Positions 1 to 64,000 of a stretch of DNA of 64,000 nt are shown here, one piece after another. Source of the stretch: an uncultured archaeon (GTDB lineage Archaea; Thermoproteota; Nitrososphaeria; Nitrososphaerales; Gagatemarchaeaceae); the NCBI GenBank assembly GCA_963799775.1, contig CAWCYD010000003.1, positions 1,728,001 through 1,792,000 of the forward strand. The letters are read 5' to 3'. A model generated the notes under the pieces. The model was not told the origin of the DNA. It was given only the letters and a program-made list of their open reading frames with translations, and did not search any database. The position numbers were made by a program, and so were the translations under genes. How positions within the stretch are numbered: position 1 is the stretch's first letter; every line of letters begins with the position of its first letter.

Positions 1-1157
1 GTATAAACAAACTGCTCCCAACCGTAGCATGCGTTCATACCGGTTCCGCATATCCCCGAGATCAACCACCTATTGGAATTCAGTTGGATTGAATATGCGC
101 AGTCTCCATATGTGTCGTCCTCTTCGCCAGTGCCTCCTGTGCAATCGTTGTTGATTCCACTTACTGTATCACCGCCTCCTGTTAGGAAGCTGTCCTCGGC
201 GTGTGATATCAACGTTCCACTGCTTTCCTCTCCGGAGTAATCGCATGTTCCGGTGCTTGTCTCAGTGGCACAGCCACCGACCGGAGGACCAGGATTGTGA
301 GGCCCGCCAAAGGGCTTGACACAAGCTTCTGCCTGCCACTTCACACTAGGATATGAAGCCTCGAAGCAACCCACCCCTCCCGCTCCAGTGGCGGCCACTT
401 GATGCATCCAGATGTAGTTCGAACACTGCGACGCAATGTAGTTGGTATGCGTTGCTACCGAGCCGTCCTGGGTCATGACATCGCCAGTGATGTTCGCGCC
501 GGTTCCCATCGTGATGCTGCCGACCGAGAGGATACTTCCCGCAAAATTGGTCTGCCTGCTCAGGGTAGCGGCGCCTCCGACCTGCCAGAAGACGTTGCAG
601 CCGCTGCCACCGGTCATAATCACGGAGGAGCCACCCGAGGTGGTAAGCGAGCCCGCTACTTGGAAGATGAATAGGGCATTGACGTTGCCTTCAGGGTTGA
701 GAGTGAGCGTCCCGCTCAGCGACGCCGCCGAAGAGTAGCAATAGACGCCCGGTGTGAGCGTGAGCCCTCCCAGGTTCTGGCCTGTCAGGTTTCCGGTGCA
801 TGAATCGCTCGCAAGAGCGCTGTAGGCACTGGTGAGGTTGTCTTTGGCTTGAAGCGCGACTGAATCATCCTTGTATATGGTCCCCGTGACGACCCCAGGT
901 GGAAATCCGACGACAACGGCGCTGGGATCGACTCCAAGGTTCCCGCTGATGTTGGAAGGGCCTGTATTGCTTACTGCCCCTGCAGAGAGAACCCCGAAGC
1001 CCGCTGCCATTCCTAGGCTAGGCGGCGACGATGGGCTCGTTGCTGCGGCGGGCGAAACATAACGCGTGAAAGAAGACAAAACAAGAATGACAACGATAAT
1101 GAGAGGTGAAATGTTCGTGCGCCGCCGACTCTCACCTTCCGAGGGTAACAGCTTCAA
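1..1157 (-). CDS. Secreted ice-binding-like (DUF3494) protein with an additional C-terminal domain; 3' end runs off the window
   Basis: Not in the ORF track. Manual translation from TTG 1157: signal peptide (IIVVILVLSS), then LGMAAGFGVLSAGAVSNTGPSNISGNLG...LTLTPGVYCYSSAASLSGTLTL...FIFQV...NVFWQVG, typical of DUF3494. Later YSIQLNSN...CYGWEQFVY. Confidence 0.8.
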   Translation of the reverse strand, partial: MKLLPSEGESRRRTNISPLIIVVILVLSSFTRYVSPAAATSPSSPPSLGMAAGFGVLSAGAVSNTGPSNISGNLGVDPSAVVVGFPPGVVTGTIYKDDSVALQAKDNLTSAYSALASDSCTGNLTGQNLGGLTLTPGVYCYSSAASLSGTLTLNPEGNVNALFIFQVAGSLTTSGGSSVIMTGGSGCNVFWQVGGAATLSRQTNFAGSILSVGSITMGTGANITGDVMTQDGSVATHTNYIASQCSNYIWMHQVAATGAGGVGCFEASYPSVKWQAEACVKPFGGPHNPGPPVGGCATETSTGTCDYSGEESSGTLISHAEDSFLTGGGDTVSGINNDCTGGTGEEDDTYGDCAYSIQLNSNRWLISGICGTGMNACYGWEQFVY

Positions 1158-1334
1158 CGCATATTAGACTTGGAACAAAATTGGGAAACCTAAATATAAA
1201 CATTGTACTATTCGCAACTTGTCGTCAATCCTTCTGGGTTTACGGGATTCATCCTTTTCACAGCAAGAACCGGGAAATTAGCGGATGCCTGGACAGGCCT
1301 AACTCGGGGCTCGTTGTTGCCTCCGTCAGACTCG

Positions 1335-2579
1335 TCAGGATTGCGGTCTAATCTGCGCCACCAACGATTTGATTTCGCTTCCATAGAGCACTGACAGCAC
1401 CGCGTATCCTACCTCCGCCTTGCGGTTGTACCCGAAGTCGACCCTCAGTTTCCTCGTCATCTGCTTCAGATGCCTTTGGATCTGGGAGTTGAGCCAAGAA
1501 TACCCATAATGCACCAGCAGTCGTGACTGGGCAATCGCCTTCCCGTCCCTGGTGAACAGGTCTTTCCCGCCTTTCGCAGGTTCCATTATCACGAAGTCGT
1601 CATGCCCAAATTTTCTTTGGAGAATCGTATACGCTATCTCTGAGCCAAGCCTTCCATGCTCGTAGTTGTTGCCATGCCTCAACATCGACTGCTCGAGAGG
1701 CCTGAGCGGCCCGATCCCCTCCACCAAGGGCAACCTATGCACACCATCGAGAAGGTATTTCTTTGGGCCTTCAGTGATCTCCCCTGAAGCATAGAGCGAG
1801 GACGGCTCCCTCTGGTAGATGACAGTGGTCGATGTGCCCTTGGTGTAGTTGTACACCAAGCGCAGCCTGAATCCATCGAACGAAAGATAGGCGACCCGGA
1901 AGAAGCACCGGGTTGCTACCTGCACCCCAAGCCACGCCCTCTTGTCTCCATCGTGGTAGAGCCGCATCAACCTGTCCATCGAGAACGCGTCCTTGACCCG
2001 GAATCCCGCGTAGATCGCGTCCGGCTGATATTCTAGGAGACCAAGCAGTTGTCCGTCCATAACGAACGGTGAGCCTTTGACCTCCGGCTCTTCCGCGATT
2101 GTCAAGGATACCTTATCCCCACTCCATTTCATCTCTATCTTCGCAAGGTTCGAGACCCAAGGTTTGGACATGTCGTTCGCGTATGTGATCGACGGGAAAC
2201 CGTCAAGAAAATCGGACAGAGTGTGTCTTCTCAAATCAATCGTGAAGACATCCCCCGGCTTGCCGATCCTCTTCGGCGCGGTCGGCACCCAGTTCTTGCC
2301 CCCGACGTAGCGGTGGAAGGCTATCGAGTCGGCCTCCTTGTAACTCACTTTCAGGAGCATGGGCTGGCCGACCTTGAACCCTGGCACCCTCGCCTCCAGG
2401 TGCGAAGCAGGGATGAACAACCGGCATGGCTTCTTCGTGCTGAGCAACAGCTGGTTCTCTGGGCTCAACTTCACCATGAGCTCGTTCCCTTCTCTATCGA
2501 GGCGCCGTTGGGAAATTATCTTGGAGAGAGATGTCGTCCCCCTCCTGAATTGGTCGACGGGTTGATGCATCTCTTTCAC
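1335..2579 (-). CDS. Uncharacterised protein with a C-terminal PD-(D/E)XK-like nuclease domain
   Basis: 414 aa. C-terminal HGRLGSEIAY...GGKDLF...IAQSR. Collinear similarity to the 10869..12053 protein (GKPGDVFTI..TLSDFL vs GRAGDVIRL..TIEAFL). Confidence 0.55.
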   Translation of the reverse strand: MKEMHQPVDQFRRGTTSLSKIISQRRLDREGNELMVKLSPENQLLLSTKKPCRLFIPASHLEARVPGFKVGQPMLLKVSYKEADSIAFHRYVGGKNWVPTAPKRIGKPGDVFTIDLRRHTLSDFLDGFPSITYANDMSKPWVSNLAKIEMKWSGDKVSLTIAEEPEVKGSPFVMDGQLLGLLEYQPDAIYAGFRVKDAFSMDRLMRLYHDGDKRAWLGVQVATRCFFRVAYLSFDGFRLRLVYNYTKGTSTTVIYQREPSSLYASGEITEGPKKYLLDGVHRLPLVEGIGPLRPLEQSMLRHGNNYEHGRLGSEIAYTILQRKFGHDDFVIMEPAKGGKDLFTRDGKAIAQSRLLVHYGYSWLNSQIQRHLKQMTRKLRVDFGYNRKAEVGYAVLSVLYGSEIKSLVAQIRPQS

Positions 2580-3029
2580 CCGTTGATCGGCTTCTCGCGC
2601 GTTCTCAGCTTGATTCGCAACTCCTCAGGGGACCGAGCGAAGAAGTCCGCCCTGCTGAGGGACCTTCCTCAGCGCAGTCGTCACTGAGTCCTGGTCCTCG
2701 TTGGGCGCCTCGACCAGAGAGCCGCATCTTATCCTCGGAAGCGTCCTCTTGAGGAGGCCGAACCTGTAGTCCATGAAGGCACCTCTCCTCCTCACCTCGG
2801 ACATGGCCTGGCCCTTCTTCTTCTCGCACCTCGTGCATTCCAAGACTATCCCGGCCCCGACGAAGACCAGGAAATCTACGGAGATCCTGTCCCCGTCAGG
2901 AAAACCGAAGACGTAGTGCTCCCGGGACGGAAGTCTCTCCTCCACCAGGACGTCCCTTACCTGCGCCTCCTGAGCCGTCAGGGGCGTCATTGCATGAGTC
3001 CTTCTAAGCCACTCGATTGACGTTTGCCG
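2576..3029 (-). CDS. Small PD-(D/E)XK/Vsr-like protein with one frameshift; homologue of 37404..37844
   Basis: TSIEWLRRTHAMTPLTAQEAQVRD...VDF...VLEC...AFMDYRF..LK aligns with 37404 ORF. The shifted C-terminus (LSRADFFARSPEEL...) ends in a GTGA overlap with the next gene. Confidence 0.65.
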
Positions 3030-3073
3030 CTACACCGTGGATATAGGTGCTGGGCGTATTTAAACACCCATAG
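3014..3073 (-). promoter_or_regulatory. Conserved ~60 bp promoter/leader element, copy 1
   Basis: Near-identical to 10589..10647. Contains a TTTAAATA TATA box followed 21 nt later by GTGTAG. Confidence 0.7.
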
Positions 3074-3213
3074 AACAAGGGTTTATTCTAGCTCGGATTG
3101 TCCAAAGGAGTCGAATTCTAGACATGCGGGGAACCGGTGATTAGAGCGTGGCGCTTATTTGGCCACCTCACGTATTGGGAGTGAGGTAGCCGGGCTCGAC
3201 AAAAGGGCTCATC

Positions 3214-5742
3214 ATGACGGCGCAGGGGTCGAAAGAAGACCTCTTGGCCAGGCTCGTTCACCCTGTCTTACCCGGACTGCAGCTCAATCGCATACTCTGC
3301 ATCTCGGATGACGAAGGTCTCAACTCTGAAATCAAGCAACAACTGAATGATTTCGGGTACAATCCCCGATTTGTTTCCTATTCTGGCCTGGGGACATTCG
3401 ATTCGAGGCTGGTACGCGGCAAGTCTATCGTGGCGATCTCCCCTACCGTGGCCATCAACGAGTCGCGCGCGAAGGGGATTGTGGATGGGGGCCTGGTAAG
3501 GCTGATGAGCGGCATGAACCTGCAGAGACATCCTAGTGTTTCGCGAGGTGGAGACGCCCTTTGTCATCAGTAGGGTCCAGTCCATCGAGCAACTTGTTCA
3601 TTGGATTTCTAAAGGAATTGATTCCCAGCCCGGGTTCTGGCTTGAAGAACTAGTATTGACACTCGTATACAAGAGGGGTTGCACTATGGTCGGAATACGG
3701 CGGCTCGTTGAAAATTCAGTCTGGGGACAACTCTTCCAAGACGATGGCAACTCAGTCGAGCAGGCCCGTGCAGAGCTCTTGCGGGAAGACCTGGTCACCG
3801 AAAAGAGCGGATACCTAGTTTGCAATGAGTTTGGACATGAGGTCGTTGAAGAAAACACTCCATTCGACACAGTCGATCGACCTGAGTCACGTGAACACCA
3901 TGAACCGGATGAATCGGATGGTCGAGAGGAATGGGGACCCGATGACGACTCCCGAGAGCGCAATTCCTACCTCACCGAAGTTGTGTTCGAAATCATAGAG
4001 AGATTTGGGTGGGTCACGCCAAACGACTTGGCCGCCGCTGCAGAGCGAGCCAGGGTGATGCCAGAGCGGTCGCTGGGAAAATCACGAAGGTTCCTGGAGA
4101 AGCTCGTCGCCAAAGGTGCTCTCGTCAAATCAAATTACAGCACCGGGAGGGGACGACCAAAGTCAGTCTATCGCGGGCGAGACTCGAGGACTGCAGATAT
4201 CTTGGAGAACACCTGCGGTGAGTGTGTCTTCTACTCCCGTGTTACGCGCCGATGCAGGCTGTGGTGGGCGCTATCGAGATTCAATGCGCCGGATGTCTAT
4301 GCAAGAGAGGAAGGATTGTCAACTGTCGCAAAAGACAAACTCCATCACTCCAACAAGAGGGTAGGTTCATTCAGCCACCTCCTGTGAAGAGTTCACGCCA
4401 AAGAAGAAAGACTATCCTCTGTTGAAGGCGCGTGACAAATGTGTTTCCTGCGGCCAAGAGATCGATTCACCCATCGCAAAGACCGTAAAATGCCCTACAT
4501 GCTTGACCGTGTACAAGCCTCTCGCCACGAAAATCCTCGTCCACTACGACTACGAACAGCTCTTCAAGAAACGTTACACAAAGTTAGCAGGCGTGCCGCC
4601 TCCCAGACAAGCACTAGTCCTGACCGAGCAAGAGGTTCATGGTAAGACGGACATCCGTGACACCATCGTTCTCTATCCCAATGAGAATGTTCGTCTTTCT
4701 GAGGAAGGCATGAAGGTGGAGCGAAGAGAGCACGAGTGGACCTTGGAGCCATACTCGAGGATCTACCAGGTAATCGACTATGGCTCGCTAGACGAGAAGG
4801 CTTGCTCGCAGCTTAGAGCCAAGGGGCTTCAGGTCGTGCAGACACATTTGCGGGAACTTCCGCAGCAACGCTTTCCCTTGTATCCATCCCGCGATTTCGT
4901 GGACAAACTACGCCTGCTAGAGCAAAAGTCACCCCTCAGAACAAGGCTCCTCGAGTCGATGATGCTCAGCACGGTCATCGCCACAAGGAGGATAGCGAGT
5001 CGCGGAGGTTCTCCACTCCAGGTCCATCATCAATCGCCAACTCCTCGAGTTCTCACGAATGAGAGCGGATAATGGGATGACACTGAGCAGGGCTCTTGCT
5101 TACGAGGCACGCGTCAACGCCTTCTACTGGAGCGTCTACAAGACGATGCTAAGGGTCTCTGGGCTCCAGTTCGAGAGCAGGGTGAGAGATAGGTTCGTTA
5201 GGGAGATTGTCTCCAGTATCCGGGCCAGAGCGAGGGGATACTCGCCCGCGAACGCAGCGATAAACTATCTGCATCAGAGGAGGCTGCTCTTGTGTCGACT
5301 AGCGAACGCTCGGACAGCTATAGGGTGGGTCGGCTGTGAAGGGGTTCTACATGTTGCGAAGAGAGAACCCAGCATAGGCCTGATGTTGGACCTTAGTGAT
5401 TCATTCCGGCTCGCCGACAGGGAGAGTTTCCTTAACTCCACTATGCGTATGGAGTTGTCAAGGGACGACTTCGTTGCTCGTCCGGGAAAGCACAGGGTCT
5501 GGTTCTTTCATCCGACGCAGGATGCGATTGGGAAGCTTGACTTGTGTGGGTCGAATGCGGATCAGTTTCGCGTTCAGCATGCAGGCAAAGAGATGGCTCT
5601 GACAGGAGCTTATGATCAGTTCGTGGCTTCTTTCGTAGACGCCGTGGACGCGATGGATTTAGAGCGCCTTCACACGTTCGTCTATGGAAATGCTGAGGAT
5701 TTGAAGTGGCTCGAGACGAAAGGCTTGGTTACCGTCTTGTGA
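3214..5742 (+). CDS. Multidomain Cas1-fusion protein, copy 1 (three frameshifts)
   Basis: Four consecutive ORFs align in order with the 916 aa protein at 33963..36713. Cas1 motifs: AYEARVNAFYW, NAAINYLHQ, EGVLH, LDLSDSFR. Confidence 0.8.
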
Positions 5743-5942
5743 GTCGATCCACAGCCTCCCATGTTAACCAAGATGCGCCACTCTTTTGGAGTGTCTACAC
5801 CACCGCGGCCAAACGTTCCGGCCCGAGCCTCCTAGAGAATATAAAGAAATGGCCTGCGCGGGGTGGCTCTTCTACTCGCTAACTAGGTCGAGGTCAACAG
5901 CTCATCTATGCTTAAATTCGGTCCGAGCATTATCGTTATGCT

Positions 5943-6107
5943 ATGAGAGGCTCGGATCAGGACCATGAGGAAGATTTGGCCTTTGCGAGACAGAAGCTTG
6001 CACAACCAAAGCCTGAACTTGAAGCTTGGCTGAACGAGATAGTTGATGCCTGGATTTCTGGACGCAAGGGGAGAAGGTTGAACAAGAAACGTGTCAGGAA
6101 AGAGTGA
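5943..6107 (+). CDS. 54 aa micro-ORF A, homologue of 26639..26779
   Basis: MRGSDQDHEEDLAFARQKLAQPKPELEAWLNEIVDAW...; TATA-like CTTAAAT about 25 nt upstream. Confidence 0.55.
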   Translation: MRGSDQDHEEDLAFARQKLAQPKPELEAWLNEIVDAWISGRKGRRLNKKRVRKE

Positions 6108-6276
6108 CCGCTCATCGGTCCTGACCCTCGTTCAGGACTTGGAACCGGTTCTATTCAGGAGGGTTACGAGTGCAATGAGGCTTTCTCCCGAAACCCTCCC
6201 GGACGAGCTCTTGTTGCTAGAAAGCGTTATCGTGCTGAGAAGAGTGCTCGGTGGCACGGAGAGCTCTAGTCAGTAA
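6091..6276 (+). CDS. 61 aa micro-ORF B, homologue of 26776..26952
   Basis: LVQDLEPVLFRRVTSAMRLSPE aligns with LVSQLIPIVKRRVLQAMEHSRE; overlaps ORF A. Confidence 0.6.
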   Translation: MSGKSDRSSVLTLVQDLEPVLFRRVTSAMRLSPETLPDELLLLESVIVLRRVLGGTESSSQ

Positions 6277-6293
6277 TCGGAGACGTTCCAGGT

Positions 6294-6767
6294 CTATTCG
6301 TTGGAGTAGCAGAAGTACGGGTATCCGCCGTTGACCTTCTGGACGGCCCACTCCACCACCTTGTCGGAGACCTCTCTCCACTTCCTGTCCCAGTCGATGT
6401 CGGCGACGACCAGCTCCTTCTCCTCCTTCCCCTGGACCTCCAGCTTCTCCCAGATTGGCGTGCCGTAGAACGGCTTCACTATCCTCGCGTTCCACTTGTT
6501 GCAAGTCGGTCTGGTGCCGTGCTGGTTGTAGAACTTGCAGGAGAGGCACCATTTCGAGAGCCAGATTATGTTCTTGGAGAACTTGACGGACTTGCCTATC
6601 TCCTCGAGGAGCCGCTCCGACTCCTTCCGGATCATCTGGGCGAGCTCGTCCTGCCCCTGCTTGGTGTTCATGTAGTACTCGGGGTCTTTGGCGAGAGCCT
6701 GCTGCCAAGTGAGCGGCTGCTCCTGTTGCTGCCTCTGCTGCTGCTCCTCGGGGTCGTCTTCGAGCAA
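6294..6767 (-). CDS. Hypothetical Cys-containing protein with an N-terminal poly-Q tract
   Basis: 157 aa with host-like GC-rich codon usage; CLSCKFY...C motif. Confidence 0.7.
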   Translation of the reverse strand: MLEDDPEEQQQRQQQEQPLTWQQALAKDPEYYMNTKQGQDELAQMIRKESERLLEEIGKSVKFSKNIIWLSKWCLSCKFYNQHGTRPTCNKWNARIVKPFYGTPIWEKLEVQGKEEKELVVADIDWDRKWREVSDKVVEWAVQKVNGGYPYFCYSNE

Positions 6768-6896
6768 TTTTGCTGGGGAAAACCGACTCTCGGAGCTAAT
6801 TAACGATTTCAGATGAATCGTTCATCGGGTCGAATCATCTGGTTGGATTCTTCTCCGAAGACCCGATATATGCCCAACACTGAGCCAACGAAGGGA

Positions 6897-6967
6897 GACG
6901 CGTGGCGTGCTTCGACGGGCAACCTGGACTGGCGCAAGCCAGGATGAAGACGAAACTGCCACGCGTC
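6897..6967 (+). ncRNA. Candidate structured small RNA
   Basis: 10 bp terminal stem GACGCGTGGC/GCCACGCGTC, inner CTGGC-GCAA-GCCAG GNRA hairpin, and a TATA-like GATATAT about 25 nt upstream. Confidence 0.35.
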
Positions 6968-6978
6968 GACCTTTGCTT

Positions 6979-8200
6979 CTAGCCCCAGAGCAGGGCGGGC
7001 TCGGCTTGGCTGACCTCTCGCAGCTCTCTTACGACGCGGTCGCGTAGAGCTTCCACGTTCTCCATTTCGAGCACCAATTTGCCCTTGGCCATTATCTGCT
7101 TGAGCATGGGCCTGGAGCCCTTGGGCGCGCCCGACCCGCGGAACGACACTGTGTCCTTGTACCCGTTGGCTCTGTGCACGTCCTTCCTCCCTCCCAGGCC
7201 TCCCCTCTTCGCCCTGAGGTAGGTCTTCCCCTTCTCACGAACCTCCACTATCTTCGCGCTAAAGTCGATGCTCGGCGGGTACGCGACCGCCGTGCCTACT
7301 CCGAATCCGTCCACGATGTCCTTGAGCCGGATCACGTCTTCCTCTGTCAGTCTCCCGGAGACGAATATCTTAACGAACCCGCCGCCTCTGACCTTCAGTT
7401 CCCATTTCACCTCCTCGATGATCTGGCGGAAGTCCCCCCTCCTTGATGAGGGGGTGTCAATCCTCACGCCCCAGAGGTGCTTCCCAAGCGTCTCGAACGC
7501 CTTGATCGCTTCGGCCTTCTCGTCCCAGAACGTGTCGATAAGGGCAGTGCGCTTGACCTCCTTGGGCATGGTCTCGTCGTATAGCCTCCACGCTTTCTCC
7601 TGGTCGCCGATCACCTGCACCAGCGCGTGCGGCATCGTCCCAGAGGGTTCCACGCCTAGCAGCTTCCCTCCCAGCACATTGGAGACACCATCGAAACCCG
7701 CCAAGTAGCAGCCTCTCTCGATGAGAGGTGCGAGCGCGGGATGTACCCGCCTGGTCCCGAAGCTCACGACCTGCCTATCCCCGGCGGCGACCCTGAACCT
7801 GGCCGCTTTGGTGGAGATGCTGCTCGATGATGAGAGAAGGCCCAGCATGGGGTTCTCGTATTCGACGAAGTCTCGATATCTTCCTGAGATCGTTATCACG
7901 GGCTCGTAGAGCGAGCTCCGACCGTCGGCGACGAAGATCGACCCCTCGTCGAATGCCCAGACGTCGAGCGGCAGGCCTTCCAGAAGCTTTGCGACCTCGT
8001 AGACGCCGCTGAGGACGCCCCACCTCCCGTCCTCCGGCAGGTCCCCGCGCGAAGACCTCCATCACGACCTCCGAGTCGATGTGGTGCTTTGCAATGACCT
8101 CCTTCGTGTTGAGGAAGTAGATGTCGGTCGTCTTGGCGTTCTTTATCTCTCGCTCGTTCGCCAGCCAGAAGAGCCGGTCGCGGAGGGTCCTCTTCGCCAT
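6979..8200 (-). CDS. pncB: Nicotinate phosphoribosyltransferase (frameshifted)
   Basis: TTDIYF N-terminus, SFGTRR, GTMPHAL, IDTF, GVRIDT, GFGVGT motifs across two frames. Confidence 0.9.
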
Positions 8201-8264
8201 GACGTGTGTGTCACCGGCCCTTAGAAAAACTATTTCAACTTCGACAGGCTGCGAAGCGAGCCTC

Positions 8265-9043
8265 TTGCTCTCTGCAGAACTCGACCTTTCGCACGCGAAA
8301 CGCGCCATCGTCTCCTTCATCAAACGAAAGGTCCAGGAGAGCGAAGCAGACGGCGCGGTGCTTGGTTTGAGCGGCGGGATTGACTCGGCGGTCACCGCGT
8401 ACCTCACCGTGGAGGCGTTGGGGAGCAGGCGGGTCAATGGCCTGATAATGCCGGACCTCAGGGCCACACCGGATCAAGACGTAAAGGACGCGAAGCTCGT
8501 GGCGAGCGAGCTGTGCGTCGAGACGAAGGAGATTGACATCGCTCCGATACACAAGGCGTACCTGAAGACGGTGGAGCCGAACAGGCTCGCAGAGGGCAAC
8601 CTGAGGGCGCGGATCAGGATGTCGCTCCTCTACTACCATGCGAACCTCTCGAACAGGTTGGTTACAGGCACGGGAGACCGCTCAGAGCTCCTGCTGGGTT
8701 ACTTCACGAAATTTGGCGACGGAGGTGTGGACATCCTCCCCCATCGCGGACCTCTACAAGACAGAGGTCAGGAGGCTGGGCGAGGTCATTGGGATTAACA
8801 GGCGGATAGTCGCAAAGCGCAGCAGCCCGAGGCTGTGGCCCGGGCACATCGCGGAGAACGAGATTGGGATGAGCTACGAGACAATCGACAGGCTCTTCAA
8901 GCTCAGGTTCGAGGAGGGGCTAGAGGTCCCCGGACATCGCAAAGAGCTTGAAGCTGAATCGCGCGAAGGTCGAGATGATTCTCGCAAAGTATGAGGCCTC
9001 AGAGCACAAGAGGCGCATGCCAGAAATCTGCAAGTTGCGCTGA
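8265..9043 (+). CDS. nadE: NH3-dependent NAD+ synthetase (frameshifted)
   Basis: LGLSGGIDSAV, GNLRARIRM, GYFTKFGDGG, DLYKTEV, and C-terminal EHKRRMP. Confidence 0.92.
8994..9043 (+). repeat. 50 bp direct repeat (nadE 3' end), copy 1
   Basis: 44/50 identical to 10219..10268; all differences are synonymous. Confidence 0.9.
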
Positions 9044-9061
9044 CATAGTCCTGAATTTCGT

Positions 9062-9892
9062 CTACATAGTTTTCAGAAACCTTCTGATTCTTTTTACTGT
9101 GTCCCGCAAATTCTTGTCCGTGAGCGCCCTACCCGCTTCGATATCCGCGATGATGATTTTGTCCTCTTGGACAAACCTTCTTGCAGTTCGAACCAACTCG
9201 GGATGCCTGCTCCTCAGGTCGTGATATCTCTCTCCTCCTAGTTCCGGGAGGACGTAGAAGCCAAGCCCCATTATCGAGGGATTCGACCTCAATACCTTGA
9301 TGGGATTCTTCGCGGCCGCGTCGTTCAACGCCTTGAGACTCTTTGGGTCGAGCAAGCCAAGGTATCGACCCACAGAATGCTCTCCGTGATCCGCGTGGGT
9401 TATCTCAATCTTGCCGTGCTTTCTTGTCCTCACCGATGACCCTCCTGGGAAAGGGCGAACGTAGTGGAAAGCAACACCCAATTCTTGCGATATTCGGTTC
9501 TCATCCTCCTCGAGGAAATTGTTTCCGCCGTGGCCGCTCACTACGATGACCATCGATGCCTTGTTCCCCAGGTATCTCTGCTGCGCGAGGATCCCTCCAT
9601 TGATGTCTCCAATCAAGAGATTCACAAGCTCGTATCTTGGTATGCACCCCGGGTTCCAGTCCAAAGCGACCTCTCCAGCACGGTCGCCGGAGTAGGGGAG
9701 ATGGCCAATGTAAGTCAGCCCGAGTCTAATCGCTGCAGTTGTGGCTGTCATTATCGCTGCGTAGTCATCGATGTTGGAAGGGAGCGCCGGGCCGTGGTCC
9801 TCGTTTCCCGCACCGATCGAGAAGATGAGGGCGTGCCTGTTCTTCTCAGGGAATGACTCGCTCGCTCGCTTTCGTGCTGGTACGTCGGGCAT
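9062..9892 (-). CDS. Creatininase-family amidohydrolase (ArfB-like)
   Basis: NEDHGPALP..DD, SGHGGN, HADHGEHS metal-binding motifs. Confidence 0.75.
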   Translation of the reverse strand: MPDVPARKRASESFPEKNRHALIFSIGAGNEDHGPALPSNIDDYAAIMTATTAAIRLGLTYIGHLPYSGDRAGEVALDWNPGCIPRYELVNLLIGDINGGILAQQRYLGNKASMVIVVSGHGGNNFLEEDENRISQELGVAFHYVRPFPGGSSVRTRKHGKIEITHADHGEHSVGRYLGLLDPKSLKALNDAAAKNPIKVLRSNPSIMGLGFYVLPELGGERYHDLRSRHPELVRTARRFVQEDKIIIADIEAGRALTDKNLRDTVKRIRRFLKTM

Positions 9893-9993
9893 TAGAAATA
9901 TCCAGAACCGAGGTTTGACTATAAGACTTGGGCTATCGTCTGGTGGTCAGAGTTATCATCGAGGCCCCTTCTCTTGTCAAAGGTGCGTCAAGG

Positions 9994-10220
9994 ATGCCTG
10001 ATGCCCGAAGCTTTGGGAAATGGTCTCTGATTGCTGTCGCCCTATTGGGTGTTGGAACGGTTCTGATGCTCTTTGGATTCTTCACTCTCCTAGGGAAGAG
10101 GTTTTGTGGATTAGCGTCATTGTTGTTGTGGCGGGCATCTTCGTGGAGGTTCATCGGATTCACTTTGGCATACTTCGCGTACAGAGCTTCGGTCTCAAAA
10201 GAACGAACTCAGCAGACTAG
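9994..10220 (+). CDS. Small two-TM membrane protein (probable frameshift)
   Basis: MPDARSFGKWSLIAVALLGVGTVLMLFGFF... hydrophobic helices; ends at TAG 10220 next to the nadE repeat. Confidence 0.45.
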
Positions 10221-10268
10221 GCCTCGGAGCACAAGCGACGCATGCCCGAGATCTGCAAGCTGCGCTGA
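10219..10268 (+). repeat. 50 bp direct repeat (orphan nadE 3' end), copy 2
   Basis: Encodes ASEHKRRMPEICKLR*, identical in protein to the nadE C-terminus. Confidence 0.9.
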
Positions 10269-10275
10269 AGCGTCG

Positions 10276-10515
10276 TTAGATCCTGTCTCTCCTTTTTTCC
10301 ATCCGCCTTGCTTCTTCAATCAGTTGGCGCGAGTCTGTGCGGGCGAATAATTTCTTGAGTGATCCTTTCTCTGTCATCGGGTCTGTAATTGGCTTGAGAA
10401 GAATGCCTCCCTCGGCGTCTACGAGCAGGACCCTTCTACCAATCTTGTGCTTCTTCAGGAGCCTGGTTGGAATGGTCGCTTGCCCCTTCTTTGTCACTGC
10501 CGCTATGGTTCGCAT
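10276..10515 (-). CDS. AbrB/SpoVT-family DNA-binding protein (VapB-like antitoxin)
   Basis: MRTIAAVTKKGQATIPTRLLKKHKIG...GGILLKP. Confidence 0.85.
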   Translation of the reverse strand: MRTIAAVTKKGQATIPTRLLKKHKIGRRVLLVDAEGGILLKPITDPMTEKGSLKKLFARTDSRQLIEEARRMEKRRDRI

Positions 10516-10588
10516 CTGTCCTTCGTTGTAACACAAGTTGCAAAGTAATACTTGAACATTGAGTATCACTCGGGCGTGGGTTCGAGTG

Positions 10589-10647
10589 CTATGGGTGTTT
10601 AATACGCCCAGCACCTACATATTTGGTGTAGCGGCAAACGACAATCG
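10589..10647 (+). promoter_or_regulatory. Conserved ~60 bp promoter/leader element, copy 2
   Basis: CTATGGGTGTTTAATACGCCCAGCACCTA...GGTGTAGCGGCAAACGACAATCG; matches the reverse complement of 3014..3073. Confidence 0.7.
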
Positions 10648-12053
10648 GCTGTCTCAAGCAGGCTGAGATTCACCAACCCATTGAGTCGACACTTCAAGGC
10701 GGAAGAAGTGGGAGGCCTACGTTCGCGATCCGCAAGGACCTCATTGAAGACGCAATCGGAAAAAGACTGGAGAATGGGAGGGAGTATGAGATACGCGTCC
10801 GAATAGATGGAATCGGAGACTTCAGGGTAAGGCATCTGGAAAGAGGGGCAAGGCGGATCTCCATCAGGGTGCCAAAGGAGGTGAGGTCGAGTGACCTCAG
10901 GTTCGGCGAGAAGCACAGGTTAGAGATTCGCTCGGTGGAGCAACGGAGAGAGTTCCGTGTGGAAAACGCCAAGGCCGCGGGACCCACGGTGAAGATTTCC
11001 CGCGCTTCAATCGAGAGTTGGGGGCTATCCTCGAGGGCGAAGGCGCAAAACGAGAGACGGGTTGTCGACCTGCACTTTAGTAATGTCTCTAGGCCAGAGT
11101 TGGCGACAAAGCGCTTCTTCGCGGTATTCGACCCAAGAAAGGAAGAGCTGAACCTCCGCATTAGGAAGCCCGGAGGTAGAGCAGGCGACGTCATCAGACT
11201 CGAAGAGAAGAAAGAATACACAATCGAAGCCTTCCTTCAAGACTTTACGAAGCGCAGAATCGACGCGCTGAGCAATGTCACGTTACGGACGCAGAACGAG
11301 AGACTCGAAATCAAGGTGGATGGCAGGATCTTTCCGCTCAGCAGGCCTCGGCTGGATGCTCGGGGCCTAAAAGCGATCCTCTCCGCCAGGATTGGGCGAG
11401 AAGGTGTACCGATCAGGTTCACGTTCGATGGGGAGAAGGCGAGAATGACGCTGTTCGACGACTGCCCTGTCATTTGTCTAAGAGAGGAGAATGGCCTAGC
11501 AATCAGGTACGACCGAGGAGGAGGCGCATCGCGAACATTCAGGCTTCTCGATAGATTCACCCGAGAGTTGTTGGATAATCGAGTGAGGTTGGTCGCCGTC
11601 CCAGAAACCGAGCACGGGACGTTCAGTTTGATTGCGGATACTTGGCTAGGCGCGCACGTCAGAGACAGATTCGCGCGATGCAGTGGCTATGTTTTCTTGA
11701 GCCAGAAGGGAGACGTCTCGGAAGAGATCTGCCGTTATGCTCTGACCCTTACGTCGTTCTGGAGGGAGATTGCCGATCATCCTTACAATACCTCTACGGC
11801 AGGAGGTAGCAGACGGACCGGCCCTGACAGCCTTCAGCGGCTCTCGAGTTCTGGAGAGCTCTTCTACTTCGAGTTCAAGTGGTGGAGCGGACAACAGGCG
11901 AGCTCAGACGGAGAAGCTCGAAGACAGGCGGAACATTATCTCAAACGATTTCCGACCTATCAGGGAGAAAAGATAGAAGGCGTCTTTATCGGGCTCCTTG
12001 ATTGGAATGTCAAGAGCGACAAGCTCGAATTTCACGTCGAACGAGCGATTTGA
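10632..12053 (+). CDS. Protein with a C-terminal PD-(D/E)XK nuclease domain; start uncertain
   Basis: KGDVSEEI...GPDSL...FYFEFKWW. The frame is open from 10632, 79 codons upstream of the annotated GTG at 10869. Confidence 0.65.
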   Translation, partial: RQTTIGCLKQAEIHQPIESTLQGGRSGRPTFAIRKDLIEDAIGKRLENGREYEIRVRIDGIGDFRVRHLERGARRISIRVPKEVRSSDLRFGEKHRLEIRSVEQRREFRVENAKAAGPTVKISRASIESWGLSSRAKAQNERRVVDLHFSNVSRPELATKRFFAVFDPRKEELNLRIRKPGGRAGDVIRLEEKKEYTIEAFLQDFTKRRIDALSNVTLRTQNERLEIKVDGRIFPLSRPRLDARGLKAILSARIGREGVPIRFTFDGEKARMTLFDDCPVICLREENGLAIRYDRGGGASRTFRLLDRFTRELLDNRVRLVAVPETEHGTFSLIADTWLGAHVRDRFARCSGYVFLSQKGDVSEEICRYALTLTSFWREIADHPYNTSTAGGSRRTGPDSLQRLSSSGELFYFEFKWWSGQQASSDGEARRQAEHYLKRFPTYQGEKIEGVFIGLLDWNVKSDKLEFHVERAI

Positions 12054-12069
12054 CTTTGTGAATTGTGAA

Positions 12070-12161
12070 TGGACCGGAAGGGATTTGAACCCTTGACCTA
12101 AGGGAGTTTTTAGCTCTCTCCTGCGTGCGAGGCAGGCATTCTACCACTGAACTACCGGCCC
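12070..12161 (-). tRNA. tRNA-Ala(CGC) with a 20 nt intron in the variable loop (about 12098..12117)
   Basis: GGGCCGG acceptor stem, CCTGC-CT-CGC-AC-GCAGG anticodon arm, AAGGG-TTCAAAT-CCCTT T arm. Removing AGAGCTAAAAACTCCCTTAG restores the AGGTC variable loop. Confidence 0.9.
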
Positions 12162-12315
12162 ACCAATTGGAGCCATAAAGCCCCCGTTATTAAGAGCCTA
12201 GTCCTTCAGGTGCTGTCCAGGCTTCGTTTGGTCTAGCGTGAGATGCACTCGGTACCAAACCACAACTCGACAGTGCCACAGTTTGAGTTGAATTATAGGC
12301 GACCATCAGTCTATT

Positions 12316-12458
12316 TGGTGCGGGTGGCGGGAATTGAACGCACGAACCCATCCTCGTCGATTTTACTCGACTCTGAGGGAGCGGATATCCCACTCACTCA
12401 GCGATGCCAGCCAGATCTTGGGTCTCAGCGCGGAAGCAGCAGGCTGGGCGACGTCCGC
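12316..12458 (-). ncRNA. Degenerate tRNA-Leu(CAA)-like sequence with a long structured insert
   Basis: 5' GCGGACGTCGCCCAGCCTG, CAA loop, 3' TTCAATTCCCGCCACCCGCACCA. Mismatches in acceptor, D and T arms; about 55 nt multi-hairpin insert. Confidence 0.55.
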
Positions 12459-12655
12459 AAGAGCCGAGCCCCGAGCCCCGAGCGCGGTCAAAAAGCCTTT
12501 CGTCGATGTCACTCATGGGTGACTGAACCGAATCTAAAAACTCTATTTTGACTGAACTCACGCTAGCAATCTGTTGGTTATTACACAATTTTGTCATAAC
12601 ATGATTCGTGGAAATGCTATATAGCTCCAATCGCTTCTAGGACTGAGCTTGCTCC

Positions 12656-13003
12656 TTGCCCGATGACGTCGAAGAATCGCCTACGATATTGCTGCGGGTT
12701 GCTCTGCGAAGCCGAGTTCGAAGGCTAGTTCTCTTGACCCTGATGAAACATGAGGACGGGCTTCCAATTTCAGAAATTGCCCGTCAGTCTGGCCTCAGTC
12801 CAACACAAGTTGTAGGCGCTCTGAGAGGCATCAAAGGTAGCTACGATCCTGAGTACTCTCTGCTGAAACTTCACCTAGTCAAAGAAAGAGAATCGAGGAA
12901 TCCCGGAAAGAGGCGGCAGAAAATCTACGAATTCAACTCGAAAAATCTGGTTAGCAGCATTGAGAGAGTAATGGAACGATACAGACAGGCTGGTGAAGGC
13001 TAG
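12656..13003 (+). CDS. Winged-helix transcriptional regulator, EarA/DUF1495-like
   Basis: LRSRVRRLVL...ISEIARQSGLSPTQVVGALRG..GSY..EYSLLKLHLV. Confidence 0.7.
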   Translation: MPDDVEESPTILLRVALRSRVRRLVLLTLMKHEDGLPISEIARQSGLSPTQVVGALRGIKGSYDPEYSLLKLHLVKERESRNPGKRRQKIYEFNSKNLVSSIERVMERYRQAGEG

Positions 13004-13127
13004 CCGTTGCAATCGAATGATTGTAGGTGTTTCAAAATAGAACGATATTCTATACAACTGAATATACGGCTGTGTCAACAACCGCAAGTCTCGCTTATAG
13101 AGTAACATTCTCTATGAATTTCAATGT

Positions 13128-14390
13128 GTGATCTTGAAATACGCCAACGTTCTCAGACATGAGTACTTCAGCATACCTCTGCTCTTTCTATTAGTGGTCT
13201 CTCCGGTTGGGCTGGTTGCTTCGGCGGAAGCAACCGCCACGCAGGCGGCCTGCGCTCAATCGGTTGTCGCCGCAAAGACCACATCCACACCCGTGCCTTA
13301 CAGTTACGATAGTGCAATCTCCTTGGCCGCGACATCTTCCGCATTTCTTGGTTCAATCTCAGGGTACAACGCATCCTTTTCATCCATTGGAACTAACTGG
13401 CGTGAGTCGCCCACCTGCAGCGTATCTTTCATTTACTTTTCGATCACCTACCTACTAAACGCCAGAAACGATTCACAGTACCTCCTAACACTGGGAGCCA
13501 ATCCAGGCACGGGAATTGTATTCTCTGCTGGAATCACACCTGCCGCATATCATTCACTTCCAATAAACCAGACTTCGTCAACTTACTCGGGCTACGCGAT
13601 AGCACAAGACAGCTCGTATGACCCATATGTCAATTATACACAGGTGGGCTGGTGGGTTCCCACTGTACACGCCCCCTCGGGGAACTGTGGGACTGGATCC
13701 GGCAATCCCCCAGGCTGCGAATTGGCCGAATGGACGGGGTTGCAAAATAGTACCTACGATGGAACGAATCATGTTACTACCGGCGAAGTGATTCAAACTG
13801 GTACTGATGCAGAATGCAACAGTACCTGTACATCTGGAAACTACAATGGATGGGCGGAATACTTGAACGGTAATTCGGCCGGAATACAGCAAAATCTCAT
13901 GCACACATGCGCAAATACCATCGCTGCTGGCGATGAGATGTACGGAGAGGTAGCGAACCAGAAAATCATAAATGGCACAACAGGAAAGACATTCTACACA
14001 TATCTCGAGGATTATAGGACATCCACATGGTGTGATTGGCACGTGTCACCATCAACATCATGTGGTTCCTCGAATTGCAAGATTGCCGGCAATGAGAAAT
14101 TTGCCGACTATTTCGCCGAAACCCCACAGATATCGAGTACTTTGAGTTACGAACTACCAAAGTTTAGAGCACCATCTGGAGACGACTTGTTCTTCGGGGC
14201 GGGGATGTACGCCTACAACACGGGAACATATACGTATTACAATGACGGTTACTGGCTGTACTCGTATATGAAGAACTGCGGCCTTCAATGCATACAAAAC
14301 ACATACGTGACTGCGATGAGTAGTAGTGGCTCCCCTCTGTATCAAGCAAGCTTCAACGAAACTTGGAAGAGCAGCCAGAACACGGGGTGA
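13128..14390 (+). CDS. Secreted glutamic peptidase (G1/eqolisin-like)
   Basis: Signal peptide; SSTYSGY, W.VP, EWTGL, VIQTGT (catalytic Q), WAEY, AGDEM, FAETP (catalytic E), LPKF. Confidence 0.7.
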   Translation: MILKYANVLRHEYFSIPLLFLLVVSPVGLVASAEATATQAACAQSVVAAKTTSTPVPYSYDSAISLAATSSAFLGSISGYNASFSSIGTNWRESPTCSVSFIYFSITYLLNARNDSQYLLTLGANPGTGIVFSAGITPAAYHSLPINQTSSTYSGYAIAQDSSYDPYVNYTQVGWWVPTVHAPSGNCGTGSGNPPGCELAEWTGLQNSTYDGTNHVTTGEVIQTGTDAECNSTCTSGNYNGWAEYLNGNSAGIQQNLMHTCANTIAAGDEMYGEVANQKIINGTTGKTFYTYLEDYRTSTWCDWHVSPSTSCGSSNCKIAGNEKFADYFAETPQISSTLSYELPKFRAPSGDDLFFGAGMYAYNTGTYTYYNDGYWLYSYMKNCGLQCIQNTYVTAMSSSGSPLYQASFNETWKSSQNTG

Positions 14391-14517
14391 AACTCCGCGG
14401 TGGGTGCAAAGAGCGGTTGAAGATGGAACCTCGTACTATGACCCACCGGCGGAGCAAGAATCCACAAGCGTAATATTTCACCTCGCAATCTTGATTTAAG
14501 GAGCGATTCCTTCGACG

Positions 14518-15114
14518 ATGCTAGGAAGGTCCAAGCGCCGCACGAGTGTAGTGTTCGCGATAGGCTGCCTTGTTGGAGTCAGCATTCTCTTACTTCTGGA
14601 ATTGATAACATCCCTGATTCCCCTAGGGACTAGGACTACAACGCTAACCCTAACAATGGTACCGCCAACCATGGCCGTAGAACTAGTCAACGACAGCTAC
14701 TCACGTCACATTGTTTCGTTCGAGTCTGGAAACGCCTCGAATGTCATTTCCCAGTATTCGCAAAATGCGACCGTGAAATGGAGTGGAAGAGCATTCTGCC
14801 TCAACGGGATATATGTTGGCCAGAGCTATATCAAGCTCTTCTTTCAGAGTTTTCTTGATCAGACCGCTCCATTTCCAATTATCAGAAACACAAGCACGGC
14901 CATCATGCGCGAAGACAACGGGTCGGTGATTGTAAGTTCTTCTTTCACCTTCTCTTCAAATGGGTCACCAACATATGGAATGATCAACGGCACAGTTCAA
15001 GCTCAAGAGCTGTACGCATACTCCTCGACGGCCGAATCTTGGTTGATTTCTCATGAGACGTGGAATATTACTGAATTCTATTCGCAATATCCACTTTGCG
15101 GCCTGGCAGGATAG
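14518..15114 (+). CDS. Membrane-anchored NTF2/SnoaL-like protein
   Basis: N-terminal TM helix; YSQNATVKWSG...GIYVG...WLISHETW; paralogue of 29071..29739. Confidence 0.55.
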   Translation: MLGRSKRRTSVVFAIGCLVGVSILLLLELITSLIPLGTRTTTLTLTMVPPTMAVELVNDSYSRHIVSFESGNASNVISQYSQNATVKWSGRAFCLNGIYVGQSYIKLFFQSFLDQTAPFPIIRNTSTAIMREDNGSVIVSSSFTFSSNGSPTYGMINGTVQAQELYAYSSTAESWLISHETWNITEFYSQYPLCGLAG

Positions 15115-15835
15115 AATCTAGAAGCAATCTAGACACTCGCGCCAGCCCTCGTCAAACGGATTCACATTGTACAAGACTCGAATTTCGGCTTTCGTGATAA
15201 ATTCGGCTCGTCTTTTCGTGCCTTCCTCGCTTCCTCGCCAGGCAGTAACACAACTTTGACGGTGACTCTGACTCATTCTGGGCAGTTCGAGAGCTGGGTT
15301 GTTTGGCTCTACATTAATAGAACAACATGAGTTCACCAAGGTCAGTTGGCTAGTGCAATTGGGTTGAAGGAGTGCACTGTGCGGGAAGACTGAATCAGGA
15401 TGAGGAAAGCAATCTACAGGACAGTCTAAATTCGACTCAAAATCGGTGCATGGACAAAGGTATAGCCCCAGAATATTTAAGGGCTTATGGCGGACGATTT
15501 CGTAAATTCCTCCGAGCCGGGATGGACTAACAAGATAAAGGACGAAATCCGGTGCCGGTCGACCGTCTGTTTTCGGACGATTCGATCACAGCCCCGGCCG
15601 GCAGCTTCAGCTGACTTGTTGAACTTCGGCAATCGCTCCCTCGGCAGTTTATGAGCGGCCTGCTAATCTTTGCCCTATCCAAGTATTTTAGAGGTAAACG
15701 TATGCGAGATGTCACGTGGACAGGACAGGATTTTTCGTATCTCATGGCGTACTCGTCTACAATCGGTCACGGGAACCCGAGACTATCGTCTTTTCAGTCG
15801 ACTTCCTTATCTTGCTCTTACTCTCGGGTTGAATC

Positions 15836-16388
15836 TTACGTGATGACACAGTCGTTGGGACCCCTCGGTACGAGATTGACGACCACGCTTCCTTGCGAGA
15901 TTACGTATTCAGCGTAAATGGTCCCGTGGGCCGTGCCGTCGCCGGGGTTCCACGCTCCGAACATGAAGAAGACACCGGTGGCGTTCCAGTTCACCGGGAC
16001 CCACCACGGGTTCTGTTGTCCGCCTATGTCGCTTAGGACTGTGTAACCCGGAACGAAAGGCCCCCAAGCTAGCATCCCCCACGTGTAGCCTGAGACGGTG
16101 GTCCTGAACTGCGGACTGGAGATGACGGCAAGATATGTGGCGTTGAGCTGCTGACCCGACATGTTCAGGCCTTGGATGGACCTGGGTGTAGCTGAGCCTC
16201 ATGTTGTTCAGAGGTTGCAGAACTATGACGTCAAGGTCGGAGGTAGTTGTACTAGTGACGGTGTTAGTAGTCAAATTGGTAATCGTGCTCGTAGTTATCC
16301 TGGCTGGTAGGGCTGACCCGATGAAGAAGGACGCCGCGATTAAGACGACGATAACTGAAATCCAAATCGCCCTTCTTGCTGAAAGCAT
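15836..16388 (-). CDS. Membrane-anchored secreted hypothetical protein (frameshifted)
   Basis: TM helix plus Thr-rich linker in one frame continues into the 15836..16162 frame. Confidence 0.55.
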
Positions 16389-16485
16389 ATTTTCTAGACC
16401 TCTTACCGAGGTTTCCCAAACTCAAGTTGCATTCTGACTACGGTCAGCAATCGTAGCGGCTGGTTATTAAAACAGCGAAAGCGAA

Positions 16486-16987
16486 TCAGTTGGCAGGCCT
16501 AGGCTTCCGAGACAGCTTGGTGCCGCAGACCCCGCAGACAGACCTCTTCGTGTCGAGATACTCCTTGCCGCACCCCTTGCAATAGGTCACCCAGGTTATC
16601 CTCTTCCACTCGCCGCGAATCGCCGTCTCGGAGAGGCTTATCCCGATGACCTCGGCGACGTTCCGCACCGCAAAGTCGTCCGTCACGAGTATCACGTCCT
16701 CGCCGCGCTTGGACTGCACGAGGTCGAGCGTGACCGCGAGGATCGACGTGTCGGCCTCTGAGAGCGATTTCTTGTCGCCGGTTTTGCTTGAGGCCTCCTT
16801 CACGCGCTGGATGGACTCCTTCGAGGGCTCTGTGACCTGGACCCTGGAGTGGATGAGCTGAGCGCCTATCCCGCGGCCCCTTACCTCGTCGATGGACCTG
16901 GTAGGTCGTGTAGTATTTTCCTTCCCCCTGGAACGGGATGCCCGCGTAAAAGGCAGTCGAATCCAGGACGTGAATCTTTCCATTCAA
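16486..16987 (-). CDS. nob1: Nob1 ribosome-maturation endonuclease (frameshifted)
   Basis: VLDSTAF PIN start, LSEAD, TDDFAVRNVA, CKGC...CGVCG zinc ribbon. Confidence 0.88.
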
Positions 16988-17253
16988 AAGCTTGCTTTCA
17001 CTGTCAAAGTCAGGCAGACTAGGCTCGCATCTGCGCCGTCAGATCGCGCTCGCTGGCGACGTTCCGCTCAGCTGGATTCCGGAGTACCCTTGCAATCGCA
17101 TTCCTACCCTTTTCATCGTCTAATAAATAATCTGTGAAGCGGTCATCTATCATTCTAAGCATGACGCGATAAGACGTCCGGGCGCGTTCCGAGCCTCCTT
17201 TGACCCGCCAAGGCTTTAATTACCGAGTCGGGAAAGTCGTGGGAAGGGCGCTT

Positions 17254-17654
17254 TTGAGCAGACCAGCAGACCTCGGCAGCTTGAAGGAAGGGAGCTACAT
17301 CATCATCGACGGCGAGCCTTGCAAGGTGGTCGAGGTGGAGAAGAGCAAGCCAGGGAAGCACGGGAGCGCGAAGGTCAGGCTCACGGGGATAGCGATATTC
17401 ACCGGCTCCAAGAAGACCGTCATCGGGACGGTCGACACGCACATCGAAATCCCGATGATTGACAAGAGGTCCGCGCAGGTGATCTCTGCGACACCGACGA
17501 GCGTCCAGCTGATGGACCTGGGTCATTCGAGGTCACTGAGAGCCAGAACCCCACGGAGCCGGAGTTGCAGGGGAAGCTCCAGCCGGGCGTGGAGGTCGAG
17601 GTCTGGGTCGTCCTCGGGCGCAGCAAGATAATGCGCATAAAGGGCTCCGGCTAG
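17254..17654 (+). CDS. eif5a: Translation initiation factor 5A (frameshifted)
   Basis: KSKPGKHGSAKVR hypusine motif. Confidence 0.93.
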
Positions 17655-17681
17655 ACAATCAGCAGCTTGCATAACCACTAA

Positions 17682-19049
17682 GGTTCTGCTATGTTGCCTG
17701 AACACGCGTATGGGCAGATAAATAGTCATTCAACCCTCAATATTGATTGGCGCTCCTAGCGAGAAAATCGGTCAAACAGACGCTGTCTTCCGGGCCAAAT
17801 CCCTCTAGTCGGCTGCTCTCCCTCATGGAAGACTTCCGTCAGATGACCAACGACTGCATCCGAATCGGCCTAGATTACGAGAGCAAGAATAGAGGAGGAA
17901 CGGTGTCGATGAACAGACTCTCTGCTCTAGCTTATCAAGAACTTAGGACTCGATACGGAGGATACTCGCAATATGCACTGTGCGCTATATCCAAGGCGGC
18001 AGGTATCTTGTCAGCAAGGCGAAAATCGATCAAGAGAGGGATCAAGACAAAGAAGCCCTATCTCTCGAAGCCAGTCCTCGTCTCGTGCTATGGGTTCAAA
18101 GTCGACATCGATGCCGGTACACTCACAATCCATCTCGATGCACATATGACAGAGACAATCCAACTCAATTCGCACACCAAGATGGTCCTGCGTTCGGCGA
18201 AAGAACCATCATTGCCCGTGATTATCAGGTCATTCACACTCACACCAGAGTCATTGTCTCTCTGCATCTGCAAAAAAGTGGATGAAATAGAGGCAACAGG
18301 CACAATCGGGGTCGACAGGAACCTCAGGAACATCGCGGTCGGGAATGAAGAATCTGTGACCCTTTATGACGTGTCAAAAATAGTCGAGATAGGGGAGAAC
18401 ACGAGTAGCATCGTCGGCTCGTTCAAGAGGGATGATGATAGAATCAGAAAGAAGATTGAATCGAAGTACGGGAAGAGAAGGAAGGAGAGGGTTGATCAGA
18501 TGCTCAACAGGGTTTCGAAGAAAATAGTTTTGGAAGCCAAGGAAAAGAAGCAAGCGATCGTCTTCGAGGACATCAAAGGGATTAGGAAGCTTTACGGGAA
18601 AGGGAACAGCCAGAGCAAATCGTTCAGGTACAGGATGAATTCCTCTTTTCCTTACGGCGAGTTCGAGCGCGAAGCAAAGTACAAGGCACTATGGGAAGAG
18701 GTGCCTGTGTTCACTCTGACGAAGAGCGAGACGAGAGGCACGACCCTGGATTGTCCACGATGCGGGGAGAGACTCCAAGTGGCATCGAGGTGGGATGAAA
18801 AGCATCACAGGCAGTTGTGGTGCCCAAAATGTAAGAGATGGGCAGACAGGGATGTGATCGCTGTCCTGAACATCTCGCATAGGGGGCTGCTGAGGTTCCG
18901 CAGTTCAAAAGGCGAGGTAGGTGAAGCAGTGAATGGGAATCCGCGGAAGGAATGGAGTTCGCAAGAACCGGTAATCCTACGAGTCGATGCCTCGAAGCTA
19001 GGTATGAAAGGACGTGCCCCGAAACATGTCCAGACAACTTGACAGAACC
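17682..19049 (+). mobile_element. Stand-alone tnpB element with short GGTTCTG...CAGAACC inverted ends
   Basis: Lower-GC insert between eIF5A and dph6; 7 bp inverted termini; no transposase gene. Confidence 0.55.
17747..19042 (+). CDS. tnpB: TnpB (IS200/IS605/IS607-associated) RNA-guided nuclease
   Basis: RuvC-I IGVDRN, RuvC-II IVFEDI, CPRC...CPKC zinc finger, RuvC-III DRDVIAVLNI. Confidence 0.92.
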   Translation: MALLARKSVKQTLSSGPNPSSRLLSLMEDFRQMTNDCIRIGLDYESKNRGGTVSMNRLSALAYQELRTRYGGYSQYALCAISKAAGILSARRKSIKRGIKTKKPYLSKPVLVSCYGFKVDIDAGTLTIHLDAHMTETIQLNSHTKMVLRSAKEPSLPVIIRSFTLTPESLSLCICKKVDEIEATGTIGVDRNLRNIAVGNEESVTLYDVSKIVEIGENTSSIVGSFKRDDDRIRKKIESKYGKRRKERVDQMLNRVSKKIVLEAKEKKQAIVFEDIKGIRKLYGKGNSQSKSFRYRMNSSFPYGEFEREAKYKALWEEVPVFTLTKSETRGTTLDCPRCGERLQVASRWDEKHHRQLWCPKCKRWADRDVIAVLNISHRGLLRFRSSKGEVGEAVNGNPRKEWSSQEPVILRVDASKLGMKGRAPKHVQTT

Positions 19050-19146
19050 ACTATTAATGACGGCTCCGGACCGGATCTAGCTCTAGATGAGGTCAACGGA
19101 AGAGCCGTCTGAGGACGTCCTTTGACGAGATCCAATACCGATAGAG

Positions 19147-19857
19147 CTAGTCTCTCGTCTTGAGTCTTGGTGAACTCTTGGGGACGAGGTGGGCTTCCTG
19201 GATCTCCAGATAACCTGAGTCTCCCTTCCAGTGCTTCTTCGAGGAGATGATCTCGATTCGCTTTTCGAAGAGCGGGCAGTCGAGGACGAACGTCTCTCCC
19301 TCCCCTCCCTCCAGCCCGGGGTTGACGCCGTATCTCTCGTGAAGCTTTGCAAGGTCGCTAATCATCTTCTCGTCCAGAGCACGGCCCAGCCAGCTCTCGT
19401 CTAGCCCTAGCGCAGCGACTCCCGTGAGGACCACCTCGAAATTGTCTTTGACAAGGTTGTTGAGATGCGTGATCTGATCGATTCGCCAGAGCGGAGAGAC
19501 CGCCTTCACACCGACTTCCTCGCATATTCTCTCCACTCGTGATTTCTGGTAGACGGAGGCTAGGGCTCCGGTGTAGACGCCCTCGATGGAGTACCGCCGC
19601 TTGGCTTCCTTGATCCCCTCTCTGAGGTCTCCCAGCTCCTCCTCCTTCACTCCCGCCGTCTCCCTGGTCACCTGCGGCACATGCATCGTCTGGGCTTGCA
19701 ACGCTGTCCATCGGACGTTGGGGTAGTGGAACATGTACGAGTCGGACACCGCCGGTGAGAGCGTTATCAGGCAGGAGAGCTCCTCTCCCCGCTGCTTCGC
19801 CAGGAACGCGGCGTACGTGCTGTCCTTGCCGCCGGAAAAGAGGACGGCGATCCTCAA
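19147..19857 (-). CDS. dph6: Diphthine-ammonia ligase family PP-loop ATPase
   Basis: LFSGGKDS, SYMFH, SVYQKSR, GEGGEGETFVLDCPLF. Confidence 0.88.
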   Translation of the reverse strand: MRIAVLFSGGKDSTYAAFLAKQRGEELSCLITLSPAVSDSYMFHYPNVRWTALQAQTMHVPQVTRETAGVKEEELGDLREGIKEAKRRYSIEGVYTGALASVYQKSRVERICEEVGVKAVSPLWRIDQITHLNNLVKDNFEVVLTGVAALGLDESWLGRALDEKMISDLAKLHERYGVNPGLEGGEGETFVLDCPLFEKRIEIISSKKHWKGDSGYLEIQEAHLVPKSSPRLKTRD

Positions 19858-19946
19858 TTGAGTGATGTCACGCTCCCGGCTCGGATTGGGCCTTGGCCGG
19901 CAAAGACTTTATGGCGTTCGTCGAGGGAAGCCTTCGGTGAATTCGG

Positions 19947-21284
19947 TTGCTCGATTCGTTGAGGAGCGGCCTGCAGAGTGCCATCAAGAAGCTCCTAGGA
20001 AGTGACATAGTCGATGAGGCGGCGATAAAGGAGTTCGTCAGAGACCTCCAGCGCGCCCTCATCACCGCAGACGTCAACGTGAAGCTCGTCCTCAGCGTGA
20101 CAGAGAACGTCCAGAAGAGGGCCATCGATGAGAAGCCGGCCCCAGGCCTGGACCGGAAGAACCAGATCGTGAAGATACTCTACGAGGAGCTCGACAAGCT
20201 CCTCGGCGGAGACCAGGAGCTCAAGCTCGACAGGAACAAGCAGAGCGTCATCGTGCTGCTGGGAATCCAAGGCTCGGGCAAGACCACGACCGTCGGGAAG
20301 CTGGCCAGGTTCTACGCCAAGAGGGGCTTCAAGGTCGGCGTCGTGGCGGCGGACACCTTCAGGCCCGGCGCGGTCACGCAGCTGAGGACGATAGCCCAGG
20401 TGGTGGGCGTCGACATCTACTCCGACGAGAAGGAGAAGGACTCTGTCAAGGTCGCGGATGCCGGGAAGCGCTTCTTCGTGGAGGGCGGCAAGAACCTCAT
20501 CATAATTGACACTGCAGGCAGGCACAAGGAGGAGCAGAGCCTTCTCGACGAGATGAGCAAGATCTACTCCAAGGTCAAGCCAGACCTCAACCTGCTAGTG
20601 ATAGACGGGACCATCGGCCAGCAGGCCTTCAACCAGGCCGCAGCCTTCCACAAGGCCTCCCCGGTCGGCGGAATCGTGGTCACGAAGCTCGACGGCGCGG
20701 CCAAGGGGGGAGGGGCAATCGCGGCCGTGGGGGCGACGGGCGCCAAGGTGCTCTTCATCGGGACCGGAGAGAGGGTCGACGACCTGGAGGAGTTCTCGGC
20801 CACCCGCTTCGTGGGGCGGCTGCTTGGGATGGGCGACCTGAAGGCCCTCCTAGACATGGCGAAGCAGGTCGAGGGAGAGGTCGACGAGAAGAGGGTCCAG
20901 CGGATGATGTCCGGCAAGCTCACCATGGATGACTTCCTATTGCAGTTCGAGCAGGTGAACAAGATGGGCTCCCTGAAGAAGATCCTCGACCTGATACCAG
21001 GCGTCTCGGGGAACATGAAGAGTGAGGACCTCGAGAAGGCGGAGAAGAACATGAAGACCTGGAAGAGCATCATCCAGGCGATGACCGCAGAGGAGAGGGC
21101 GGCGCCCGAGAAGCTGAACGCGCCCCGGGTCAAGCGCATCGCCACAGGTTCGGGAAGGACCGAGAAGGACGTGAGGGAGCTCATCGCGAGATACAGGCAG
21201 ACGAAGACGATGATGAAGTCGGGCAAGGGCCGCGAGATGAGGCAGTTCCTCAGGAGAGCCGGAGGTCAAGTCCCGGGTGGATGA
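19947..21284 (+). CDS. srp54: Signal recognition particle protein Srp54
   Basis: GIQGSGKTTT, DTAGRH, TKLDG motifs and a Met-rich M domain. Confidence 0.97.
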   Translation: MLDSLRSGLQSAIKKLLGSDIVDEAAIKEFVRDLQRALITADVNVKLVLSVTENVQKRAIDEKPAPGLDRKNQIVKILYEELDKLLGGDQELKLDRNKQSVIVLLGIQGSGKTTTVGKLARFYAKRGFKVGVVAADTFRPGAVTQLRTIAQVVGVDIYSDEKEKDSVKVADAGKRFFVEGGKNLIIIDTAGRHKEEQSLLDEMSKIYSKVKPDLNLLVIDGTIGQQAFNQAAAFHKASPVGGIVVTKLDGAAKGGGAIAAVGATGAKVLFIGTGERVDDLEEFSATRFVGRLLGMGDLKALLDMAKQVEGEVDEKRVQRMMSGKLTMDDFLLQFEQVNKMGSLKKILDLIPGVSGNMKSEDLEKAEKNMKTWKSIIQAMTAEERAAPEKLNAPRVKRIATGSGRTEKDVRELIARYRQTKTMMKSGKGREMRQFLRRAGGQVPGG

Positions 21285-22389
21285 GCCCGTAGATTTTCGA
21301 CTCTGTAGATTCTGCAAAGAAAGACAAGGGTCAGAGGGGCGGGCGATAGCTCTCGCCGAGGACGATAGCGGCTGCTACATCTGCAGAGGGGCCTCCGGCG
21401 AACTCGAAGGCATCTCAGAGAAGATGCTCTCCCAGCTGAAGCGATACGATTTCAGGACCTTCTCCGTGGGGCTGGTCCTTCCGTCTGGCATGCAGGAAAG
21501 GGAGGACACGCTCCGGTCGGTCATGAAGATCCGTGGGCGCGAGACGGTGAAGTCAGAGCTGTCGAACCGACTTGGGCGCGAGGTCGTCAAGAGGGCGCCC
21601 GGGAAGAAGGTCGACAGGCTCCATCCTGACCTCACAGCGCTGGTCGACATGAACGAGGAGAGCATCTCGGTCTCGGTCACCTCGAAGCCCCTCTTCCTCT
21701 ACGGCAAGTACACAAAGCCGCGAGGGGTCGCGCAGCGGCGCCTGTTCTGCAAGGACTGCAACGGCAGGGGCTGCGAGAGCTGCGCCGGGACCGGGTACTC
21801 CACTTCGCCAAGCGTGGAGGGCCTCGTCTCGAAGAAGCTCGGCGAGCTTCTGGGTTCGAAGAGGTTCAAGTTCACATGGTTCGGGAGCGAGGACACCGAC
21901 AGCATGGTCTTCCCGCCAGGGCGGCCTTTCGTGATCGAGTCGAAGAGCCCTCGGAGCAGGCACCCCCCGAAGGCGCTCCGTCTCAGGTCCGGGAAGGGTG
22001 GCCTGGTCGTCTCAGGCCTTCACGTGGTCACGAAGAAGTTCGAGCACCCGTCCTTCACCTTCGTCACTAGGGTTGTGGTAGTCGCGGAGCGCAAGATCTC
22101 TGCCCAGGACGTGAGGAAGCTCCAGAAGGACATGAGGAACGCGCTTGTGCAATACAGGAACAACAAGGGGCGGTTGGTGGACAAGAGGATCTACTTTGTA
22201 AAGGCCAGCGCCCGTGGGAAGAAGATGACGGCCGAGATCAAGCTAGACGGGGGCCTGCCGGTGAAGAGACTCGTCTCAGGGGAGGCGGTCTCCCCTTCGT
22301 TCTCGGAGTCGATGGGCATGCCTCTTCGATGTGACAGGTTCGACATCCTCAGGGTGTGGCCTCGACCGGGAGTCGAGCAACCGGCCTGA
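21277..22389 (+). CDS. pus10: tRNA pseudouridine(54/55) synthase Pus10
   Basis: CRFC...CYIC zinc site, GKYTK.RGVAQ, GSED, GRPFV, DGGLPVKRLVSG; adjacent to rpl21e. Confidence 0.85.
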   Translation: MDEPVDFRLCRFCKERQGSEGRAIALAEDDSGCYICRGASGELEGISEKMLSQLKRYDFRTFSVGLVLPSGMQEREDTLRSVMKIRGRETVKSELSNRLGREVVKRAPGKKVDRLHPDLTALVDMNEESISVSVTSKPLFLYGKYTKPRGVAQRRLFCKDCNGRGCESCAGTGYSTSPSVEGLVSKKLGELLGSKRFKFTWFGSEDTDSMVFPPGRPFVIESKSPRSRHPPKALRLRSGKGGLVVSGLHVVTKKFEHPSFTFVTRVVVVAERKISAQDVRKLQKDMRNALVQYRNNKGRLVDKRIYFVKASARGKKMTAEIKLDGGLPVKRLVSGEAVSPSFSESMGMPLRCDRFDILRVWPRPGVEQPA

Positions 22390-22463
22390 AACCATGTGAA
22401 AACGACCGCTCGTTCATGAGTTAGTTTTTAAATGAGGATAGAGGGGCGGGCAACGTTTCCTCT

Positions 22464-22754
22464 ATGGGTAGATCGAAGGGATATCGTCGCAGGACGAGGG
22501 CCCTCCTCAAGAAACGGACCTCCACAGGTCTGAGCAAGATATTGACCGATTACCAGCCCAACCAGAAGGTCGTAATCAAGATAGACTCTACCCAGGTCAA
22601 GGGGATGCCGCACAGGAGGTTCAACGGCTTGGTGGGCGTCGTGAAGGAGACGGGGAGAAGGGCGGTCATTATCGACGTCATGGTAGGGGAGAAGGTGAAG
22701 ACGGTCATCTCTAGGAAGGAGCACATCATGCCGTTGCTGGAGGCGAAGCAGTAG
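22464..22754 (+). CDS. rpl21e: 50S ribosomal protein L21e
   Basis: SKGYRRRTR...KGMPHRRFNG. Confidence 0.96.
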   Translation: MGRSKGYRRRTRALLKKRTSTGLSKILTDYQPNQKVVIKIDSTQVKGMPHRRFNGLVGVVKETGRRAVIIDVMVGEKVKTVISRKEHIMPLLEAKQ

Positions 22755-22756
22755 CT

Positions 22757-23101
22757 TTGGCCGCCACAGAGCCAGCCGCACCTTCGAGCACAAAGAAGAT
22801 GCTGACTCTCGCCGAGGCGCACCAGATCCTTGAGAAGATCGACCTTGAGAAGGCCGACCAGATCCAGAAGAGGACCCTCGATTACACATCAAAGTTCGCG
22901 AAGGCTGCCCCGGAGGCCGCGAAGAAGCTGAAGAAGCAGCTCGAGACCGAGTGCGGCCTGAGCGAGGGGGAGGCAACAGAGGTGGTCAACATCATGCCGA
23001 AGTCAATCGAGGAGCTGAGGACATTCACGGCAGGATGGAGGAAACTCCTCCCGACCGAGACCCTCGAGAGGATACTGAAGATACTCAAGTCAAAAGAGTG
23101 A
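22757..23101 (+). CDS. rpoF: RNA polymerase subunit F (Rpo4)
   Basis: QKRTLDY...VVNIMPKSIEELR; conserved rpl21e-rpoF-DUF655-ksgA order. Confidence 0.9.
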   Translation: MAATEPAAPSSTKKMLTLAEAHQILEKIDLEKADQIQKRTLDYTSKFAKAAPEAAKKLKKQLETECGLSEGEATEVVNIMPKSIEELRTFTAGWRKLLPTETLERILKILKSKE

Positions 23102-23272
23102 CAGACCGGTCGCCCTAGCTGCCTAAGGTTCTCCCGTGCAGAACATTAAAAAGCAGGCGAGGCCCTTCTGGGCCCTAGAAGGGCGCACTAGATGCCAAGC
23201 TATGATCCAAGCTGCCGTCCTGATTTTCCTGCAAAACTCGAGAAATGAGCCAGGGGGTTGTCATAGCGGAAA

Positions 23273-23831
23273 ATGCTTCCAGCAGAGAAGAGGTATGAGG
23301 AATTCGCCTACGTCCTGGACTTCGTCCCGGGCGGCAAGTCTTCGATAATCAAGGGTAGGGAGGGGCCTATAGTCCAGGCCATCGGCGAGGAGAGGCTGAC
23401 CCTCCTGGAGCTGCTCGCCGAGGAGAACCAGGACTTTGAGCCGGGAGAGAAGCTGAGGATTGGAAAGGAGGGGAGGGCGAAGATAGTCAGCGTGTTCGGG
23501 AAGCTCGCCTACGATGAGCCTGACAGCGGAGTCAAAGTCCCAGCTATTGGCTGTCTGCGAGATAATCGTGAAGAACAACGAGGCGAGATACGTGGCGTAC
23601 TTCAACGAACTGCAGCCGCTGACCCCGCGCCTCCACGGGCTGGAGCTGATCCCCGGGATAGGGAAGACCTTCATGAAGACGATAATCGCCCTGAGAGAGA
23701 AGCAGCCGTTCACCTCCTTCGACGACATCCAGAACCGCGTGGGCTTGCGTGACCCTGCTAAGCTCGTGGCGAAGCGGATCGAAGAGGAATTGTCAGGTGC
23801 CTCGAGGGTCAACATCTTCGTCAAAAAGTGA
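23273..23831 (+). CDS. DUF655 RNA-binding protein (frameshifted)
   Basis: YEEFAYVLDF...QAIGE...LLE; LTPRLHGLELIPGIGK helix-hairpin-helix. Confidence 0.88.
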
Positions 23832-24609
23832 GCGCCGCCACCAGGCGCTCCGTCGTCACTCGCTGGGTCAGCACTACCTCAACGACCCGTCGGTCGTCAG
23901 CGCGATGGTCGAACTTGCGGCCATACAGGCTGGCGAACGCGTCCTGGAGATAGGCACTGGAAGGGGCGCGCTGACCAAAGAGCTCGTGCGGCTAACTCCC
24001 AGCCTTGAAGCGTACGAGGTCGACAAGGAGAGCTACGGGAACCTCCGGACAGAGCTCGCCGGAACTGGGCTGACACTCCATAATGAGGACGCGTTCAGGT
24101 CGTCGCCTGACTTCGACGTCCTCGTCTCGAGCCTCCCGTACTCAGAGTCGAGCGAGTTCGTCGAGTGGCTCTCGCAGAGGAGATATGACAGGGCGGTGGT
24201 CTTGTTCCAGCGCGACTTTGCGGAGAAGATAACGGCGGCCCCCAGCGGTCAGGCCTACAGGGCGGTCTCCGTGATCTCGCAGGCGTCGGCGGATGTGCAG
24301 ATCGTCTCGAACGTGAGCAGGCTCTCCTTTGACCCTCCGCCTAGGGTGAACTCCTGTCTGGTCACGATGAGGTGGAAGAAGACGTTGAGCAGGGAGGAGA
24401 TTGCGATGATAAAGAGGATCTTCTCGCAGAAGAGGCGCACCGTGCGAGCTGCGCTCAAGAGTCTCGGGCTCGTTGAGCCACCTTCTGCGCCTGCGGCGAC
24501 AGAGAACCTCCAGCTCCAGTGCAGGGTGAACTCGCTGCGACCAGAGTCAGTCCTCGCGATGGTCGGTGTGCTTGCAAGGGTGAACCGAACAGATGATGGA
24601 GACGAGTGA
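23828..24609 (+). CDS. rsmA: 16S rRNA adenine dimethyltransferase KsgA/Dim1 (start approximate)
   Basis: LGQHYL, VLEIGTGRGALT, SSLPYS, FDPPPRVNS. Confidence 0.92.
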
Positions 24610-25346
24610 AGGTGGCGGGCCCCCGAGACCTGACGGACCTGAGCATCACTGTGCTCGGGGCGGAGTATCCGGTCAACCTTGGGTACACGGCCCGCCTCAT
24701 GAAGAACTTCGGCCTCAAGAGGCTCTATCTCGTCGACCCCAAGTGCGACATGAGGGCCGCCTCGGTCTATGCTTCCCACGGCTCGGACATTCTGGATGCT
24801 GCCGAAGTGGTGACGCTCGCAAAGGTGAGAAAGACCCATGATTTCCTGCTCGGGACGACCGCGATAAGGGCGAGGAGAGATTCGAACGTCAGCAGGAGGA
24901 CGACAAGGCCCGAAGAGGCTCTGGCGCGCGTGGTCGGGGCCAAATCGGCCTCGATCATCCTCGGGCGCGACACCACGGGGTTGACCAACGAAGAACTGGC
25001 GTTGTGCGACCTCGTCACGACGATAGACACGAGGACCGATTACAAGACGCTCAACGTGAGTCATTCGGTCGCGATACTGCTCTACCTGGCGACCAGCGTG
25101 CCTGCGAGAGGGGAGACGGCCATGGCAGAGGCAGGTTCACGGGCCTCAAGGGAGAGGCGTGAGGCCTTCGGGAGATATACCTACCAATTGGCGCTCGCGA
25201 CCGGGATGCAGAAGGACAGGGCCGAGCGGATTGTCCAGATCGCACGGAGGGTGGCGCTCAAGTCAGAGGTCAACTCCAAGGAGTTGGGCTTGCTCGTCGC
25301 TCTGATGAGGAAGGCTCAGCTCTCGATCAAAGGGAAAATCGGCTAG
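24606..25346 (+). CDS. SPOUT RNA methyltransferase, TrmJ/TrmH family
   Basis: NLGYTARLMKNFG, GRDTTGLTNEEL, YKTLNVSHSVAI. Confidence 0.88.
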   Translation: MKVAGPRDLTDLSITVLGAEYPVNLGYTARLMKNFGLKRLYLVDPKCDMRAASVYASHGSDILDAAEVVTLAKVRKTHDFLLGTTAIRARRDSNVSRRTTRPEEALARVVGAKSASIILGRDTTGLTNEELALCDLVTTIDTRTDYKTLNVSHSVAILLYLATSVPARGETAMAEAGSRASRERREAFGRYTYQLALATGMQKDRAERIVQIARRVALKSEVNSKELGLLVALMRKAQLSIKGKIG

Positions 25347-26534
25347 ACCCTTTCCAGAGCGTAGACCGTCCGCCTCACCCATCTGGTGCTCTGGTGAGAC
25401 ACAATCAAGGGGTACTCGTAGGGCGCCGCTCCTTGTGGCTGGAGCGGTCTGAGCCCGATGTCCTCTATCCCCTCGAACGTGAGGGCCACGTCCTTTCCTT
25501 CCTTCGTCCTCACCGATGGCGTCACGAGCACCATCCTGCCACCCTTCTTCAGCACGCCGCTCATCTCGTGGAGGGCTTCTGAGTAGATGAATGATGCGTG
25601 CTTGACAAGCTTACGCGCCTTCTCGAGAGACGGTGGCGACGTCAGGGTCGGCAAGAGAATCGGCTCCGACACTATGGCGTCGACGGCAGTCTCGCCCAGA
25701 GTCCTCCGGAGGTTCGTGGCATCACCGACTAGGATGGAATACGACGGGGACCGCTGCCCGTTCTGCTCTCTCTGCGAAGCCAGCCACTCCAGGTTGTCCT
25801 TGGTCCGCTCTACCGTCCCGTGGTTCCTGTCGACCCCGATGCAGTTCGCCCCCTTGAGCAAGGCCTCGGCGAGGATCGTGCCCGAGCCGCAGAAGGGGTC
25901 GAGCAGAGTCTGCCCCTTGGTGACCCCGGAGATGTTGACGAGGAGGCGCGCCAAGCGGGAGGAGAGAGATATCCCCGAGGTGACGTAGGGGCGCTCCTTC
26001 GACCGTTCCTTGAACCCTTCAACGTCGGGGACGTATACCGTGACCCCCCACTGGTACTTGGCACCAATCGGGAAGACCACGAAGTCCATCGCCGACCTCG
26101 ACACGACGCGCTCGGAATGCAGCTCGGGCCCGGACCGGGAGCGAATCAGGTTGGCCTTCTTGAGGCCCATCTCGCGCATCGTCATCAGAAGCTCCTGCGT
26201 GAGGTTCATCGTACACGGCCTCTTGGTCGCCTTGGATGCAATACAAGCTCAGGGAGAAGTTGAAGTTCGTGTCTGGGAATGTTATCGCGTCGCCAAACTC
26301 GGGGGAGTCCAAGGAAGGAAGAGGCAGCGCTGCCTTGTGCACGCCTGCAAGGTCAGTCAGTCCTCTCAGTCTGCCCTCTTTGTGGTCGACGACGGCGATG
26401 TCCTCGCAGTTCATCGAGACCTTGGCGCGGTCCTTGAAGACGCATTGCGCTTCGAGCAGAGACGGGGCGCCGAAAGCGAGAACGAGGATCGAGGATTGGG
26501 AATCGATGCTCTCCGGCGGGACTAGGAACGGCAA
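25343..26534 (-). CDS. Trm11/TrmG10-like tRNA methyltransferase (frameshifted)
   Basis: SLSSRLARLLVN, LLDPFCGSGTIL, GDA, DAIVSEP. Confidence 0.8.
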
Positions 26535-26638
26535 AGGAGACCCATGCGAAGGCTGGACAGACCTGCTAAGTCTTTCTGTCTTGATTCTGGGGAGAAATGT
26601 GGACGCTTATTAGGGGCCGGCGCGTTATTTTGTAGACG

Positions 26639-26779
26639 ATGGCGAAGGTCAAGCGCACAGTGGTGAACGGCGATCTAGAACGCGCCAGACGCTACGTAGA
26701 TGAGCTGTTGAAAGACCCTGTCGCGTTCGAGAGATGGGCCAATGAGACCCTCGATATGTCCAGAATGCGGAGAAGATGA
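26639..26779 (+). CDS. 46 aa micro-ORF A, homologue of 5943..6107
   Basis: MAKVKRTVVNGDLERARRYVDELLKDPVAFERWANETLD...; TATA-like CTTATTA upstream; ATGA overlap with the next ORF. Confidence 0.55.
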   Translation: MAKVKRTVVNGDLERARRYVDELLKDPVAFERWANETLDMSRMRRR

Positions 26780-26952
26780 GAAACGAAGACGACCCCCGAA
26801 TCTGCGCTCTGGTCAGCCAACTGATTCCGATCGTGAAGCGTCGTGTGCTCCAGGCTATGGAGCACTCAAGGGAAGATGTAGAGTTTGAAGTAGCTACCCT
26901 GGCGAACCTGTTTACAATCAGTCAAGCAATGAATTGCGCGAAAGAATCGTAA
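26776..26952 (+). CDS. 58 aa micro-ORF B, homologue of 6091..6276
   Basis: MRNEDDPRICALVSQLIPIVKRRVLQAMEHSREDVEFEVATL... Confidence 0.6.
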   Translation: MRNEDDPRICALVSQLIPIVKRRVLQAMEHSREDVEFEVATLANLFTISQAMNCAKES

Positions 26953-27049
26953 GGCGAGAAACTCCTTCCAAACAGCCAGACTCCATGCTCTGGAACATTC
27001 CAACGTTATTTACATCAGTAAACAAGATGCTCTAGTCTCCTGATTTCCA

Positions 27050-28777
27050 TTGGCCAGCTCGACTTCGAGAAGAGGTGGCGGCCGGGTCGGAATAGTCCTC
27101 ACCGTTGCCCTCATTGGGGGCCTCTTGGTGGCGGCATTCCTTGTGGTGTCCACGGGGAGTCCCTCGAGACCCACCGTTCCAACGACCTCAAAAGCCGGTG
27201 TGACGTCGTCTTCGACTTTCCAGTCGAGTTCTGCGAGTGCGACTACCGAGTCTGGTTCCTCCTCGACGGCGGCCATAACATCTAGCACCTTAGTGGGGGT
27301 GACGAATACCAACGCAAGTGCAACCTCGAGCAGCACTTCGAACACCACCATGACCTCGAGCTACGCAGGCTATGATTGGACAACCTATCACGAAAGCAAC
27401 TCGAGAGACGGCTACGACGGCTCGCTCGCCAACGTCACTTCGCCGTCTGTGGCCTGGACTGTAGCGGTCGACGCCCCTGTCTATGCCGAGCCCCTGACCT
27501 TCAACGGCTCGGTCTATGTCGCTACTGAGAACGACACAGTCTACGCCATGTCCGGGGCCAGTGGAGCTGTCCAGTGGTCGAACCACCTCGGCGCCCCTGT
27601 AGACAGCACCTCGCCGCCGTTCGAGTGTGGAGGAAGCCATCCGACAATTTCCCCAACGATCGGCATCACTGGGACGCCGGTCATCGACCCTGCGACCGGC
27701 ACGATTTACCTCGTCGCGTTAATCAATGGAAGCGGGTATCGGCTCATTGCTCTGGAGACCGGAAACGGCCATGTCAGGTGGAGCGCCCAGGTCAGCGAGC
27801 CCGGCCTCAATTATACCGACCAGGAGCAGCGCGGGGCGCTGACCCTGGCCCACGGAATGGTCTACGTGCCCTTCGGCGGATATTCGGTCGTCTGCTCGGG
27901 AATCCCGCACGGCTGGGTCGTGGGGTACGCTGCCAACGATAACGGCACTGGATATGCCTACGAGGCACCGACGAGCGGCGAGGGCGATATCTGGGAGCCT
28001 GAGGGGATGTCGACGGACGGTGCGGGGTATCTCTACGCAGTGACCGGGGACAGCGGCACGACCGGGCCCTTCGACTATGGAGTCAGCGTGATCAAGCTGA
28101 CCCCCAAGCTATCGGTCGCCGACTACTTTTCGCCCACGAATTACCTCGCCCTCGATGAGGGCGACCTTGACCTCAGCTCGACCGGTGCCACGCAGCTTCC
28201 TGGAGACCTGATCTTCTCGATCGGCAAGGAGGGGACAGGCTACCTGCTGAACTCTTCAGAGTTGGGGCAAATCGGAGGCCAACTTTACAGCCTTTCGGTC
28301 TGCAAGGGAGGGGGCTGGGGAAGCACCGCCTATGCCGCCGGCGTGGTGTACATCCCTTGCGCTGACGGCCTCCATGCCGTCGCTGTCCATATTGGGACCC
28401 ACCCGAGCCTGGCCTCGCTTTGGAACTACACTAATTTCTTCGCCGCTCCTCCCATCGTGGCCGCTGGAGCTGTCTGGACCTCAGACATCTACAACGGGAC
28501 CGTCTTCGCCCTCAACCCTGTGACCGGGGCTCTACTTGCCCAGCTCACCCCCGACCCCGCCCTCGCGCCGGGTTCTCTGCCACACTTCGTCACACCTTCG
28601 GTCGGCGGCGGCATGTTGTTTTTTGCAGAAGATCAAGCCATCTACGCCTTGAACCCCACTCCTTTACGGAGCGGCGCCGCCGCGGACCCGACGAGTTTCG
28701 TGGGGCTACTAGCTATTCCATCGCAGGAAGTGCGAAACGGCGCGTCGGAACCGAAGTGTCCATTGATGGACGACTAG
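27050..28777 (+). CDS. Membrane-anchored PQQ-like beta-propeller protein
   Basis: TM helix, S/T-rich linker, DWTTYH..NSRDG, repeated VYA...SGAVQW / ALETGNGHVRW blades. Confidence 0.8.
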   Translation: MASSTSRRGGGRVGIVLTVALIGGLLVAAFLVVSTGSPSRPTVPTTSKAGVTSSSTFQSSSASATTESGSSSTAAITSSTLVGVTNTNASATSSSTSNTTMTSSYAGYDWTTYHESNSRDGYDGSLANVTSPSVAWTVAVDAPVYAEPLTFNGSVYVATENDTVYAMSGASGAVQWSNHLGAPVDSTSPPFECGGSHPTISPTIGITGTPVIDPATGTIYLVALINGSGYRLIALETGNGHVRWSAQVSEPGLNYTDQEQRGALTLAHGMVYVPFGGYSVVCSGIPHGWVVGYAANDNGTGYAYEAPTSGEGDIWEPEGMSTDGAGYLYAVTGDSGTTGPFDYGVSVIKLTPKLSVADYFSPTNYLALDEGDLDLSSTGATQLPGDLIFSIGKEGTGYLLNSSELGQIGGQLYSLSVCKGGGWGSTAYAAGVVYIPCADGLHAVAVHIGTHPSLASLWNYTNFFAAPPIVAAGAVWTSDIYNGTVFALNPVTGALLAQLTPDPALAPGSLPHFVTPSVGGGMLFFAEDQAIYALNPTPLRSGAAADPTSFVGLLAIPSQEVRNGASEPKCPLMDD

Positions 28778-28815
28778 GATAATGACCAAGCCGAGCCATC
28801 TACCCCGCGTTAGTT

Positions 28816-29019
28816 TTGGGTTGCCCGGTCAATGCTTCTGAAGCGAACGATGTGTTCACACCGCCCAGTCAAGGATGCGAGGGCGTGTCATGTTCGAGAT
28901 ACAACTTTCCGGAAGTCGGTCCGTATGCTCAACACAAATTCATACCCGGATGGTATACCTTAGTTGTCGCGGATGAGTGGGGACAAACAGTTATGCTGAA
29001 TTTTAATGTGGAGTCGTGA
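28816..29019 (+). pseudogene. C-terminal fragment of the 'FxPGxYTxVxxDEWG' secreted domain family
   Basis: FIPGWYTLVVADEWGQTVMLNFNV with no N-terminus or signal peptide. Confidence 0.55.
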
Positions 29020-29070
29020 CTTCCCTCGGCGGCAGCGGCGAGGCGCCCAATACCATCTTCGAATTCATGC

Positions 29071-29739
29071 CTAGTTCTCAGCTTGGCCCGCACTCGGCGG
29101 GGCACCAGGGTCAGGAATTCCAAAACTCGAATACACAGATGAAGTGAGGAACCTCCAGTTCTCCTTCTGGATTGTCCAGACGCCGTTCCTAATGGTCCAT
29201 TCCTGCTGCACGAAGACAAACGCTTGGTAAAAGAGGCAGTTTGGACGCGTGCCTTTAATCGTGATGTCGAACGTGGAGTTCACCACTCCTTGCCCAGTGG
29301 CACGTGTGGTGAGATTTGAGAACTGCAGGGGACTCGGGACCGACGGTGGCCAGTCATAGCAATTGATAGAAGAATACAATTCCTGTATCTTCGATAATCC
29401 GATGAAAGTCCCTGGGTTAGGAAAGGGAGTTCCAGAAGTCAGGTTTCCGTTCCATGCAATCGTGGACGAGTTGGTGTAGAACCTCAAGATGCCTGAAATG
29501 CTTCCCGGTGATTGGTTTTGGAGGCTTGACTCGTAAAGAGCGTTCTCAGCTATCGCGTTCGCTTCTATGGACCTTGCAGAGGACTCGGAGGAAGATTTTG
29601 CGGTCGCGTTGAACCTCTCGAGTCCGATGACGCCTAGGGAAATCAGCAACAAGGCAATTACGATTGCTCCAATAGCTATCTTCGTTCGGCCGGCTGAAGA
29701 TAGTTGTTGGGGCTCCGCCCTGACAGGGAACTTTGCCAT
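29071..29739 (-). CDS. Membrane-anchored NTF2/SnoaL-like protein
   Basis: TM helix; FYTNSSTIAWNG...GTFIG...WTIQKENW; paralogue of 14518..15114. Confidence 0.55.
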   Translation of the reverse strand: MAKFPVRAEPQQLSSAGRTKIAIGAIVIALLLISLGVIGLERFNATAKSSSESSARSIEANAIAENALYESSLQNQSPGSISGILRFYTNSSTIAWNGNLTSGTPFPNPGTFIGLSKIQELYSSINCYDWPPSVPSPLQFSNLTTRATGQGVVNSTFDITIKGTRPNCLFYQAFVFVQQEWTIRNGVWTIQKENWRFLTSSVYSSFGIPDPGAPPSAGQAEN

Positions 29740-29846
29740 GACAATGTGCGATTGAGTCCCCGGCTGCTCTTACGCCTTCTGGATGAATCTGAGGAGCGGG
29801 TCAGAGCTTGAATGTACGAAGGGCTCGAACGGCATGGGAATGATTC

Positions 29847-30668
29847 ATGCTCCTAAATAGCAACCAGTCTTACAAGAAAGCTAGGTCGTTCGCGACGAAC
29901 ACGAAGAACGTGTTGCTTGCAGTCTTCATAGCGCTCACATTGGTGTTCGCCTCTCTGACAGCCTTTGAGTATAACGAGGTCGGCGTGCTCAACGCGCGGA
30001 TCGGCGCGAGTCAAAGCAAGACCACCTCCTCGGAGCTGTCTTTTCCCCATGATCAATCCGGGATTGGGCAGTTCTGCTCATCAGGCCAACCGGTTGATGG
30101 GGGCTGGATGACACAGACGTTCAATGCAACCGGACAGGTGACAAGGCAGGACTACTTCACGCCGGTGATGGTGATGCCTGATTCTTCAACGGCGTACGCG
30201 TGCATCACCTATCAATCGGACACGGGGTCCGACTTGGCGGGTTTCCTGCTCAATCGCGTAAATCCAATCAACTTTAGCTTCATGGCAGTGGTGTGCAGCC
30301 TGCAGGGTAATGGTCTTGGTCTTGGGTGTTCGCACACAAACGCGGGTTCTGGTCGCGCGTTCCCCTCTAGCATGACGCTCACGAATACGACGAGCGCTTT
30401 CACGGTAATCTATACCATCACGACGACTGCAGCTTCGAAAGGGTTCTATGGAGGGGCTGGTGATGTCTACTGGGGCCACGCCCTCGCTGTTGGCTATCAG
30501 CCATCCCAAGTGAACGCGAGCGACTTTGACCTGCACATTTTTGCCGGAGGGCATAGTGAGCTCAATGAACCGATTCACGCTGTCTCCGTCAGCGTGATAG
30601 ACATGAACGTCACCTACCTCGATTTTCAGTGTCAGGGCCCCGAATTGGGTTGCATCCTCGGTAAATGA
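29847..30668 (+). CDS. Membrane-anchored secreted hypothetical protein
   Basis: TM helix; YTITT...SKGFY...LAVGY...SDF shared with 39079..39687. Confidence 0.65.
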   Translation: MLLNSNQSYKKARSFATNTKNVLLAVFIALTLVFASLTAFEYNEVGVLNARIGASQSKTTSSELSFPHDQSGIGQFCSSGQPVDGGWMTQTFNATGQVTRQDYFTPVMVMPDSSTAYACITYQSDTGSDLAGFLLNRVNPINFSFMAVVCSLQGNGLGLGCSHTNAGSGRAFPSSMTLTNTTSAFTVIYTITTTAASKGFYGGAGDVYWGHALAVGYQPSQVNASDFDLHIFAGGHSELNEPIHAVSVSVIDMNVTYLDFQCQGPELGCILGK

Positions 30669-30741
30669 GCTGAACTTCGGGCCTCATAGCCTTGCACATG
30701 CGTATAATGGGAAAGCGGCTGGACCCTCATCTCTTCACTTC

Positions 30742-32415
30742 TCAAGTCACTTTGAAATGCAGGATCACCAGCGCTCGCCATTCGTCAGCCGCGACAACTG
30801 TGTAAACGCCGGGGGTGAAGTTCACGAAGGTCGTGCTGGTACTGCTATTCCAATAGCCGCTGTATGCGTTGGTAGCAAACACTGGTAGATATCCATAAAC
30901 AATAATGTCTGCCCAAGCACTCGACGGCTCAAACAGATAGGTGAAGTTGTTGCCGACGTAAGATCCAGTACAGCCACGGGACAATCCACCAGCGTAGGAG
31001 TAGAGCGCGAGCCATTGGGCCGTGGTTACGTTTCCGGCATCATAGTAGCCTTTGGTGACGACCCAACCCATAGGGTTGAGCTCGACACCGCACGAGTTTG
31101 TTCCGAATGGAGTGAACACGTGTCCGGCCGCATTTGGAGGGTTCCAGAATGCCCAGTTACTTTCTGTGAACACGTTGTTTGCATTATCGAGTGTGTTTTG
31201 CTCGTCCGCGGTTATTGCGATGCGCTGGCCACTCTCAATCGAGGTCGAATTTAGGCTGGCCGTGAGAACAAGGCCATCGACAGAACGGGAAGATGCCGTC
31301 GTAGACTTTGGCGCAGCCTCGACTGTAAAGTGTATGCCACAACCCTGACCCCACTGGTCCATCGCCACTAGGGTATAGGCTCCAGGAGGAAACTCGACGA
31401 AGCTGGAATTGTCTGGCGCACCGGACCAGTAGCCCGACAGAGAGTCAGTTACTGATATGGGGCACGAGCCGCTCCTACATTGCTCGGTAGTGCCGTTGAA
31501 CCCGATGATTGAAGCGTAGATACTATAGGGCGCGAAGGAGTATTGGTAGTAGTATTGAGGGCCTTGGGAAGGGCAGTCGTCATGAATGGCTGGATTCTGA
31601 AGGGATAGAGTGTCGGTAGCATTGTAAGGGACGCTGTCTCCTTGGTAAACCGCGAAACCTATTGCCTGATTGACGCAGGTGTCCCTAAGGAGGCCAACGG
31701 GAATTGGCCATAGGTCAGCCGATGTAACGTCGTTTGTAGAATTTCTTGTGTTGAAGACGTCGGCATTGATTGCAATCAAGCCCGAGCCATAGCCCGCAGG
31801 CGTACCCTGAACCTCTAGTCGAAGACCGTTGGATCCAACAGTCGAGCTCGCATACGAATCAGTTCCGATGCTGACCACGCTCGTAGGAGTCGGGAACGTG
31901 GGACATGGTTGGTACTCATCGACTATTGGACTGACGCAGAATATTGTGGTGCCCGAGAACCAAACGTCATAAGTTGCGGGCTGTCCGTTCGCGTAAGACG
32001 TGAAGTTCGTCGCGTAGTATTGGCTACTCTCGTAACTTATGAGATCGACGTTTCCTAGCTTTGGAGATCCAGTCGGACAGCCGAGACCTTCCAGCTCCTC
32101 GGGGACGCAGGCCGCAGCCCCGGATACTGTGATGTTCTCGCGCTCCACTTTGTAGTGGCTGATGCTTGGAGAGTTCTGAACGCTTGTAGAGGTACTTGGA
32201 GAAGAGGTTGAGGAAGAACTCGTCGAGGAGTTTGCCAGTGTCATCGTTGATATCGATTCGCTGGAGCTTTGGCTTGAGGATGATGAAGCTCCGCCTGAGT
32301 TCGACTGGCTGTTACCTATCTGGATTGGAGAAACCAGTGGGAAGGAGACTAAGATCAGCACGGCAGCAATTACCAAAGCCTGCGCCCCAAGGAAGGCCGC
32401 TTCTTTCCTCTTCAT
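30742..32415 (-). CDS. Secreted protein with two 'DEWG-family' domains
   Basis: TM helix, Ser-rich linker; FPPGAYTLVAMDQWG and FTPGVYTVVAADEW. Confidence 0.7.
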   Translation of the reverse strand: MKRKEAAFLGAQALVIAAVLILVSFPLVSPIQIGNSQSNSGGASSSSSQSSSESISTMTLANSSTSSSSTSSPSTSTSVQNSPSISHYKVERENITVSGAAACVPEELEGLGCPTGSPKLGNVDLISYESSQYYATNFTSYANGQPATYDVWFSGTTIFCVSPIVDEYQPCPTFPTPTSVVSIGTDSYASSTVGSNGLRLEVQGTPAGYGSGLIAINADVFNTRNSTNDVTSADLWPIPVGLLRDTCVNQAIGFAVYQGDSVPYNATDTLSLQNPAIHDDCPSQGPQYYYQYSFAPYSIYASIIGFNGTTEQCRSGSCPISVTDSLSGYWSGAPDNSSFVEFPPGAYTLVAMDQWGQGCGIHFTVEAAPKSTTASSRSVDGLVLTASLNSTSIESGQRIAITADEQNTLDNANNVFTESNWAFWNPPNAAGHVFTPFGTNSCGVELNPMGWVVTKGYYDAGNVTTAQWLALYSYAGGLSRGCTGSYVGNNFTYLFEPSSAWADIIVYGYLPVFATNAYSGYWNSSTSTTFVNFTPGVYTVVAADEWRALVILHFKVT

Positions 32416-32416
32416 C

Positions 32417-33868
32417 CTATGTCACCGTGAAATACAGGAATGCGATGGCTCCCCATTCGTCTCCTGCAACGACAGTGTAGACTCCAGGGCTGAAATTCAC
32501 GTAGATACCTTCGCCCATCCAATAGCCACTGAAGCTACCAAAGGCGAACATTCCTGTTGCTTGCGGGCTGACCTGCCCGATCTGGGCTAAGTCACTTGAT
32601 GACTGGAAGACATAGGGTACTCCCCCTCCCACGCCTATGCCGCAGTGATAGGCGTCTGAATCATAGAGCCCGAGCCATTCGGCCATTGTCATGTTGCTGA
32701 CAGTGTAGTAACCTTTGGTGATGGCCCAACCCATCGGATACTCACCCCTACATGGTCCTGTGGTGAAGATGGAACTGCCTCCGAGTCTTGCGTTCACCGC
32801 TGGATTGACTATGGGCCAGTTATACGCACCCGAAACATTGTTCGTCTGCTGTAGAGTGTTCCGCTCATCCACGCTGATTGTTAGTCCATGACCAACCTGA
32901 GTCGACGTCTGATTGATCGACATGGTGAGCGTGAGGTTGTTTGCCGATTGGACCGTAACGGAATTGGAAGTCTGCGCGATGATCTTGGAGTAGTCTACCT
33001 CGAAATGCAGTAATACGGCTTGACCCCACTCATCCGTGACCGCGACCGTGTAAGAACCAGGGATGAAGGGGTTGGTCCTTGGCAATGGCGCGGCGTTGCC
33101 GTAATATGAGATAATCGCTGGATATTGTGGAACTGATGAGTTTGTACCACCGTTTGAGGTGAAGTTCCAGTAGCCGTTCGTAACGAAATTGTTCACTAGA
33201 TAATCTGTCGCGAAACTCTCGTTCGTCCCTGTGATGCCGTTGAATTGGTTGAGGTCAGCTTTGGTGCTGTTCGGCCGAAGCATTACGCTACCGACAGTCC
33301 TGAACTCATGGCAAAGATCAATCAACGAACTGTTCGTCGCCAATTTCGGGGCTGCCATCGTAATGTTGCCAAGGGAGTAATGACCCTTGAGCACAACGAT
33401 TTCGGCATCCGGGGTGAAGAGTTGGGTCCCTATTGGGTTGCTGTAGAAGCAATCTGGCCACATTGAGATTGGAACGCCCGCGAAAAGCCAGTTGTTGATT
33501 GTCGGGATGTTAATCTCATTGAGAAGGCTGTTTGAGAGTGATACATTCACCTGCAGGCTTTGACCTACACCCAATTGGGTTGAATTCACCGAGAGGGAGA
33601 GCCGTAGTCCATTCGATCCGACGGTGTAGTTGGTCAATGGAAGGCCCACACTCTGCGTGGTCGAAGATGTTCTGCTCGTTGTCGAGGTGGAGATGGCAGT
33701 CGTCGAGACCTGACCTATTGATGTGATGGAAGGGGTCGTCGACACCGTACTTGAGCTCGAGGTGCTACTGGATTGAGAGCTAGGAGCAGGATGGATCTCT
33801 AGAGCAACTCCTAGGATTAGCGCAGCAATCAGGACAGTGCCGAGCGCGAGCCAGCGTTGCCTTCTCAA
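32417..33868 (-). CDS. Secreted protein with two 'DEWG-family' domains
   Basis: TM helix, S/T linker; FIPGSYTVAVTDEWG and FSPGVYTVVAGDEWG. Confidence 0.7.
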   Translation of the reverse strand: MRRQRWLALGTVLIAALILGVALEIHPAPSSQSSSTSSSSTVSTTPSITSIGQVSTTAISTSTTSRTSSTTQSVGLPLTNYTVGSNGLRLSLSVNSTQLGVGQSLQVNVSLSNSLLNEINIPTINNWLFAGVPISMWPDCFYSNPIGTQLFTPDAEIVVLKGHYSLGNITMAAPKLATNSSLIDLCHEFRTVGSVMLRPNSTKADLNQFNGITGTNESFATDYLVNNFVTNGYWNFTSNGGTNSSVPQYPAIISYYGNAAPLPRTNPFIPGSYTVAVTDEWGQAVLLHFEVDYSKIIAQTSNSVTVQSANNLTLTMSINQTSTQVGHGLTISVDERNTLQQTNNVSGAYNWPIVNPAVNARLGGSSIFTTGPCRGEYPMGWAITKGYYTVSNMTMAEWLGLYDSDAYHCGIGVGGGVPYVFQSSSDLAQIGQVSPQATGMFAFGSFSGYWMGEGIYVNFSPGVYTVVAGDEWGAIAFLYFTVT

Positions 33869-33962
33869 GGCATGGTCTAATTGCTGCTTGGAGGTATTTC
33901 TGAGTAGCGAAGGGACCTTTCAGAAGGCATCTTTGACCACTATTCTCTCTAACGGAGTTTTT

Positions 33963-36713
33963 TCAATGAAGAGCGACTGCGTATTCAAATGGTTTGAATG
34001 AATGGGACGTTCTGGCCTTCAGATTCTTAACCAGTGTTTGGACGGTGTCTTTGTAGGCTTCCATAAGCGTGATCTCTCGTTCTCCGCGGGACACAACAAC
34101 TCCGTCAGCTGCTTCGCCCACCGTTTCCAGCACTCCAACAACCTCCGGTCTCGGATAATAGAAGCGTGCCCCATGCCTGTCGGTGGAGCTGTAAAAGTCC
34201 CTCCAGTTCACGCTGAAATCCAGAACGGCCTCGAGCAGCTTCTCCCTGTCCGCGAACTTGAAGGGGTCGATCAAATCCAGATTCAACCCGAGGCCCTCAG
34301 GATTCCACCTCTTCCTGTGGAGGAACCCCTCCCCCGGGTCTGGGTCAAGGCCCAACTGCACGTTGACTGACCTAGCCTTGAAGAGCCTCCGTTGGTGCAG
34401 GTAGTTTATCGCCGCGTCCATCGCCGTGTACCCCCGCGCCCTTCCCGTGGGGGTCGTGACGTACTCCCTCACGAAGCGCGCTTTCTTGCGCGGCCCTGAC
34501 CTTTGCAGCACCGAATTGAGCGCGAGATGATAGGTGCCCCAGTACTCCTTCATCACCAATGCCTCATGGGCCAAGAACCTGCTCGGCGGCACCCGTTCGA
34601 GGCGTCGCATCACTGCCTTTTGCCTTGCGATAGACGCTTGGACGTGGCTCCCCTCAAGGCGAGCTAGAGACGCGACGCGCCCGGTGGCGTTTATCGCGCT
34701 CTGGGCCATCGCCAAGGCCATCCCGCGAATGAACTCGGGTTGAGAGCGAACGATATCCTCCACGAACGGGGCGATGTCGAACCTATCGACCGGTTTGGCT
34801 TCGATCATGGGACCGGCCGGCTTGGGAAGCGCTCTTACTGTCATGCCGGCGCTTGCAAGGATGTCAGTCTGCTCCTCGCCCACGATGCCGCCCAGGTCGA
34901 TCAGTGTGCTGCCCGCGAGCGGGATGGACTCGACCTTCCGCTTCTTGAAGATGTAGAGCTTCCCGTCCCTCGACAGCATCCTGTCGCCCGGGAATATCAT
35001 GACCGTCTTGGGCGCCTCTGCGGGATTCTCGTCCGTCTCTGGGGTGCGATGCTCGTCGTAGATGGCCCGCTCCACTATGCTAGGCGCAGAGCCCTGCCTC
35101 TCCTCGATGAGGCGCTTGAGGTCCGAGGAGGGATCGACGCCGGCGAGCGCCTCGTATCTCCTCTTGAACTCGTGCTCGTAGCTGGTAAGCACCTTCACCT
35201 TCTTCTGTCTGAGCGTGAAGTAGCGCGTCCTGCAGTTGCCGCACACCACCATCCCTCCCTTGGGCGGCGTCTCCGGCATCTCCTCGTAGCAGATGTCGCA
35301 TGACTCGGGAAGGGTCTTTCGGGTGTAGTCCCTTTTCTTGTCGACAAATTCGAGGCAGGCCGTCGAGTGCGGGCCTATCCGCCACGAGTTCCTCATCTTG
35401 TGGAGGTCGAAAGAGGAGAGTGGATGCGGTCCGTCCCTGGTCCATCTGTCGTGCCTGTGGCTGTAAGACTTGTTGAGGAGCCACCAGATCCTGCACTGGC
35501 GCCTAGCAGAGACGTAAAAGGCGCACTGCCCGCACTTGCTGGCCTGGTCGAACGGGAGCTTGCCGGGCATGTGGTAGACCGTTGCGGGGCGGCCTATCTC
35601 CTTGACCCAGGTCGTCTTTTGCAGCTTTCCATCGCGTGCTAGCCCCTCCGCTATTCCGCGCAGGGCGGGTCGGCTCGGGAGGAAGACGTGTAGCTCGGCT
35701 GGCTTCTCATAGTCAAAGTGGTCGTTGAAGATTTTTGGGACCGAGTCGCTCGTCTGGAGTACCTTCTGAGTCTCGGCGTTGACATAATCGAAGAGATTTT
35801 GGATGGTAAACCAGCCCTGCAGGTCGAGAAGGTTCTGGACGAGCACTTCGAGGTAGTCTTGGCCCAACTCGGAGGGGCCTTTTTCCTTCGACTGCCTGAA
35901 CACAGGCTTGGGAGGTTCCTCGGGATTCTCACGTGATTGCGCCACCTCCTCCGTCTCAAGAGCCTCGACCATCTCCCTGCCGTAGTATCCCGCGGTGTAG
36001 AGCCAGCGGGACATCGTGTCCACGAGAGCAGGCCTGCGAATGTTGTCTTCGAGCTCGTGCTCCCAGTTCTCGTTCAGTTTGGAGAAGAGAGTGCTCGCGG
36101 CGGCGAGATGCAGTCCCTGCTTGGAGAGGTGTGTGCCGAAGAGGAGCGAGACGATCGCTTCGCTTGCCTGCCTGGGTCCAAACTTCGCTTTCAGGTCGAT
36201 GACCTCCCCAGGTTGCCCCTCGGCAGCTAACCATTTCCTCGCAAGAGGCTGGAAGGATTCCTCTTCGACGACGATTGTCTTGTGGATGCTAGGCTTGGCG
36301 AGCAGTCGCGTGAGGAGCCCATCGATGTAACCCCTTCTTTCAGAGTCAATCATCCGGCCGAAAGGCGCAATCAGGACGACGATCTGAAAGGCATTGAACC
36401 TCTGCCACTTCATGAACCACCGGAACCACTCCCCGTAGTCAGCCACCAGGACACTCTTCAGCTTCTTGTGGCGCTGAACTCCTGTCCAGTGCCAGTTTTC
36501 ATCCGGGCTCAGGATGTCAACTTGTAGTTCGGAGGCATTGAGGAAGTCGTAGGTCGAATCCTCGTCGATGAAGATGGCGCAGTGGTCGTTCCTGTAGCTT
36601 CGTCTGCTGTCATAGATTCTGTTAGCCACATCTGAGGCCCAGGAAGCCTGTTGGTCGGGAAAGACGAATTCGATTCTTGAGAGAGTGCCGGGCGCGGCGA
36701 GTTGCCGACTCAA
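33963..36713 (-). CDS. Multidomain Cas1-fusion protein, copy 2 (intact, 916 aa)
   Basis: Cas1 N-terminal domain (TVMIFPGDRMLSRDGKLYI...SIPLAG) and catalytic domain (AHEALVMKEYW, DAAINYLHQ, GLDP..GEGFLH, LDLIDPFK) at about 33963..35010; preceded by wHTH (GRPATVY), CGQC..C and CDIC/CGNC motifs. Confidence 0.88.
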   Translation of the reverse strand: MSRQLAAPGTLSRIEFVFPDQQASWASDVANRIYDSRRSYRNDHCAIFIDEDSTYDFLNASELQVDILSPDENWHWTGVQRHKKLKSVLVADYGEWFRWFMKWQRFNAFQIVVLIAPFGRMIDSERRGYIDGLLTRLLAKPSIHKTIVVEEESFQPLARKWLAAEGQPGEVIDLKAKFGPRQASEAIVSLLFGTHLSKQGLHLAAASTLFSKLNENWEHELEDNIRRPALVDTMSRWLYTAGYYGREMVEALETEEVAQSRENPEEPPKPVFRQSKEKGPSELGQDYLEVLVQNLLDLQGWFTIQNLFDYVNAETQKVLQTSDSVPKIFNDHFDYEKPAELHVFLPSRPALRGIAEGLARDGKLQKTTWVKEIGRPATVYHMPGKLPFDQASKCGQCAFYVSARRQCRIWWLLNKSYSHRHDRWTRDGPHPLSSFDLHKMRNSWRIGPHSTACLEFVDKKRDYTRKTLPESCDICYEEMPETPPKGGMVVCGNCRTRYFTLRQKKVKVLTSYEHEFKRRYEALAGVDPSSDLKRLIEERQGSAPSIVERAIYDEHRTPETDENPAEAPKTVMIFPGDRMLSRDGKLYIFKKRKVESIPLAGSTLIDLGGIVGEEQTDILASAGMTVRALPKPAGPMIEAKPVDRFDIAPFVEDIVRSQPEFIRGMALAMAQSAINATGRVASLARLEGSHVQASIARQKAVMRRLERVPPSRFLAHEALVMKEYWGTYHLALNSVLQRSGPRKKARFVREYVTTPTGRARGYTAMDAAINYLHQRRLFKARSVNVQLGLDPDPGEGFLHRKRWNPEGLGLNLDLIDPFKFADREKLLEAVLDFSVNWRDFYSSTDRHGARFYYPRPEVVGVLETVGEAADGVVVSRGEREITLMEAYKDTVQTLVKNLKARTSHSFKPFEYAVALH

Positions 36714-36721
36714 GCCGCGTG

Positions 36722-37213
36722 TTATCTAGGCCTCTTAGGAAAATAAGCGTTCGCCTGCGCCGCCGTCTTCTGGTCATGACCTTCAAGATTCAACAGGACC
36801 ACGCCGAACACCACTGCCATGACGCTGAGGATCACCAGCAAATCGAGGGCGCTGCCGCCGATGACCCCTTGGTCGCACCCTCCTGTGAGAGGCCCCACAG
36901 AGAGCGTCGTCGTCCCTTGCGACACCTCTGTCGTGGTCGTGTAAGATGTTGGATGGCAACCCCAAGGACGATAGAAAAATTGATACTGGCCATCAATTGT
37001 TATCCCTCCAATCCCAACGCGAGAGTATGTCAATGAAACCATTGGCGGATGACCGGAGATGAATGGGCAGCCACTCGAAGGGGGACAAACCACCGCCCAA
37101 TCTGGGGAAACAGGGACAAAGACCACGTAGAATATGATGGCCGCAATGGGAAGAATAACCGCGATCGCAACAACCGCTCTCCTCCTCGAGAGTGTGGTTC
37201 TCGAGTTGCTCAT
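36722..37213 (-). CDS. Two-TM membrane protein
   Basis: Hydrophobic N- and C-terminal helices with a Cys-containing loop. Confidence 0.6.
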   Translation of the reverse strand: MSNSRTTLSRRRAVVAIAVILPIAAIIFYVVFVPVSPDWAVVCPPSSGCPFISGHPPMVSLTYSRVGIGGITIDGQYQFFYRPWGCHPTSYTTTTEVSQGTTTLSVGPLTGGCDQGVIGGSALDLLVILSVMAVVFGVVLLNLEGHDQKTAAQANAYFPKRPR

Positions 37214-37403
37214 GTCGCGTTCTCTTGCAGTCTGTGCGCATTAGTCTTTGTGATGTTGGACGGTCACAGAGGGTGGTGCAACAATCGTAGAACCGTCCAG
37301 CTCGCTCAGTCGCGTCGTATTAGCTCAAATCTAGCTCCTTTTAGGAGACTAACGGAGATAAAACCCTTGTGGTGGTTAAATAGCTCATTATCCTACTATC
37401 CCA

Positions 37404-37844
37404 ATGAACACCTCTTCTAGATGGATGACCCGAGCGCACGCCCTCATCCCCCTGACGGAGCAGGAGAGACAGGTCCGCGACCTCCTCCTCGAGCAGAGAC
37501 TGACGCACCTCACCCACGCGGTCTTCCCGAACGGGGGCAGGCTGATAGTGGTGGACTTCTTCCTCAGCGATCTCCGGACGGTGCTCGAGTGCTGGAAGAC
37601 CACGGCCAGGAGCGGGGTCGCATTGGGCTGGATGGAGAGGAACGCCGCGTTCATCGACGTGAAGTTCAGGCGCCTGAAGGGTATGCATCCGGGAATCCGC
37701 TGTGTCGCCCTCGCAGAGGCTCCACACGTAGAGCTAGCGACCCTGTCCAAGGTGATCGGGGAGATCCTGGTCCACGCCGACCATGTGGCGTACTCGATGG
37801 ATGGGTTCGGATATGCTCTTTCGCAGTTGGGAGGCGGAAAGTGA
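37404..37844 (+). CDS. Small PD-(D/E)XK/Vsr-like protein
   Basis: LTEQERQVRDLL...VVDFFL...VLECWK; TTAAATA 21 nt upstream of ATG; homologue of 2576..3029. Confidence 0.7.
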   Translation: MNTSSRWMTRAHALIPLTEQERQVRDLLLEQRLTHLTHAVFPNGGRLIVVDFFLSDLRTVLECWKTTARSGVALGWMERNAAFIDVKFRRLKGMHPGIRCVALAEAPHVELATLSKVIGEILVHADHVAYSMDGFGYALSQLGGGK

Positions 37845-39034
37845 TGCCGCGCCCGCCTTTCGGGAGCCCGGAATGGTTGCCCTACTTCGAGGAGATCGTG
37901 AGGACGAGCAAGACGACGAAGGAGGCGGTCAACAGGTTGGGCTACGCCACCCCTACAGTGGTCTACTATCACCTGAAGAAGTTCGGCATAGAGCGGCCGC
38001 CCGTTTGGTCCAAGCGTCCGTGGCTTCGGGAATTCATGCAGCGGAACATACCACAGGTGATCATCCCCACGACCACAGGTAGGCGTTGGGTCGCTGGATT
38101 GACCCAGGGGGAAGGATGCATTCAAGCTAGGTTCTTCACGCAATACGATGTGACGTATCTCAACCTCGACGTGTCGATGACAGACCCTGAACCTGTCTTC
38201 AGATTCTCTGATTATGTTGGGTTGTCGCACCCGTCAAAACCGGTCAAGAATCACGATTGGAAGCCCAATTGGCACAAGAATGTCTCGGGCCTACGGGCCT
38301 TCAGAGTTCTGCAAGAGATTCGACCCTTCTTACTGGGGGAGAAGTTGAAGGAGGCCGAGAAGGCGCTGTCCTTCTTCGCACCCCGTGGAATCCATTCGGG
38401 CTGCTTTGGGAATCTCGACGTCTGGCCGACGAAAGAATTTCCCTGGAGGACCAAGAGACGTGGTTCCGCTGCATCGACCTTGACAGGCACGCGGATAGAA
38501 TATCCTACGACGGGGCCTGATTCGTTCACCTTGAAATCACGACTCGAATCTGTAAACCCAACCACGGTCATTCATCCTTGGAATGTTGGGCTCGTGAATC
38601 GAGGCAAAGTTCCCGAGGTCATCATCACATCGACGGATGATAGGGCATGGGTTGGCGGCCTGGTCCAAGGCGAAGTGACCTTGGAATCTCATTACGTCAA
38701 GATGTCTGACTCGACGACGCTGATTCTTGGCCTGAGGATGACTGATCCGCATCCTGTCTTTAGGTTCGCCGACTTGTGCGGACTTCCAAGACCGAACCGA
38801 CCAACGGAAAGGCCCAATCGATGGCAGCCGATATGGAGGAAGGATGTCTCCGGGATAAGAGCGCTACGAGTTCTGAAGGAAATCCAGCCTTTCTTGGTTG
38901 GGCAGAAACTTCGCGAAGCCCAGAAGGCGTTCGATTTCTTCGACCTCAACGGCTACCGCCGAGGATGCTTTTACTCATCGGCAATTTGGCCCCCCGACGA
39001 ATTTCCCTTTAGGAGACATCCAGTGGAACACTGA
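37844..39034 (+). CDS. HTH plus tandem LAGLIDADG-like endonuclease domains
   Basis: Probable start at the TGATG overlap (MPRPPFG...). Two internal repeats WVAGLTQGEGCI...MTDPEPVFRF...SGLRAFRVL and WVGGLVQGEVTL...MTDPHPVFRF...SGIRALRVL. Confidence 0.7.
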   Translation: MPRPPFGSPEWLPYFEEIVRTSKTTKEAVNRLGYATPTVVYYHLKKFGIERPPVWSKRPWLREFMQRNIPQVIIPTTTGRRWVAGLTQGEGCIQARFFTQYDVTYLNLDVSMTDPEPVFRFSDYVGLSHPSKPVKNHDWKPNWHKNVSGLRAFRVLQEIRPFLLGEKLKEAEKALSFFAPRGIHSGCFGNLDVWPTKEFPWRTKRRGSAASTLTGTRIEYPTTGPDSFTLKSRLESVNPTTVIHPWNVGLVNRGKVPEVIITSTDDRAWVGGLVQGEVTLESHYVKMSDSTTLILGLRMTDPHPVFRFADLCGLPRPNRPTERPNRWQPIWRKDVSGIRALRVLKEIQPFLVGQKLREAQKAFDFFDLNGYRRGCFYSSAIWPPDEFPFRRHPVEH

Positions 39035-39042
39035 ATCTCAGG

Positions 39043-39063
39043 GGGTTCATTGCGCCTCCGCCG
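39043..39063 (+). repeat. Cassette-boundary direct repeat, copy 1
   Basis: GGGTTCATTGCGCCTCCGCCG. Confidence 0.8.
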
Positions 39064-39078
39064 AGATGTATTATCTAT

Positions 39079-39687
39079 TCACGGTGGAAAAGACCCCGAG
39101 TATCCTCCTTCGGCGGAGATGAGCGCTGCCCTCACTTCCTGCGCTGGACAACTTCGCGGTCCATTGGCCCCCGGGAAGTCGGCGTAGCTTACCAGGGGCG
39201 CCGGATATCCGACCGCCAGTTCCAGCGGCTGGCAGATCTGAAGCAGGGTGATGGCGTAGAAGCCTTTGGACTGGAGGCTGGCCGTGATTGTGTAAGCCAC
39301 GATGACGCTCTGACCTTGAGTGAGGTTGATGTAGGCCGGCGACGAGGAGATGCTGACGTCCGGCGCCGGAGCAAATTGTCCGGATGAGGTCCAGAGGTAG
39401 GCCGAGCCATAGGTAGGTTCCGAAAAGGTCTGGTTGAAGAAATCGGTGTAGGCAACGCAGACGACCATCGAGGAACCCGCGTCGATCACGAACGGAGGTA
39501 GCGCGTTTGGCGGTGACGGGCTGGATTGGTTGGATAAGATCGAAAAAGGATAGGACGCTGGGCATATCGAGGTCGATTGTGTGGCCGCCGTGGTTGGAGA
39601 CTGCAGCTGGTCTGCCAGACCCAGGGCCGCCACTCCAATGACTATCACAGCGATGAAGACGTAGGACGCCACCCGACTAGAATCCAT
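39079..39687 (-). CDS. Membrane-anchored secreted hypothetical protein
   Basis: TM helix; paralogue of 29847..30668. Confidence 0.65.
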   Translation of the reverse strand: MDSSRVASYVFIAVIVIGVAALGLADQLQSPTTAATQSTSICPASYPFSILSNQSSPSPPNALPPFVIDAGSSMVVCVAYTDFFNQTFSEPTYGSAYLWTSSGQFAPAPDVSISSSPAYINLTQGQSVIVAYTITASLQSKGFYAITLLQICQPLELAVGYPAPLVSYADFPGANGPRSCPAQEVRAALISAEGGYSGSFPP

Positions 39688-39766
39688 GCCCAGCCCCCGA
39701 CAGTGAAGAATCAGTAGACGCCGTCGTTATTCAACATTGAGAAGAGCGTGATTCGCCCATGCGTAA

Positions 39767-39792
39767 AGGGTTCGCTGCGCCTCCGCCGGGGC
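39767..39792 (+). repeat. Cassette-boundary direct repeat, copy 2
   Basis: AGGGTTCGCTGCGCCTCCGCCGGGGC. Confidence 0.85.
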
Positions 39793-39847
39793 ATCGTCCT
39801 TGACAGAGTTTATGGGGAGGCGACCAGGAGATTCCACGAAGGGCTCG

Positions 39848-40561
39848 ATGAACGAGAAGGCAATCTTCGCATTCATTATCGTGGCGGGCGTCGTGGCCGT
39901 CGGGTTTGTTGGAATGACCCCGACCAGCACGATAACCCAGACCAGCGCGCTGATCCGGTCAAGCACGGTAGCGGTTCCCTCGAACGTCTCGGCTAGTAAC
40001 TCAACCATCCAATCGACGAATCAGTCAACCAATCAGTCGTCATCAACCTCCATACAATACCCGTTGGTGTGGCAGTCGACTTCCCCAACGGTATGTGACA
40101 TGAATTCATTCTGCGTCGTTGCAACGCTCGGGTTCTCCGGTCAGACGGCGACTGCGAGCGAATCGGCAACCGCGATCACGGGAAGCAATGGAACGACCAT
40201 AGTCGTCTCATCGACCACGACTATCATCAGGACATCACCGTATCCTCAAACAACCGTGATCGAGCCTCCTCAGAACACATCTTACGTAGTCGTGGTGACC
40301 GCATTCGTTCAAGACGCAGTGACTGGCCAGAACGTCACCACGAGCAGCGGGCAATCTTCGCTTGGGGCGGGCTGTGACATACAGCCATCAGGATTTACCC
40401 ACTGCATCATCAGCGCCCCTTCAGGATTGCCTTCCGGAACGTACAAAGTCACTGTATTCGTAACGAAGGAATACAATCCTTGTTCAATACGCGTGGCCGG
40501 CTATCCCTGCACATCACAATTGCTCGCACCACCGAGCCAAACGATCACTATAACGGAGTGA
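39848..40561 (+). CDS. Membrane-anchored S/T-rich secreted protein
   Basis: MNEKAIFAFIIVAGVVAVG TM helix, S/T linker, Cys pairs. Confidence 0.65.
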   Translation: MNEKAIFAFIIVAGVVAVGFVGMTPTSTITQTSALIRSSTVAVPSNVSASNSTIQSTNQSTNQSSSTSIQYPLVWQSTSPTVCDMNSFCVVATLGFSGQTATASESATAITGSNGTTIVVSSTTTIIRTSPYPQTTVIEPPQNTSYVVVVTAFVQDAVTGQNVTTSSGQSSLGAGCDIQPSGFTHCIISAPSGLPSGTYKVTVFVTKEYNPCSIRVAGYPCTSQLLAPPSQTITITE

Positions 40562-40636
40562 CCGAGAGTTGCGGGTTGCTCTAGCTCCCGCTAGTGTTGT
40601 CAAAATGAAAGTAGGCAGGGCATAGTTGCCATACAC

Positions 40637-40662
40637 AGGGTTAATTGCGCCTCCGCCGGGGC
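40637..40662 (+). repeat. Cassette-boundary direct repeat, copy 3
   Basis: AGGGTTAATTGCGCCTCCGCCGGGGC; 23/26 identical to copy 2. Confidence 0.85.
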
Positions 40663-40770
40663 GTTTTGCTGATGCAATGAGTGTCATCACCGAGCGTTAC
40701 CATTGCAGTGGAATTTGTTTGAACGAAGCTTAATTAGGGGTGAATCAGCCGGCGCCCCATTAAAGAGGTG

Positions 40771-41299
40771 ATGGGGGGTCCACGGAGCCAACTATAGAGC
40801 TGCGAAGTCCATGTTCTACAACAAGAAGTTCGCCCCCGGCACCCCCAATCCCAAGGTCGCGAGGTTCACCACAGGCAAGTTCAGGGGCGATTACGATTAC
40901 AAGCTTGAGCTAGTCGCTACGACCCGGCTCCAGATAAGGAGCAACGCACTTGAGGCCGCGAGGGTGGCGGCCAGCAAGAAGCTCACCCTCGTCGGCGAGG
41001 ACAACTTCTACCTTCGGGTGGTCTCGTATCCTTTTGTCGTCATGCGGGAGAACAAGATGATCGCCACGGCGGGCGCAGACAGGCTCCAGGAGGGGATGCG
41101 CAAGGCCTTCGGCAAGCCCATAGGCGTCGCGGCAAGGGTCTACATCGGCAGCGTCATCTTGGACGTCCTGGTCAAAGCCGAGAACCTGGACAAGGCAAAG
41201 GCCGCGATGAAGGCGGCGACGACCAAGCTGCCACTGAAGTACAAGGTGGTCGTAACTCCATTAGAGAAGAAGGTCGAAGCGGAAGCGGCGGCTGTTTGA
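40771..41299 (+). CDS. rpl10e: 50S ribosomal protein uL16 (L10e); start approximate
   Basis: HGANYR..., QIRSNALEAAR, RENKMIATAGADRLQEGMRKAFGKP. Confidence 0.95.
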
Positions 41300-42336
41300 C
41301 TGTCAAGATAGACACCGAGCGGGTCTTCAACCTAATCGAGGAAAAGCACCCGACCAAGATCATCCTCAACGCGCCAGGAGGCCTCCTGCTGCAGACGATG
41401 GACCTCATGCGCGTCATCGAGCTCAAGTACGGCGTCCCCTGTGTGCTCGTCGGGGACAGTTGTTTCGGGATCTGCGACACGGTGGACAACGAGGTGGAGA
41501 AGCTGGGGGCGAGCATGGCGCTCCACATCGGTCACAACGCCTCGGTCCAGGAGGTCGGAGACTACACGTATCTCGTCGATGCGAAGGACGACATCAAGTT
41601 CGAGTCCGTCGTGCAGAGGTCGATTCCGTTACTCTCGAAATACAGGCGGATAGGGCTGGCGACCTTCAGCCAGCATCTTGATGAGCTCGAGCCCGTCAAG
41701 AAGCAGTTGGAAGAAGCTGGCTTCGAGGTTCTCCTCGGGAGGAAGAACAACCTCCTCCTGGCGAGCCAGACGTTCGGCTGCGACTTCTCCACCGTCTTCG
41801 AGAACACGGAGAAGGTCGACGCCTTTTGCTACTTGGGCCAGAGCGAGTTCCACGCGGCGGGCGTCGCGACGGCGACAGGAAAGCCCACGTTCCTGCTGGA
41901 CCCCTACCTCGAGGAGATGCGCGACATGAAGGAGGAGGTGGAGGAGAGGCAGAAGAGGGCGATACTCGCCGTCTACAAGGCCCTCGACGCGAAGGTCTTC
42001 GGCGTGGTCACCGGGTTGAAGGAGGGGCAGATGATGCTGGGGCGCTCGAATTGGATCACGAACAGGCTGCGGGCGCACGGGAAGAAGGTCGTGCGACTGG
42101 CGATGCGGGACATCACGCCCGACAGATTGGCGCAATACACGCACATCGAGGCGTTCGTCCAGACGGCCTGCCCGAGGATCTCCATAGATGGGTTCACGTT
42201 CAGCAAGCCCGTCCTCTCAATCCCCCAGGCGGACGCGCTGGTGGGGCTGCTAGAGGGGAGGGAGATGAAGGACTTTTTACACAGGCCCAAATGGATAGAG
42301 CTCACGGTAGGACAGATTCCGAGGAGATCGAGATGA
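41296..42336 (+). CDS. dph2: Diphthamide biosynthesis radical-SAM enzyme Dph2
   Basis: CFGICD, HIGH, FGCD, FH, TACPRIS. Confidence 0.9.
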   Translation: MTVKIDTERVFNLIEEKHPTKIILNAPGGLLLQTMDLMRVIELKYGVPCVLVGDSCFGICDTVDNEVEKLGASMALHIGHNASVQEVGDYTYLVDAKDDIKFESVVQRSIPLLSKYRRIGLATFSQHLDELEPVKKQLEEAGFEVLLGRKNNLLLASQTFGCDFSTVFENTEKVDAFCYLGQSEFHAAGVATATGKPTFLLDPYLEEMRDMKEEVEERQKRAILAVYKALDAKVFGVVTGLKEGQMMLGRSNWITNRLRAHGKKVVRLAMRDITPDRLAQYTHIEAFVQTACPRISIDGFTFSKPVLSIPQADALVGLLEGREMKDFLHRPKWIELTVGQIPRRSR

Positions 42337-42910
42337 GCAAACCTGCTACGGGCGCGAAGAAGGTCGTATTGCCAGGGGATTTCTTAGCATATCCGGAGGA
42401 GTTCGTCCCCGGGAGCAACGCCTACGAGGAGTCGGACTCTATCAGGGCATCCATGTCAGGCGTGGTCGAGAATGGACCTCTCGAAGAGAGAGGTTGCCGT
42501 CAAGCCTGTCGTGGTCGCCAAGGTTCCCAGAGTGGGGGACGTGGTCGTGGGCCAGGTCGAGGCGGCGATGACGAGCACCGCTGGCGTGAGGATTACCTAT
42601 CTGAACGGCGAGGAGGTATTGAAGGGCTTCCCGGGAACGATTTTCACGCGATCGGAGCGCGGAGGGAGAGGGGAGCGGATGGACCTACGTCAAGCTCGCC
42701 GACGTCGTCAGGGCGAGGGTCGCGAGCACCTTGAACGGGATGAACCAGCTGTCGATCGACGAGCCCCATATGGGCGTGCTCGCTGCGCTGTGCACGGTGT
42801 GCGGCACCCCGCTTCCCAGAGGCGATGGGAGGGCGAGGTGCGAGAACTGCGGGAATGTCGAGGAGAGGAAGTTCGCCGACGACTTCGGGACCGCGAACAT
42901 CAAGCCGTAG
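42333..42910 (+). CDS. csl4: Exosome subunit Csl4 (two frameshifts)
   Basis: VLPGD..., PRVGDVVVG S1 domain, D-V-V-RARV, CTVCG...CENCG.ERK zinc ribbon. Confidence 0.88.
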
Positions 42911-42996
42911 ACTTTCCGGTCTTCCTGATTATCCGGCCACGAGTGGACGATTCAACAGAAGTTTATTAACATCCGAAAAGGGCCGCTTCGAAAGCC

Positions 42997-43284
42997 ATGC
43001 AGGTCCAGGTCTCTCGTAAGGAGGACAGGGAGTTCACGGTCGAGGTGACCGGAGAGGACTACTCTCTCGCCGAGATCGTGCACCACGAGCTGCTCGAGGA
43101 GAAGAACGTGACCTTCGCAGGCGTCCTTCCGCCCCACCCGCTCATCAAGAAGCTCGTCGTCAAGGTGCGCGCCCAGAGGATCAAGCCCGAGAAGGCCTTC
43201 CTTGCGAGCCTTGAGAGGGCGCAGGCCAACTCGAGGGAGCTGCTGGACGCTGTGAACAAGGCCACAAGCGGTGGTTCCGAGTGA
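42997..43284 (+). CDS. rpoL: RNA polymerase subunit L (Rpo11)
   Basis: GEDYSL...FAGVLPPHPL; synteny. Confidence 0.9.
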   Translation: MQVQVSRKEDREFTVEVTGEDYSLAEIVHHELLEEKNVTFAGVLPPHPLIKKLVVKVRAQRIKPEKAFLASLERAQANSRELLDAVNKATSGGSE

Positions 43285-43628
43285 AGTTCTGTCCAAAGTG
43301 TGGCACCCGACTAAAGCTCAAACAAGTGAAAGGGGAGAAGGGAGGGGCCATGATAACCCTGCTCTGCGATAACTGCGGCTACTCCGACAAGGCCGGCAAG
43401 ACGGTGACACAGGCCACCGAGGAGGAGCTCACCGACCTCCCGACCATCAAGGTCGTGGGGGAGAAGGAGAGCAAGCTGTCCACGCTTCCGACCACAAAGA
43501 TCGAGTGCCCGAAGTGCGGCCACGACGAGGCCAACTGGTGGTTCTTGCAGACACGCAGCGGGGACGAGCCGCCTACCCAGTTCTACAGGTGCCTGAAATG
43601 CAACCACACCTGGAGAAGCTACTCGTAG
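43281..43628 (+). CDS. tfs: Transcription factor S
   Basis: MKFCPKCG...CPKCGH...QTRSGDEPPTQFYRC. Confidence 0.95.
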   Translation: MKFCPKCGTRLKLKQVKGEKGGAMITLLCDNCGYSDKAGKTVTQATEEELTDLPTIKVVGEKESKLSTLPTTKIECPKCGHDEANWWFLQTRSGDEPPTQFYRCLKCNHTWRSYS

Positions 43629-43644
43629 CTGCTGAGGTTCCTTC

Positions 43645-44229
43645 CTAATACTCGTCGGTCGACACAGGGACTGCCTGCTTGCCTGCTATCATCACCTGAG
43701 CGTTCCCCGCTGGCAGCCTGGCCACGTCGTTGACCTCGAACGGCCCGTACCTCTTCAGGTCGGTCCCCATTATCTCCCCCACCCTCTTTGACATCCTCAC
43801 GGTGGTCATCCTTTGCATCTCCCTCCGTTGGAGGAGGGCGAAGAAAGACGATTGGCCGTCCACGACAGCCTTCACGAACCTCTCCTCCTTCTTGCCTAGC
43901 TGCCTGAGGACGAGGTCCACATATCGCTCCTCTGGCAGCAGGTTCCTGGATTGGTTCGCCGGCCTCGATTCTTCGGGGAGCGTCGACGCCTTCTCGGCCT
44001 TCTTCATGCGGACCTCGAGCAGCCTCCGGGTCATCACCTCGATGAGCCAGAGCTGCTTCTTCGCCAGCCTGCTCGAGGCGTCCTCCCCGACGCCCCAGGT
44101 CGCCCGGAGCTTCTGGGCGTAGCTGGCCAGCCTGACATAGGTGTCGGAGGGGATGACCGTGAGCTCGTCGGTCGCCTCTTCAAGCTCCACCAGCCTGCCG
44201 AGCCGCTCTATGGTCGATTCGTTCTCCAT
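43645..44229 (-). CDS. GINS complex protein (Gins51-like)
   Basis: LLPEER, IMGTDLKRYGPF...LPAGNA; next to priS and PCNA. Confidence 0.8.
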   Translation of the reverse strand: MENESTIERLGRLVELEEATDELTVIPSDTYVRLASYAQKLRATWGVGEDASSRLAKKQLWLIEVMTRRLLEVRMKKAEKASTLPEESRPANQSRNLLPEERYVDLVLRQLGKKEERFVKAVVDGQSSFFALLQRREMQRMTTVRMSKRVGEIMGTDLKRYGPFEVNDVARLPAGNAQVMIAGKQAVPVSTDEY

Positions 44230-45306
44230 CTACTCTGCCACCTTGGCCAGTCCCTTGGTCATCATGTAGACGGCCGCGTAGAGGGGCACCTCCGCCTCTT
44301 CGGCCGAGTAAGGTCCGAAGGTTCTGCCTTTCAGCGTGAACACAGGTGAACCCTGCACGAAGACCGCGGTCGCCTCTTCGCCCAGGAATACCGGGTCGTA
44401 GTCAGGCCTGAAGGCCTGCAGGTCGTGGACCCTGATCTTCAGCAAACCGGAGTTGCCGTGCAACGTCCCCGGCATCCGAAATATCCTGTGTATATCGGTT
44501 GTGACCGACTCGTCGATTCTCGAGCTGAACGCGTTGATGAGCGTCTCCAGCCTCTGCGACTGGGTGTTTCCCAGCGTCGATATCCTTCCGGCCCATCCTG
44601 CAGGGAGATTGTCGGAGACGTGTGGACGCACCAGGCCTGTCCCCTTCATGTAGTTCGCCACCTGGGCGCGCGCGGAGGGGTCCATCGCCTCGAACCTCTC
44701 GTCTTTCACGTGCAGGTGATAACCTCTGTTTCCGGAGAAGTAGACGCTGACCTTGTCGCTAGAGACCCCAAAGTCGTTCTTGAGGAAGCTGAGGAGGCGT
44801 GAGACGTGCTCCTTCGCGGCGGCCAAGCACACGGCGCAGCTCCAGTGCAGCTGGACCATGTTCGTCCCCTCGCACTTTGAGCAGCGGGGCGGCCTCTCCG
44901 CGGACTTCATTATCTTGCCGCAGCTCTTGCAAGCCCAGAAGCTGTGCTTCGCCCTGCAGGGGGTGGGGATGTCGTTCGCGTCGATGTCGAAGATGAGCTC
45001 GGCCCCCTTCCATCCCTTCTCGTCCATCGGCAACGTCGGGTCGGAGTACACCCCGTTGGAGCAGAAGACAGAGGAAGGAGCCTGCTTGACGAGGTCGGCG
45101 GCCAGCTCCCCGAAGGACTTGTAGGAGAGGTGCCTGATCATCCCCTTGCCGAACGGGATGTAGCCGAACTCCCTGTTCTGGATCATCGTCGGCGGCTCGA
45201 CGTCGCCGTTGTGCTTGAAGTAGTGCTCGCGGAAGGTCTTGCGAAGGAAGGCCGTAGTCTTCTCGTCCGTCTGGGATGGGCTGCTCTCGGGCTTGGTGCT
45301 GCTCAC
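44230..45306 (-). CDS. priS: DNA primase small subunit
   Basis: REFGY, ELIFDIDA, FSGNRGYH, IDESVTTDIHRIFRMPGTLHG. Confidence 0.95.
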   Translation of the reverse strand: MSSTKPESSPSQTDEKTTAFLRKTFREHYFKHNGDVEPPTMIQNREFGYIPFGKGMIRHLSYKSFGELAADLVKQAPSSVFCSNGVYSDPTLPMDEKGWKGAELIFDIDANDIPTPCRAKHSFWACKSCGKIMKSAERPPRCSKCEGTNMVQLHWSCAVCLAAAKEHVSRLLSFLKNDFGVSSDKVSVYFSGNRGYHLHVKDERFEAMDPSARAQVANYMKGTGLVRPHVSDNLPAGWAGRISTLGNTQSQRLETLINAFSSRIDESVTTDIHRIFRMPGTLHGNSGLLKIRVHDLQAFRPDYDPVFLGEEATAVFVQGSPVFTLKGRTFGPYSAEEAEVPLYAAVYMMTKGLAKVAE

Positions 45307-45407
45307 GGACAACTGGGCGCTTTCGTAGCAGGGTCGATTATAAGATTGGTGAGTCGGTTGGCAAGAATTAATTGGCACCCTTCCATTCGATTCGATCCGC
45401 AGATTTC

Positions 45408-45992
45408 ATGAGATATAGGTCGAGGGTGCTCCTTTCCGCTTTGGGGGTAATCATATTGGTCGCTGCGGTCGGGTTGGGATACTATGCAATCTCATCAGGG
45501 CAGCATGTGAAGAGCACGGTATCCACCTCGTTCACATCGACAACTTCGTCAGTGCGAAATTCAACCACAAGTTCGGTTCTGCTCGTCACGGGAACCAGTG
45601 TTGACACACAGAATGACACGTTTCTAACTTCGTGTTTCCCCTCCGGTGGCGGTGGCTTCGAGTTCCGGATAATCTCCGACTCGACGAACGAGACGATACT
45701 TCAAGGGTTGTCGGTCAATGCTGTCGCCCAGACCGGGTGCAGTCTCAACGGCCAGCCGCCAGAGATTCAGATGGTGTACCTGAACAACTTCTCCGTCGGA
45801 GCTGGAGGATGGCTTACACCCATTTCTCCTCCACAAGCCTCAACACTGGGAAATCTCAGTTTTGTCGTGGCATATCAGGGAAAGACGTATGATTTTTCGT
45901 CAAGCGTTCCGCCTGTGGGATCGAATTGCACCACTCTTTCCGTTCCTTCGGGTGATGTGAGCACGGTATTCACAATGAACGGTCCTTGCTAG
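45408..45992 (+). CDS. Membrane-anchored secreted hypothetical protein
   Basis: TM helix plus S/T linker; lower-GC insert between priS and PCNA. Confidence 0.65.
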   Translation: MRYRSRVLLSALGVIILVAAVGLGYYAISSGQHVKSTVSTSFTSTTSSVRNSTTSSVLLVTGTSVDTQNDTFLTSCFPSGGGGFEFRIISDSTNETILQGLSVNAVAQTGCSLNGQPPEIQMVYLNNFSVGAGGWLTPISPPQASTLGNLSFVVAYQGKTYDFSSSVPPVGSNCTTLSVPSGDVSTVFTMNGPC

Positions 45993-46076
45993 TGAACAAG
46001 TGGTCTCGGGCACCGCGTGGGGCGACCAATCTTTATCTATCCTCGATGGACCACAGCAAAGGCGAACATCTCAAGC

Positions 46077-46832
46077 ATGTTTTTTGCTAAATCCGCGGGC
46101 AGCACGGAATGGAAGGCGGTCGCTTCTGCCATCAAGACCCTCGTGGAGGAAGCCACATTCGAGATAAGCCCTGAGGGATTGATCTTCCGGGCCATGGACC
46201 CTTCTCACATAGCCCTCGTCGACCTCAACTGGCCTTCGGTTGCATTCGAGAAGTTCAACGTCGACAAGGCGACGAAGTTCACGGTCCGGGTGGAGGACTT
46301 TGTGAAGCTGATCTCCAGGACGGACGCCAAGGACAGCATCGAGATCGCATCGGGGGAGGACGACGCCGTGACGCTCCGGATAATGAATGGGTACAAGCGC
46401 GAGTTCAAGATCCATCTGATCGAGACGACCCCGGGGACAGCGCCGCTCCCAAAGCTGGAGTTCGACGTGAAGCTGTCGATGGCGAAGAACGTCTTTGAGA
46501 AGATCCTGGGCGACATCTCGGTCGTCGCTGACCAGGTCATGATATCCTCTCTGAAGGAAGGCGTCTCTTTCTCAGGCAAGAGCGACACCGGCGCCGCGAC
46601 AATACAGCTCGACAAGGGAGGGGCCGAGCTGCTAGAGCTCGACGTGAAGCAAGAGGCCAAGGCAAGTTACAATATTGACTACATTGCAAACATGAGTCGG
46701 GCCGTGGGCTCGGCGGCTGACGTCGTCACTCTCGAGTACGCGTCCAAGAAACCAACAAGACTTGAGTTTAGGCTCAACGAACAAGGTGCGAGGATATTCT
46801 ACTTTTTAGCGCCGCGTATCTCTGAGCAATAG
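46077..46832 (+). CDS. pcn: DNA polymerase sliding clamp PCNA
   Basis: RAMDPSHIALVDL...YFLAPR. Confidence 0.96.
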   Translation: MFFAKSAGSTEWKAVASAIKTLVEEATFEISPEGLIFRAMDPSHIALVDLNWPSVAFEKFNVDKATKFTVRVEDFVKLISRTDAKDSIEIASGEDDAVTLRIMNGYKREFKIHLIETTPGTAPLPKLEFDVKLSMAKNVFEKILGDISVVADQVMISSLKEGVSFSGKSDTGAATIQLDKGGAELLELDVKQEAKASYNIDYIANMSRAVGSAADVVTLEYASKKPTRLEFRLNEQGARIFYFLAPRISEQ

Positions 46833-46948
46833 CCTCTTTTACGCCTAATTAAGCTAATAATACCTTATTTGTTGCTTCCCGGCCATTATTCAGCTCCGTC
46901 ATCTGGAGGTGTGTAACGTGGGCGCTTAAGTTGCACGTGTGTTTAACA

Positions 46949-47548
46949 TGGCATTGAGGATCCCGTTAGAGACATACCTGAATGGAGGCACAAGCAAGGT
47001 CTTCTCGTTGGTCGCTTCGGTCCCGTTCTCCCCGATTGACATCGACCTCAGCCTTCTCGCCAGAGGCGAGTGGAACGCGTTCTGCGACAGGTTTCGAATC
47101 TGGTATCTTCCCGGCATCGACGGACAAAACGAAAAGCCTGTCAGCTATGTCATGGTGAGGAAGTTTGACCCGGAACAGGGAGTGCTCATGTTCGCGCACA
47201 TCGTGATGAACCTTGACCCGGTGGCGACGGAGAGAGGCCCGGTCTCCAACTTCACGGTGGGAATACTGTGCAATGACGAGGTCAAGGCACGGTCCGTCCT
47301 GGGAGCGATGTTGGATGGTCCCTCCGATTTTTCACAAGAGGTCGGAGATCACTCTGCTTGAAAGAAGGTGGAGGACCGACCCAGAGACCGTCGCACGCTT
47401 TGCCGCGAACGTCTTCGCCGCCAAGTCGAGCATGATGCCTGGAGACAAGGTCTACAAGCTGACGGTTGAGCCTCCTGCAGATTTCATGGCGAAGATTAAC
47501 TCAGGGCTCGACAGCTGGTGGGTCGACAAGAATCAGCCGGGAGTTTGA
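46949..47548 (+). CDS. Hypothetical protein (probable frameshift near 47330)
   Basis: Two overlapping ORFs that join across a T-run. Confidence 0.45.
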
Positions 47549-47617
47549 TTGGAAGCCGGGCGATGATGAACATGTGACATCGGAGTGTCCATTCTGCAAG
47601 ATTACGAATGGCGCGCC

Positions 47618-48250
47618 CTAGTGTCCATCTAGGCCCGGCAGCTTTTCTAACGGCCGGCTGAGACTGATAAGGTTTGTTTGTGATTTTTCTGGATATTGAT
47701 TCTTGGAAGAGATTCGCGTTGGTTTTTGCGGGACCACGGGAGTGCTCTTGTGGATGCATTCATCGTGCTTTCCTCGCGACGTGTTGCAGTTTGCGCAGAG
47801 TAGTTGGAATCCGGAAGGAAAGCCTTCCTTGACAAGCCATCTCTGCATTCTATAGCCTCCGGCGTTTATCTTTCCGAAAATCTCTCGGCGGTGCTTGTTG
47901 CCATTACCGTTGATGTGATCTATCACTAGGAAGTCTTGCTCTGATTCGCCGCAGCAAGCACATTTGAAGGTGTTATTGGAATAATGGCCGAACACCTCTC
48001 GTCTGAGATTCTCTCGCCATCGGTAATAGACATATTTTTTCAGTTCACGATAGTAAACCGGGTCTCCGGCAATGAATCGCTCGTCTATGAGACGTCTTTG
48101 TTCTGGGTGTTTTTTTCTCCAATTCAAGTTGTATGCGTATCGGGCGAACTGTCGGCAATCGCTACAATATTTTTGCGGCCCGCTTGTCGGCTGATATTCT
48201 TGTTTGCATCGAATGCAGATTCGAGGATTAGGCGGGACGCCTTTCGTCAT
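47618..48250 (-). CDS. HNH (beta-beta-alpha) endonuclease with an N-terminal zinc finger
   Basis: CIRC...YCSDC; CACCGE...LVIDHING...LLCANCN; low GC. Confidence 0.8.
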   Translation of the reverse strand: MTKGVPPNPRICIRCKQEYQPTSGPQKYCSDCRQFARYAYNLNWRKKHPEQRRLIDERFIAGDPVYYRELKKYVYYRWRENLRREVFGHYSNNTFKCACCGESEQDFLVIDHINGNGNKHRREIFGKINAGGYRMQRWLVKEGFPSGFQLLCANCNTSRGKHDECIHKSTPVVPQKPTRISSKNQYPEKSQTNLISLSRPLEKLPGLDGH

Positions 48251-48386
48251 TTAGGTTTCTGCTTGTTAAGCATTGACCATGCTTTTAATCGCCCATGAGG
48301 AAATTCGAGCCACCCGGCTGTTCTTACTCGCGAAGGGGTGACTACCATCCTTTTAAAGAGGAGTGAATCCGGGCGTTCGGCTTCGG

Positions 48387-48665
48387 TTGAAAATCCCCAA
48401 GGAACTTAATACAAATTGTCCATTTTGTAAAAAGCACACCGTCCATTCAATCTCCCTCTACAAGAAAGGGAAGGAGAGGGCATCTTCATGGGGAGCCAGG
48501 AGGCAGGCGGGCAGGAAGCGTGGGTACGGAGGCCAGAAATTCCCTGAGTTGATCAGGACGGCGAAGACCACTAAAAAAGCGACCCTCAAGCTCAAATGCA
48601 AGGAATGCAACAAGGAATCTATGCGCAAGGGCATCCGATTGAGAAAGGCGGAGATAGTGGCATGA
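48387..48665 (+). CDS. rpl44e: 50S ribosomal protein L44e
   Basis: CPFCKKHT...GYGGQKFP...AKTTKK. Confidence 0.96.
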   Translation: MKIPKELNTNCPFCKKHTVHSISLYKKGKERASSWGARRQAGRKRGYGGQKFPELIRTAKTTKKATLKLKCKECNKESMRKGIRLRKAEIVA

Positions 48666-48859
48666 AGAGAGAGCGCGAGTTCATCCCAAAGCCCAGGAGC
48701 AGCTTCCTTCTTGTAAAGTGCCCCGACTGCGGGGAGGAGAGGCCGATGTTCTCGGCGTCCACGAGGGACGTGACCTGTAGGGGCTGCGGAAGGAAGCTCG
48801 CCAGCAAGACCGGGGGGAAGGTAGATGTCGACGCCCCGGTAGTCAAGAGACTGGACTAG
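48662..48859 (+). CDS. rps27e: 30S ribosomal protein S27e
   Basis: PRSSFLLVKCPDCG...C..CG...TGGK. Confidence 0.95.
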   Translation: MKREREFIPKPRSSFLLVKCPDCGEERPMFSASTRDVTCRGCGRKLASKTGGKVDVDAPVVKRLD

Positions 48860-48905
48860 GCTTTTAACCGGCCTCTCAGGCGAACCTCACAGAGAGGGAC
48901 CACAT

Positions 48906-49706
48906 TTGGAGACAAGCGAGCTACCCGAACGAGGAGACATCGTCCTCTGCACTGTCAGGGAGATAACCTCCCACGGCATCTACGTGGACCTCGACGAGTA
49001 CAACGGCACGAACGGATTCCTCCACATCTCGGAAATCTCCACGGGATGGGTGAGGAACATCGACAGGGTCGCGAAGGTGGGTCAGAAGCTCGTCCTGAAG
49101 GTGGTGAGGGCGGAGAAGTCCAGGCGCGAGGTCGACCTCTCGCTCAGGCAGGTCACCAACGAGGAGCGGCGGAACAAGCTCATCGAGTGGAAGCAGAAGG
49201 AGAAGGCGGTGACCATCCTCTCCATGGTGAAGAAGAAGCTCGGCATGGACGACAAGCGGTTCTCGGAGACCGTGGTGAAGCTCCAGGACGGGTACGGCAC
49301 CCTCTACGAGGCCCTCGAGGACGCGTCGAAGCGAGGGGAGAAGACGTTCGCGTCGATGGAGCTGCCGGCCGAACTCGTGAACGAGCTGGTTACCGCTGCG
49401 AAGGAGAAGATCGCATCGCCAAAGTACGAGGTGGGGAGCATAGTGGAGATGAGCTCCACCGCGCCCGACGGCATCGTCCAGATCAAGAAGGCGCTCGCCG
49501 CGGGGCTCAACGCTTCCTCAGTGGCCGAGATCAAGATGACATACGTCGGAGCCCCCCGCTACAGGGTGAGGGTGACCGCCGACGACTACAAGCAAGCCGA
49601 CAAGGTGATGGGCTCGGTCCTCCAGAAGATGGAGGAGTCCATAGGCAAGCACGGCAGCTTCACGAGCAAGAGGGAGATGTCGAGGAAGTACGGCGGCGGG
49701 GCCTGA
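48906..49706 (+). CDS. eif2a: Translation initiation factor 2 alpha
   Basis: S1 domain GFLHISEISTGWVRNI; GAPRY. Confidence 0.95.
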   Translation: METSELPERGDIVLCTVREITSHGIYVDLDEYNGTNGFLHISEISTGWVRNIDRVAKVGQKLVLKVVRAEKSRREVDLSLRQVTNEERRNKLIEWKQKEKAVTILSMVKKKLGMDDKRFSETVVKLQDGYGTLYEALEDASKRGEKTFASMELPAELVNELVTAAKEKIASPKYEVGSIVEMSSTAPDGIVQIKKALAAGLNASSVAEIKMTYVGAPRYRVRVTADDYKQADKVMGSVLQKMEESIGKHGSFTSKREMSRKYGGGA

Positions 49707-49709
49707 CCG

Positions 49710-49892
49710 ATGAAGAACCTGCTGCTCAAGTGCCCAAAGTGCCACAGATACACCATGGAGGCGAAGTGCCCTCAGTGCGGAGAGGCTACTGTGATGGCTG
49801 CGCCCGCCAAGTACTCTCCCGACGACAAGTATGCGCGATTGAGGAGCCCTCTCGCGTACCAGACCCCAGAGACGGAGAAGGCCTCGAGTTAG
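49710..49892 (+). CDS. nop10: Nop10 H/ACA RNP protein
   Basis: KCPKCHRYTM..CPQCG...PAKYSPDDKY. Confidence 0.94.
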   Translation: MKNLLLKCPKCHRYTMEAKCPQCGEATVMAAPAKYSPDDKYARLRSPLAYQTPETEKASS

Positions 49893-49901
49893 CCTAGCCG
49901 T

Positions 49902-52200
49902 CTACGGCTGGTTGACCTTGTAGATCAAGACGGTCGAGAAGCAGGCCACGGACTGCCCGAGTATCGCGCCGCACGAGAGCGGCGTGTCCAGGCTTGACGA
50001 GTGGAACACGATCTGGAACGGCGAAGTATCTCCGGTGAGCTGGAACGAATAGGGGGACGCGAAGAGCTGCAGAGGCGGCGCCCCGTTGTTGGGGTCGAGT
50101 GCGTAGGTCGAGGTCACCGACGCCGTGGAGTTGGTGATGTCGTAATAGCCCGCGAAGGTGAACGGCAGCATCTGCCCGAAGACAGTGTTGGTGAGCCCGG
50201 CGGGGGTGAGGTTGAAGCCGTCAGGGTTGGGCTCTATGAAGTTCGTCTCGTTCATCCCGGCGATGCTGATGAACCACTGTTTCTTGCTCTCGTCGCCTCC
50301 GCCTGGGGTGAACCCGTTGTTGCCCGCTGGCAGTTGCAGGACGTAGTAGCTCTGCCCGCCGAAGCTCGCCTGGCTGCCTGTCAGGAACATGATGACGTAG
50401 GTCGGCTTGCCGTGGCCCATGTTGAGGGCCTCGGTCGCTCCTGTTGTCGTGTTCGAGAAGAACATCTGCCCGATTTGGGCGATCCTGGTCTCGTTCAGGG
50501 TGGCGTTGTCAGCGACCGTGGTCCTGTTCCCCATCACGTTGACCCAGTACCCATAGTCCCACCAGCCGATGAAGACGGAGTTGGTCGGCGTGTTGTCCTT
50601 TATCCAGTTCAGCGCCTGGAGCCAGTCGACAATCTGCGAGTGAGAGAAGACGGTCCCACCGTTGGCTATCGTGACACCATAGTCGGCGGGGCTCTGGTCA
50701 CAGAGAGGGCTGCTCCCCGTGCACTGGACGGGGTTGGGTATCCAGAAGATGCTCGCTGGGAACGCGAGGAGGGCTATCAGAGCGATAGAGTAGACCGCCC
50801 TCATCTCGCTCTGCGTCGAGTAGGTCGGTTTCTTCCTCACGAGCGAAGGCCCGGCCGGCTTTAGGAGCGCGAAGAGGCAACTCGGCGAAGCCTATGCCTC
50901 CGAGGATCGCGAGGGCGATTGAGGAGTAGACGAGGAGACGCGCGAACGCGGCCGAGATGTAGAGGCTAGAGAGCCCTATGACCAGCGCGAAGCCGATCGC
51001 AGGGCTCTTGCGCTTGAAGGCGACGTAGGCCCCGAAGACGCCGAGGAACAGGAGCACCAGATACGACGAGAAGTAGTCGGATCCCAGCGGGAAGACCTGC
51101 TCTGCGACCGACTGGACGAGCGGGTCGCCGCTCCTCGCCCACGGGAGGATGGTCGAGAGGTATCTCCTGCTGACGGAGGAGAGCAGTCCGAAGCTCAGGA
51201 CCGTGAACGCGATGAGCCCAAAGCCGAGCATGACCTTCACCATGGTCCACCTGTACTCGGCGGGCTTCACCCAGGTCCGCATCCACTGGCCGACGACGAG
51301 GAAGATCGAGCCGCCTATGAGAGCGAAGCCGACGGGGTTCGTGACTATGGCCACCCCGGGCCTGGGGAATATCGCGCTCCCGAAGATGTCACCCGCCGCG
51401 AAGAGCAGGGCGACCATGGACATGTTGGGGACGTCGAAGTTCAGGAACGGCATTATCACGAAGAAGAACGCGAACGCGATGGTGAAGTACTCCCCTCCTC
51501 CCCATGCGGTGTTCGCGTAGCCTGCCAGAAGGCCTGCGACCACGGCGCGGAAAATTCGCTGCCTGTTGCTCATCGGGCTGTCGAGGAGGGTCAGGAAGAG
51601 GTACGCGGAGATGGCGAAGAGGAAGATGCAGAGGGGCTCCGACTTGAACCAGCCCAGGTTGCCTCTCTCTATGAGCGGCGGCGAGACCGCTATCATGAGC
51701 GCGGCGAAGAGTCCGCCGGCCTCGCCTGCGATGCGCTTCACCAAGAAGTAGAAGACGACGGAGGTGAGGGCGCCGACGAACACGGGGAAGAGGACGAGGT
51801 AATCGTAGAGGCTGTATTGCAGCCCGAAGACGTTCCTGAAGAAGAGGTACGAGAGCGCCCCCGCGAACTGCAGGCCGTCCTGCGAGGTCGCTGCCACCGC
51901 CCTGCCCTCGGGGAACCAGGTCGTGTAGTCGACCCAAGAGAAGTACTTCAGCAGCCCAGGGAATCCGCCCTGGCCCGCCTTCCAACTCGCGTCGAAGGAG
52001 GCGACGATGAAGTTGGCCGCCTTGTAGTCGTAATAGGGGTCGAACTCGTTGAGGTAGAAACCGTACTTGGCCGGGAAGATCCTCATCAGGATAGCGATCA
52101 CGAAGATTGCGACGAGTAGCATCCCTCCCATCATGCTCCGCCTGGTCAAGGTCGGGCGGTGCAGGGAGCCGCGTAGCAGGTTGGAAAATGTGCTACTCAA
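49902..52200 (-). CDS. aglB: Oligosaccharyltransferase AglB/STT3 (frameshift near 50860)
   Basis: EFDPYY, WFPEGR, SVAEQ, WWDYG, ADNAT, DESK. Confidence 0.93.
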
Positions 52201-52277
52201 ACTTGAGTTAGCGCGCCTTCGTGCGTTTTAAGAGCTTTTCGTTATCTGATTCGAGGGTGAAAGGCCCCTATCGCGGT

Positions 52278-52694
52278 CTACCCGTGCTCGGACTCTAGGG
52301 ACTTTAGCAGGTCTTCGTATTGCTTTGGCGAGAGGAGCGACTTGTTCTCCTCCTCGAACCTCGAGGGCTTCAGCTCGATGATCCATCCCTCCTCGTAGGG
52401 CGACTTGTTTATCAGCTCTGGATGGGTCGCGAGTTCGTTGTTCGTGGAGGTCACCACGCCCGAGAGCGGCGCGTAGAGCTCAGAGACCGCCTTGATGGAC
52501 TCGACGGTCCCGAAAGAGCTCAGCTGCGTCACGCTCTTTCCCACCGAGGGGAGGGTCAGGTAGACGATGTCGTTCAGGGTCTTGGCGGCGTAATCAGTTA
52601 TGCCCACGCGGGCCGTGTCGCCGGTGACCTTGGCCCATTCGTGTTCCTTCGTGTAGTAGAGGCCGTCCGCGACCTTGTAAGCAGAAGTGCTCAA
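52278..52694 (-). CDS. gcvH: Glycine cleavage system H protein
   Basis: YTKEHEW, GITDYA, VESIKAVSELYAP. Confidence 0.95.
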   Translation of the reverse strand: MSTSAYKVADGLYYTKEHEWAKVTGDTARVGITDYAAKTLNDIVYLTLPSVGKSVTQLSSFGTVESIKAVSELYAPLSGVVTSTNNELATHPELINKSPYEEGWIIELKPSRFEEENKSLLSPKQYEDLLKSLESEHG

Positions 52695-52725
52695 ACACTC
52701 GGGGTCTTGCTTGTATCGCTTTTTA

Positions 52726-53850
52726 CTATTGCTGCGGCTTGCGCTTCCATCCGTATAGCGTCTCGTCGTAGACGGGGAACTTCACGATCTTGCCGTCGCT
52801 GGGAGCGTCCCTCACGACGACCTTGACGGCCTGGCCGAACTCGGAGGAGGGCTTCGCGACGTACGCCATCGCGATTCCTTTCTTCAAGACGGGGGAGAAG
52901 GTCGCCGCTGGTGACCACGCCTATCTCGTCGCCGGTCTGGTCGGTGACCTTGAAGTCTCTACGGGGGATCCGTTCCTCCATGACTACTCCTCGCCTGACC
53001 TTGTCAGGCCCTTGCTTGGCCAACGAGGCGAGCTTCTCCCATCCGACGTAGCCCTGCTTGTCCTTGGAGACGACCCAGCCCAGGTCCGCCTCGAGTGGGT
53101 TGGTGCCCTCGTCCATGTCGGACCCGTAGAGCGGCAGGCCAGCCTCCAGCCTGAGAGAGTCCCTCGCACCCAAGGCGCATGGTCTTGCCCCGTTGGCTAT
53201 CAGGGCTTCCCAGACTCCCATGGCCCCTTGGGCCGCGTCGTGGACGATTATCTCGAAGCCGTCTTCTCCCGTGTAACCCGTGCGCGTGATGACAGAGTCG
53301 ATGCCTTTCACGGTGGAGAAGGTGTGAGTGAACCTCTTCATCTCGGCAAGTGGGAGTGGGATCAGGGGCTGGAGCGTCTTGGCGGCTTCTGGGCCTTGGA
53401 TCGCGATCATCACTGTCTGGTCTGTGATGTCGTCCATCTGAAAGTCCATGCCGGCGCCGACGCTCCGCATGTGCCTGAGGTCTTCTCCTTGGTCGCGGCG
53501 TTCACCACGAAGAGATACTTCCCTTCCTCCACCTTGAGGACTATGAGGTCGTCGATTATCCCCGCGTCCTCGTTCAAGAGGAGGGTGTAGACCGATTTGC
53601 CGTTCGGCTGCTTCGCGATGCCTGTCGGGAGCAGGTGCTCCACGAACCTGGCCGCGTCGGGGCCTGCGACGTCGACCCGGCCCATGTGCGAGACGTCGAA
53701 GATGCCCGAGTGGTTCCTGACGGCCATGTGCTCCTCCATCGTGCTCGTGTACCAGATTGGCATGTCGTAGCCCGCGAACTCAACCATCTTGCCGTGCGAG
53801 CGGTGGAACTCATACAGCGGGGTCTGCTTTGTCGTCTTGGTGGTTGTCAT
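52726..53850 (-). CDS. gcvT: Glycine cleavage system aminomethyltransferase T (two frameshifts)
   Basis: TPLYEFH, FDVSHMG, RTGYTGEDGFE, GARDSLRLEAG. Confidence 0.94.
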
Positions 53851-53884
53851 GCCGCGTTTCGTATAATAGGAGGCCCTCCCTCGG

Positions 53885-54667
53885 TTGTTTAAGAGTAATT
53901 TGATTCGCTCCGTTTCTTTCACGCCGATAAGGACGCCGAGGAAGAGCGCCCCGTTCAATCTCGGGGACCTGGTCGACAAGACGGTGGGGCCCGAGCTGAG
54001 GGACGGCGACATCCTCGTGGTCTCGAGCAAGTTCATCGCCATCTCAGAGGGTCGGGTGGTAGACCTGGAGACCGTGGTGCCGAGCGACCAAGCAATCTCA
54101 GAGTCCAAGAGGCTGGATATGGCCCCCGAGCTGTGCGAGCTCATAATCAGGGAGTCCGATGATGTGATCGGGGGCGTGAGCGGGTTCATGCTATCCCTGA
54201 AGGAGGGGCTGCTGACCCCGAACGCGGGGATCGACAAGTCGAACGTCGAGCATGGCAGCGTGGTCCTGTATCCTCGCCGTCCGTTGGAGTCTGCGGTCGC
54301 TTTGGTCGAGGGGGTGAAGTTCAGGCGGGGGGTCGACGTGGGCGTGGTCGTCTCGGACAGCAGGCTCATGCCCACCAGGAAGGGGACCGTTGGGGTGGCT
54401 CTTGCCGCCGCGGGCATGGAGGCCATCGTCGACCTTCGCGGGAAGCCTGACCTGTTTGGGAACGTCTTGAAGGTGACCAGCCAGGCGATCGCGGACGACC
54501 TGTGCTCTGGCGCCCAGGTGATGATGGGCGAGGCCAACGAATCGACCCCCATCGTCTTGGTGCGAGGGCTGAGGGCTGACCCCGGGAGGAGGTATGGGAT
54601 GTCGAGCTTCGGCGTGGACCCTGAGCAGTGCGTCTACATGCGCAGCCTTGGATACCGCGCTAGGTGA
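53885..54667 (+). CDS. cofE: Coenzyme F420-0:L-glutamate ligase (CofE-like)
   Basis: DILVVSSK...EGR, PNAGIDKSN, GVVVSDS, DLRGKPDLFG, MGEANESTP. Confidence 0.88.
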   Translation: MFKSNLIRSVSFTPIRTPRKSAPFNLGDLVDKTVGPELRDGDILVVSSKFIAISEGRVVDLETVVPSDQAISESKRLDMAPELCELIIRESDDVIGGVSGFMLSLKEGLLTPNAGIDKSNVEHGSVVLYPRRPLESAVALVEGVKFRRGVDVGVVVSDSRLMPTRKGTVGVALAAAGMEAIVDLRGKPDLFGNVLKVTSQAIADDLCSGAQVMMGEANESTPIVLVRGLRADPGRRYGMSSFGVDPEQCVYMRSLGYRAR

Positions 54668-54854
54668 ATCTTCCTTCGAGCTTCATGACGTCGACCTTGA
54701 AATTCTCAGGGCTCAGCTTGGCCCCGCATTTCTTGCATCTGAACCCTGACGGCTTCAAAATGTCGTTTGGTGACCTGAGATCGAATCCAGAGTAGATCGG
54801 ATAGCCGCACTTGGAGCAGACGAGTTCATAGGTCACGGGCAAAAGTCGAGCCAT
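54660..54854 (-). CDS. Small zinc-ribbon protein
   Basis: CSKCG...CKKCGAKL. Confidence 0.65.
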   Translation of the reverse strand: MARLLPVTYELVCSKCGYPIYSGFDLRSPNDILKPSGFRCKKCGAKLSPENFKVDVMKLEGRFT

Positions 54855-54873
54855 TGCTCTTAAAAGGATTCCA

Positions 54874-57006
54874 ATGCGCGATGTTTCGAGTAAGATAGAG
54901 AGCATGGGCTACACTCTGGTCGTCTGCGAGAAGCCGGATGCAGCGAGGAGGGTCTCGGAAGCGCTCTCGTCGAGGCCCCCGCGCGTCTCGAAGGTGGGCG
55001 ACGTCTCCGTCTTTCATGCGGCGGGCGCGGGCGGCAGAGAGTATGTGGTGTGCGCCGCTGCGGGACACCTCTACGGGATATCGGACGTCGTGAAGGACAG
55101 GCGGGTATACCCTGTGGCAGACGTGGAGTGGTTCCCGCTCTCTGCAGTCAGGAAGAAGGGCGTGGGGTTCGTCTCGGGTCGGATACGTGCGTTCAGCGTC
55201 CTCGCCAAGGGAGCGGACGCGTTCGTGAACGCGTGCGACCTTGACATCGAGGGCGAGACGATAGGTTACAACATACTGAGGTACGCGTGCGGCGGGAAAG
55301 AGGTCTCGGCCAAGCGGGCCAGGTTCTCCTCGCTCACCAACGAGGAGGTCGCGTCGGCGTTCAGCGACGAGAGGCTCGGATCTTCGGATGGCTCGGCCGT
55401 CGCGGGGAGATTGAGGCACGAGATCGATTTCCTTTGGGGGGTCAACCTCTCGAGGGCGCTCTCGGAGAGTTTCAGGTCCACGGGGAGCTTTCGGACGATC
55501 AGCATGGGTCGGGTGCAAGGCCCGACGCTGAACTTCGCCGTCGAGAGGGAGGTCGAGATCAAGACGTTCGTCCCCATCCCGTACTGGACGGTGGCAGGGA
55601 CGTTCGCGAAGGGGGGCGTCGTCTTTGAAGCGAAGTACTCCTCGAGCGCGACGCTGGCGACGAAGAGCTCCGCCGAAGACGTCAAGGCCGCATGTGAGGG
55701 GAGAGAGGGGGTCGTCTCCAGCGCCTCCCGAAGGAGATTCAGCCAGAGACCTCCGCCTCCCTTCAATCTGGCCGACCTTCAGAAGGAAGCTTTCAGGGTC
55801 ATAGGTTACACACCCAGCAGGACGCTCCAGGTGGCGCAGAAGCTGTATCTCGCGGCAGTGATCTCCTATCCTCGGACCGCTAGCCAGAGGCTCCCCAAAT
55901 CCGACCACAAGAGTATCCTCTCCAAGATTGGGGCCGTACCTGGATACTCGGAGGCAGTGAACGAGATCCTTTCGAGGGGTGTTCTTCACCCTGTACAAGG
56001 GCAGGGGGCGGATCCTGCTCATCCAGCGATCTATCCCACGGGCGAGACTGCGAAGAGGTCTCTGGGGACCGAAGAGGCCAAGGTCTACGACCTCGTCGTG
56101 AGGCGGTTCCTTTCGTGCTTCGGCGAGGACGCGGTCCGCGAGGTCACGGTAATCAAAATCTCCGTGGGGACGCATGAGTTCGAGGTGGAGGAGACCGCTG
56201 TCTTGTCACCGGGATGGCTGAAGCTGATTGGAACACAGCGACATGGATCGGACAGGGCAGTAGGCTTGCCTGAGCTCAAAGAGGGGGAGAAGGTCGAGTG
56301 CAAGTCGGTCTTGGTCGACGAGCACCTGCGGGCTCCTCCGTCCAGGTTCAACCAGATGACGTTGCTCGAGAAGATGGAGGGCGAGGGGATAGGCACGAAG
56401 GCGACTCGAGCCGATATCATATCCACCCTCTTAGAGAGGGGTTACGTCGTGGGGCAGACGCTCGCCCCCACGGACCTGGGTTTCGCGGTCATCGAGTCCA
56501 TGCGTGTGACCTGCCCTCAAATCATCTCCACGCGTCTGACCCGGGAGATAGAGGCCCAGCTCGAGAGCATGGAGCTCACCGGGATGCCCCGCTCGGAGTT
56601 CTTCGAGCAGACGCTCTCGACCTTGGTGGCGCAGCTCGGGGAGATCAGGGTGAGGGAGGGCGAGATAGCGAGCAGAATGCGAGGTTCGCTGGCAGGAGGA
56701 AGCCCAGGCAGGGTCGTCTTGGGGAGGTGCCCGGTCTGCAAGGAGGGGGAGCTATGGGTGGTCCGCTCCCGCACTTCGGGCAAGAGGTTCGTGGGTTGCA
56801 CGAACTACTCGAAGGGCTGCAAGGCCTCTGCGCCCCTCCCACAGCGTGGAGCCATCAAGGTCGCAGCCAAGCCGTGTGGTAGATGTGGTTGGCCAGTCGT
56901 CTACGTCAGGTATGGTCGGCGTCCGTGGAAGCTGTGCGTGAATGACAGGTGCCCCGGCAAGGTGAACGTCTACGCGATGCGCGGCCAAGCGAAGAGAGCG
57001 GCATGA
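54874..57006 (+). CDS. topA: Type IA DNA topoisomerase
   Basis: CEKP TOPRIM, D.DIEGE, GRVQGPTL, ISYPRT catalytic Tyr, GIGTKATR, C-terminal zinc ribbons. Confidence 0.95.
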   Translation: MRDVSSKIESMGYTLVVCEKPDAARRVSEALSSRPPRVSKVGDVSVFHAAGAGGREYVVCAAAGHLYGISDVVKDRRVYPVADVEWFPLSAVRKKGVGFVSGRIRAFSVLAKGADAFVNACDLDIEGETIGYNILRYACGGKEVSAKRARFSSLTNEEVASAFSDERLGSSDGSAVAGRLRHEIDFLWGVNLSRALSESFRSTGSFRTISMGRVQGPTLNFAVEREVEIKTFVPIPYWTVAGTFAKGGVVFEAKYSSSATLATKSSAEDVKAACEGREGVVSSASRRRFSQRPPPPFNLADLQKEAFRVIGYTPSRTLQVAQKLYLAAVISYPRTASQRLPKSDHKSILSKIGAVPGYSEAVNEILSRGVLHPVQGQGADPAHPAIYPTGETAKRSLGTEEAKVYDLVVRRFLSCFGEDAVREVTVIKISVGTHEFEVEETAVLSPGWLKLIGTQRHGSDRAVGLPELKEGEKVECKSVLVDEHLRAPPSRFNQMTLLEKMEGEGIGTKATRADIISTLLERGYVVGQTLAPTDLGFAVIESMRVTCPQIISTRLTREIEAQLESMELTGMPRSEFFEQTLSTLVAQLGEIRVREGEIASRMRGSLAGGSPGRVVLGRCPVCKEGELWVVRSRTSGKRFVGCTNYSKGCKASAPLPQRGAIKVAAKPCGRCGWPVVYVRYGRRPWKLCVNDRCPGKVNVYAMRGQAKRAA

Positions 57007-57133
57007 CGGCAGGCCCTTCGGAGCATGCTCCCCTTAGAGAAGTCCGAGCGGAAGCTTGAAAAGGAGATAAGGGTGGCGAAAAAGCTGGCCGGCGGGAAAT
57101 AGAGGTATTCGAGATGACCGAGAGAGGCGAGCT

Positions 57134-57535
57134 TTGGGTTTGATAAGGCAGTGGTTCGACTCGAACGTGTCGGGGATTAGGGAGCGCTTCGTGAAGGTCA
57201 CCGAACGGAGCCGCATTTCGGCGACGGTCAGGAACAACTGGATTGAGTTCTTGTACATGGGAGGCATCATCATCATGTCTGCGGGCATAGTCAGCGCGCT
57301 GGCGAGCCCGACGCCCCAGCAATATGTCATCTATCCTGGCAGGTCGGGCCAGTCGATTGCGGAGACCGTGATCTACGCGATGGCCATGGCGATGGGGTTC
57401 GGAGGCCTCTACTTCTCGTATCTCAGCGGTAGGCAGACGGTCAAGCCGAGGCTTGTCGGCTTCTTCCTCGCCCTCGGCTTGATCCTGATTGGCGTAGCGA
57501 TCTACATCGAGATGTACGTCTACTTCGCAAAGTAG
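57134..57535 (+). CDS. Three-TM protein resembling OST3/OST6/DC2 oligosaccharyltransferase accessory subunits
   Basis: SAGIV...YPGRSGQSIAETVIY...GFGGLY...GLILI...K pattern. Confidence 0.5.
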   Translation: MGLIRQWFDSNVSGIRERFVKVTERSRISATVRNNWIEFLYMGGIIIMSAGIVSALASPTPQQYVIYPGRSGQSIAETVIYAMAMAMGFGGLYFSYLSGRQTVKPRLVGFFLALGLILIGVAIYIEMYVYFAK

Positions 57536-57553
57536 AGTGCCGAGTGGACCGCA

Positions 57554-58129
57554 CTAGGCCCGTAGGACGAACCGCTCCTCTGCCCAGGCCCCTTTGAGGA
57601 TGACGGAGTCGGCATCGACCTTCGTGTCAACTAGCAGGTCGCCGAGCAAAGCCAAAGACCGTGCGCCTTGGACGCCCTGCTTCTTTTCAAAGTCTGCCCT
57701 GTAGGCGGTCGTCAGCGCCCAGGTGTTGTTCAGCCTGGCGTTCAAAGAGATGAGCTTCATCAGGATTGTGAGCTCTTGAGATTTGCGCGAATCCGATGCC
57801 AGTGAGTATAGGGAGTTCAGGTCGTCGATGATTAGGAGCTCGCTCTTCGAGGAGAGCAAGGTCAGAAGGGAGCTGACATGGAAGTCTCCCTCGGGGAGGA
57901 GGAGCAGCTCGCCCTTTGGTCCATCCTTGTCTACGAGCCTGTCCATGTTCGAGCAGTAGAAGGCGTCCGTGTCGAGGACCGTTGTCTTGATTGACCGGAG
58001 GCTCGTGCATCCGAGGATGAACCGACTCATGGGTAATTTCGCCTGGGCCTCGTGCATGAGGAGGACCGTGAGGCCTCCCTTCAGGGGTGCCAGGAACTTG
58101 GATGCCTGCTCATCTGTGGGAACGCTCAT
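57554..58129 (-). CDS. Degenerate RecA/RadB-like protein
   Basis: GGLTVLL, VLDTD, LLIIDDLNSLY; no intact Walker A. Confidence 0.55.
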   Translation of the reverse strand: MSVPTDEQASKFLAPLKGGLTVLLMHEAQAKLPMSRFILGCTSLRSIKTTVLDTDAFYCSNMDRLVDKDGPKGELLLLPEGDFHVSSLLTLLSSKSELLIIDDLNSLYSLASDSRKSQELTILMKLISLNARLNNTWALTTAYRADFEKKQGVQGARSLALLGDLLVDTKVDADSVILKGAWAEERFVLRA

Positions 58130-58149
58130 AAGTTCGCCGCGACCTTTTC

Positions 58150-58797
58150 GTGCCAGGAACCGTCATGAAGACTATTAAGGTCGTGACAGATGATGGGAAC
58201 GCCTACTACGACATCGTCTCCAGGCTCAAGAAGACGCATCTAAGGTTCTCAAGTGTCTCAGGGCAGACGGTTAATCTCGCCCATGACCTTGTCATCACCA
58301 GTAAGATGGAGTCCTCGGCGTTCGAGGGGGGCGCCGTAGCGATAGAGGATTTGGACAAGGACCCGGTGGTGATGGAGGGGCAGCTGCTCTCCCTGCTCGT
58401 CGACGAGCCGAGAAGGGAGCTTCTGGTTGGTGTCGACCCTGGGTCAAGGATTGGCGTGGCGGTATTCTACGGTGGGAGCCAGGTTGGCTCGTTGACGATG
58501 AACTCGGTCGAGGAGTCGGTCGACTTTGTGGCAAACGTGGTGCGGAAGGTACCTCACATCTCGGCCACGGTCAAGGTCGGGGGTGGGGAGCCGAAGGCCT
58601 CGCTTCGGTTTGCTAGCGCGCTGAGGGTCCGACTGCCGCGGTCCGCGTCAATCGAGATTGTCGACGAGTCTGGTACGTCCGCCAGGAAGCGGGGCGTGGT
58701 CGGCGCGACCAAGGACCAGATGGCGGCGGCGAGGATCGCCTTCCGCAAGGGACCCAATTTCAACGACGTCCGGCCGCTGAAAAAAAGTCCCGTGTGA
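58150..58797 (+). CDS. Conserved archaeal protein with an RNase H-like (YqgF-like) fold
   Basis: LVGVDPGSRIGVAV...IVDESGTS...DQMAAARIAFRKG. Confidence 0.65.
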   Translation: MPGTVMKTIKVVTDDGNAYYDIVSRLKKTHLRFSSVSGQTVNLAHDLVITSKMESSAFEGGAVAIEDLDKDPVVMEGQLLSLLVDEPRRELLVGVDPGSRIGVAVFYGGSQVGSLTMNSVEESVDFVANVVRKVPHISATVKVGGGEPKASLRFASALRVRLPRSASIEIVDESGTSARKRGVVGATKDQMAAARIAFRKGPNFNDVRPLKKSPV

Positions 58798-60661
58798 TTG
58801 TGGAGATTGACTCGGCCGGGAAATTCCCCACCACCATGTCTTCTCTCAGCCATGGAGGCATCAGGTCGACCACGTTCTGCGCGGCGAAGCGGGAGTCCAA
58901 GAAGAAGACCATGCCGACCTTGCCTGGGTCTCTGACATGCCGACCGGCGCACTGGAACGCCTTGCGCAGCGCGGGCAACAGAGACAGCACCAGGTAGGCC
59001 TCGTGTTTGTCGTAGCGGTCTCTCTCCATCTGTTTGTACTCCGCGAACATCGTGGGTGAGGGAGGAGGGAAGGGTAGACCCACCACCACAGACGCGTCCA
59101 TCTGGTCGCCGGGGAAGTCTTCCCCCTCGGAGAACCTGCCGCCTTGGACGGCAAAGAGGACCTGGCCTGAGTTCGACTTGAAGGCCCTCATCATCTCCTC
59201 GGACTCGGAGTTCGAGAGACCCGGTCTCTCGACCAAGACGATCCTTGAGGATTGGTTTCCTCCGGGCCTTTCGAGTGTCTGGCGTAACGGGCCCGCCACG
59301 GCTCCCAGCACGGCGTAGGACGGCAGGAAGACGCCCACCCCGCCCGCGGTGCAGGAGCAGATAGCTGCCACCTTCTTCGCGATCTCTGAGTACATCTGGC
59401 TCGAGCGCATCTTGAACCGGGTGGTGACGCTGGTGTCTACGACGGTCCTTATCCTGAACTTGTAGGCCGTGGACACCGTGTGGACCGAGGTCGAGTTCTG
59501 GTCTAGGCCGATTGAGCGCAAGAAGAGGGCCGAGGGGTTAATCGTAGCGGAGAGCAGTATGATGCTCCTGAAACCTGCGATGGCTCTGAGGAACCTGAGC
59601 GACGGGTTTGTGTCAATCAGGAAGAGGGCCGAGTCGGACTTCGCTAGCGCCACATCGAGGTCCACCGAGGCGAGCAGGGCGCTCAGGAAAGCGCCCACCT
59701 TGATTATGGAGACGGGAAGGTTCCGCATGGTGGCCACCGAGTACCATGCGACGCCCGAGTTCGTCGTCAGCTGGAAGACGAGGTCCGAGAGCCAGTCCTT
59801 CGGATGGTCGCCTGTTATCGCGTTGATGAATGCGGGCTTGTCTACGAACCAGCTCTCTGTCTGAGAGCAGAAACGTGAGGCCTTGTCGCAGATCTCTGCG
59901 AGCGCGGAAGAGATGTCGGCAAGGTAGAGGTTCTTCGAGTCGTCGACGCAGGCGCGGATGTCCGAGAATGCCAGCTCTGTCGTCGAGTCGCCGGAGAGGA
60001 AGTCTCTCACGTTGTGGGCCTCGTCTATCACGCCTACCATCTTCCCGAGAGGTTCGTCGTTGGAGATGAGGATGGACCTAGAGCTCTGGTCGAGCAGGTA
60101 GTGATAGGTCGTGACGATGATGTCAGAGCGGGCCACCGACATCCGCGCCACCTCGTAGGGGCAGATGTGGAGCTCGTTGCCGCGAAGGAGGAGCTCCGTC
60201 ATCGGGCCTGGCGTCTTGGTGTGATGGTCCACGAGCTTCTCGATCTTGTCACGGTTGAAGGGGACGTTGAGGAAGTAGCTGCAGAGGTTGTTTGAGGTCT
60301 GGAAACTGCAGTACCACTTGAACGTCTCCGGCGCGACTCCGAAGGCCTTCTGCCTGAGCAGGCAGTAGTCGAACTTTGAGAAGAGGCTCGTGGCCCGCAA
60401 CGGATGGCGTCCGGAGAAGCGCTGCAGCTCCTCCAGGACCCGGAAGACCTGTCTCTTTGTACGGCACACGTAAATCACCCGGAGCCCGTCGTCTGTCGCT
60501 GCGGATATCACACCGGCTAGGACGGCCGCCGTCTTACCGAACCCGCTCATCGCCTCCGCGACGAGCTTCTCGCCCCTCTTGCAGGAGACGTAGACCGACT
60601 GGGAGAGTTCCTTCTGTCCCTGCCTGAAGGAAGGATAGGGGAAGATTTCCTCGGGGAGCAC
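58760..60661 (-). CDS. xpd: XPD/Rad3-like Fe-S DNA helicase
   Basis: FPY..FRQGQ, AMSGFGKT, Cys cluster, CPYE, IDEAHN, LSAT, GRFSEGEDF, QCAGR. Confidence 0.9.
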   Translation of the reverse strand: MLPEEIFPYPSFRQGQKELSQSVYVSCKRGEKLVAEAMSGFGKTAAVLAGVISAATDDGLRVIYVCRTKRQVFRVLEELQRFSGRHPLRATSLFSKFDYCLLRQKAFGVAPETFKWYCSFQTSNNLCSYFLNVPFNRDKIEKLVDHHTKTPGPMTELLLRGNELHICPYEVARMSVARSDIIVTTYHYLLDQSSRSILISNDEPLGKMVGVIDEAHNVRDFLSGDSTTELAFSDIRACVDDSKNLYLADISSALAEICDKASRFCSQTESWFVDKPAFINAITGDHPKDWLSDLVFQLTTNSGVAWYSVATMRNLPVSIIKVGAFLSALLASVDLDVALAKSDSALFLIDTNPSLRFLRAIAGFRSIILLSATINPSALFLRSIGLDQNSTSVHTVSTAYKFRIRTVVDTSVTTRFKMRSSQMYSEIAKKVAAICSCTAGGVGVFLPSYAVLGAVAGPLRQTLERPGGNQSSRIVLVERPGLSNSESEEMMRAFKSNSGQVLFAVQGGRFSEGEDFPGDQMDASVVVGLPFPPPSPTMFAEYKQMERDRYDKHEAYLVLSLLPALRKAFQCAGRHVRDPGKVGMVFFLDSRFAAQNVVDLMPPWLREDMVVGNFPAESISTITRDFFSAAGRR

Positions 60662-60703
60662 CCAGGCTCATGGTGATTCCCTATTTCAGGGCAGATGTAT
60701 TTT

Positions 60704-62005
60704 CTAGACGGAGATGCGGGACATGAAGTCTTCTTTGCCGAAGATGGCCTCGACGGCGCTCGTGACCTTGCCCCTGTTCGTGACGGAGGTATAGACCCTC
60801 AGTATGTCCATGAACCCCGTGATGGACCCCACCAGTGGGAGTTCGCTTATCGGCACTGTCTCAGACCTCCTCTTGGACTCGCCGGCGTCGTGCGAGAAGA
60901 GGGTGATGGAGTTGAACGTCTGCCGTTCGGATGTGTATGGGACCGACGGCGTGTTGGGCACGTCTATGTAGATGTCCGAGGGCTCGACTGCGGCCCTCTG
61001 GGCGATGTCCGAGGCGAGCTCGTCCCTGAACCTCTTCTGGCTAAATATCCCTTGGATGGTCCTGTCTTTCCTTTGCACGACCTTCTCGAAGACGCACTTG
61101 ACGAGCTTCCTCTCCACGTAGTTTGTCGCTAGCTTTCGTGCGGCCTTCAGGTCTGCGTTCCGCGGTTCGAGGTCTACCACCTGTTGCAGGACCACCTCGT
61201 CTGTGAGCCTCAGTAGCCTCTCGATTTTCGTGAGGTCGGTCAGGTGCAGCTCGTCGTCGGCGAGTAGCATGGAATGGGCGAGCATCAGCTCCGCCGCTCT
61301 CACCGTCCGGTGGAAGTACACGGCCTTGAACATCTCGTATCGGGCGATGAGGAGCGCCTCGAACGCGTAGAGCGCCGCTCTCTCTAGTATGAGGTGGCGG
61401 TCTGAGCTTAGGTCTAACGAGTCGATGACGCGTTGGATGTCCACCTTGCCGTACTCCACCCCCGTGAAGTATGTGTCTCTCAGGAGGTAGTCCATCATGT
61501 CCGCGCTCAGCCCTCCTGCGATGACCTCGTTCATGAAGGGTGGTCCTTTGGACTTGCCGACGCAGAGCTTCGATATCTTGGAGGGAGGGCGTCCGTTCCG
61601 CTTCAGGATGTCCCCGACCACTGATTCCGAGACTATCCTTTGGGACAGGTCCCTCGTGGGTGAGGTCGGTCTTCTCGGTCAGGACCTCCTCGAAGAGGTG
61701 GGAGAAAGGGCCGTGGCCCACGTCGTGCAAGAGCGCTGCTATTCTCAGGTCCTGGATGTCGTCTTCTTGTAGGCCCACCTTGTCGGCGATCGACTGGGCA
61801 ACCAGGCCTGCCACGTGCATCGTCCCGATGACGTGCTCGAACCTGCTGTGCACGCCGCCGGGATAGACTAGGTAGGCGCCTGCTAGTTGGTGGATCCGCC
61901 GAAGCCGTTGGACGAAAATCGAGTCTATGAGCTCGCGTTCTTCCTGTGTGATCTTGATGTATCCGTGGATGGGTCCCTGATTTCGGCGACGTATCTCAGC
62001 GTCAT
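60704..62005 (-). CDS. HD-domain phosphohydrolase (dNTPase-like; frameshifted)
   Basis: IRDPIHGYI, QRLRRIHQL, HSRFEH, LLHDVGHGPFSH, DYLLRD, VYFH. Confidence 0.92.
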
Positions 62006-62622
62006 AGAGAGAGACTCCTGTCCCTGCGGAGGGCTTCGTCCACCGTCTTCAGCACGGCTGCTTGGATTTGGGGGACCGGGGCGTTCGCGTCGAGGAGCTT
62101 CCATCCCCTTTTCGTGGCGAGGCCCCTGTACGCGCCCTGGGCCTTTGATTGGAGGGCCGAGCTCTTTTCGTAGGAGTCCTTCCTGGTCCCGGGCCTCCGC
62201 GAGTGCAATGCGTGGGGAGATGCGTCGAGCACTATGACCAGGTCTGACTTTGGCATACCCCTCTCCAGGTTATCAAGCCAGTCGATGCTCAAACCATTGG
62301 CGCTGCCATACGCAAGGTTAGACTCGGTATATCTGTTGATGATTATCACCGCGCCCTGTCGGAGGAGCGACTGGATCGCCTCCAGTTTCTCCCATCTGTT
62401 CGCGGCGAAGAGTATGTGCTGGACCTGGGGAGGGTAGGCCCTGGCGCCGGAGAGGAAGGATCTGATTTCCTTCCCTATCGGCGTGTCGTAGTCGGGGAAG
62501 GACATGCGGAACGTCTTCAGGCCACTCTTGCCCAGCGACTTGGCGAGCAACAGGCTCTGTGTGTTCTTCCCCGCCGCGTCGATGCCTTCTATCGTCACGA
62601 TGTATCCGTGGGGGACTTTCAA
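62002..62622 (-). CDS. tmk: Thymidylate kinase
   Basis: IEGIDAAGKNTQ, FPDY, LFAANRWE, NRYTES. Confidence 0.94.
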   Translation of the reverse strand: MKVPHGYIVTIEGIDAAGKNTQSLLLAKSLGKSGLKTFRMSFPDYDTPIGKEIRSFLSGARAYPPQVQHILFAANRWEKLEAIQSLLRQGAVIIINRYTESNLAYGSANGLSIDWLDNLERGMPKSDLVIVLDASPHALHSRRPGTRKDSYEKSSALQSKAQGAYRGLATKRGWKLLDANAPVPQIQAAVLKTVDEALRRDRSLSL

Positions 62623-62638
62623 GCTCTCTCAACAGGCC

Positions 62639-64000
62639 TCAGAGAAACAGCGCCAAGATGCAGATTACGAGGGTAGACGTCAACGCCGCGGCGGCGTACC
62701 TCCTCGCGAAGCGGAGCGATTCGTGGGTGAGTGCTGCGAAGTCGTTCAAGGATTTGTCGCCAATCAATGGTAATGTGGTGTTCGATGTGACCGTGCTTAT
62801 GCTCCCGTGCGACAGTCTGCCCTCGGCCATCTTCTCCAGCTTCTTGATTGTGGCTGCGAGCACCCTTCGATCGCTGTCCTCACCGAGGGCGTGATAGCCG
62901 CGGCTCGTGAGGGACCTTGCAGCGGAGTTGTGAGTGTCCGAGGTGCACAGCTCGATTAGCACGACGCCCTCTTTCTCTAGCTCGTCGGCGACCAGCTGCC
63001 TCAACCCTATCACGGCGTTGTTCGAGTCGGAGGTTATCAATGCGTAGGTCGATCTGTGCTTCCTGAAGACCAGCGCGGCGACCCCCCCGTCGCTGATGTC
63101 AGAGCCGTGGTCGAACCTCAGCTCTGAAGAGTGTGCCACGCCTAGGTCGAACTCCTCCTCCGGACTCTGCGAGTTGTCCTGGAAGACCTTTCTCCAGTCG
63201 ACCTGCGGCTGCTCGCAATCCTTGCCGCCGATCGAGTTGTGCGCGTCTACGAGCATGAGCTCGATGTCCATCTCCTTTGCGGCAGAGATAGCTTGGTCTA
63301 TCACTCCGGGAGGAAGGTCGTCGGTGTTGTAAGGAGCGCTGGACAGGAAGGCCACTATGTGGTTGCCGAACCCCAACGTCGTTATCGTCGTCGGGCCTGC
63401 CTCGACTCTGATTGGGCCTCGCATCGTCTGGACGGGATGGTCGGCCCCTTGCGACCCCACGGCGTTGGCGATGGTGGCTGCATATTGCCTCGCCAGCTCG
63501 TTGGTTGGGAGGTTCCTCTCGTGGCCCCCGACGCCGTGGAGGACCATCGGCGTCATGCCGCTCCTGCGGAGCTCGTGAAATATGAGCTCTGAGATGTTGT
63601 AGCTGCCGACGGGGAAGAAGGGGCCTGGGTGGACGCCTGGAAGGACGAGGGCTGCCTGGTTTGCTGCGGACGCAAGTACGACCCTTGTGACGACGGGTTC
63701 GCCTTGCGAGTACATGGTGAAGTAGTTCTCTAAGCTCGATGCCTTGTGGGAGACCCAGGTCTTCAGGAAGGATTGAAGTATCTCCAGAGAGTTGATGCGG
63801 GCGCTCTCTGTCCTGAACGTCTTGAACTTGACCAAAAAGGTCGCAGTGATTGATAGGACAACTAGGCCGAGTATGGTCGAGTAGATTACTGCGGTATTGG
63901 CCTTGAGAAGGAACACCGATGCCAGCAGGAGCGTGCTCAGCGGTTGAACCGCGGCTATGCAGACGCTCTTTGTCGTGCTGTAAATGAAGCCCCCGTTGAT
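62639..64000 (-). CDS. DUF2070 membrane protein (5' end outside the window)
   Basis: PGVHPGPF, HGVGGHE, VDAHN, DSNN, CTSDTH. Confidence 0.8.
   Translation of the reverse strand: MNGGFIYSTTKSVCIAAVQPLSTLLLASVFLLKANTAVIYSTILGLVVLSITATFLVKFKTFRTESARINSLEILQSFLKTWVSHKASSLENYFTMYSQGEPVVTRVVLASAANQAALVLPGVHPGPFFPVGSYNISELIFHELRRSGMTPMVLHGVGGHERNLPTNELARQYAATIANAVGSQGADHPVQTMRGPIRVEAGPTTITTLGFGNHIVAFLSSAPYNTDDLPPGVIDQAISAAKEMDIELMLVDAHNSIGGKDCEQPQVDWRKVFQDNSQSPEEEFDLGVAHSSELRFDHGSDISDGGVAALVFRKHRSTYALITSDSNNAVIGLRQLVADELEKEGVVLIELCTSDTHNSAARSLTSRGYHALGEDSDRRVLAATIKKLEKMAEGRLSHGSISTVTSNTTLPLIGDKSLNDFAALTHESLRFARRYAAAALTSTLVICILALFL

Follow-up and report, generated by a model that had tools for sequence, protein, structure and literature searches.

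A Cas1 fusion gene split over three reading frames, and the gene cassette that holds it, in an uncultured Nitrososphaerales archaeon

The DNA analysed in this work (the window) is a stretch of 64,000 nucleotides from contig CAWCYD010000003.1 of an uncultured archaeon of the Nitrososphaerales (assembly GCA_963799775.1). Near its start lies a Cas1 fusion gene divided among four open reading frames (copy 2; pieces 1 to 4, ORF1 to ORF4), accompanied by a small divergent gene and a third gene, and an intact paralogue of 916 aa (copy 1) lies further along with small and third genes of its own (Table 1). The gap between the two fusion genes, placed at about 28 kb in an earlier note made from the sequence alone, was measured as 28.2 kb, and the genes are convergent. 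A third fusion copy of the source genome (copy 3), with one +1 break, lies 37 kb beyond the window.

Table 1. Positions in the window of the two Cas1 fusion genes, the breaks in copy 2 and the adjoining cassette genes.
Feature	Position	Strand	Description
Third gene of copy 2 cassette	1335..2579	-	414 aa, intact, no family match; homologues at the same place in loci L043 and L027
Small divergent partner of copy 2	2625..2990	-	PD-(D/E)xK-like fold, modelled on the paralogue 37404-37844
Piece 1 of copy 2	3214..3573	+	Frame 1, 119 aa; start of RecA-like N-terminal domain; homologous reading stops at about 3510-3523
Break J1	3511..3523	+	13 nt against 4 residues in relatives, one extra nucleotide; base runs all shorter than 3
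Piece 2 of copy 2	3536..4387	+	Frame 2, 283 aa; homologous reading from 3524 to 4366; last part of the RecA-like domain, two winged helices (the second with GRPKSVY) joined by an acidic linker, first Cys cluster (CGECVFY...CRLWW)
Break J2	4367..4370	+	4 nt against 1 residue in relatives, one extra nucleotide; context ggttcat
Piece 3 of copy 2	4422..5072	+	Frame 3, 216 aa; homologous reading 4371-5024; fourth Cys of first cluster, CVSC...CPTC zinc ribbon, helical linker, Cas1 N-terminal beta domain
Break J3	5025..5025	+	1 nt against no residue in relatives, one extra nucleotide; context catcatcaat
Piece 4 of copy 2	5059..5742	+	Frame 1, 227 aa; homologous reading from 5026 to 5742; alpha-helical catalytic domain of Cas1
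Catalytic codons in piece 4	E 5104-5106, H 5350-5352, D 5389-5391, D 5398-5400	+	
Copy 1, intact clade-A paralogue	33963..36713	-	916 aa; reference and structure model
Small partner of copy 1	37404..37844	+	146 aa, divergent, PD-(D/E)xK fold
Third gene of clade-A cassette	37841..39034	+	397 aa, internally duplicated (two-part self-similarity), no family match

The four pieces were compared with the 916-aa protein by BLASTP, and matches were obtained for residues 72-105 of ORF1 (to 112-145, E 0.003), 38-248 of ORF2 (to 185-415, 24% identity, E 2e-11), 5-70 of ORF3 (to 470-538, 36%, E 1e-6) and 1-212 of ORF4 (to 702-914, 36%, E 4e-36). The fragments align in order, as expected from the earlier note's claim that four frame-split ORFs repeat the domain order of the 916-aa protein. 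Its further description of low overall identity with conserved motifs also holds: identity is 24-36%, and all quoted motifs (GIVDGGLVRL, LEELVLTLV, CNEFGHEVV, GRPKSVY, CGECVFY, CRLWW, CVSC, CPTC, AYE, EGVLH and LDLSD) were located in the translations. Copy 2 extends over full length, residues 13-857 of the intact relative P0045 (861 aa) being aligned in four collinear pieces and three frames with 65.9% identity over 844 positions; intact relatives of 820-870 aa are thus matched better than the 916-aa protein. Each of the three breaks is a +1 nt difference relative to copy 3 and to 14 relatives among the matches listed. No in-frame stop was present in the four correct-frame segments, and in every segment the homologous frame scored far ahead of the other two (for example, -4.2 against -122.9 and -68.4). 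The family had been described as one under selection, and a pN of 0.22 against a pS of 0.74 was calculated for copy 2 and its closest in-genome paralogue over 834 codons; the segment 3' of all three breaks is the most conserved part of copy 2 (pN 0.146).

Domains were assigned using an AF2 model of the 916-aa paralogue (pLDDT 81.1, pTM 0.66), and those of copy 2, including the domains listed for piece 2, were assigned by homology and alignment to the corresponding region of that model. By model and alignment, a degenerate one-lobe Hel308-like RecA domain with its winged helix comes first; another winged helix follows, then a Cys4 module and a Cys4 zinc ribbon, and last the two parts of Cas1, the beta domain and the catalytic domain. 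Foldseek searches with the model returned the casposase 6opm_B (E 7.7e-9) as top match and Cas1 4n06_B (E 8.1e-9), with alignments spanning 350-390 columns of whole Cas1 and casposase chains, and Cas1 chains were matched at VIA Z 18-21 over residues 570/606-912. The 916-aa paralogue is accordingly modelled with a complete two-domain Cas1 fold, comprising the N-terminal beta domain and the alpha-helical catalytic domain. Sequence similarity to Cas1 is marginal: Pfam Cas_Cas1 was matched by ORF 5059-5742 with 24.9 bits (E 1.4e-5) and by copy 3 with 31 bits, over the gathering cut-off of 22.3, and by the 916-aa paralogue with 17.2 bits, under it; TIGR00287 gave 22 bits against a cut-off of 71.7; and the best PDB sequence match of the family profile had an E value of 0.019. 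The catalytic residues are E16, H98, D111 and D114 of ORF 5059-5742. Across 50 sequences of the family, C394/C397/C407/C453, C472/C475/C491/C494 and E717/H799/D813 (916-aa numbering) show no variation, and D816 is kept in at least 90%.

The Hel308-like character proposed earlier for the N-terminal part was supported by fold comparison, in which Hel308 (2va8_A) was matched at Z 16.0 over model residues 12-257 (rmsd 3.1, 214 aligned) and Hjm, PolQ and Brr2 at Z 14-15.8 over residues 11-270, with the RecA lobe packed on the winged helix. Over the whole Ski2-like SF2 set (Hel308/Hjm, PolQ and Brr2), residues 11-270 superpose at Z 14-16 with 214-243 residues aligned and rmsd 3.1-4.3. Unlike these helicases, which have two RecA lobes, the model contains a single alpha/beta lobe, and neither helicase motif is conserved: 38 of the 50 sequences lack a GK[ST] (Walker A) in their first 200 residues and 49 of the 50 lack DExx. 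With one lobe and no conserved Walker A or DExx, the Cas1 fusion cannot be an active helicase. A STAND/AAA-like identity for residues 1-270 (0.85 in the protein atlas) and atlas clusters for residues 285-560 (0.79) were set aside, both scores being under the level counted as more than a lead.

In a conserved cassette, the fusion is the large gene and is accompanied by a divergently oriented small gene of predicted PD-(D/E)xK fold and, behind the latter, by a variable third gene; the small gene is divergent and adjoining in 17 of 20 public loci and in all three copies of the source genome. The model of the small protein 37404-37844 (pLDDT 89.6) was matched to the nuclease domain of Can2 (Z 11.5), PspGI (11.4), an XisH-like protein (10.5), Bax1 (9.3) and Vsr (7.7), with marginal Foldseek matches (best E 1.2e-3), and the protein is thereby predicted to have a restriction-endonuclease-like alpha-beta-beta-beta-alpha-beta core. 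Of the catalytic D...(D/E)xK motif, an Asp in 'VDF' and an invariant E62 are present; the Lys after E62 is not conserved, that position being part of ECWK/R/Q in one group and of ECT in the other. In the small gene beside copy 2, the conserved frame reaches about 3020 with no ATG, GTG or TTG before the Met at 2990, and a stop cuts off the final ~20 residues present in relatives.

In keeping with the old paralogy suggested earlier, copy 2 and the 916-aa gene fall in separate clades (B and A, respectively) with SH-aLRT 99 each, clade support here being that of a quick tree only. The closest in-genome pair has 70.6% nucleotide identity, with saturated synonymous sites. More than one copy per genome had also been anticipated: in addition to the three copies of the source genome, matches were obtained in 12 of 41 related genomes, at two or more separate places in 6 of those 12, and members of the clades recur together on the same contigs (P0004/P0016/P0048 on a contig of 228,666 bp; P0005/P0046 on one of 98,386 bp). 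Distribution within the archaeal family is patchy (11 of 24 other genomes), several relatives have fragmented copies, and the same gene blocks flank the cassette on both sides in several genomes. The protein family is small (179 matches among 1.84 billion representatives) and limited to one family of Nitrososphaerales, the only distant relatives found being proteins of 1000-1400 aa from Asgard archaea, with MAG proteins of Helarchaeota, Promethearchaeota, Hodarchaeales and Heimdallarchaeota among the named cluster members. On the explanation judged best, 3214-5742 is probably a complete copy of about 842 codons that belongs to clade B of a small archaeal family, the CRISPR-independent Cas1 fusions, and is carried in a cassette whose old paralogues number two to three per genome.

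Consensus error is a slightly more probable source of the extra nucleotides at J1 to J3 than real mutation in a copy that was inactivated recently, because the assembly is full of frame breaks, some of them verified in housekeeping genes. Over 1.94 Mb of predicted coding DNA, a frame-switch model returned 761 events (245 in the strict set), and 69-71% of events were of the +1 type. Five strict events drawn at random were tested with Pfam, of which three were evident splits within a single family or a single multi-domain enzyme (thiolase N|C; CofD 4-129|139-254; CBM48|alpha-amylase), two were undecided and none was contradictory. Within the window, GcvT, AglB/STT3 and an HD-domain protein are each split, so that frameshifts in housekeeping genes, to which the earlier note had pointed, are present here as well as elsewhere in the genome. 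Among the 85 events confined to 45 nt or less, 58 resemble J1 to J3 in containing no base run of 4 or more. The suggestion that the frameshifts may be sequencing errors stands in so far as the assembly is error-rich, and is weakened by an excess of breaks and by the damaged small partner gene. In an assembly with hundreds of frame breaks, split genes can be read as pseudogenes or gene fissions only with read support. Read contigs of run X1 (28% of sampled words) covered 3179-3486, 4549-4762, 4811-5025 and 5464-5635 at a depth of about 3, and no read or contig in this coverage bridged J1, J2 or J3; runs X2 and X3 yielded no contig here.

The opposite reading, that the three breaks are real and copy 2 is a recent pseudogene, with the clade-B cassettes decaying in this genome and the clade-A cassette kept, is given somewhat less than an even chance. 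It is kept in play by the damage to the adjoining small gene, whose lost start and truncation would not be produced by indel errors alone, and by the number of breaks: three in 2.5 kb is more than the genome average rate predicts (Poisson P of three or more in 2.53 kb, 0.08 with 761 events and 0.004 with 245). Copy 3 likewise has one break, its small gene is both frameshifted and interrupted by an in-frame stop, and beside it lies an inserted TnpB gene. Codon usage in copy 2 is atypical (log-odds per nt of about 0, compared with 0.043 in copy 1) and its tip branch in the quick tree measures 0.27, against 0.10-0.18 in the nearest relatives; however, the tip of the intact copy 1 is longer still (0.49), and long tips are therefore taken as a property of the sequences of this genome. 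Also against inactivation, the 842 codons contain no nonsense codon and no further length change relative to relatives, all four breaks of copies 2 and 3 are +1 events, as are about 70% of the frame breaks in the assembly, and essential genes of the same assembly are broken likewise. One X1 contig, with 5 letters unaligned, has a match that ends exactly at 5025 (J3), a weak hint in the same direction.

The cassette was regarded as neither a casposon nor a CRISPR adaptation module, since Cas2, a CRISPR array, a nearby PolB, terminal repeats and viral copies were not found in the searches described below. An active mobile element, casposon-like or Tn7-like, in which the Cas1 fusion is the integrase, the PD-(D/E)xK protein cuts the second strand and the copies arose by transposition, is an unlikely reading. 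A nuclease paired with an integrase is reminiscent of TnsA/TnsB and speaks for such an element, as do the two to three copies per genome with their patchy spread, the fragmented copies in several relatives and the casposase as top Foldseek match. The casposase of Methanosarcina mazei (6opm), matched at Z 20.4 over residues 641-916 of the model, is like the fusion a stand-alone Cas1 with all four catalytic residues, and some casposases described in PMC4046053 and PMC9939771 have DNA-binding or zinc modules fused to Cas1. The fusion differs from casposases in its N-terminal extension of ~560 residues with a helicase remnant, in its PD-(D/E)xK partner in place of HNH/HTH genes, in having no adjoining PolB or terminal inverted repeats, and in its syntenic chromosomal position. 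Transposition is further opposed by the age of the copies, given the divergence of the closest pair, and by the synteny of both flanks between genomes. Protein-primed PolB (PF03175) was not detected in the genome, whose only PolB (PF00136) lies at C3:450-454 kb, 1.3 Mb from the copies. No pair of terminal inverted repeats was found to bracket any of the three cassettes in a search that could miss degenerate or gapped repeats, the best pairs (14-28 nt at 71-94%) being chance-like. No family member was found on viral contigs, and a viral structure library gave no match at E of 0.001 or less.

It is highly improbable that the fusion carries out adaptation for a CRISPR-Cas system that went unrecognised or unassembled. 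The Cas1 fold and catalytic residues are present, with the common two-domain fold and E/H/D/D at positions matching those of CRISPR Cas1 (E141, H208, D218 and D221 in E. coli Cas1; PMC4046053), and marker counts put completeness of the genome at only 81.67%; however, similarity to CRISPR Cas1 is marginal (17-25 bits in Pfam), the family profile lies a long way from canonical Cas1 (best PDB E 0.019; 179 matches in 1.84 billion) and the same non-cas neighbours occur in the 20 public loci. Cas2 (PF09827) was detected neither in the source genome nor among the recurrent neighbours in those loci, and no second Cas1 was found. A crude genome-wide scan (2.47 Mb) contained no regularly spaced 18-mers, and TRF and Rfam gave no CRISPR repeats or CRISPR RNA family in the window. 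Expression of copy 2 as one protein through programmed +1 ribosomal frameshifting is scarcely credible: the same +1 shift would be needed at all three breaks and at that of copy 3, but the three sites have no motif, slippery codon or following stop codon in common, intact relatives are unbroken there, copy 3 is broken at another place and the +1 bias is genome-wide.

Among Cas1 homologues outside CRISPR loci, Cas1-solo group 1 of the Methanomicrobiales is described as vertically inherited and as having less than the full catalytic set (PMC4046053), whereas the present family keeps all four residues. Cas1 homologues of Asgard archaea, from Makarova et al. 2020 (CRISPR J), are cited in PMC8730458 and PMC9939771. 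The winged helix, the two Cys clusters and the Cas1 residues of the Nitrososphaerales fusion recur in the Asgard relatives, whose N-terminal parts are different, longer and unmatched in Pfam. In metagenome scans, no loci of these relatives were found.

The fusion is predicted to act as a CRISPR-independent Cas1 nuclease/integrase module. The Cas1 part may dimerise the fusion protein, the winged-helix, zinc and helicase-remnant domains could recruit it to a specific sequence or branched form of DNA, the metal-dependent Cas1 active site would cut or join DNA there, and the small nuclease might make or trim the complementary ends. The module would serve in defence or in domesticated DNA processing rather than in spacer acquisition or casposon transposition. 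The non-conserved Lys of the PD-(D/E)xK motif in the small protein counts against this mechanism.

Cas1 is known to work in two settings only, CRISPR spacer acquisition and casposon transposition. The conserved active site, purifying selection and fixed nuclease partner, together with the lack of CRISPR, PolB and transposon ends, point to another use of a Cas1 integrase, and the relatives in Asgard archaea suggest that this use is old. Tentatively, and with the balance of probability against it, the cassette may represent a Cas1-based system of a third kind, next to CRISPR adaptation and casposons, chromosomally fixed and with a core common to Nitrososphaerales soil archaea and Asgard archaea, in which the Cas1 site would carry out site- or structure-directed cutting and joining of DNA, for defence or programmed DNA processing, and the dead helicase lobe and winged helices would sense DNA structure. 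The family makes the recruitment or re-use of Cas1 accessible to experiment, and could yield a compact DNA-joining enzyme with targeting domains of its own.

The third genes are of two kinds, between which BLASTP gave no similarity. Neither these genes nor the small gene matched a family in PADLOC, NCBIfam or Pfam, and PDB sequence searches with both third genes returned nothing usable (for 1335-2579, E 0.08 at best). A LAGLIDADG-like identity of the 397-aa protein, considered by eye, was supported by no search and was dropped. The third gene of one relative has a sub-threshold match to NinG (E 0.007), which was disregarded. Homologues of the 397-aa gene lie behind the small gene in loci L025, L026, L028, L029, L030 and L036. 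At locus L027 the Cas1 domain belongs to clade A, yet the small and third genes resemble those of the copy 2 cassette.

Copy 2, the gene split into four ORFs near the start of the window, is a real, full-length and divergent paralogue of an unusual Cas1-solo fusion that belongs to a conserved three-gene cassette. Every motif quoted in the earlier note was present in the translations of the four frame-split ORFs, and by BLASTP these aligned collinearly with the intact 916-aa protein (copy 1): ORF1 residues 72-105 with reference residues 112-145 (E 0.003), ORF2 38-248 with 185-415 (24% identity, E 2e-11), ORF3 5-70 with 470-538 (36%, E 1e-6) and ORF4 1-212 with 702-914 (36%, E 4e-36). Copy 2 was likewise collinear and complete against copy 3, a further copy outside the window, as well as against unbroken relatives, among them P0045 (861 aa), whose residues 13-857 aligned to it at 65.9% identity over 844 positions. 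Its interpretation as a divergent second Cas1-fusion paralogue stands, and is extended here by a third copy, partner genes, fold evidence, exclusion of a standard CRISPR role and of casposon membership, and a link to Asgard archaea.

Coordinates of features, in the window unless a contig (C3) or locus (L007, the stretch of C3 carrying copy 3; L027, from a public MAG) is named
Feature	Position	Strand	Detail
Copy 1	33963-36713	-	916 aa, intact
Copy 2 ORF1	3214-3573	+	frame 1
Copy 2 ORF2	3536-4387	+	frame 2
Copy 2 ORF3	4422-5072	+	frame 3
Copy 2 ORF4	5059-5742	+	frame 1
Copy 2 break J1	3511-3523		13 nt for 4 residues
Copy 2 break J2	4367-4370		4 nt for 1 residue
Copy 2 break J3	5025		1 nt for 0 residues
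Copy 2 third gene	1335-2579		414 aa
Copy 3	C3:1829100-1831377		37 kb past window end; genome search
Copy 3 ORFs	L007 8878-9576, 9545-11431
TnpB gene	L007 6769-8244 (G000:C3:1826769-1828244)	-	491 aa
GcvT, split	53410-54552, 52691-53470	-	profile 1-121, 129-255
AglB/STT3, split	50698-52200, 49902-50840	-
HD-domain protein, split	61041-61853, 60704-61621	-	overlapping ORFs, different frames
Rrp4-like exosome gene	41826-42969	+	frame switches near 42473, 42649
Ice-binding-like protein	3-1157	-	PF11999, E 1.4e-49
Gln/Glu-rich protein	6294-6767	-	157 aa
tRNA-Ala(CGC)	12069-12162	-	94 nt
Ser/Thr-rich protein, copy 1	30742-33868	-
Ser/Thr-rich protein, copy 3	L007 5648-6514	+
Mixed cassette	L027 6266-10670

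The genome (2.47 Mb in 3 contigs, 81.67% complete by markers) was searched for further copies and contained three family loci: the 916-aa gene, copy 2 and copy 3. Copy 3 is the nearest in-genome relative of copy 2 (70.6% nucleotide identity over 1736 nt; 43-74% amino-acid identity by segment) and carries a single frame break, located elsewhere than those of copy 2. Database searches yielded about 40 relatives of the 916-aa type (880-930 aa at full length) and about 40 of the copy-3 type (820-870 aa). A quick tree built from the last 300 residues (77 rows) resolved two clades with SH-aLRT of 99 each, one containing copy 1 and the other copies 2 and 3, and both clades co-occur on single contigs of other genomes. 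More than one copy per genome had been proposed; besides the three loci here, family members occupied at least two separate places in six related genomes.

With the 916-aa protein as query, matches were found in 12 of 41 related genomes, all of one family (11 of its 24 other genomes, against 0 of 16 single genomes from other families of the order); since many of these genomes are incomplete, a missing match does not establish absence. The MAGs behind the public loci bear the names Thaumarchaeota or Nitrososphaerales, including one Candidatus Gagatemarchaeum; three loci carry other labels, on contigs that are short or may be mis-binned. Among 1.84 billion representatives, a profile search returned only 179 proteins at E ≤0.001 (64 at ≤1e-30). 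Distant relatives are 1000-1400 aa long and match only from the second winged helix through to the C-terminus; those with named cluster members are from Asgard archaea. The long Asgard proteins (P0126, P0138, P0139, P0141, P0184, P0190 and others) retain the two Cys clusters as well as the Cas1 residues, and their N-terminal parts are unrelated to those of the Nitrososphaerales family; no Pfam match was obtained in the N-terminal parts of eight long relatives.

The fold was assessed on the 916-aa paralogue, modelled with AlphaFold from an alignment of 50 sequences (pLDDT 81.1, pTM 0.66). Top PDB matches by Foldseek were casposase 6opm_B (E 7.7e-9) and Cas1 proteins, over 350-390 columns, and in VIA-align Cas1 chains matched residues 606-912 at Z 18-21. 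Hel308, Hjm, PolQ and Brr2 matched residues 11-270 at Z 14-16, so the term "Hel308-like" used previously holds at the level of fold. In the model the N-terminal part has only one alpha/beta lobe, with a winged helix after it. Across the family, Walker A and DExx motifs are missing from this lobe or are not conserved in it; the lobe is a helicase remnant and not itself a helicase. Two sets of Cys (C394, C397, C407, C453 and C472, C475, C491, C494), together with E717, H799 and D813, are invariant in the alignment and D816 nearly so; all are present in copy 2. The last four correspond to the catalytic set E141, H208, D218 and D221 of E. coli Cas1, as listed in a passage of PMC4046053. Sequence similarity of the family to canonical Cas1 is marginal; copy 3 matched a Cas1 profile of PADLOC along almost its whole length (E 2.4e-10).

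Each break of copy 2 is exactly one surplus nucleotide relative to copy 3 and intact relatives, with no base run of ≥3 at J1, J2 or J3, and the break in copy 3, judged from overlapping codons, is likewise +1 nt. The four correct-frame segments contain no stop codons, and in every one the homologous frame was strongly preferred by a codon model trained on this genome. Between copies 2 and 3, pN was 0.22 and pS 0.74 (saturated) over 834 codons, the last segment being most conserved. The gene was thus under purifying selection for nearly all its history, and its breaks must be very recent if they are real at all.

The assembly is error-rich. Housekeeping genes are frameshifted too, as the earlier note observed: GcvT and AglB/STT3 are each split in the window into two overlapping ORFs in different frames. 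A frame-break caller trained here (a three-periodic Markov model with a Viterbi decoder permitting frame switches) flagged 761 frameshift-like events across the genome, 524 of them +1 and 237 of them -1; a strict subset comprises 245 (175 and 70) within the 1.94 Mb predicted to be coding. Six strict events were drawn at random and five run through Pfam; three were clear one-protein splits (thiolase, CofD and a CBM48/alpha-amylase enzyme) and none was contradicting. Among 85 events confinable to ≤45 nt, 60 are +1 and 58 lack a base run of ≥4. About 70% of the assembly's frame breaks need a +1 correction, mostly outside long homopolymers, and frame breaks may account in part for the completeness value. 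The frame model also placed the Rrp4-like exosome gene (ECR1_N match) in three frames.

Given this +1 bias and lack of base runs, the breaks of copy 2 fit the error profile in kind and context, and we lean slightly towards assembly errors over mutations. No public contig spans any of them; one ceases matching exactly at J3 with five unaligned letters, a hint in the form expected from a one-base difference near a contig end. That the breaks are real and copy 2 a recent pseudogene is a little short of evenly probable. With three breaks in 2.53 kb, copy 2 lies above the mean rate (Poisson P(≥3) = 0.08 at 761 events, 0.004 at 245), and its codon usage is atypical. Its small neighbour has a conserved N-terminus in frame with no start codon before residue 18 and ends about 20 residues early, and the small gene of copy 3 has a frameshift and an in-frame stop and abuts a TnpB gene. 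The suggestion that the frameshifts may be sequencing errors gains from the error-rich assembly and shared break type, but the evidence for a pseudogene is nearly as strong. Programmed frameshifting is very unlikely: no motif is common to the three sites, the frame is intact at these places in relatives, and the +1 bias extends across the whole genome.

A small gene (121-150 aa) lies directly upstream of and divergent from the Cas1 gene at 17 of 20 public loci, and likewise beside each of the three copies here; the three public loci lacking it carry only C-terminal fragments of the Cas1 gene. The small protein was modelled at pLDDT 89.6 and resembled PD-(D/E)xK nucleases (Z 11.5 to the Can2 nuclease domain, 11.4 to PspGI, 10.5 to XisH-like, 9.3 to Bax1, 7.7 to Vsr), with marginal Foldseek matches only; an Asp and an invariant Glu-Cys are conserved, with no conserved Lys. 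The gene behind it varies, being a 397-aa internally duplicated protein in seven loci including copy 1, a 414-aa protein in copy 2, L043 and L027 (both other loci), and other proteins elsewhere; these third genes had no family match in Pfam, NCBIfam, PADLOC or PDB sequence searches. The genes on either side keep their order in several genomes, in blocks that include diphthamide-synthase/Rrp4 genes (also beside copy 1) and a PCNA gene, and the two clades are convergent about 16 kb apart in at least one other genome, as they are at 28 kb here. The cassettes are thus long-standing chromosomal residents.

No Cas2, other Cas1 or regularly spaced repeats were found in the genome (81.67% complete), nor any CRISPR-like repeat or RNA family in the 64-kb window. 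Protein-primed PolB was not found in the genome, its only family B polymerase lying 1.3 Mb away; no convincing terminal inverted repeats bracketed the cassettes, and no relatives occurred on viral contigs or in a viral structure library. These results exclude a standard role in CRISPR adaptation and membership of casposons as currently defined.

Cas1 enzymes are dimers whose metal-dependent site cuts DNA or joins 3'-OH ends to DNA, and the residues of this site are intact in the family. The winged helices, the zinc modules and the remnant of a helicase belong to classes of domain that recognise DNA sequence or branched DNA. The fixed PD-(D/E)xK partner could generate or trim the opposite strand, a part played by Cas4 for Cas1-Cas2 and by TnsA for TnsB. 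Patchy distribution, paralogy, the variable third gene and atypical clade-B codon usage would be less in keeping with a core repair gene than with a defence-type module or a domesticated, element-derived one; we regard the assignment to such a module as tentative and rather doubtful. No Hel308-like/winged-helix/zinc/Cas1 fusion in Thaumarchaeota is described in the excerpted text of Krupovic et al. 2014 (PMC4046053) or a casposon review (PMC9939771), nor does the fusion appear in excerpts of a thaumarchaeal mobile-element survey (PMC6563490), Koonin and Makarova 2022 (PMC8730458) or a hot-spring Cas1 survey (PMC9755687). In the Gagatemarchaeaceae genomics paper (PMC10640624), a term search showed that Cas1, CRISPR, casposon and integrase are not mentioned. 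Makarova et al. 2020, according to passages citing it (PMC8730458, PMC9939771), described diverse Cas1 homologues in Asgard archaea, and may name this family or its Asgard relatives.

The ice-binding-like protein adjoining the copy 2 cassette is missing from the syntenic L043. After the copy 2 gene lies a Gln/Glu-rich protein with a Cys-containing C-terminal half and no family match, which also follows the Cas1 gene in L043 (83% identity), with homologues in L027 and L038. The tRNA-Ala(CGC) is longer than a plain tRNA, which suggests an intron; tRNA introns are common in archaea. The TnpB/IS605 OrfB-type gene (OrfB_IS605, Cas12f1-like TNB, HTH_OrfB) directly adjoins copy 3's small gene, which is damaged. 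Next to copies 1 and 3 lie Ser/Thr-rich proteins, predicted to be secreted and paralogous to each other (33-36% identity); similar ones occur in L038 and L029. In L027, the Cas1 domain falls in clade A and the small and third genes resemble the clade-B cassette of copy 2; cassette parts may have been exchanged between paralogues.

What the first reader, a model, noticed from the sequence alone, without database searches (positions are those of the whole stretch)
39043..40662. Array of three 21-26 bp direct repeats whose 'spacers' are whole genes, next to the Cas1 module
Seen: GGGTT-nnn-TGCGCCTCCGCCG at 39043, 39767 and 40637. Each ~700-850 bp interval holds exactly one secreted-protein gene, in opposite orientations. 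The first repeat starts 8 bp after the LAGLIDADG stop. Known: Cas1 enzymes duplicate their target (CRISPR repeat or casposon TSD) in this size range. Inference: serial gene-cassette insertion at one site, like a CRISPR or integron array with gene-sized spacers, possibly made by the Cas1 fusion. The link to Cas1 rests only on proximity.
Basis: partly seen in the sequence, partly recalled or inferred. Interest (0 to 1): 0.85.

Follow-up and report, generated by a model that had tools for sequence, protein, structure and literature searches.

The report
Gene-cassette arrays built on rRNA trailer
The three repeats mark two mobile gene cassettes and belong to a genome-wide family of about 64 copies of the sequence that follows the 23S ribosomal RNA gene, which this soil archaeon and its relatives use as a docking site to stack dozens of accessory genes, much as bacterial integrons do.

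Summary
In detail: three co-oriented 21-26 nt repeats at 39043, 39768 and 40638, with 0 expected by chance, bound two single-gene intervals.

They are not a local oddity. The genome has 64 copies of the 26-nt site. Of these, 41 form one co-oriented 54-kb array that starts 2 nt after the 23S rRNA gene.

The repeat is the 3' trailer of 23S, the strand that pairs with the 5' flank in the processing stem.

Cassette gain and loss is shown:
- Relatives have 0, 1 or 2 cassettes at the rpl10e locus.
- The window's cassette B sits, repeat to repeat at 87% identity, in a different array in a relative whose rpl10e locus is empty.
- An integrase-linked locus keeps its flanks but swaps cassettes exactly at the repeat.

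The likely enzyme is a Xer-like tyrosine recombinase. In 5 loci it is paired with a DnaJ-domain gene and lies directly upstream of a repeat array.

The Cas1-like fusion is unlikely. It was not found in a closed relative that carries a 59-kb array.

This is an integron-like, additive-island system with a new docking site, not a CRISPR-like one. The enzyme and the circular intermediates are inferred, not shown.

The parts
39043..39068 (-). Repeat 1, the 26-nt core. On the minus strand it reads like the 23S rRNA 3' trailer. It is the boundary between the stop of the LAGLIDADG-like gene and cassette A. It lacks the extended arm on the side facing the chromosomal gene.
   Evidence: 4 mismatches to the consensus; for the likeness to the trailer
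39079..39687 (-). Cassette A gene, 202 aa. It has an N-terminal hydrophobic segment and no Pfam or NCBIfam family. It runs in the same direction as the trailer-like reading of the repeats, which is the usual cassette orientation.
   Evidence: Only distant homologues (31-43%) were found in 4 of 22 relatives, and 4 of the 5 such places fetched lie outside repeat arrays; the fifth, a G020 locus, holds two repeats.
39768..39793 (-). Repeat 2, the core between cassette A and cassette B.
   Evidence: 2 mismatches
39800..40561 (+). Cassette B gene, 253 aa from a TTG start, with Met at residues 5 and 17. It has an N-terminal hydrophobic segment, is Ser/Thr-rich, and matches no family.
   Evidence: An 85% aa / 87% nt copy lies in a different repeat array of G018.
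40575..40637 (-). Extended arm of repeat 3 (CTAGCTCCCGCTAG ... AAAATG ... GGGCATAGTTGCCATACACA). It resembles the 23S trailer beyond the core and travels with cassette B.
   Evidence: homology to the G018 copy runs through it
40638..40663 (-). Repeat 3, the core between cassette B and the rpl10e promoter region.
   Evidence: 2 mismatches
39751..40662 (.). Cassette B as a mobile unit. This is the stretch that is 87.4% identical to L089 1454-2368 (G018), running from repeat to repeat.
37421..39034 (+). Left chromosomal flank: LAGLIDADG-like gene. It is conserved next to rpl10e across the genus, with or without cassettes. It is not part of the cassette system.
40811..41299 (+). Right chromosomal flank: ribosomal protein L10e (Pfam Ribosomal_L16, E 2.3e-25).

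Best explanation
The repeat is a site-specific recombination (att-type) site copied from the DNA just after the 23S rRNA gene. This stretch is the 3' strand of the pre-rRNA processing stem.

Small cassettes of 1-3 genes each carry one copy of the site, with arms that imitate the end of 23S on one side and its trailer on the other. A cassette recombines with a resident copy and is then flanked by two copies. Repetition builds co-oriented arrays.

The primary docking site is the native trailer behind 23S, where G000 has 41 sites over 54 kb. Secondary sites give small satellite arrays. The three repeats and two cassettes upstream of rpl10e in the window are one such satellite.

The most likely enzyme is a Xer-like tyrosine recombinase with a C-terminal zinc ribbon. 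One subfamily is encoded with a DnaJ-domain protein directly upstream of satellite arrays. The crossover lies within or at the edge of the 26-nt core.

Shown: the arrays, their anchoring at 23S, cassette boundaries at the core, differing cassette content between syntenic flanks, the same cassette in different arrays, and physical linkage to Int-DnaJ.

Inferred: which enzyme acts, circular intermediates, double-stranded recombination, and whether the system is active today.
For: (1) Copy number and arrangement. There are 64 copies at <=6 mismatches of 26 nt, against 0 for the reversed motif. The exact 13-mer occurs 30 times, control 0. 41 co-oriented sites lie at C3:1867445-1921249, giving 40 intervals of 391-10280 nt with median 946.5.

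(2) Anchoring at 23S. The first site lies 2 nt after the Rfam LSU end. The same holds in G007 and G014 and within a few nt in G021. A second genus, G060, has an array behind its 23S. The trailer element is conserved across families of the order. It pairs with the 5' flank at -72.5 kcal/mol, against -43.1 +/- 3.3 for shuffles. Eleven further partial copies of the last 32-77 nt of 23S lie in G000, 10 in the main array (C3) and 1 on contig C2.

(3) The rpl10e locus. The flanking genes are directly adjacent with no repeat in 7 relatives: G018, G011, G005, G001, G007, G010 and G012. G022 has 2 repeats and 1 cassette. G000 has 3 repeats and 2 cassettes.

(4) Window cassette B is 87.4% identical over 922 nt, repeat to repeat, to a cassette in a 4-site array of G018, 76 kb from G018's empty rpl10e locus.

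(5) The Int-DnaJ locus. Flanks are syntenic, but the cassettes are A+B in G020, B in L073, and A+C in G000. Homology breaks at the core.

(6) A 1.43-kb cassette is duplicated at 92.7% identity between a satellite array and the main array of G000. It starts and ends in repeats in the satellite copy and at one end of the main-array copy.

(7) Five cassettes are shared by the G000 and G007 main arrays at 45-80% aa identity, with one order swap. Most cassettes are not shared.

(8) Int-DnaJ sits 54-133 nt upstream of the first repeat in 4 loci and 1.3 kb upstream in a fifth: G000 twice, G020, G017 and G011. A second, unrelated tyrosine recombinase sits in the same position beside a 6-site array in G021.

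(9) G007, in one contig, has exactly one PF00589 match, and it belongs to this Int family.

(10) Cassette content resembles chromosomal integrons: PIN/VapB, MazE, GNATs, HTH regulators, AIPR/AbiU, and mostly unknowns.
Against: No recombinase gene lies at either end of the main array in G000. In G007 the only Int lies 36 kb from the array.

The Int family was found in only 11 of 23 genomes of the genus at E<=1e-20. It was not found in G018, G009, G010, G022, G003 or G002, which all carry repeats. All of these are incomplete (54-87%). G009 showed no PF00589 match at all.

The 'core' Int of G007, G014 and G021 sits in conserved synteny without DnaJ and without nearby repeats. It may be the housekeeping Xer.

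No circle, empty-site variant or excision junction was seen. Only assembled contigs were available, and the joints found have 21-nt sides inside the repeat.

G017 has a 2.85-kb insert with no repeat at the rpl10e locus. 11 of 41 cores lie inside mechanically called ORFs of >=70 aa. 11 of 37 intervals have their longest ORF in the opposite orientation.
Confidence: 0.6

Rival explanations
1. The cassettes are real, but they move by general homologous recombination or by an unidentified enzyme. The repeats, which are 26-nt cores with up to about 150 nt of 23S-end and trailer likeness, serve only as portable homology. The nearby tyrosine recombinases belong to unrelated integrated elements.
For: There is no recombinase at the main arrays. 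The Int family was not found in 12 of 23 genomes. Many sites carry long trailer-like and 23S-like arms that would give homology.
Against: Int-DnaJ has the same geometry beside arrays in 5 loci. Homology breaks fall at the 26-nt core and not at variable points in the arms. The core is far better conserved than the arms, about 1.5-2 bits per position against 0.3 or less. All arrays are strictly co-oriented.
Confidence: 0.17
2. The repeat is mainly an RNA-level or regulatory signal that accessory genes have acquired, for example a processing, termination or insulation element borrowed from the pre-rRNA stem. Arrays would then reflect selection for that signal and not a recombination site.
For: The sequence is the native processing-stem strand and is conserved across the order for that role. 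Most cassette genes run in the direction of the rRNA operon: 26 intervals against 11. The core contains GGAGG followed 4 nt later by ATG.
Against: Only the 3' strand of the stem is repeated, and the 5' partner exists once. The ATG opens no conserved frame, because 1-2 nt indels follow it. A signal would not explain n+1 repeats, repeat-to-repeat translocation, or cassette swaps between conserved flanks. This reading can coexist with recombination as a second role.
Confidence: 0.1
3. The Cas1-like fusion next to the window's array integrates cassettes and duplicates the repeat, as in CRISPR adaptation or casposon insertion.
For: The C-terminal region gives a weak Cas1 match (E 0.003). Repeats lie directly after the stop of the fusion gene in G022 and G017. 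The 26-nt repeat length is in the CRISPR range.
Against: There were 0 candidates for the fusion in G007 (one contig, 28 sites) and in G018 (20 motif hits). The fusion / LAGLIDADG-like / rpl10e synteny is kept where there are no cassettes. Repeat quality shows no gradient from the 23S end. The arms beside the core are cassette-specific and imitate 23S, which target duplication would not produce. No terminal inverted repeats were seen by reading. The Cas1 fold could not be confirmed, with model pLDDT 45.
Confidence: 0.05

Closest known systems
Integrons, especially sedentary chromosomal integrons (IntI, attI, attC cassette arrays; CALINs)
   Same: Both have long co-oriented arrays of small cassettes that are mostly single-gene and mostly of unknown function, with toxin-antitoxin pairs and acetyltransferases. 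Sites are homogeneous within a lineage. A Xer-related tyrosine recombinase lies next to some arrays, and many arrays lack an adjacent integrase. Cassette order and content differ between relatives.
   Different: The site is not an attC. It has no GTTRRRY core and no single-strand hairpin: 0 of 11 sites fold better than shuffles. The Int scores 40 bits against a 265-bit cut-off on the integron-integrase model. The Int is co-directional with the cassettes and paired with a DnaJ-domain gene. The primary site is the trailer of the 23S rRNA gene. The host is an archaeon of Nitrososphaerota. In the passages I read of the archaeal-integron paper (PMC9668308), 'Nitrososphaer', 'Thaumarchaeo' and 'rRNA' occur 0 times.
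Additive flexible genomic islands and tycheposon-type islands at tRNA genes (tandem att repeats of a stable-RNA 3' end)
   Same: Both show recurring direct repeats of the 3' end region of a stable RNA gene with variable cargo between them, hypervariable content at a fixed chromosomal place, and tyrosine recombinases. [quoted passage not shown]
   Different: The anchor here is the rRNA operon and not a tRNA. The repeated core lies just outside the mature RNA, in the processing stem. Units are very small (median 946 nt) and carry no integrase. There are also satellite arrays beside housekeeping genes and a dedicated Int-DnaJ platform.
CRISPR arrays and casposons (Cas1 integrases)
   Same: Both have direct repeats of about 26 nt separated by unique inserts. 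A protein with a weak Cas1 match is encoded 2.3 kb away. Casposons do insert in tandem at 3' ends of genes in Thaumarchaeota (passages in PMC6563490).
   Different: Inserts here are genes of 0.4-10 kb. The arms beside the repeat differ between cassettes. No terminal inverted repeats were seen. The Cas1-like gene was not found in genomes that have arrays.
Xer-exploiting elements (IMEX) and pdif modules of Acinetobacter plasmids. Recalled from memory, not looked up here.
   Same: These are small gene modules bounded by sites for a Xer-type recombinase encoded elsewhere. By my reading, the core plus the next 16 nt has an 11-5-11 imperfect dyad.
   Different: pdif sites alternate in orientation, whereas these are all direct. 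Whether the genus's 'core' Int is its housekeeping Xer is unknown.

Membership tests
Integron | Integron integrase (IntI clade with its extra domain) | tested here: not met
   NCBIfam integrase_gron scores 40.3 bits against a 265 cut-off, and PRK15417 scores 16 against 435. The best model is archaeal XerA at 96 against 220.
Integron | attC sites: imperfect inverted repeats that fold as single-stranded hairpins, with a GTTRRRY core | tested here: not met
   11 of 11 sites folded as ssDNA give z-scores of -1.20 to +2.06 against shuffles. The core reads GTTCATT. IntegronFinder's attC model was not available.
Integron | Co-oriented array of cassettes, each bounded by a recombination site, variable between relatives | tested here: met
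Integrative element targeting a stable-RNA gene (att = 3' end region of the RNA gene) | Direct repeats that copy the 3' end region of the RNA gene, with the first copy being the native one | tested here: met
   The first site lies 2 nt after the LSU end in G000, G007 and G014, and a few nt after in G021. There are 11 extra partial copies of the 23S end in G000, 10 in the main array and 1 on contig C2.
Integrative element targeting a stable-RNA gene (att = 3' end region of the RNA gene) | Each element encodes its own integrase | tested here: not met
   84 ORFs of the main array were scanned. No Phage_integrase appears among the 25 of 33 matched families that were listed. One DDE transposase was found. 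PF00589 matches in G000 lie outside the main array.
CRISPR array / casposon | Cas1 integrase present wherever arrays are present | tested here: not met
   0 candidates in G007 and G018, both of which have arrays.
CRISPR array / casposon | Cas1 fold and catalytic residues in the neighbouring fusion protein | tested here: inconclusive
   Pfam E 0.003, below the cut-off, in 1 of 5 orthologues. No PDB sequence match to a Cas1. AlphaFold model pLDDT 45. By recall, a motif like GFLH...DLIDPF is conserved in the alignment.
Archaeal pre-rRNA processing stem (bulge-helix-bulge) | 3' trailer pairs with the 5' leader of 23S around a 4-bp helix flanked by bulges | tested here: inconclusive
   Strong pairing at -72.5 kcal/mol against -43.1 for shuffles, and conservation across the order. 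The exact bulge-helix-bulge geometry rests on my reading of GCGC/GCGC with AAT and AAGCA bulges. Cleavage was not tested.

The most novel reading that the evidence does not exclude
The docking site may have been chosen for function and not only for conservation. Cassettes stacked directly behind the 23S gene, mostly in its direction, would be transcribed by read-through from the rRNA promoter. Each copy of the processing-stem strand would then act as an RNA-level punctuation mark for cutting or 3'-end formation. On this reading, one 26-nt element would be both the DNA recombination site and the RNA processing signal of an archaeal cassette-expression platform. A dedicated Int-DnaJ pair would be a new kind of cassette-capture enzyme set.
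Probability: 0.12. Interest if true: 0.9.

Novelty: new variant of a known kind. Interest (0 to 1): 0.74.

Why it matters
Group I.1c Nitrososphaerota are abundant, uncultured archaea of acid soils and peat. How they acquire accessory genes is unknown.

This would be a cassette-stacking system in Archaea that does not depend on bacterial-type integron parts. It has a new docking site, the rRNA operon trailer, and a candidate enzyme pair, a Xer-like Int plus a J-domain protein.

It explains a 54-126 kb hypervariable region in each of the four genomes whose main array was examined. In that region sit defence genes, toxin-antitoxin pairs, regulators and secreted proteins.

It gives a simple 26-nt probe for recovering the flexible gene pool of these archaea from metagenomes. 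At least 120 contigs already carry the exact 21-mer.

It also shows that a repeat array next to a Cas1-like gene need not be Cas1's work.

Tried and rejected
Small peptide. I asked whether the reverse strand of the repeat (GGAGG-N4-ATG) opens a conserved small gene. Rejected: 1-2 nt indels follow the ATG, and the frame closes after 13 codons at repeat 1.

Consensus RNA structure. RNAalifold on 49 sites, both strands, gave -1.9 and 0.0, so nothing. A small GGCA..TGCC / GGCGA..TCGCC hairpin in the arm was seen by eye only and not tested.

attC-like hairpin. Not supported.

tRNA origin of the repeat. The window holds only one tRNA, far from the repeats.

Recombinase at the ends of the main array. 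None was found among 10 flank ORFs. They include a thermosome subunit, an AIPR protein, an FtsZ-HTH protein and unknowns.

Cas1 fold. The AlphaFold model of the C-terminal 276 aa had pLDDT 45 and was not searched further. PDB sequence searches with the protein and with a 5-member profile found no Cas1. The LAGLIDADG-like protein and its profile gave 0 PDB hits and one hit at E 0.98.

Reads. No RNA holder was listed. Four DNA runs are kept as contigs only. The best holds 0.35 of the words. The repeat positions pile up contigs from many contexts, with depth 104-560 in the bin holding repeat 3 and 7-24 in those holding repeats 1 and 2, against 0-27 elsewhere. Joints 39063>40640 and 39789>40637 have sides of only 21-24 nt inside the repeat, so they prove nothing.

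Viral contigs. There were 0 exact matches of the 21-mer.

Circular cassettes in metagenome contigs. I did not test this, because a contig that starts and ends in a repeat looks circular by construction.

GC skew. The cumulative maximum lies near 1.80 Mb on a broad plateau. That is too vague to place a terminus or to argue that the site is dif-like.

Literature. Six searches found no description of repeat arrays behind 23S rRNA in archaea.
- PMC10640624, by 'find' only: 0 occurrences of integron, integrase, cassette, repeat or mobile.
- PMC6563490, passages only: 0 occurrences of rRNA.
- PMC9668308, passages only.
- PMC8813620, passages only: not relevant.
Supplementary tables were closed. They may list genomes or sites that bear on prior description, especially the attC tables of PMC9668308.

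Full report
**Observation.** No match was found in 100 dinucleotide-preserving shuffles. The first copy begins 8 nt after the stop of ORF 37421-39034. The two intervals each hold one long ORF: 39079-39687 on the minus strand and 39800-40561 on the plus strand. Both products start with a hydrophobic stretch and match no Pfam or NCBIfam family.

The 916-aa protein hits Cas_Cas1 at E 0.003, below Pfam's cut-off, and only 1 of 5 orthologues does so. The 537-aa protein has no family hit, and 1 of 6 orthologues hits LAGLIDADG_3 at E 7.5e-4.

**The repeat is genome-wide and lies in arrays.**
- The exact 13-mer TGCGCCTCCGCCG occurs 30 times in the 2.47-Mb assembly, against 0 for the reversed control.
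- A 26-nt consensus, GGGTTCATTGCGCCTCCGCCGGGGCA, has 64 copies at up to 6 mismatches, against 0 for the reversed motif.
- 41 copies form one co-oriented array at C3:1867445-1921249. Its 40 intervals span 391-10280 nt with a median of 946.5.
- The remaining copies are: 7 at C3:1608655-1618727; 3 each at C3:1355613-1357135, C3:122624-126218 and in the window; 2 each at two places; and 3 single copies.
- Information content is about 1.5-2 bits per position over the core and falls to 0.3 or less in the arms.
- Many copies share further sequence on both sides.

**What the repeat is.**
- Rfam places the 16S and 23S rRNA genes immediately beside the main array. The 23S gene ends 2 nt before the first repeat.
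- Read in the direction of the rRNA, the repeat is TGCCCCGGCGGAGGCGCAATGAACCC, the first bases of the 23S trailer.
- The extra sequence seen on one side of about a dozen repeats is a copy of the last 32-77 nt of 23S itself. There are 11 extra partial copies in G000, 10 in the main array and 1 on contig C2.
- The extra sequence on the other side matches the trailer further downstream.
- The trailer pairs with the 5' flank of 23S at -72.5 kcal/mol, against -43.1 +/- 3.3 for 200 shuffles.
- Its central element, GGCGCAATGAACCCTATGCACGGCGA, is recognisable behind 23S in genomes of other families of the order.

The repeat is therefore the 3' strand of the native pre-rRNA processing stem. By my reading it includes a bulge-helix-bulge-like GCGC helix. 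That geometry and any cleavage were not tested.

**Relatives.**
- A 15-mer of the core, at up to 1 mismatch, is present in 21 of 22 other genomes of the genus. It was present in 0 of 16 genomes from 16 other families of the order.
- G007, assembled in one contig, has 27 of its 28 copies in one array of 59 kb. G014 has an array of 126 kb and G021 one of 74 kb.
- In G007 and G014 the array starts 2 nt after the 23S end. In G021 it starts within a few nt.
- A genome of another genus of the family, G060, also has an array behind its 23S, plus a second block in inverted orientation.
- Record titles of related loci name Nitrososphaerota / Thaumarchaeota MAGs, including Candidatus Gagatemarchaeum. 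This is group I.1c of acid soils and peat.

**Are the intervals mobile cassettes? Five independent lines say yes.**

The last two flanking genes are separated by only about 85-150 nt with no repeat in 7 relatives: G018, G011, G005, G001, G007, G010 and G012. G022 has two repeats and one unrelated cassette. G000 has three repeats and two cassettes. G011 has only a 9-nt likeness inside a hairpin, which I do not count.

(b) *Cassette B elsewhere.* Cassette B of the window, 39751-40662, is 87.4% identical over 922 nt to a stretch of G018. That stretch runs exactly from one repeat to the next inside a four-site array, 76 kb from G018's empty rpl10e locus. Nothing outside the repeats matches.

(c) *Cassette swaps between conserved flanks.* At a locus headed by an integrase gene, both flanks are syntenic in three genomes. 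The cassettes between the first and last repeat are A+B in G020, B in L073, and A+C in G000. Homology starts and stops at the 26-nt core.

(d) *A duplicate inside G000.* A 1.43-kb cassette occurs both in a satellite array and in the main array at 92.7% identity. It begins and ends in repeats in the satellite copy and at one end of the main-array copy.

(e) *Partial sharing of main arrays.* The main arrays of G000 and G007 share only five cassettes, at 45-80% aa identity, with one swap in order. The rRNA-side flank is fully syntenic.

Because flank homology ends on one side of the core and cassette homology on the other, the crossover must lie in or at the edge of the core.

**Which enzyme?**

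*For the tyrosine recombinase:*
- A family of about 350-450 aa is found in 11 of 23 genomes of the genus. It has a SAM-like N-domain, a Phage_integrase catalytic domain and a C-terminal zinc ribbon. Its best NCBIfam model is archaeal XerA at 96 bits, against a 220 cut-off.
- One subfamily is followed by a DnaJ-domain gene and then by the first repeat of an array. The gap is 54-133 nt in four loci and 1.3 kb in a fifth. The loci are G000 twice, G020, G017 and G011.
- An unrelated tyrosine recombinase occupies the same position beside a six-site array in G021.
- G007 has exactly one PF00589 match, and it belongs to this family, though it lies 36 kb from the array and has no DnaJ partner.

*Against the Cas1-like fusion:*
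- It gave 0 candidates in G007 and in G018, both of which have arrays.
- It keeps its place next to rpl10e where there are no cassettes.
- The only points in its favour are proximity in the window and repeats just after its stop in G022 and G017.

I put the tyrosine recombinase first. I note that the main arrays have no adjacent recombinase. The family was also not found in 12 of 23 genomes, all incomplete, several of which carry repeats.

**The site itself.** It does not behave like an attC. None of 11 sites folded as single-stranded DNA is more stable than its shuffles, with z from -1.20 to +2.06. There is no consensus RNA structure. The core has no GTTRRRY. By my reading, the core plus the next 16 nt form an imperfect 11-5-11 dyad like a Xer or lox-type site. 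The same bases are constrained by rRNA processing in the native copy, so this is only a lead.

**Cassette content.** 84 ORFs of the main array were scanned. They gave PIN (2), VapB and MazE antitoxins, GNAT acetyltransferases (2), HTH regulators, a TBP paralogue, CorA, an aldo-keto reductase, thermopsin, an FtsZ-HTH fusion, AIPR/AbiU, and Csa3/CARF-like proteins. Most ORFs matched nothing. The longest ORF runs in the direction of the rRNA in 26 intervals and against it in 11. Three intervals have none of 70 aa or more.

**Comparison with what is known.**
- *Integrons.* The architecture matches a sedentary chromosomal integron. The two defining parts do not: the Int scores 40 bits against a 265 cut-off on the integron-integrase model, and the site is not an attC.
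- *Additive islands at tRNA genes.* The closest logic is that of additive flexible genomic islands and tycheposon-type islands. There, recurring copies of the last bases of a tRNA gene separate variable cargo (passages of PMC10872708). Here the anchor is the rRNA operon trailer, the units are very small and lack integrases, and there is an Int-DnaJ platform.
- *Prior description.* Six literature searches and the passages I read found no description of such arrays. Supplements were closed.

**Caveats.**
- All evidence is comparative. No excision product or population variant was seen, because only assembled contigs of four runs could be laid. Their joints at the repeats are too short-sided to trust.
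- G017 has a 2.85-kb insert without repeats at the rpl10e locus.
- 11 of 41 cores fall inside mechanically called ORFs.
- The relatives are species-level or more distant, with rpl10e at 58-88% identity. Rates of turnover therefore cannot be given.

**Verdict.**
- The repeats are real.
- The cassette interpretation is right.
- The Cas1 link is most likely wrong.
- The window's three repeats are a small outpost of a genus-wide, integron-like cassette system whose docking site is the trailer of the 23S rRNA gene.
- I rate it a new variant of a known kind, with interest 0.74.

Noticed in passing
window 33963-36713 (-); also window 5056-5685 (+) and G000 C3:1829761-1831377: A 916-aa protein has a C-terminal region that weakly matches Cas1 (E 0.003). 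It is conserved next to a LAGLIDADG-like gene and rpl10e in 10 of 22 relatives. Shorter paralogues of the C-terminal part occur elsewhere in the genome. The N-terminal 660 aa match nothing, and a Cys-rich stretch sits around residues 394-495.
   Followed up: partly
L009 7517-7772 (G000 C3:1865517-1865772): A group I intron (Rfam 77.5 bits) lies inside the 23S rRNA gene, while a free-standing LAGLIDADG-like gene sits 100 kb away next to rpl10e.
   Followed up: no
G000 C3:120664-122621 versus L073 9827-11788: The Int-DnaJ segment is 93.6% identical in DNA between two species whose flanks at the same locus are only 72-78% identical. This suggests recent transfer or conversion of the module.
   Followed up: no
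L011 11434-12894 (G000 C3:1909434-1910894): One cassette-array interval encodes an FtsZ/tubulin GTPase with an ArsR-type HTH inserted between the GTPase and C-terminal domains. A TBP paralogue is also among the array ORFs.
   Followed up: no
G060 C4:2718-32131: In another genus of the family, the sites behind 23S form one block in the rRNA direction and a second block of 9 sites in the opposite direction. This is as expected from an inversion between sites.
   Followed up: no
L024 10164-13013 (G017): A 2.85-kb insert with three ORFs and no repeat lies between rpl10e and the LAGLIDADG-like gene. Not all variation at this locus is repeat-bounded.
   Followed up: partly
window 12069-12162 (-): The tRNA-Ala(CGC) call is 94 nt long, longer than a plain tRNA, so it may carry an intron.
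   Followed up: no
G000 C3, whole contig: Cumulative GC skew has its minimum near 0.53 Mb and a broad maximum near 1.80 Mb, close to the window and the rRNA/array region.
   Followed up: partly
G010 contigs C225, C264, C280: Several very strong Phage_integrase matches (E 1e-37 to 1e-40) sit on very small contigs, unlike anything in the other genomes of the genus. They may be a different mobile element or contamination.
   Followed up: no
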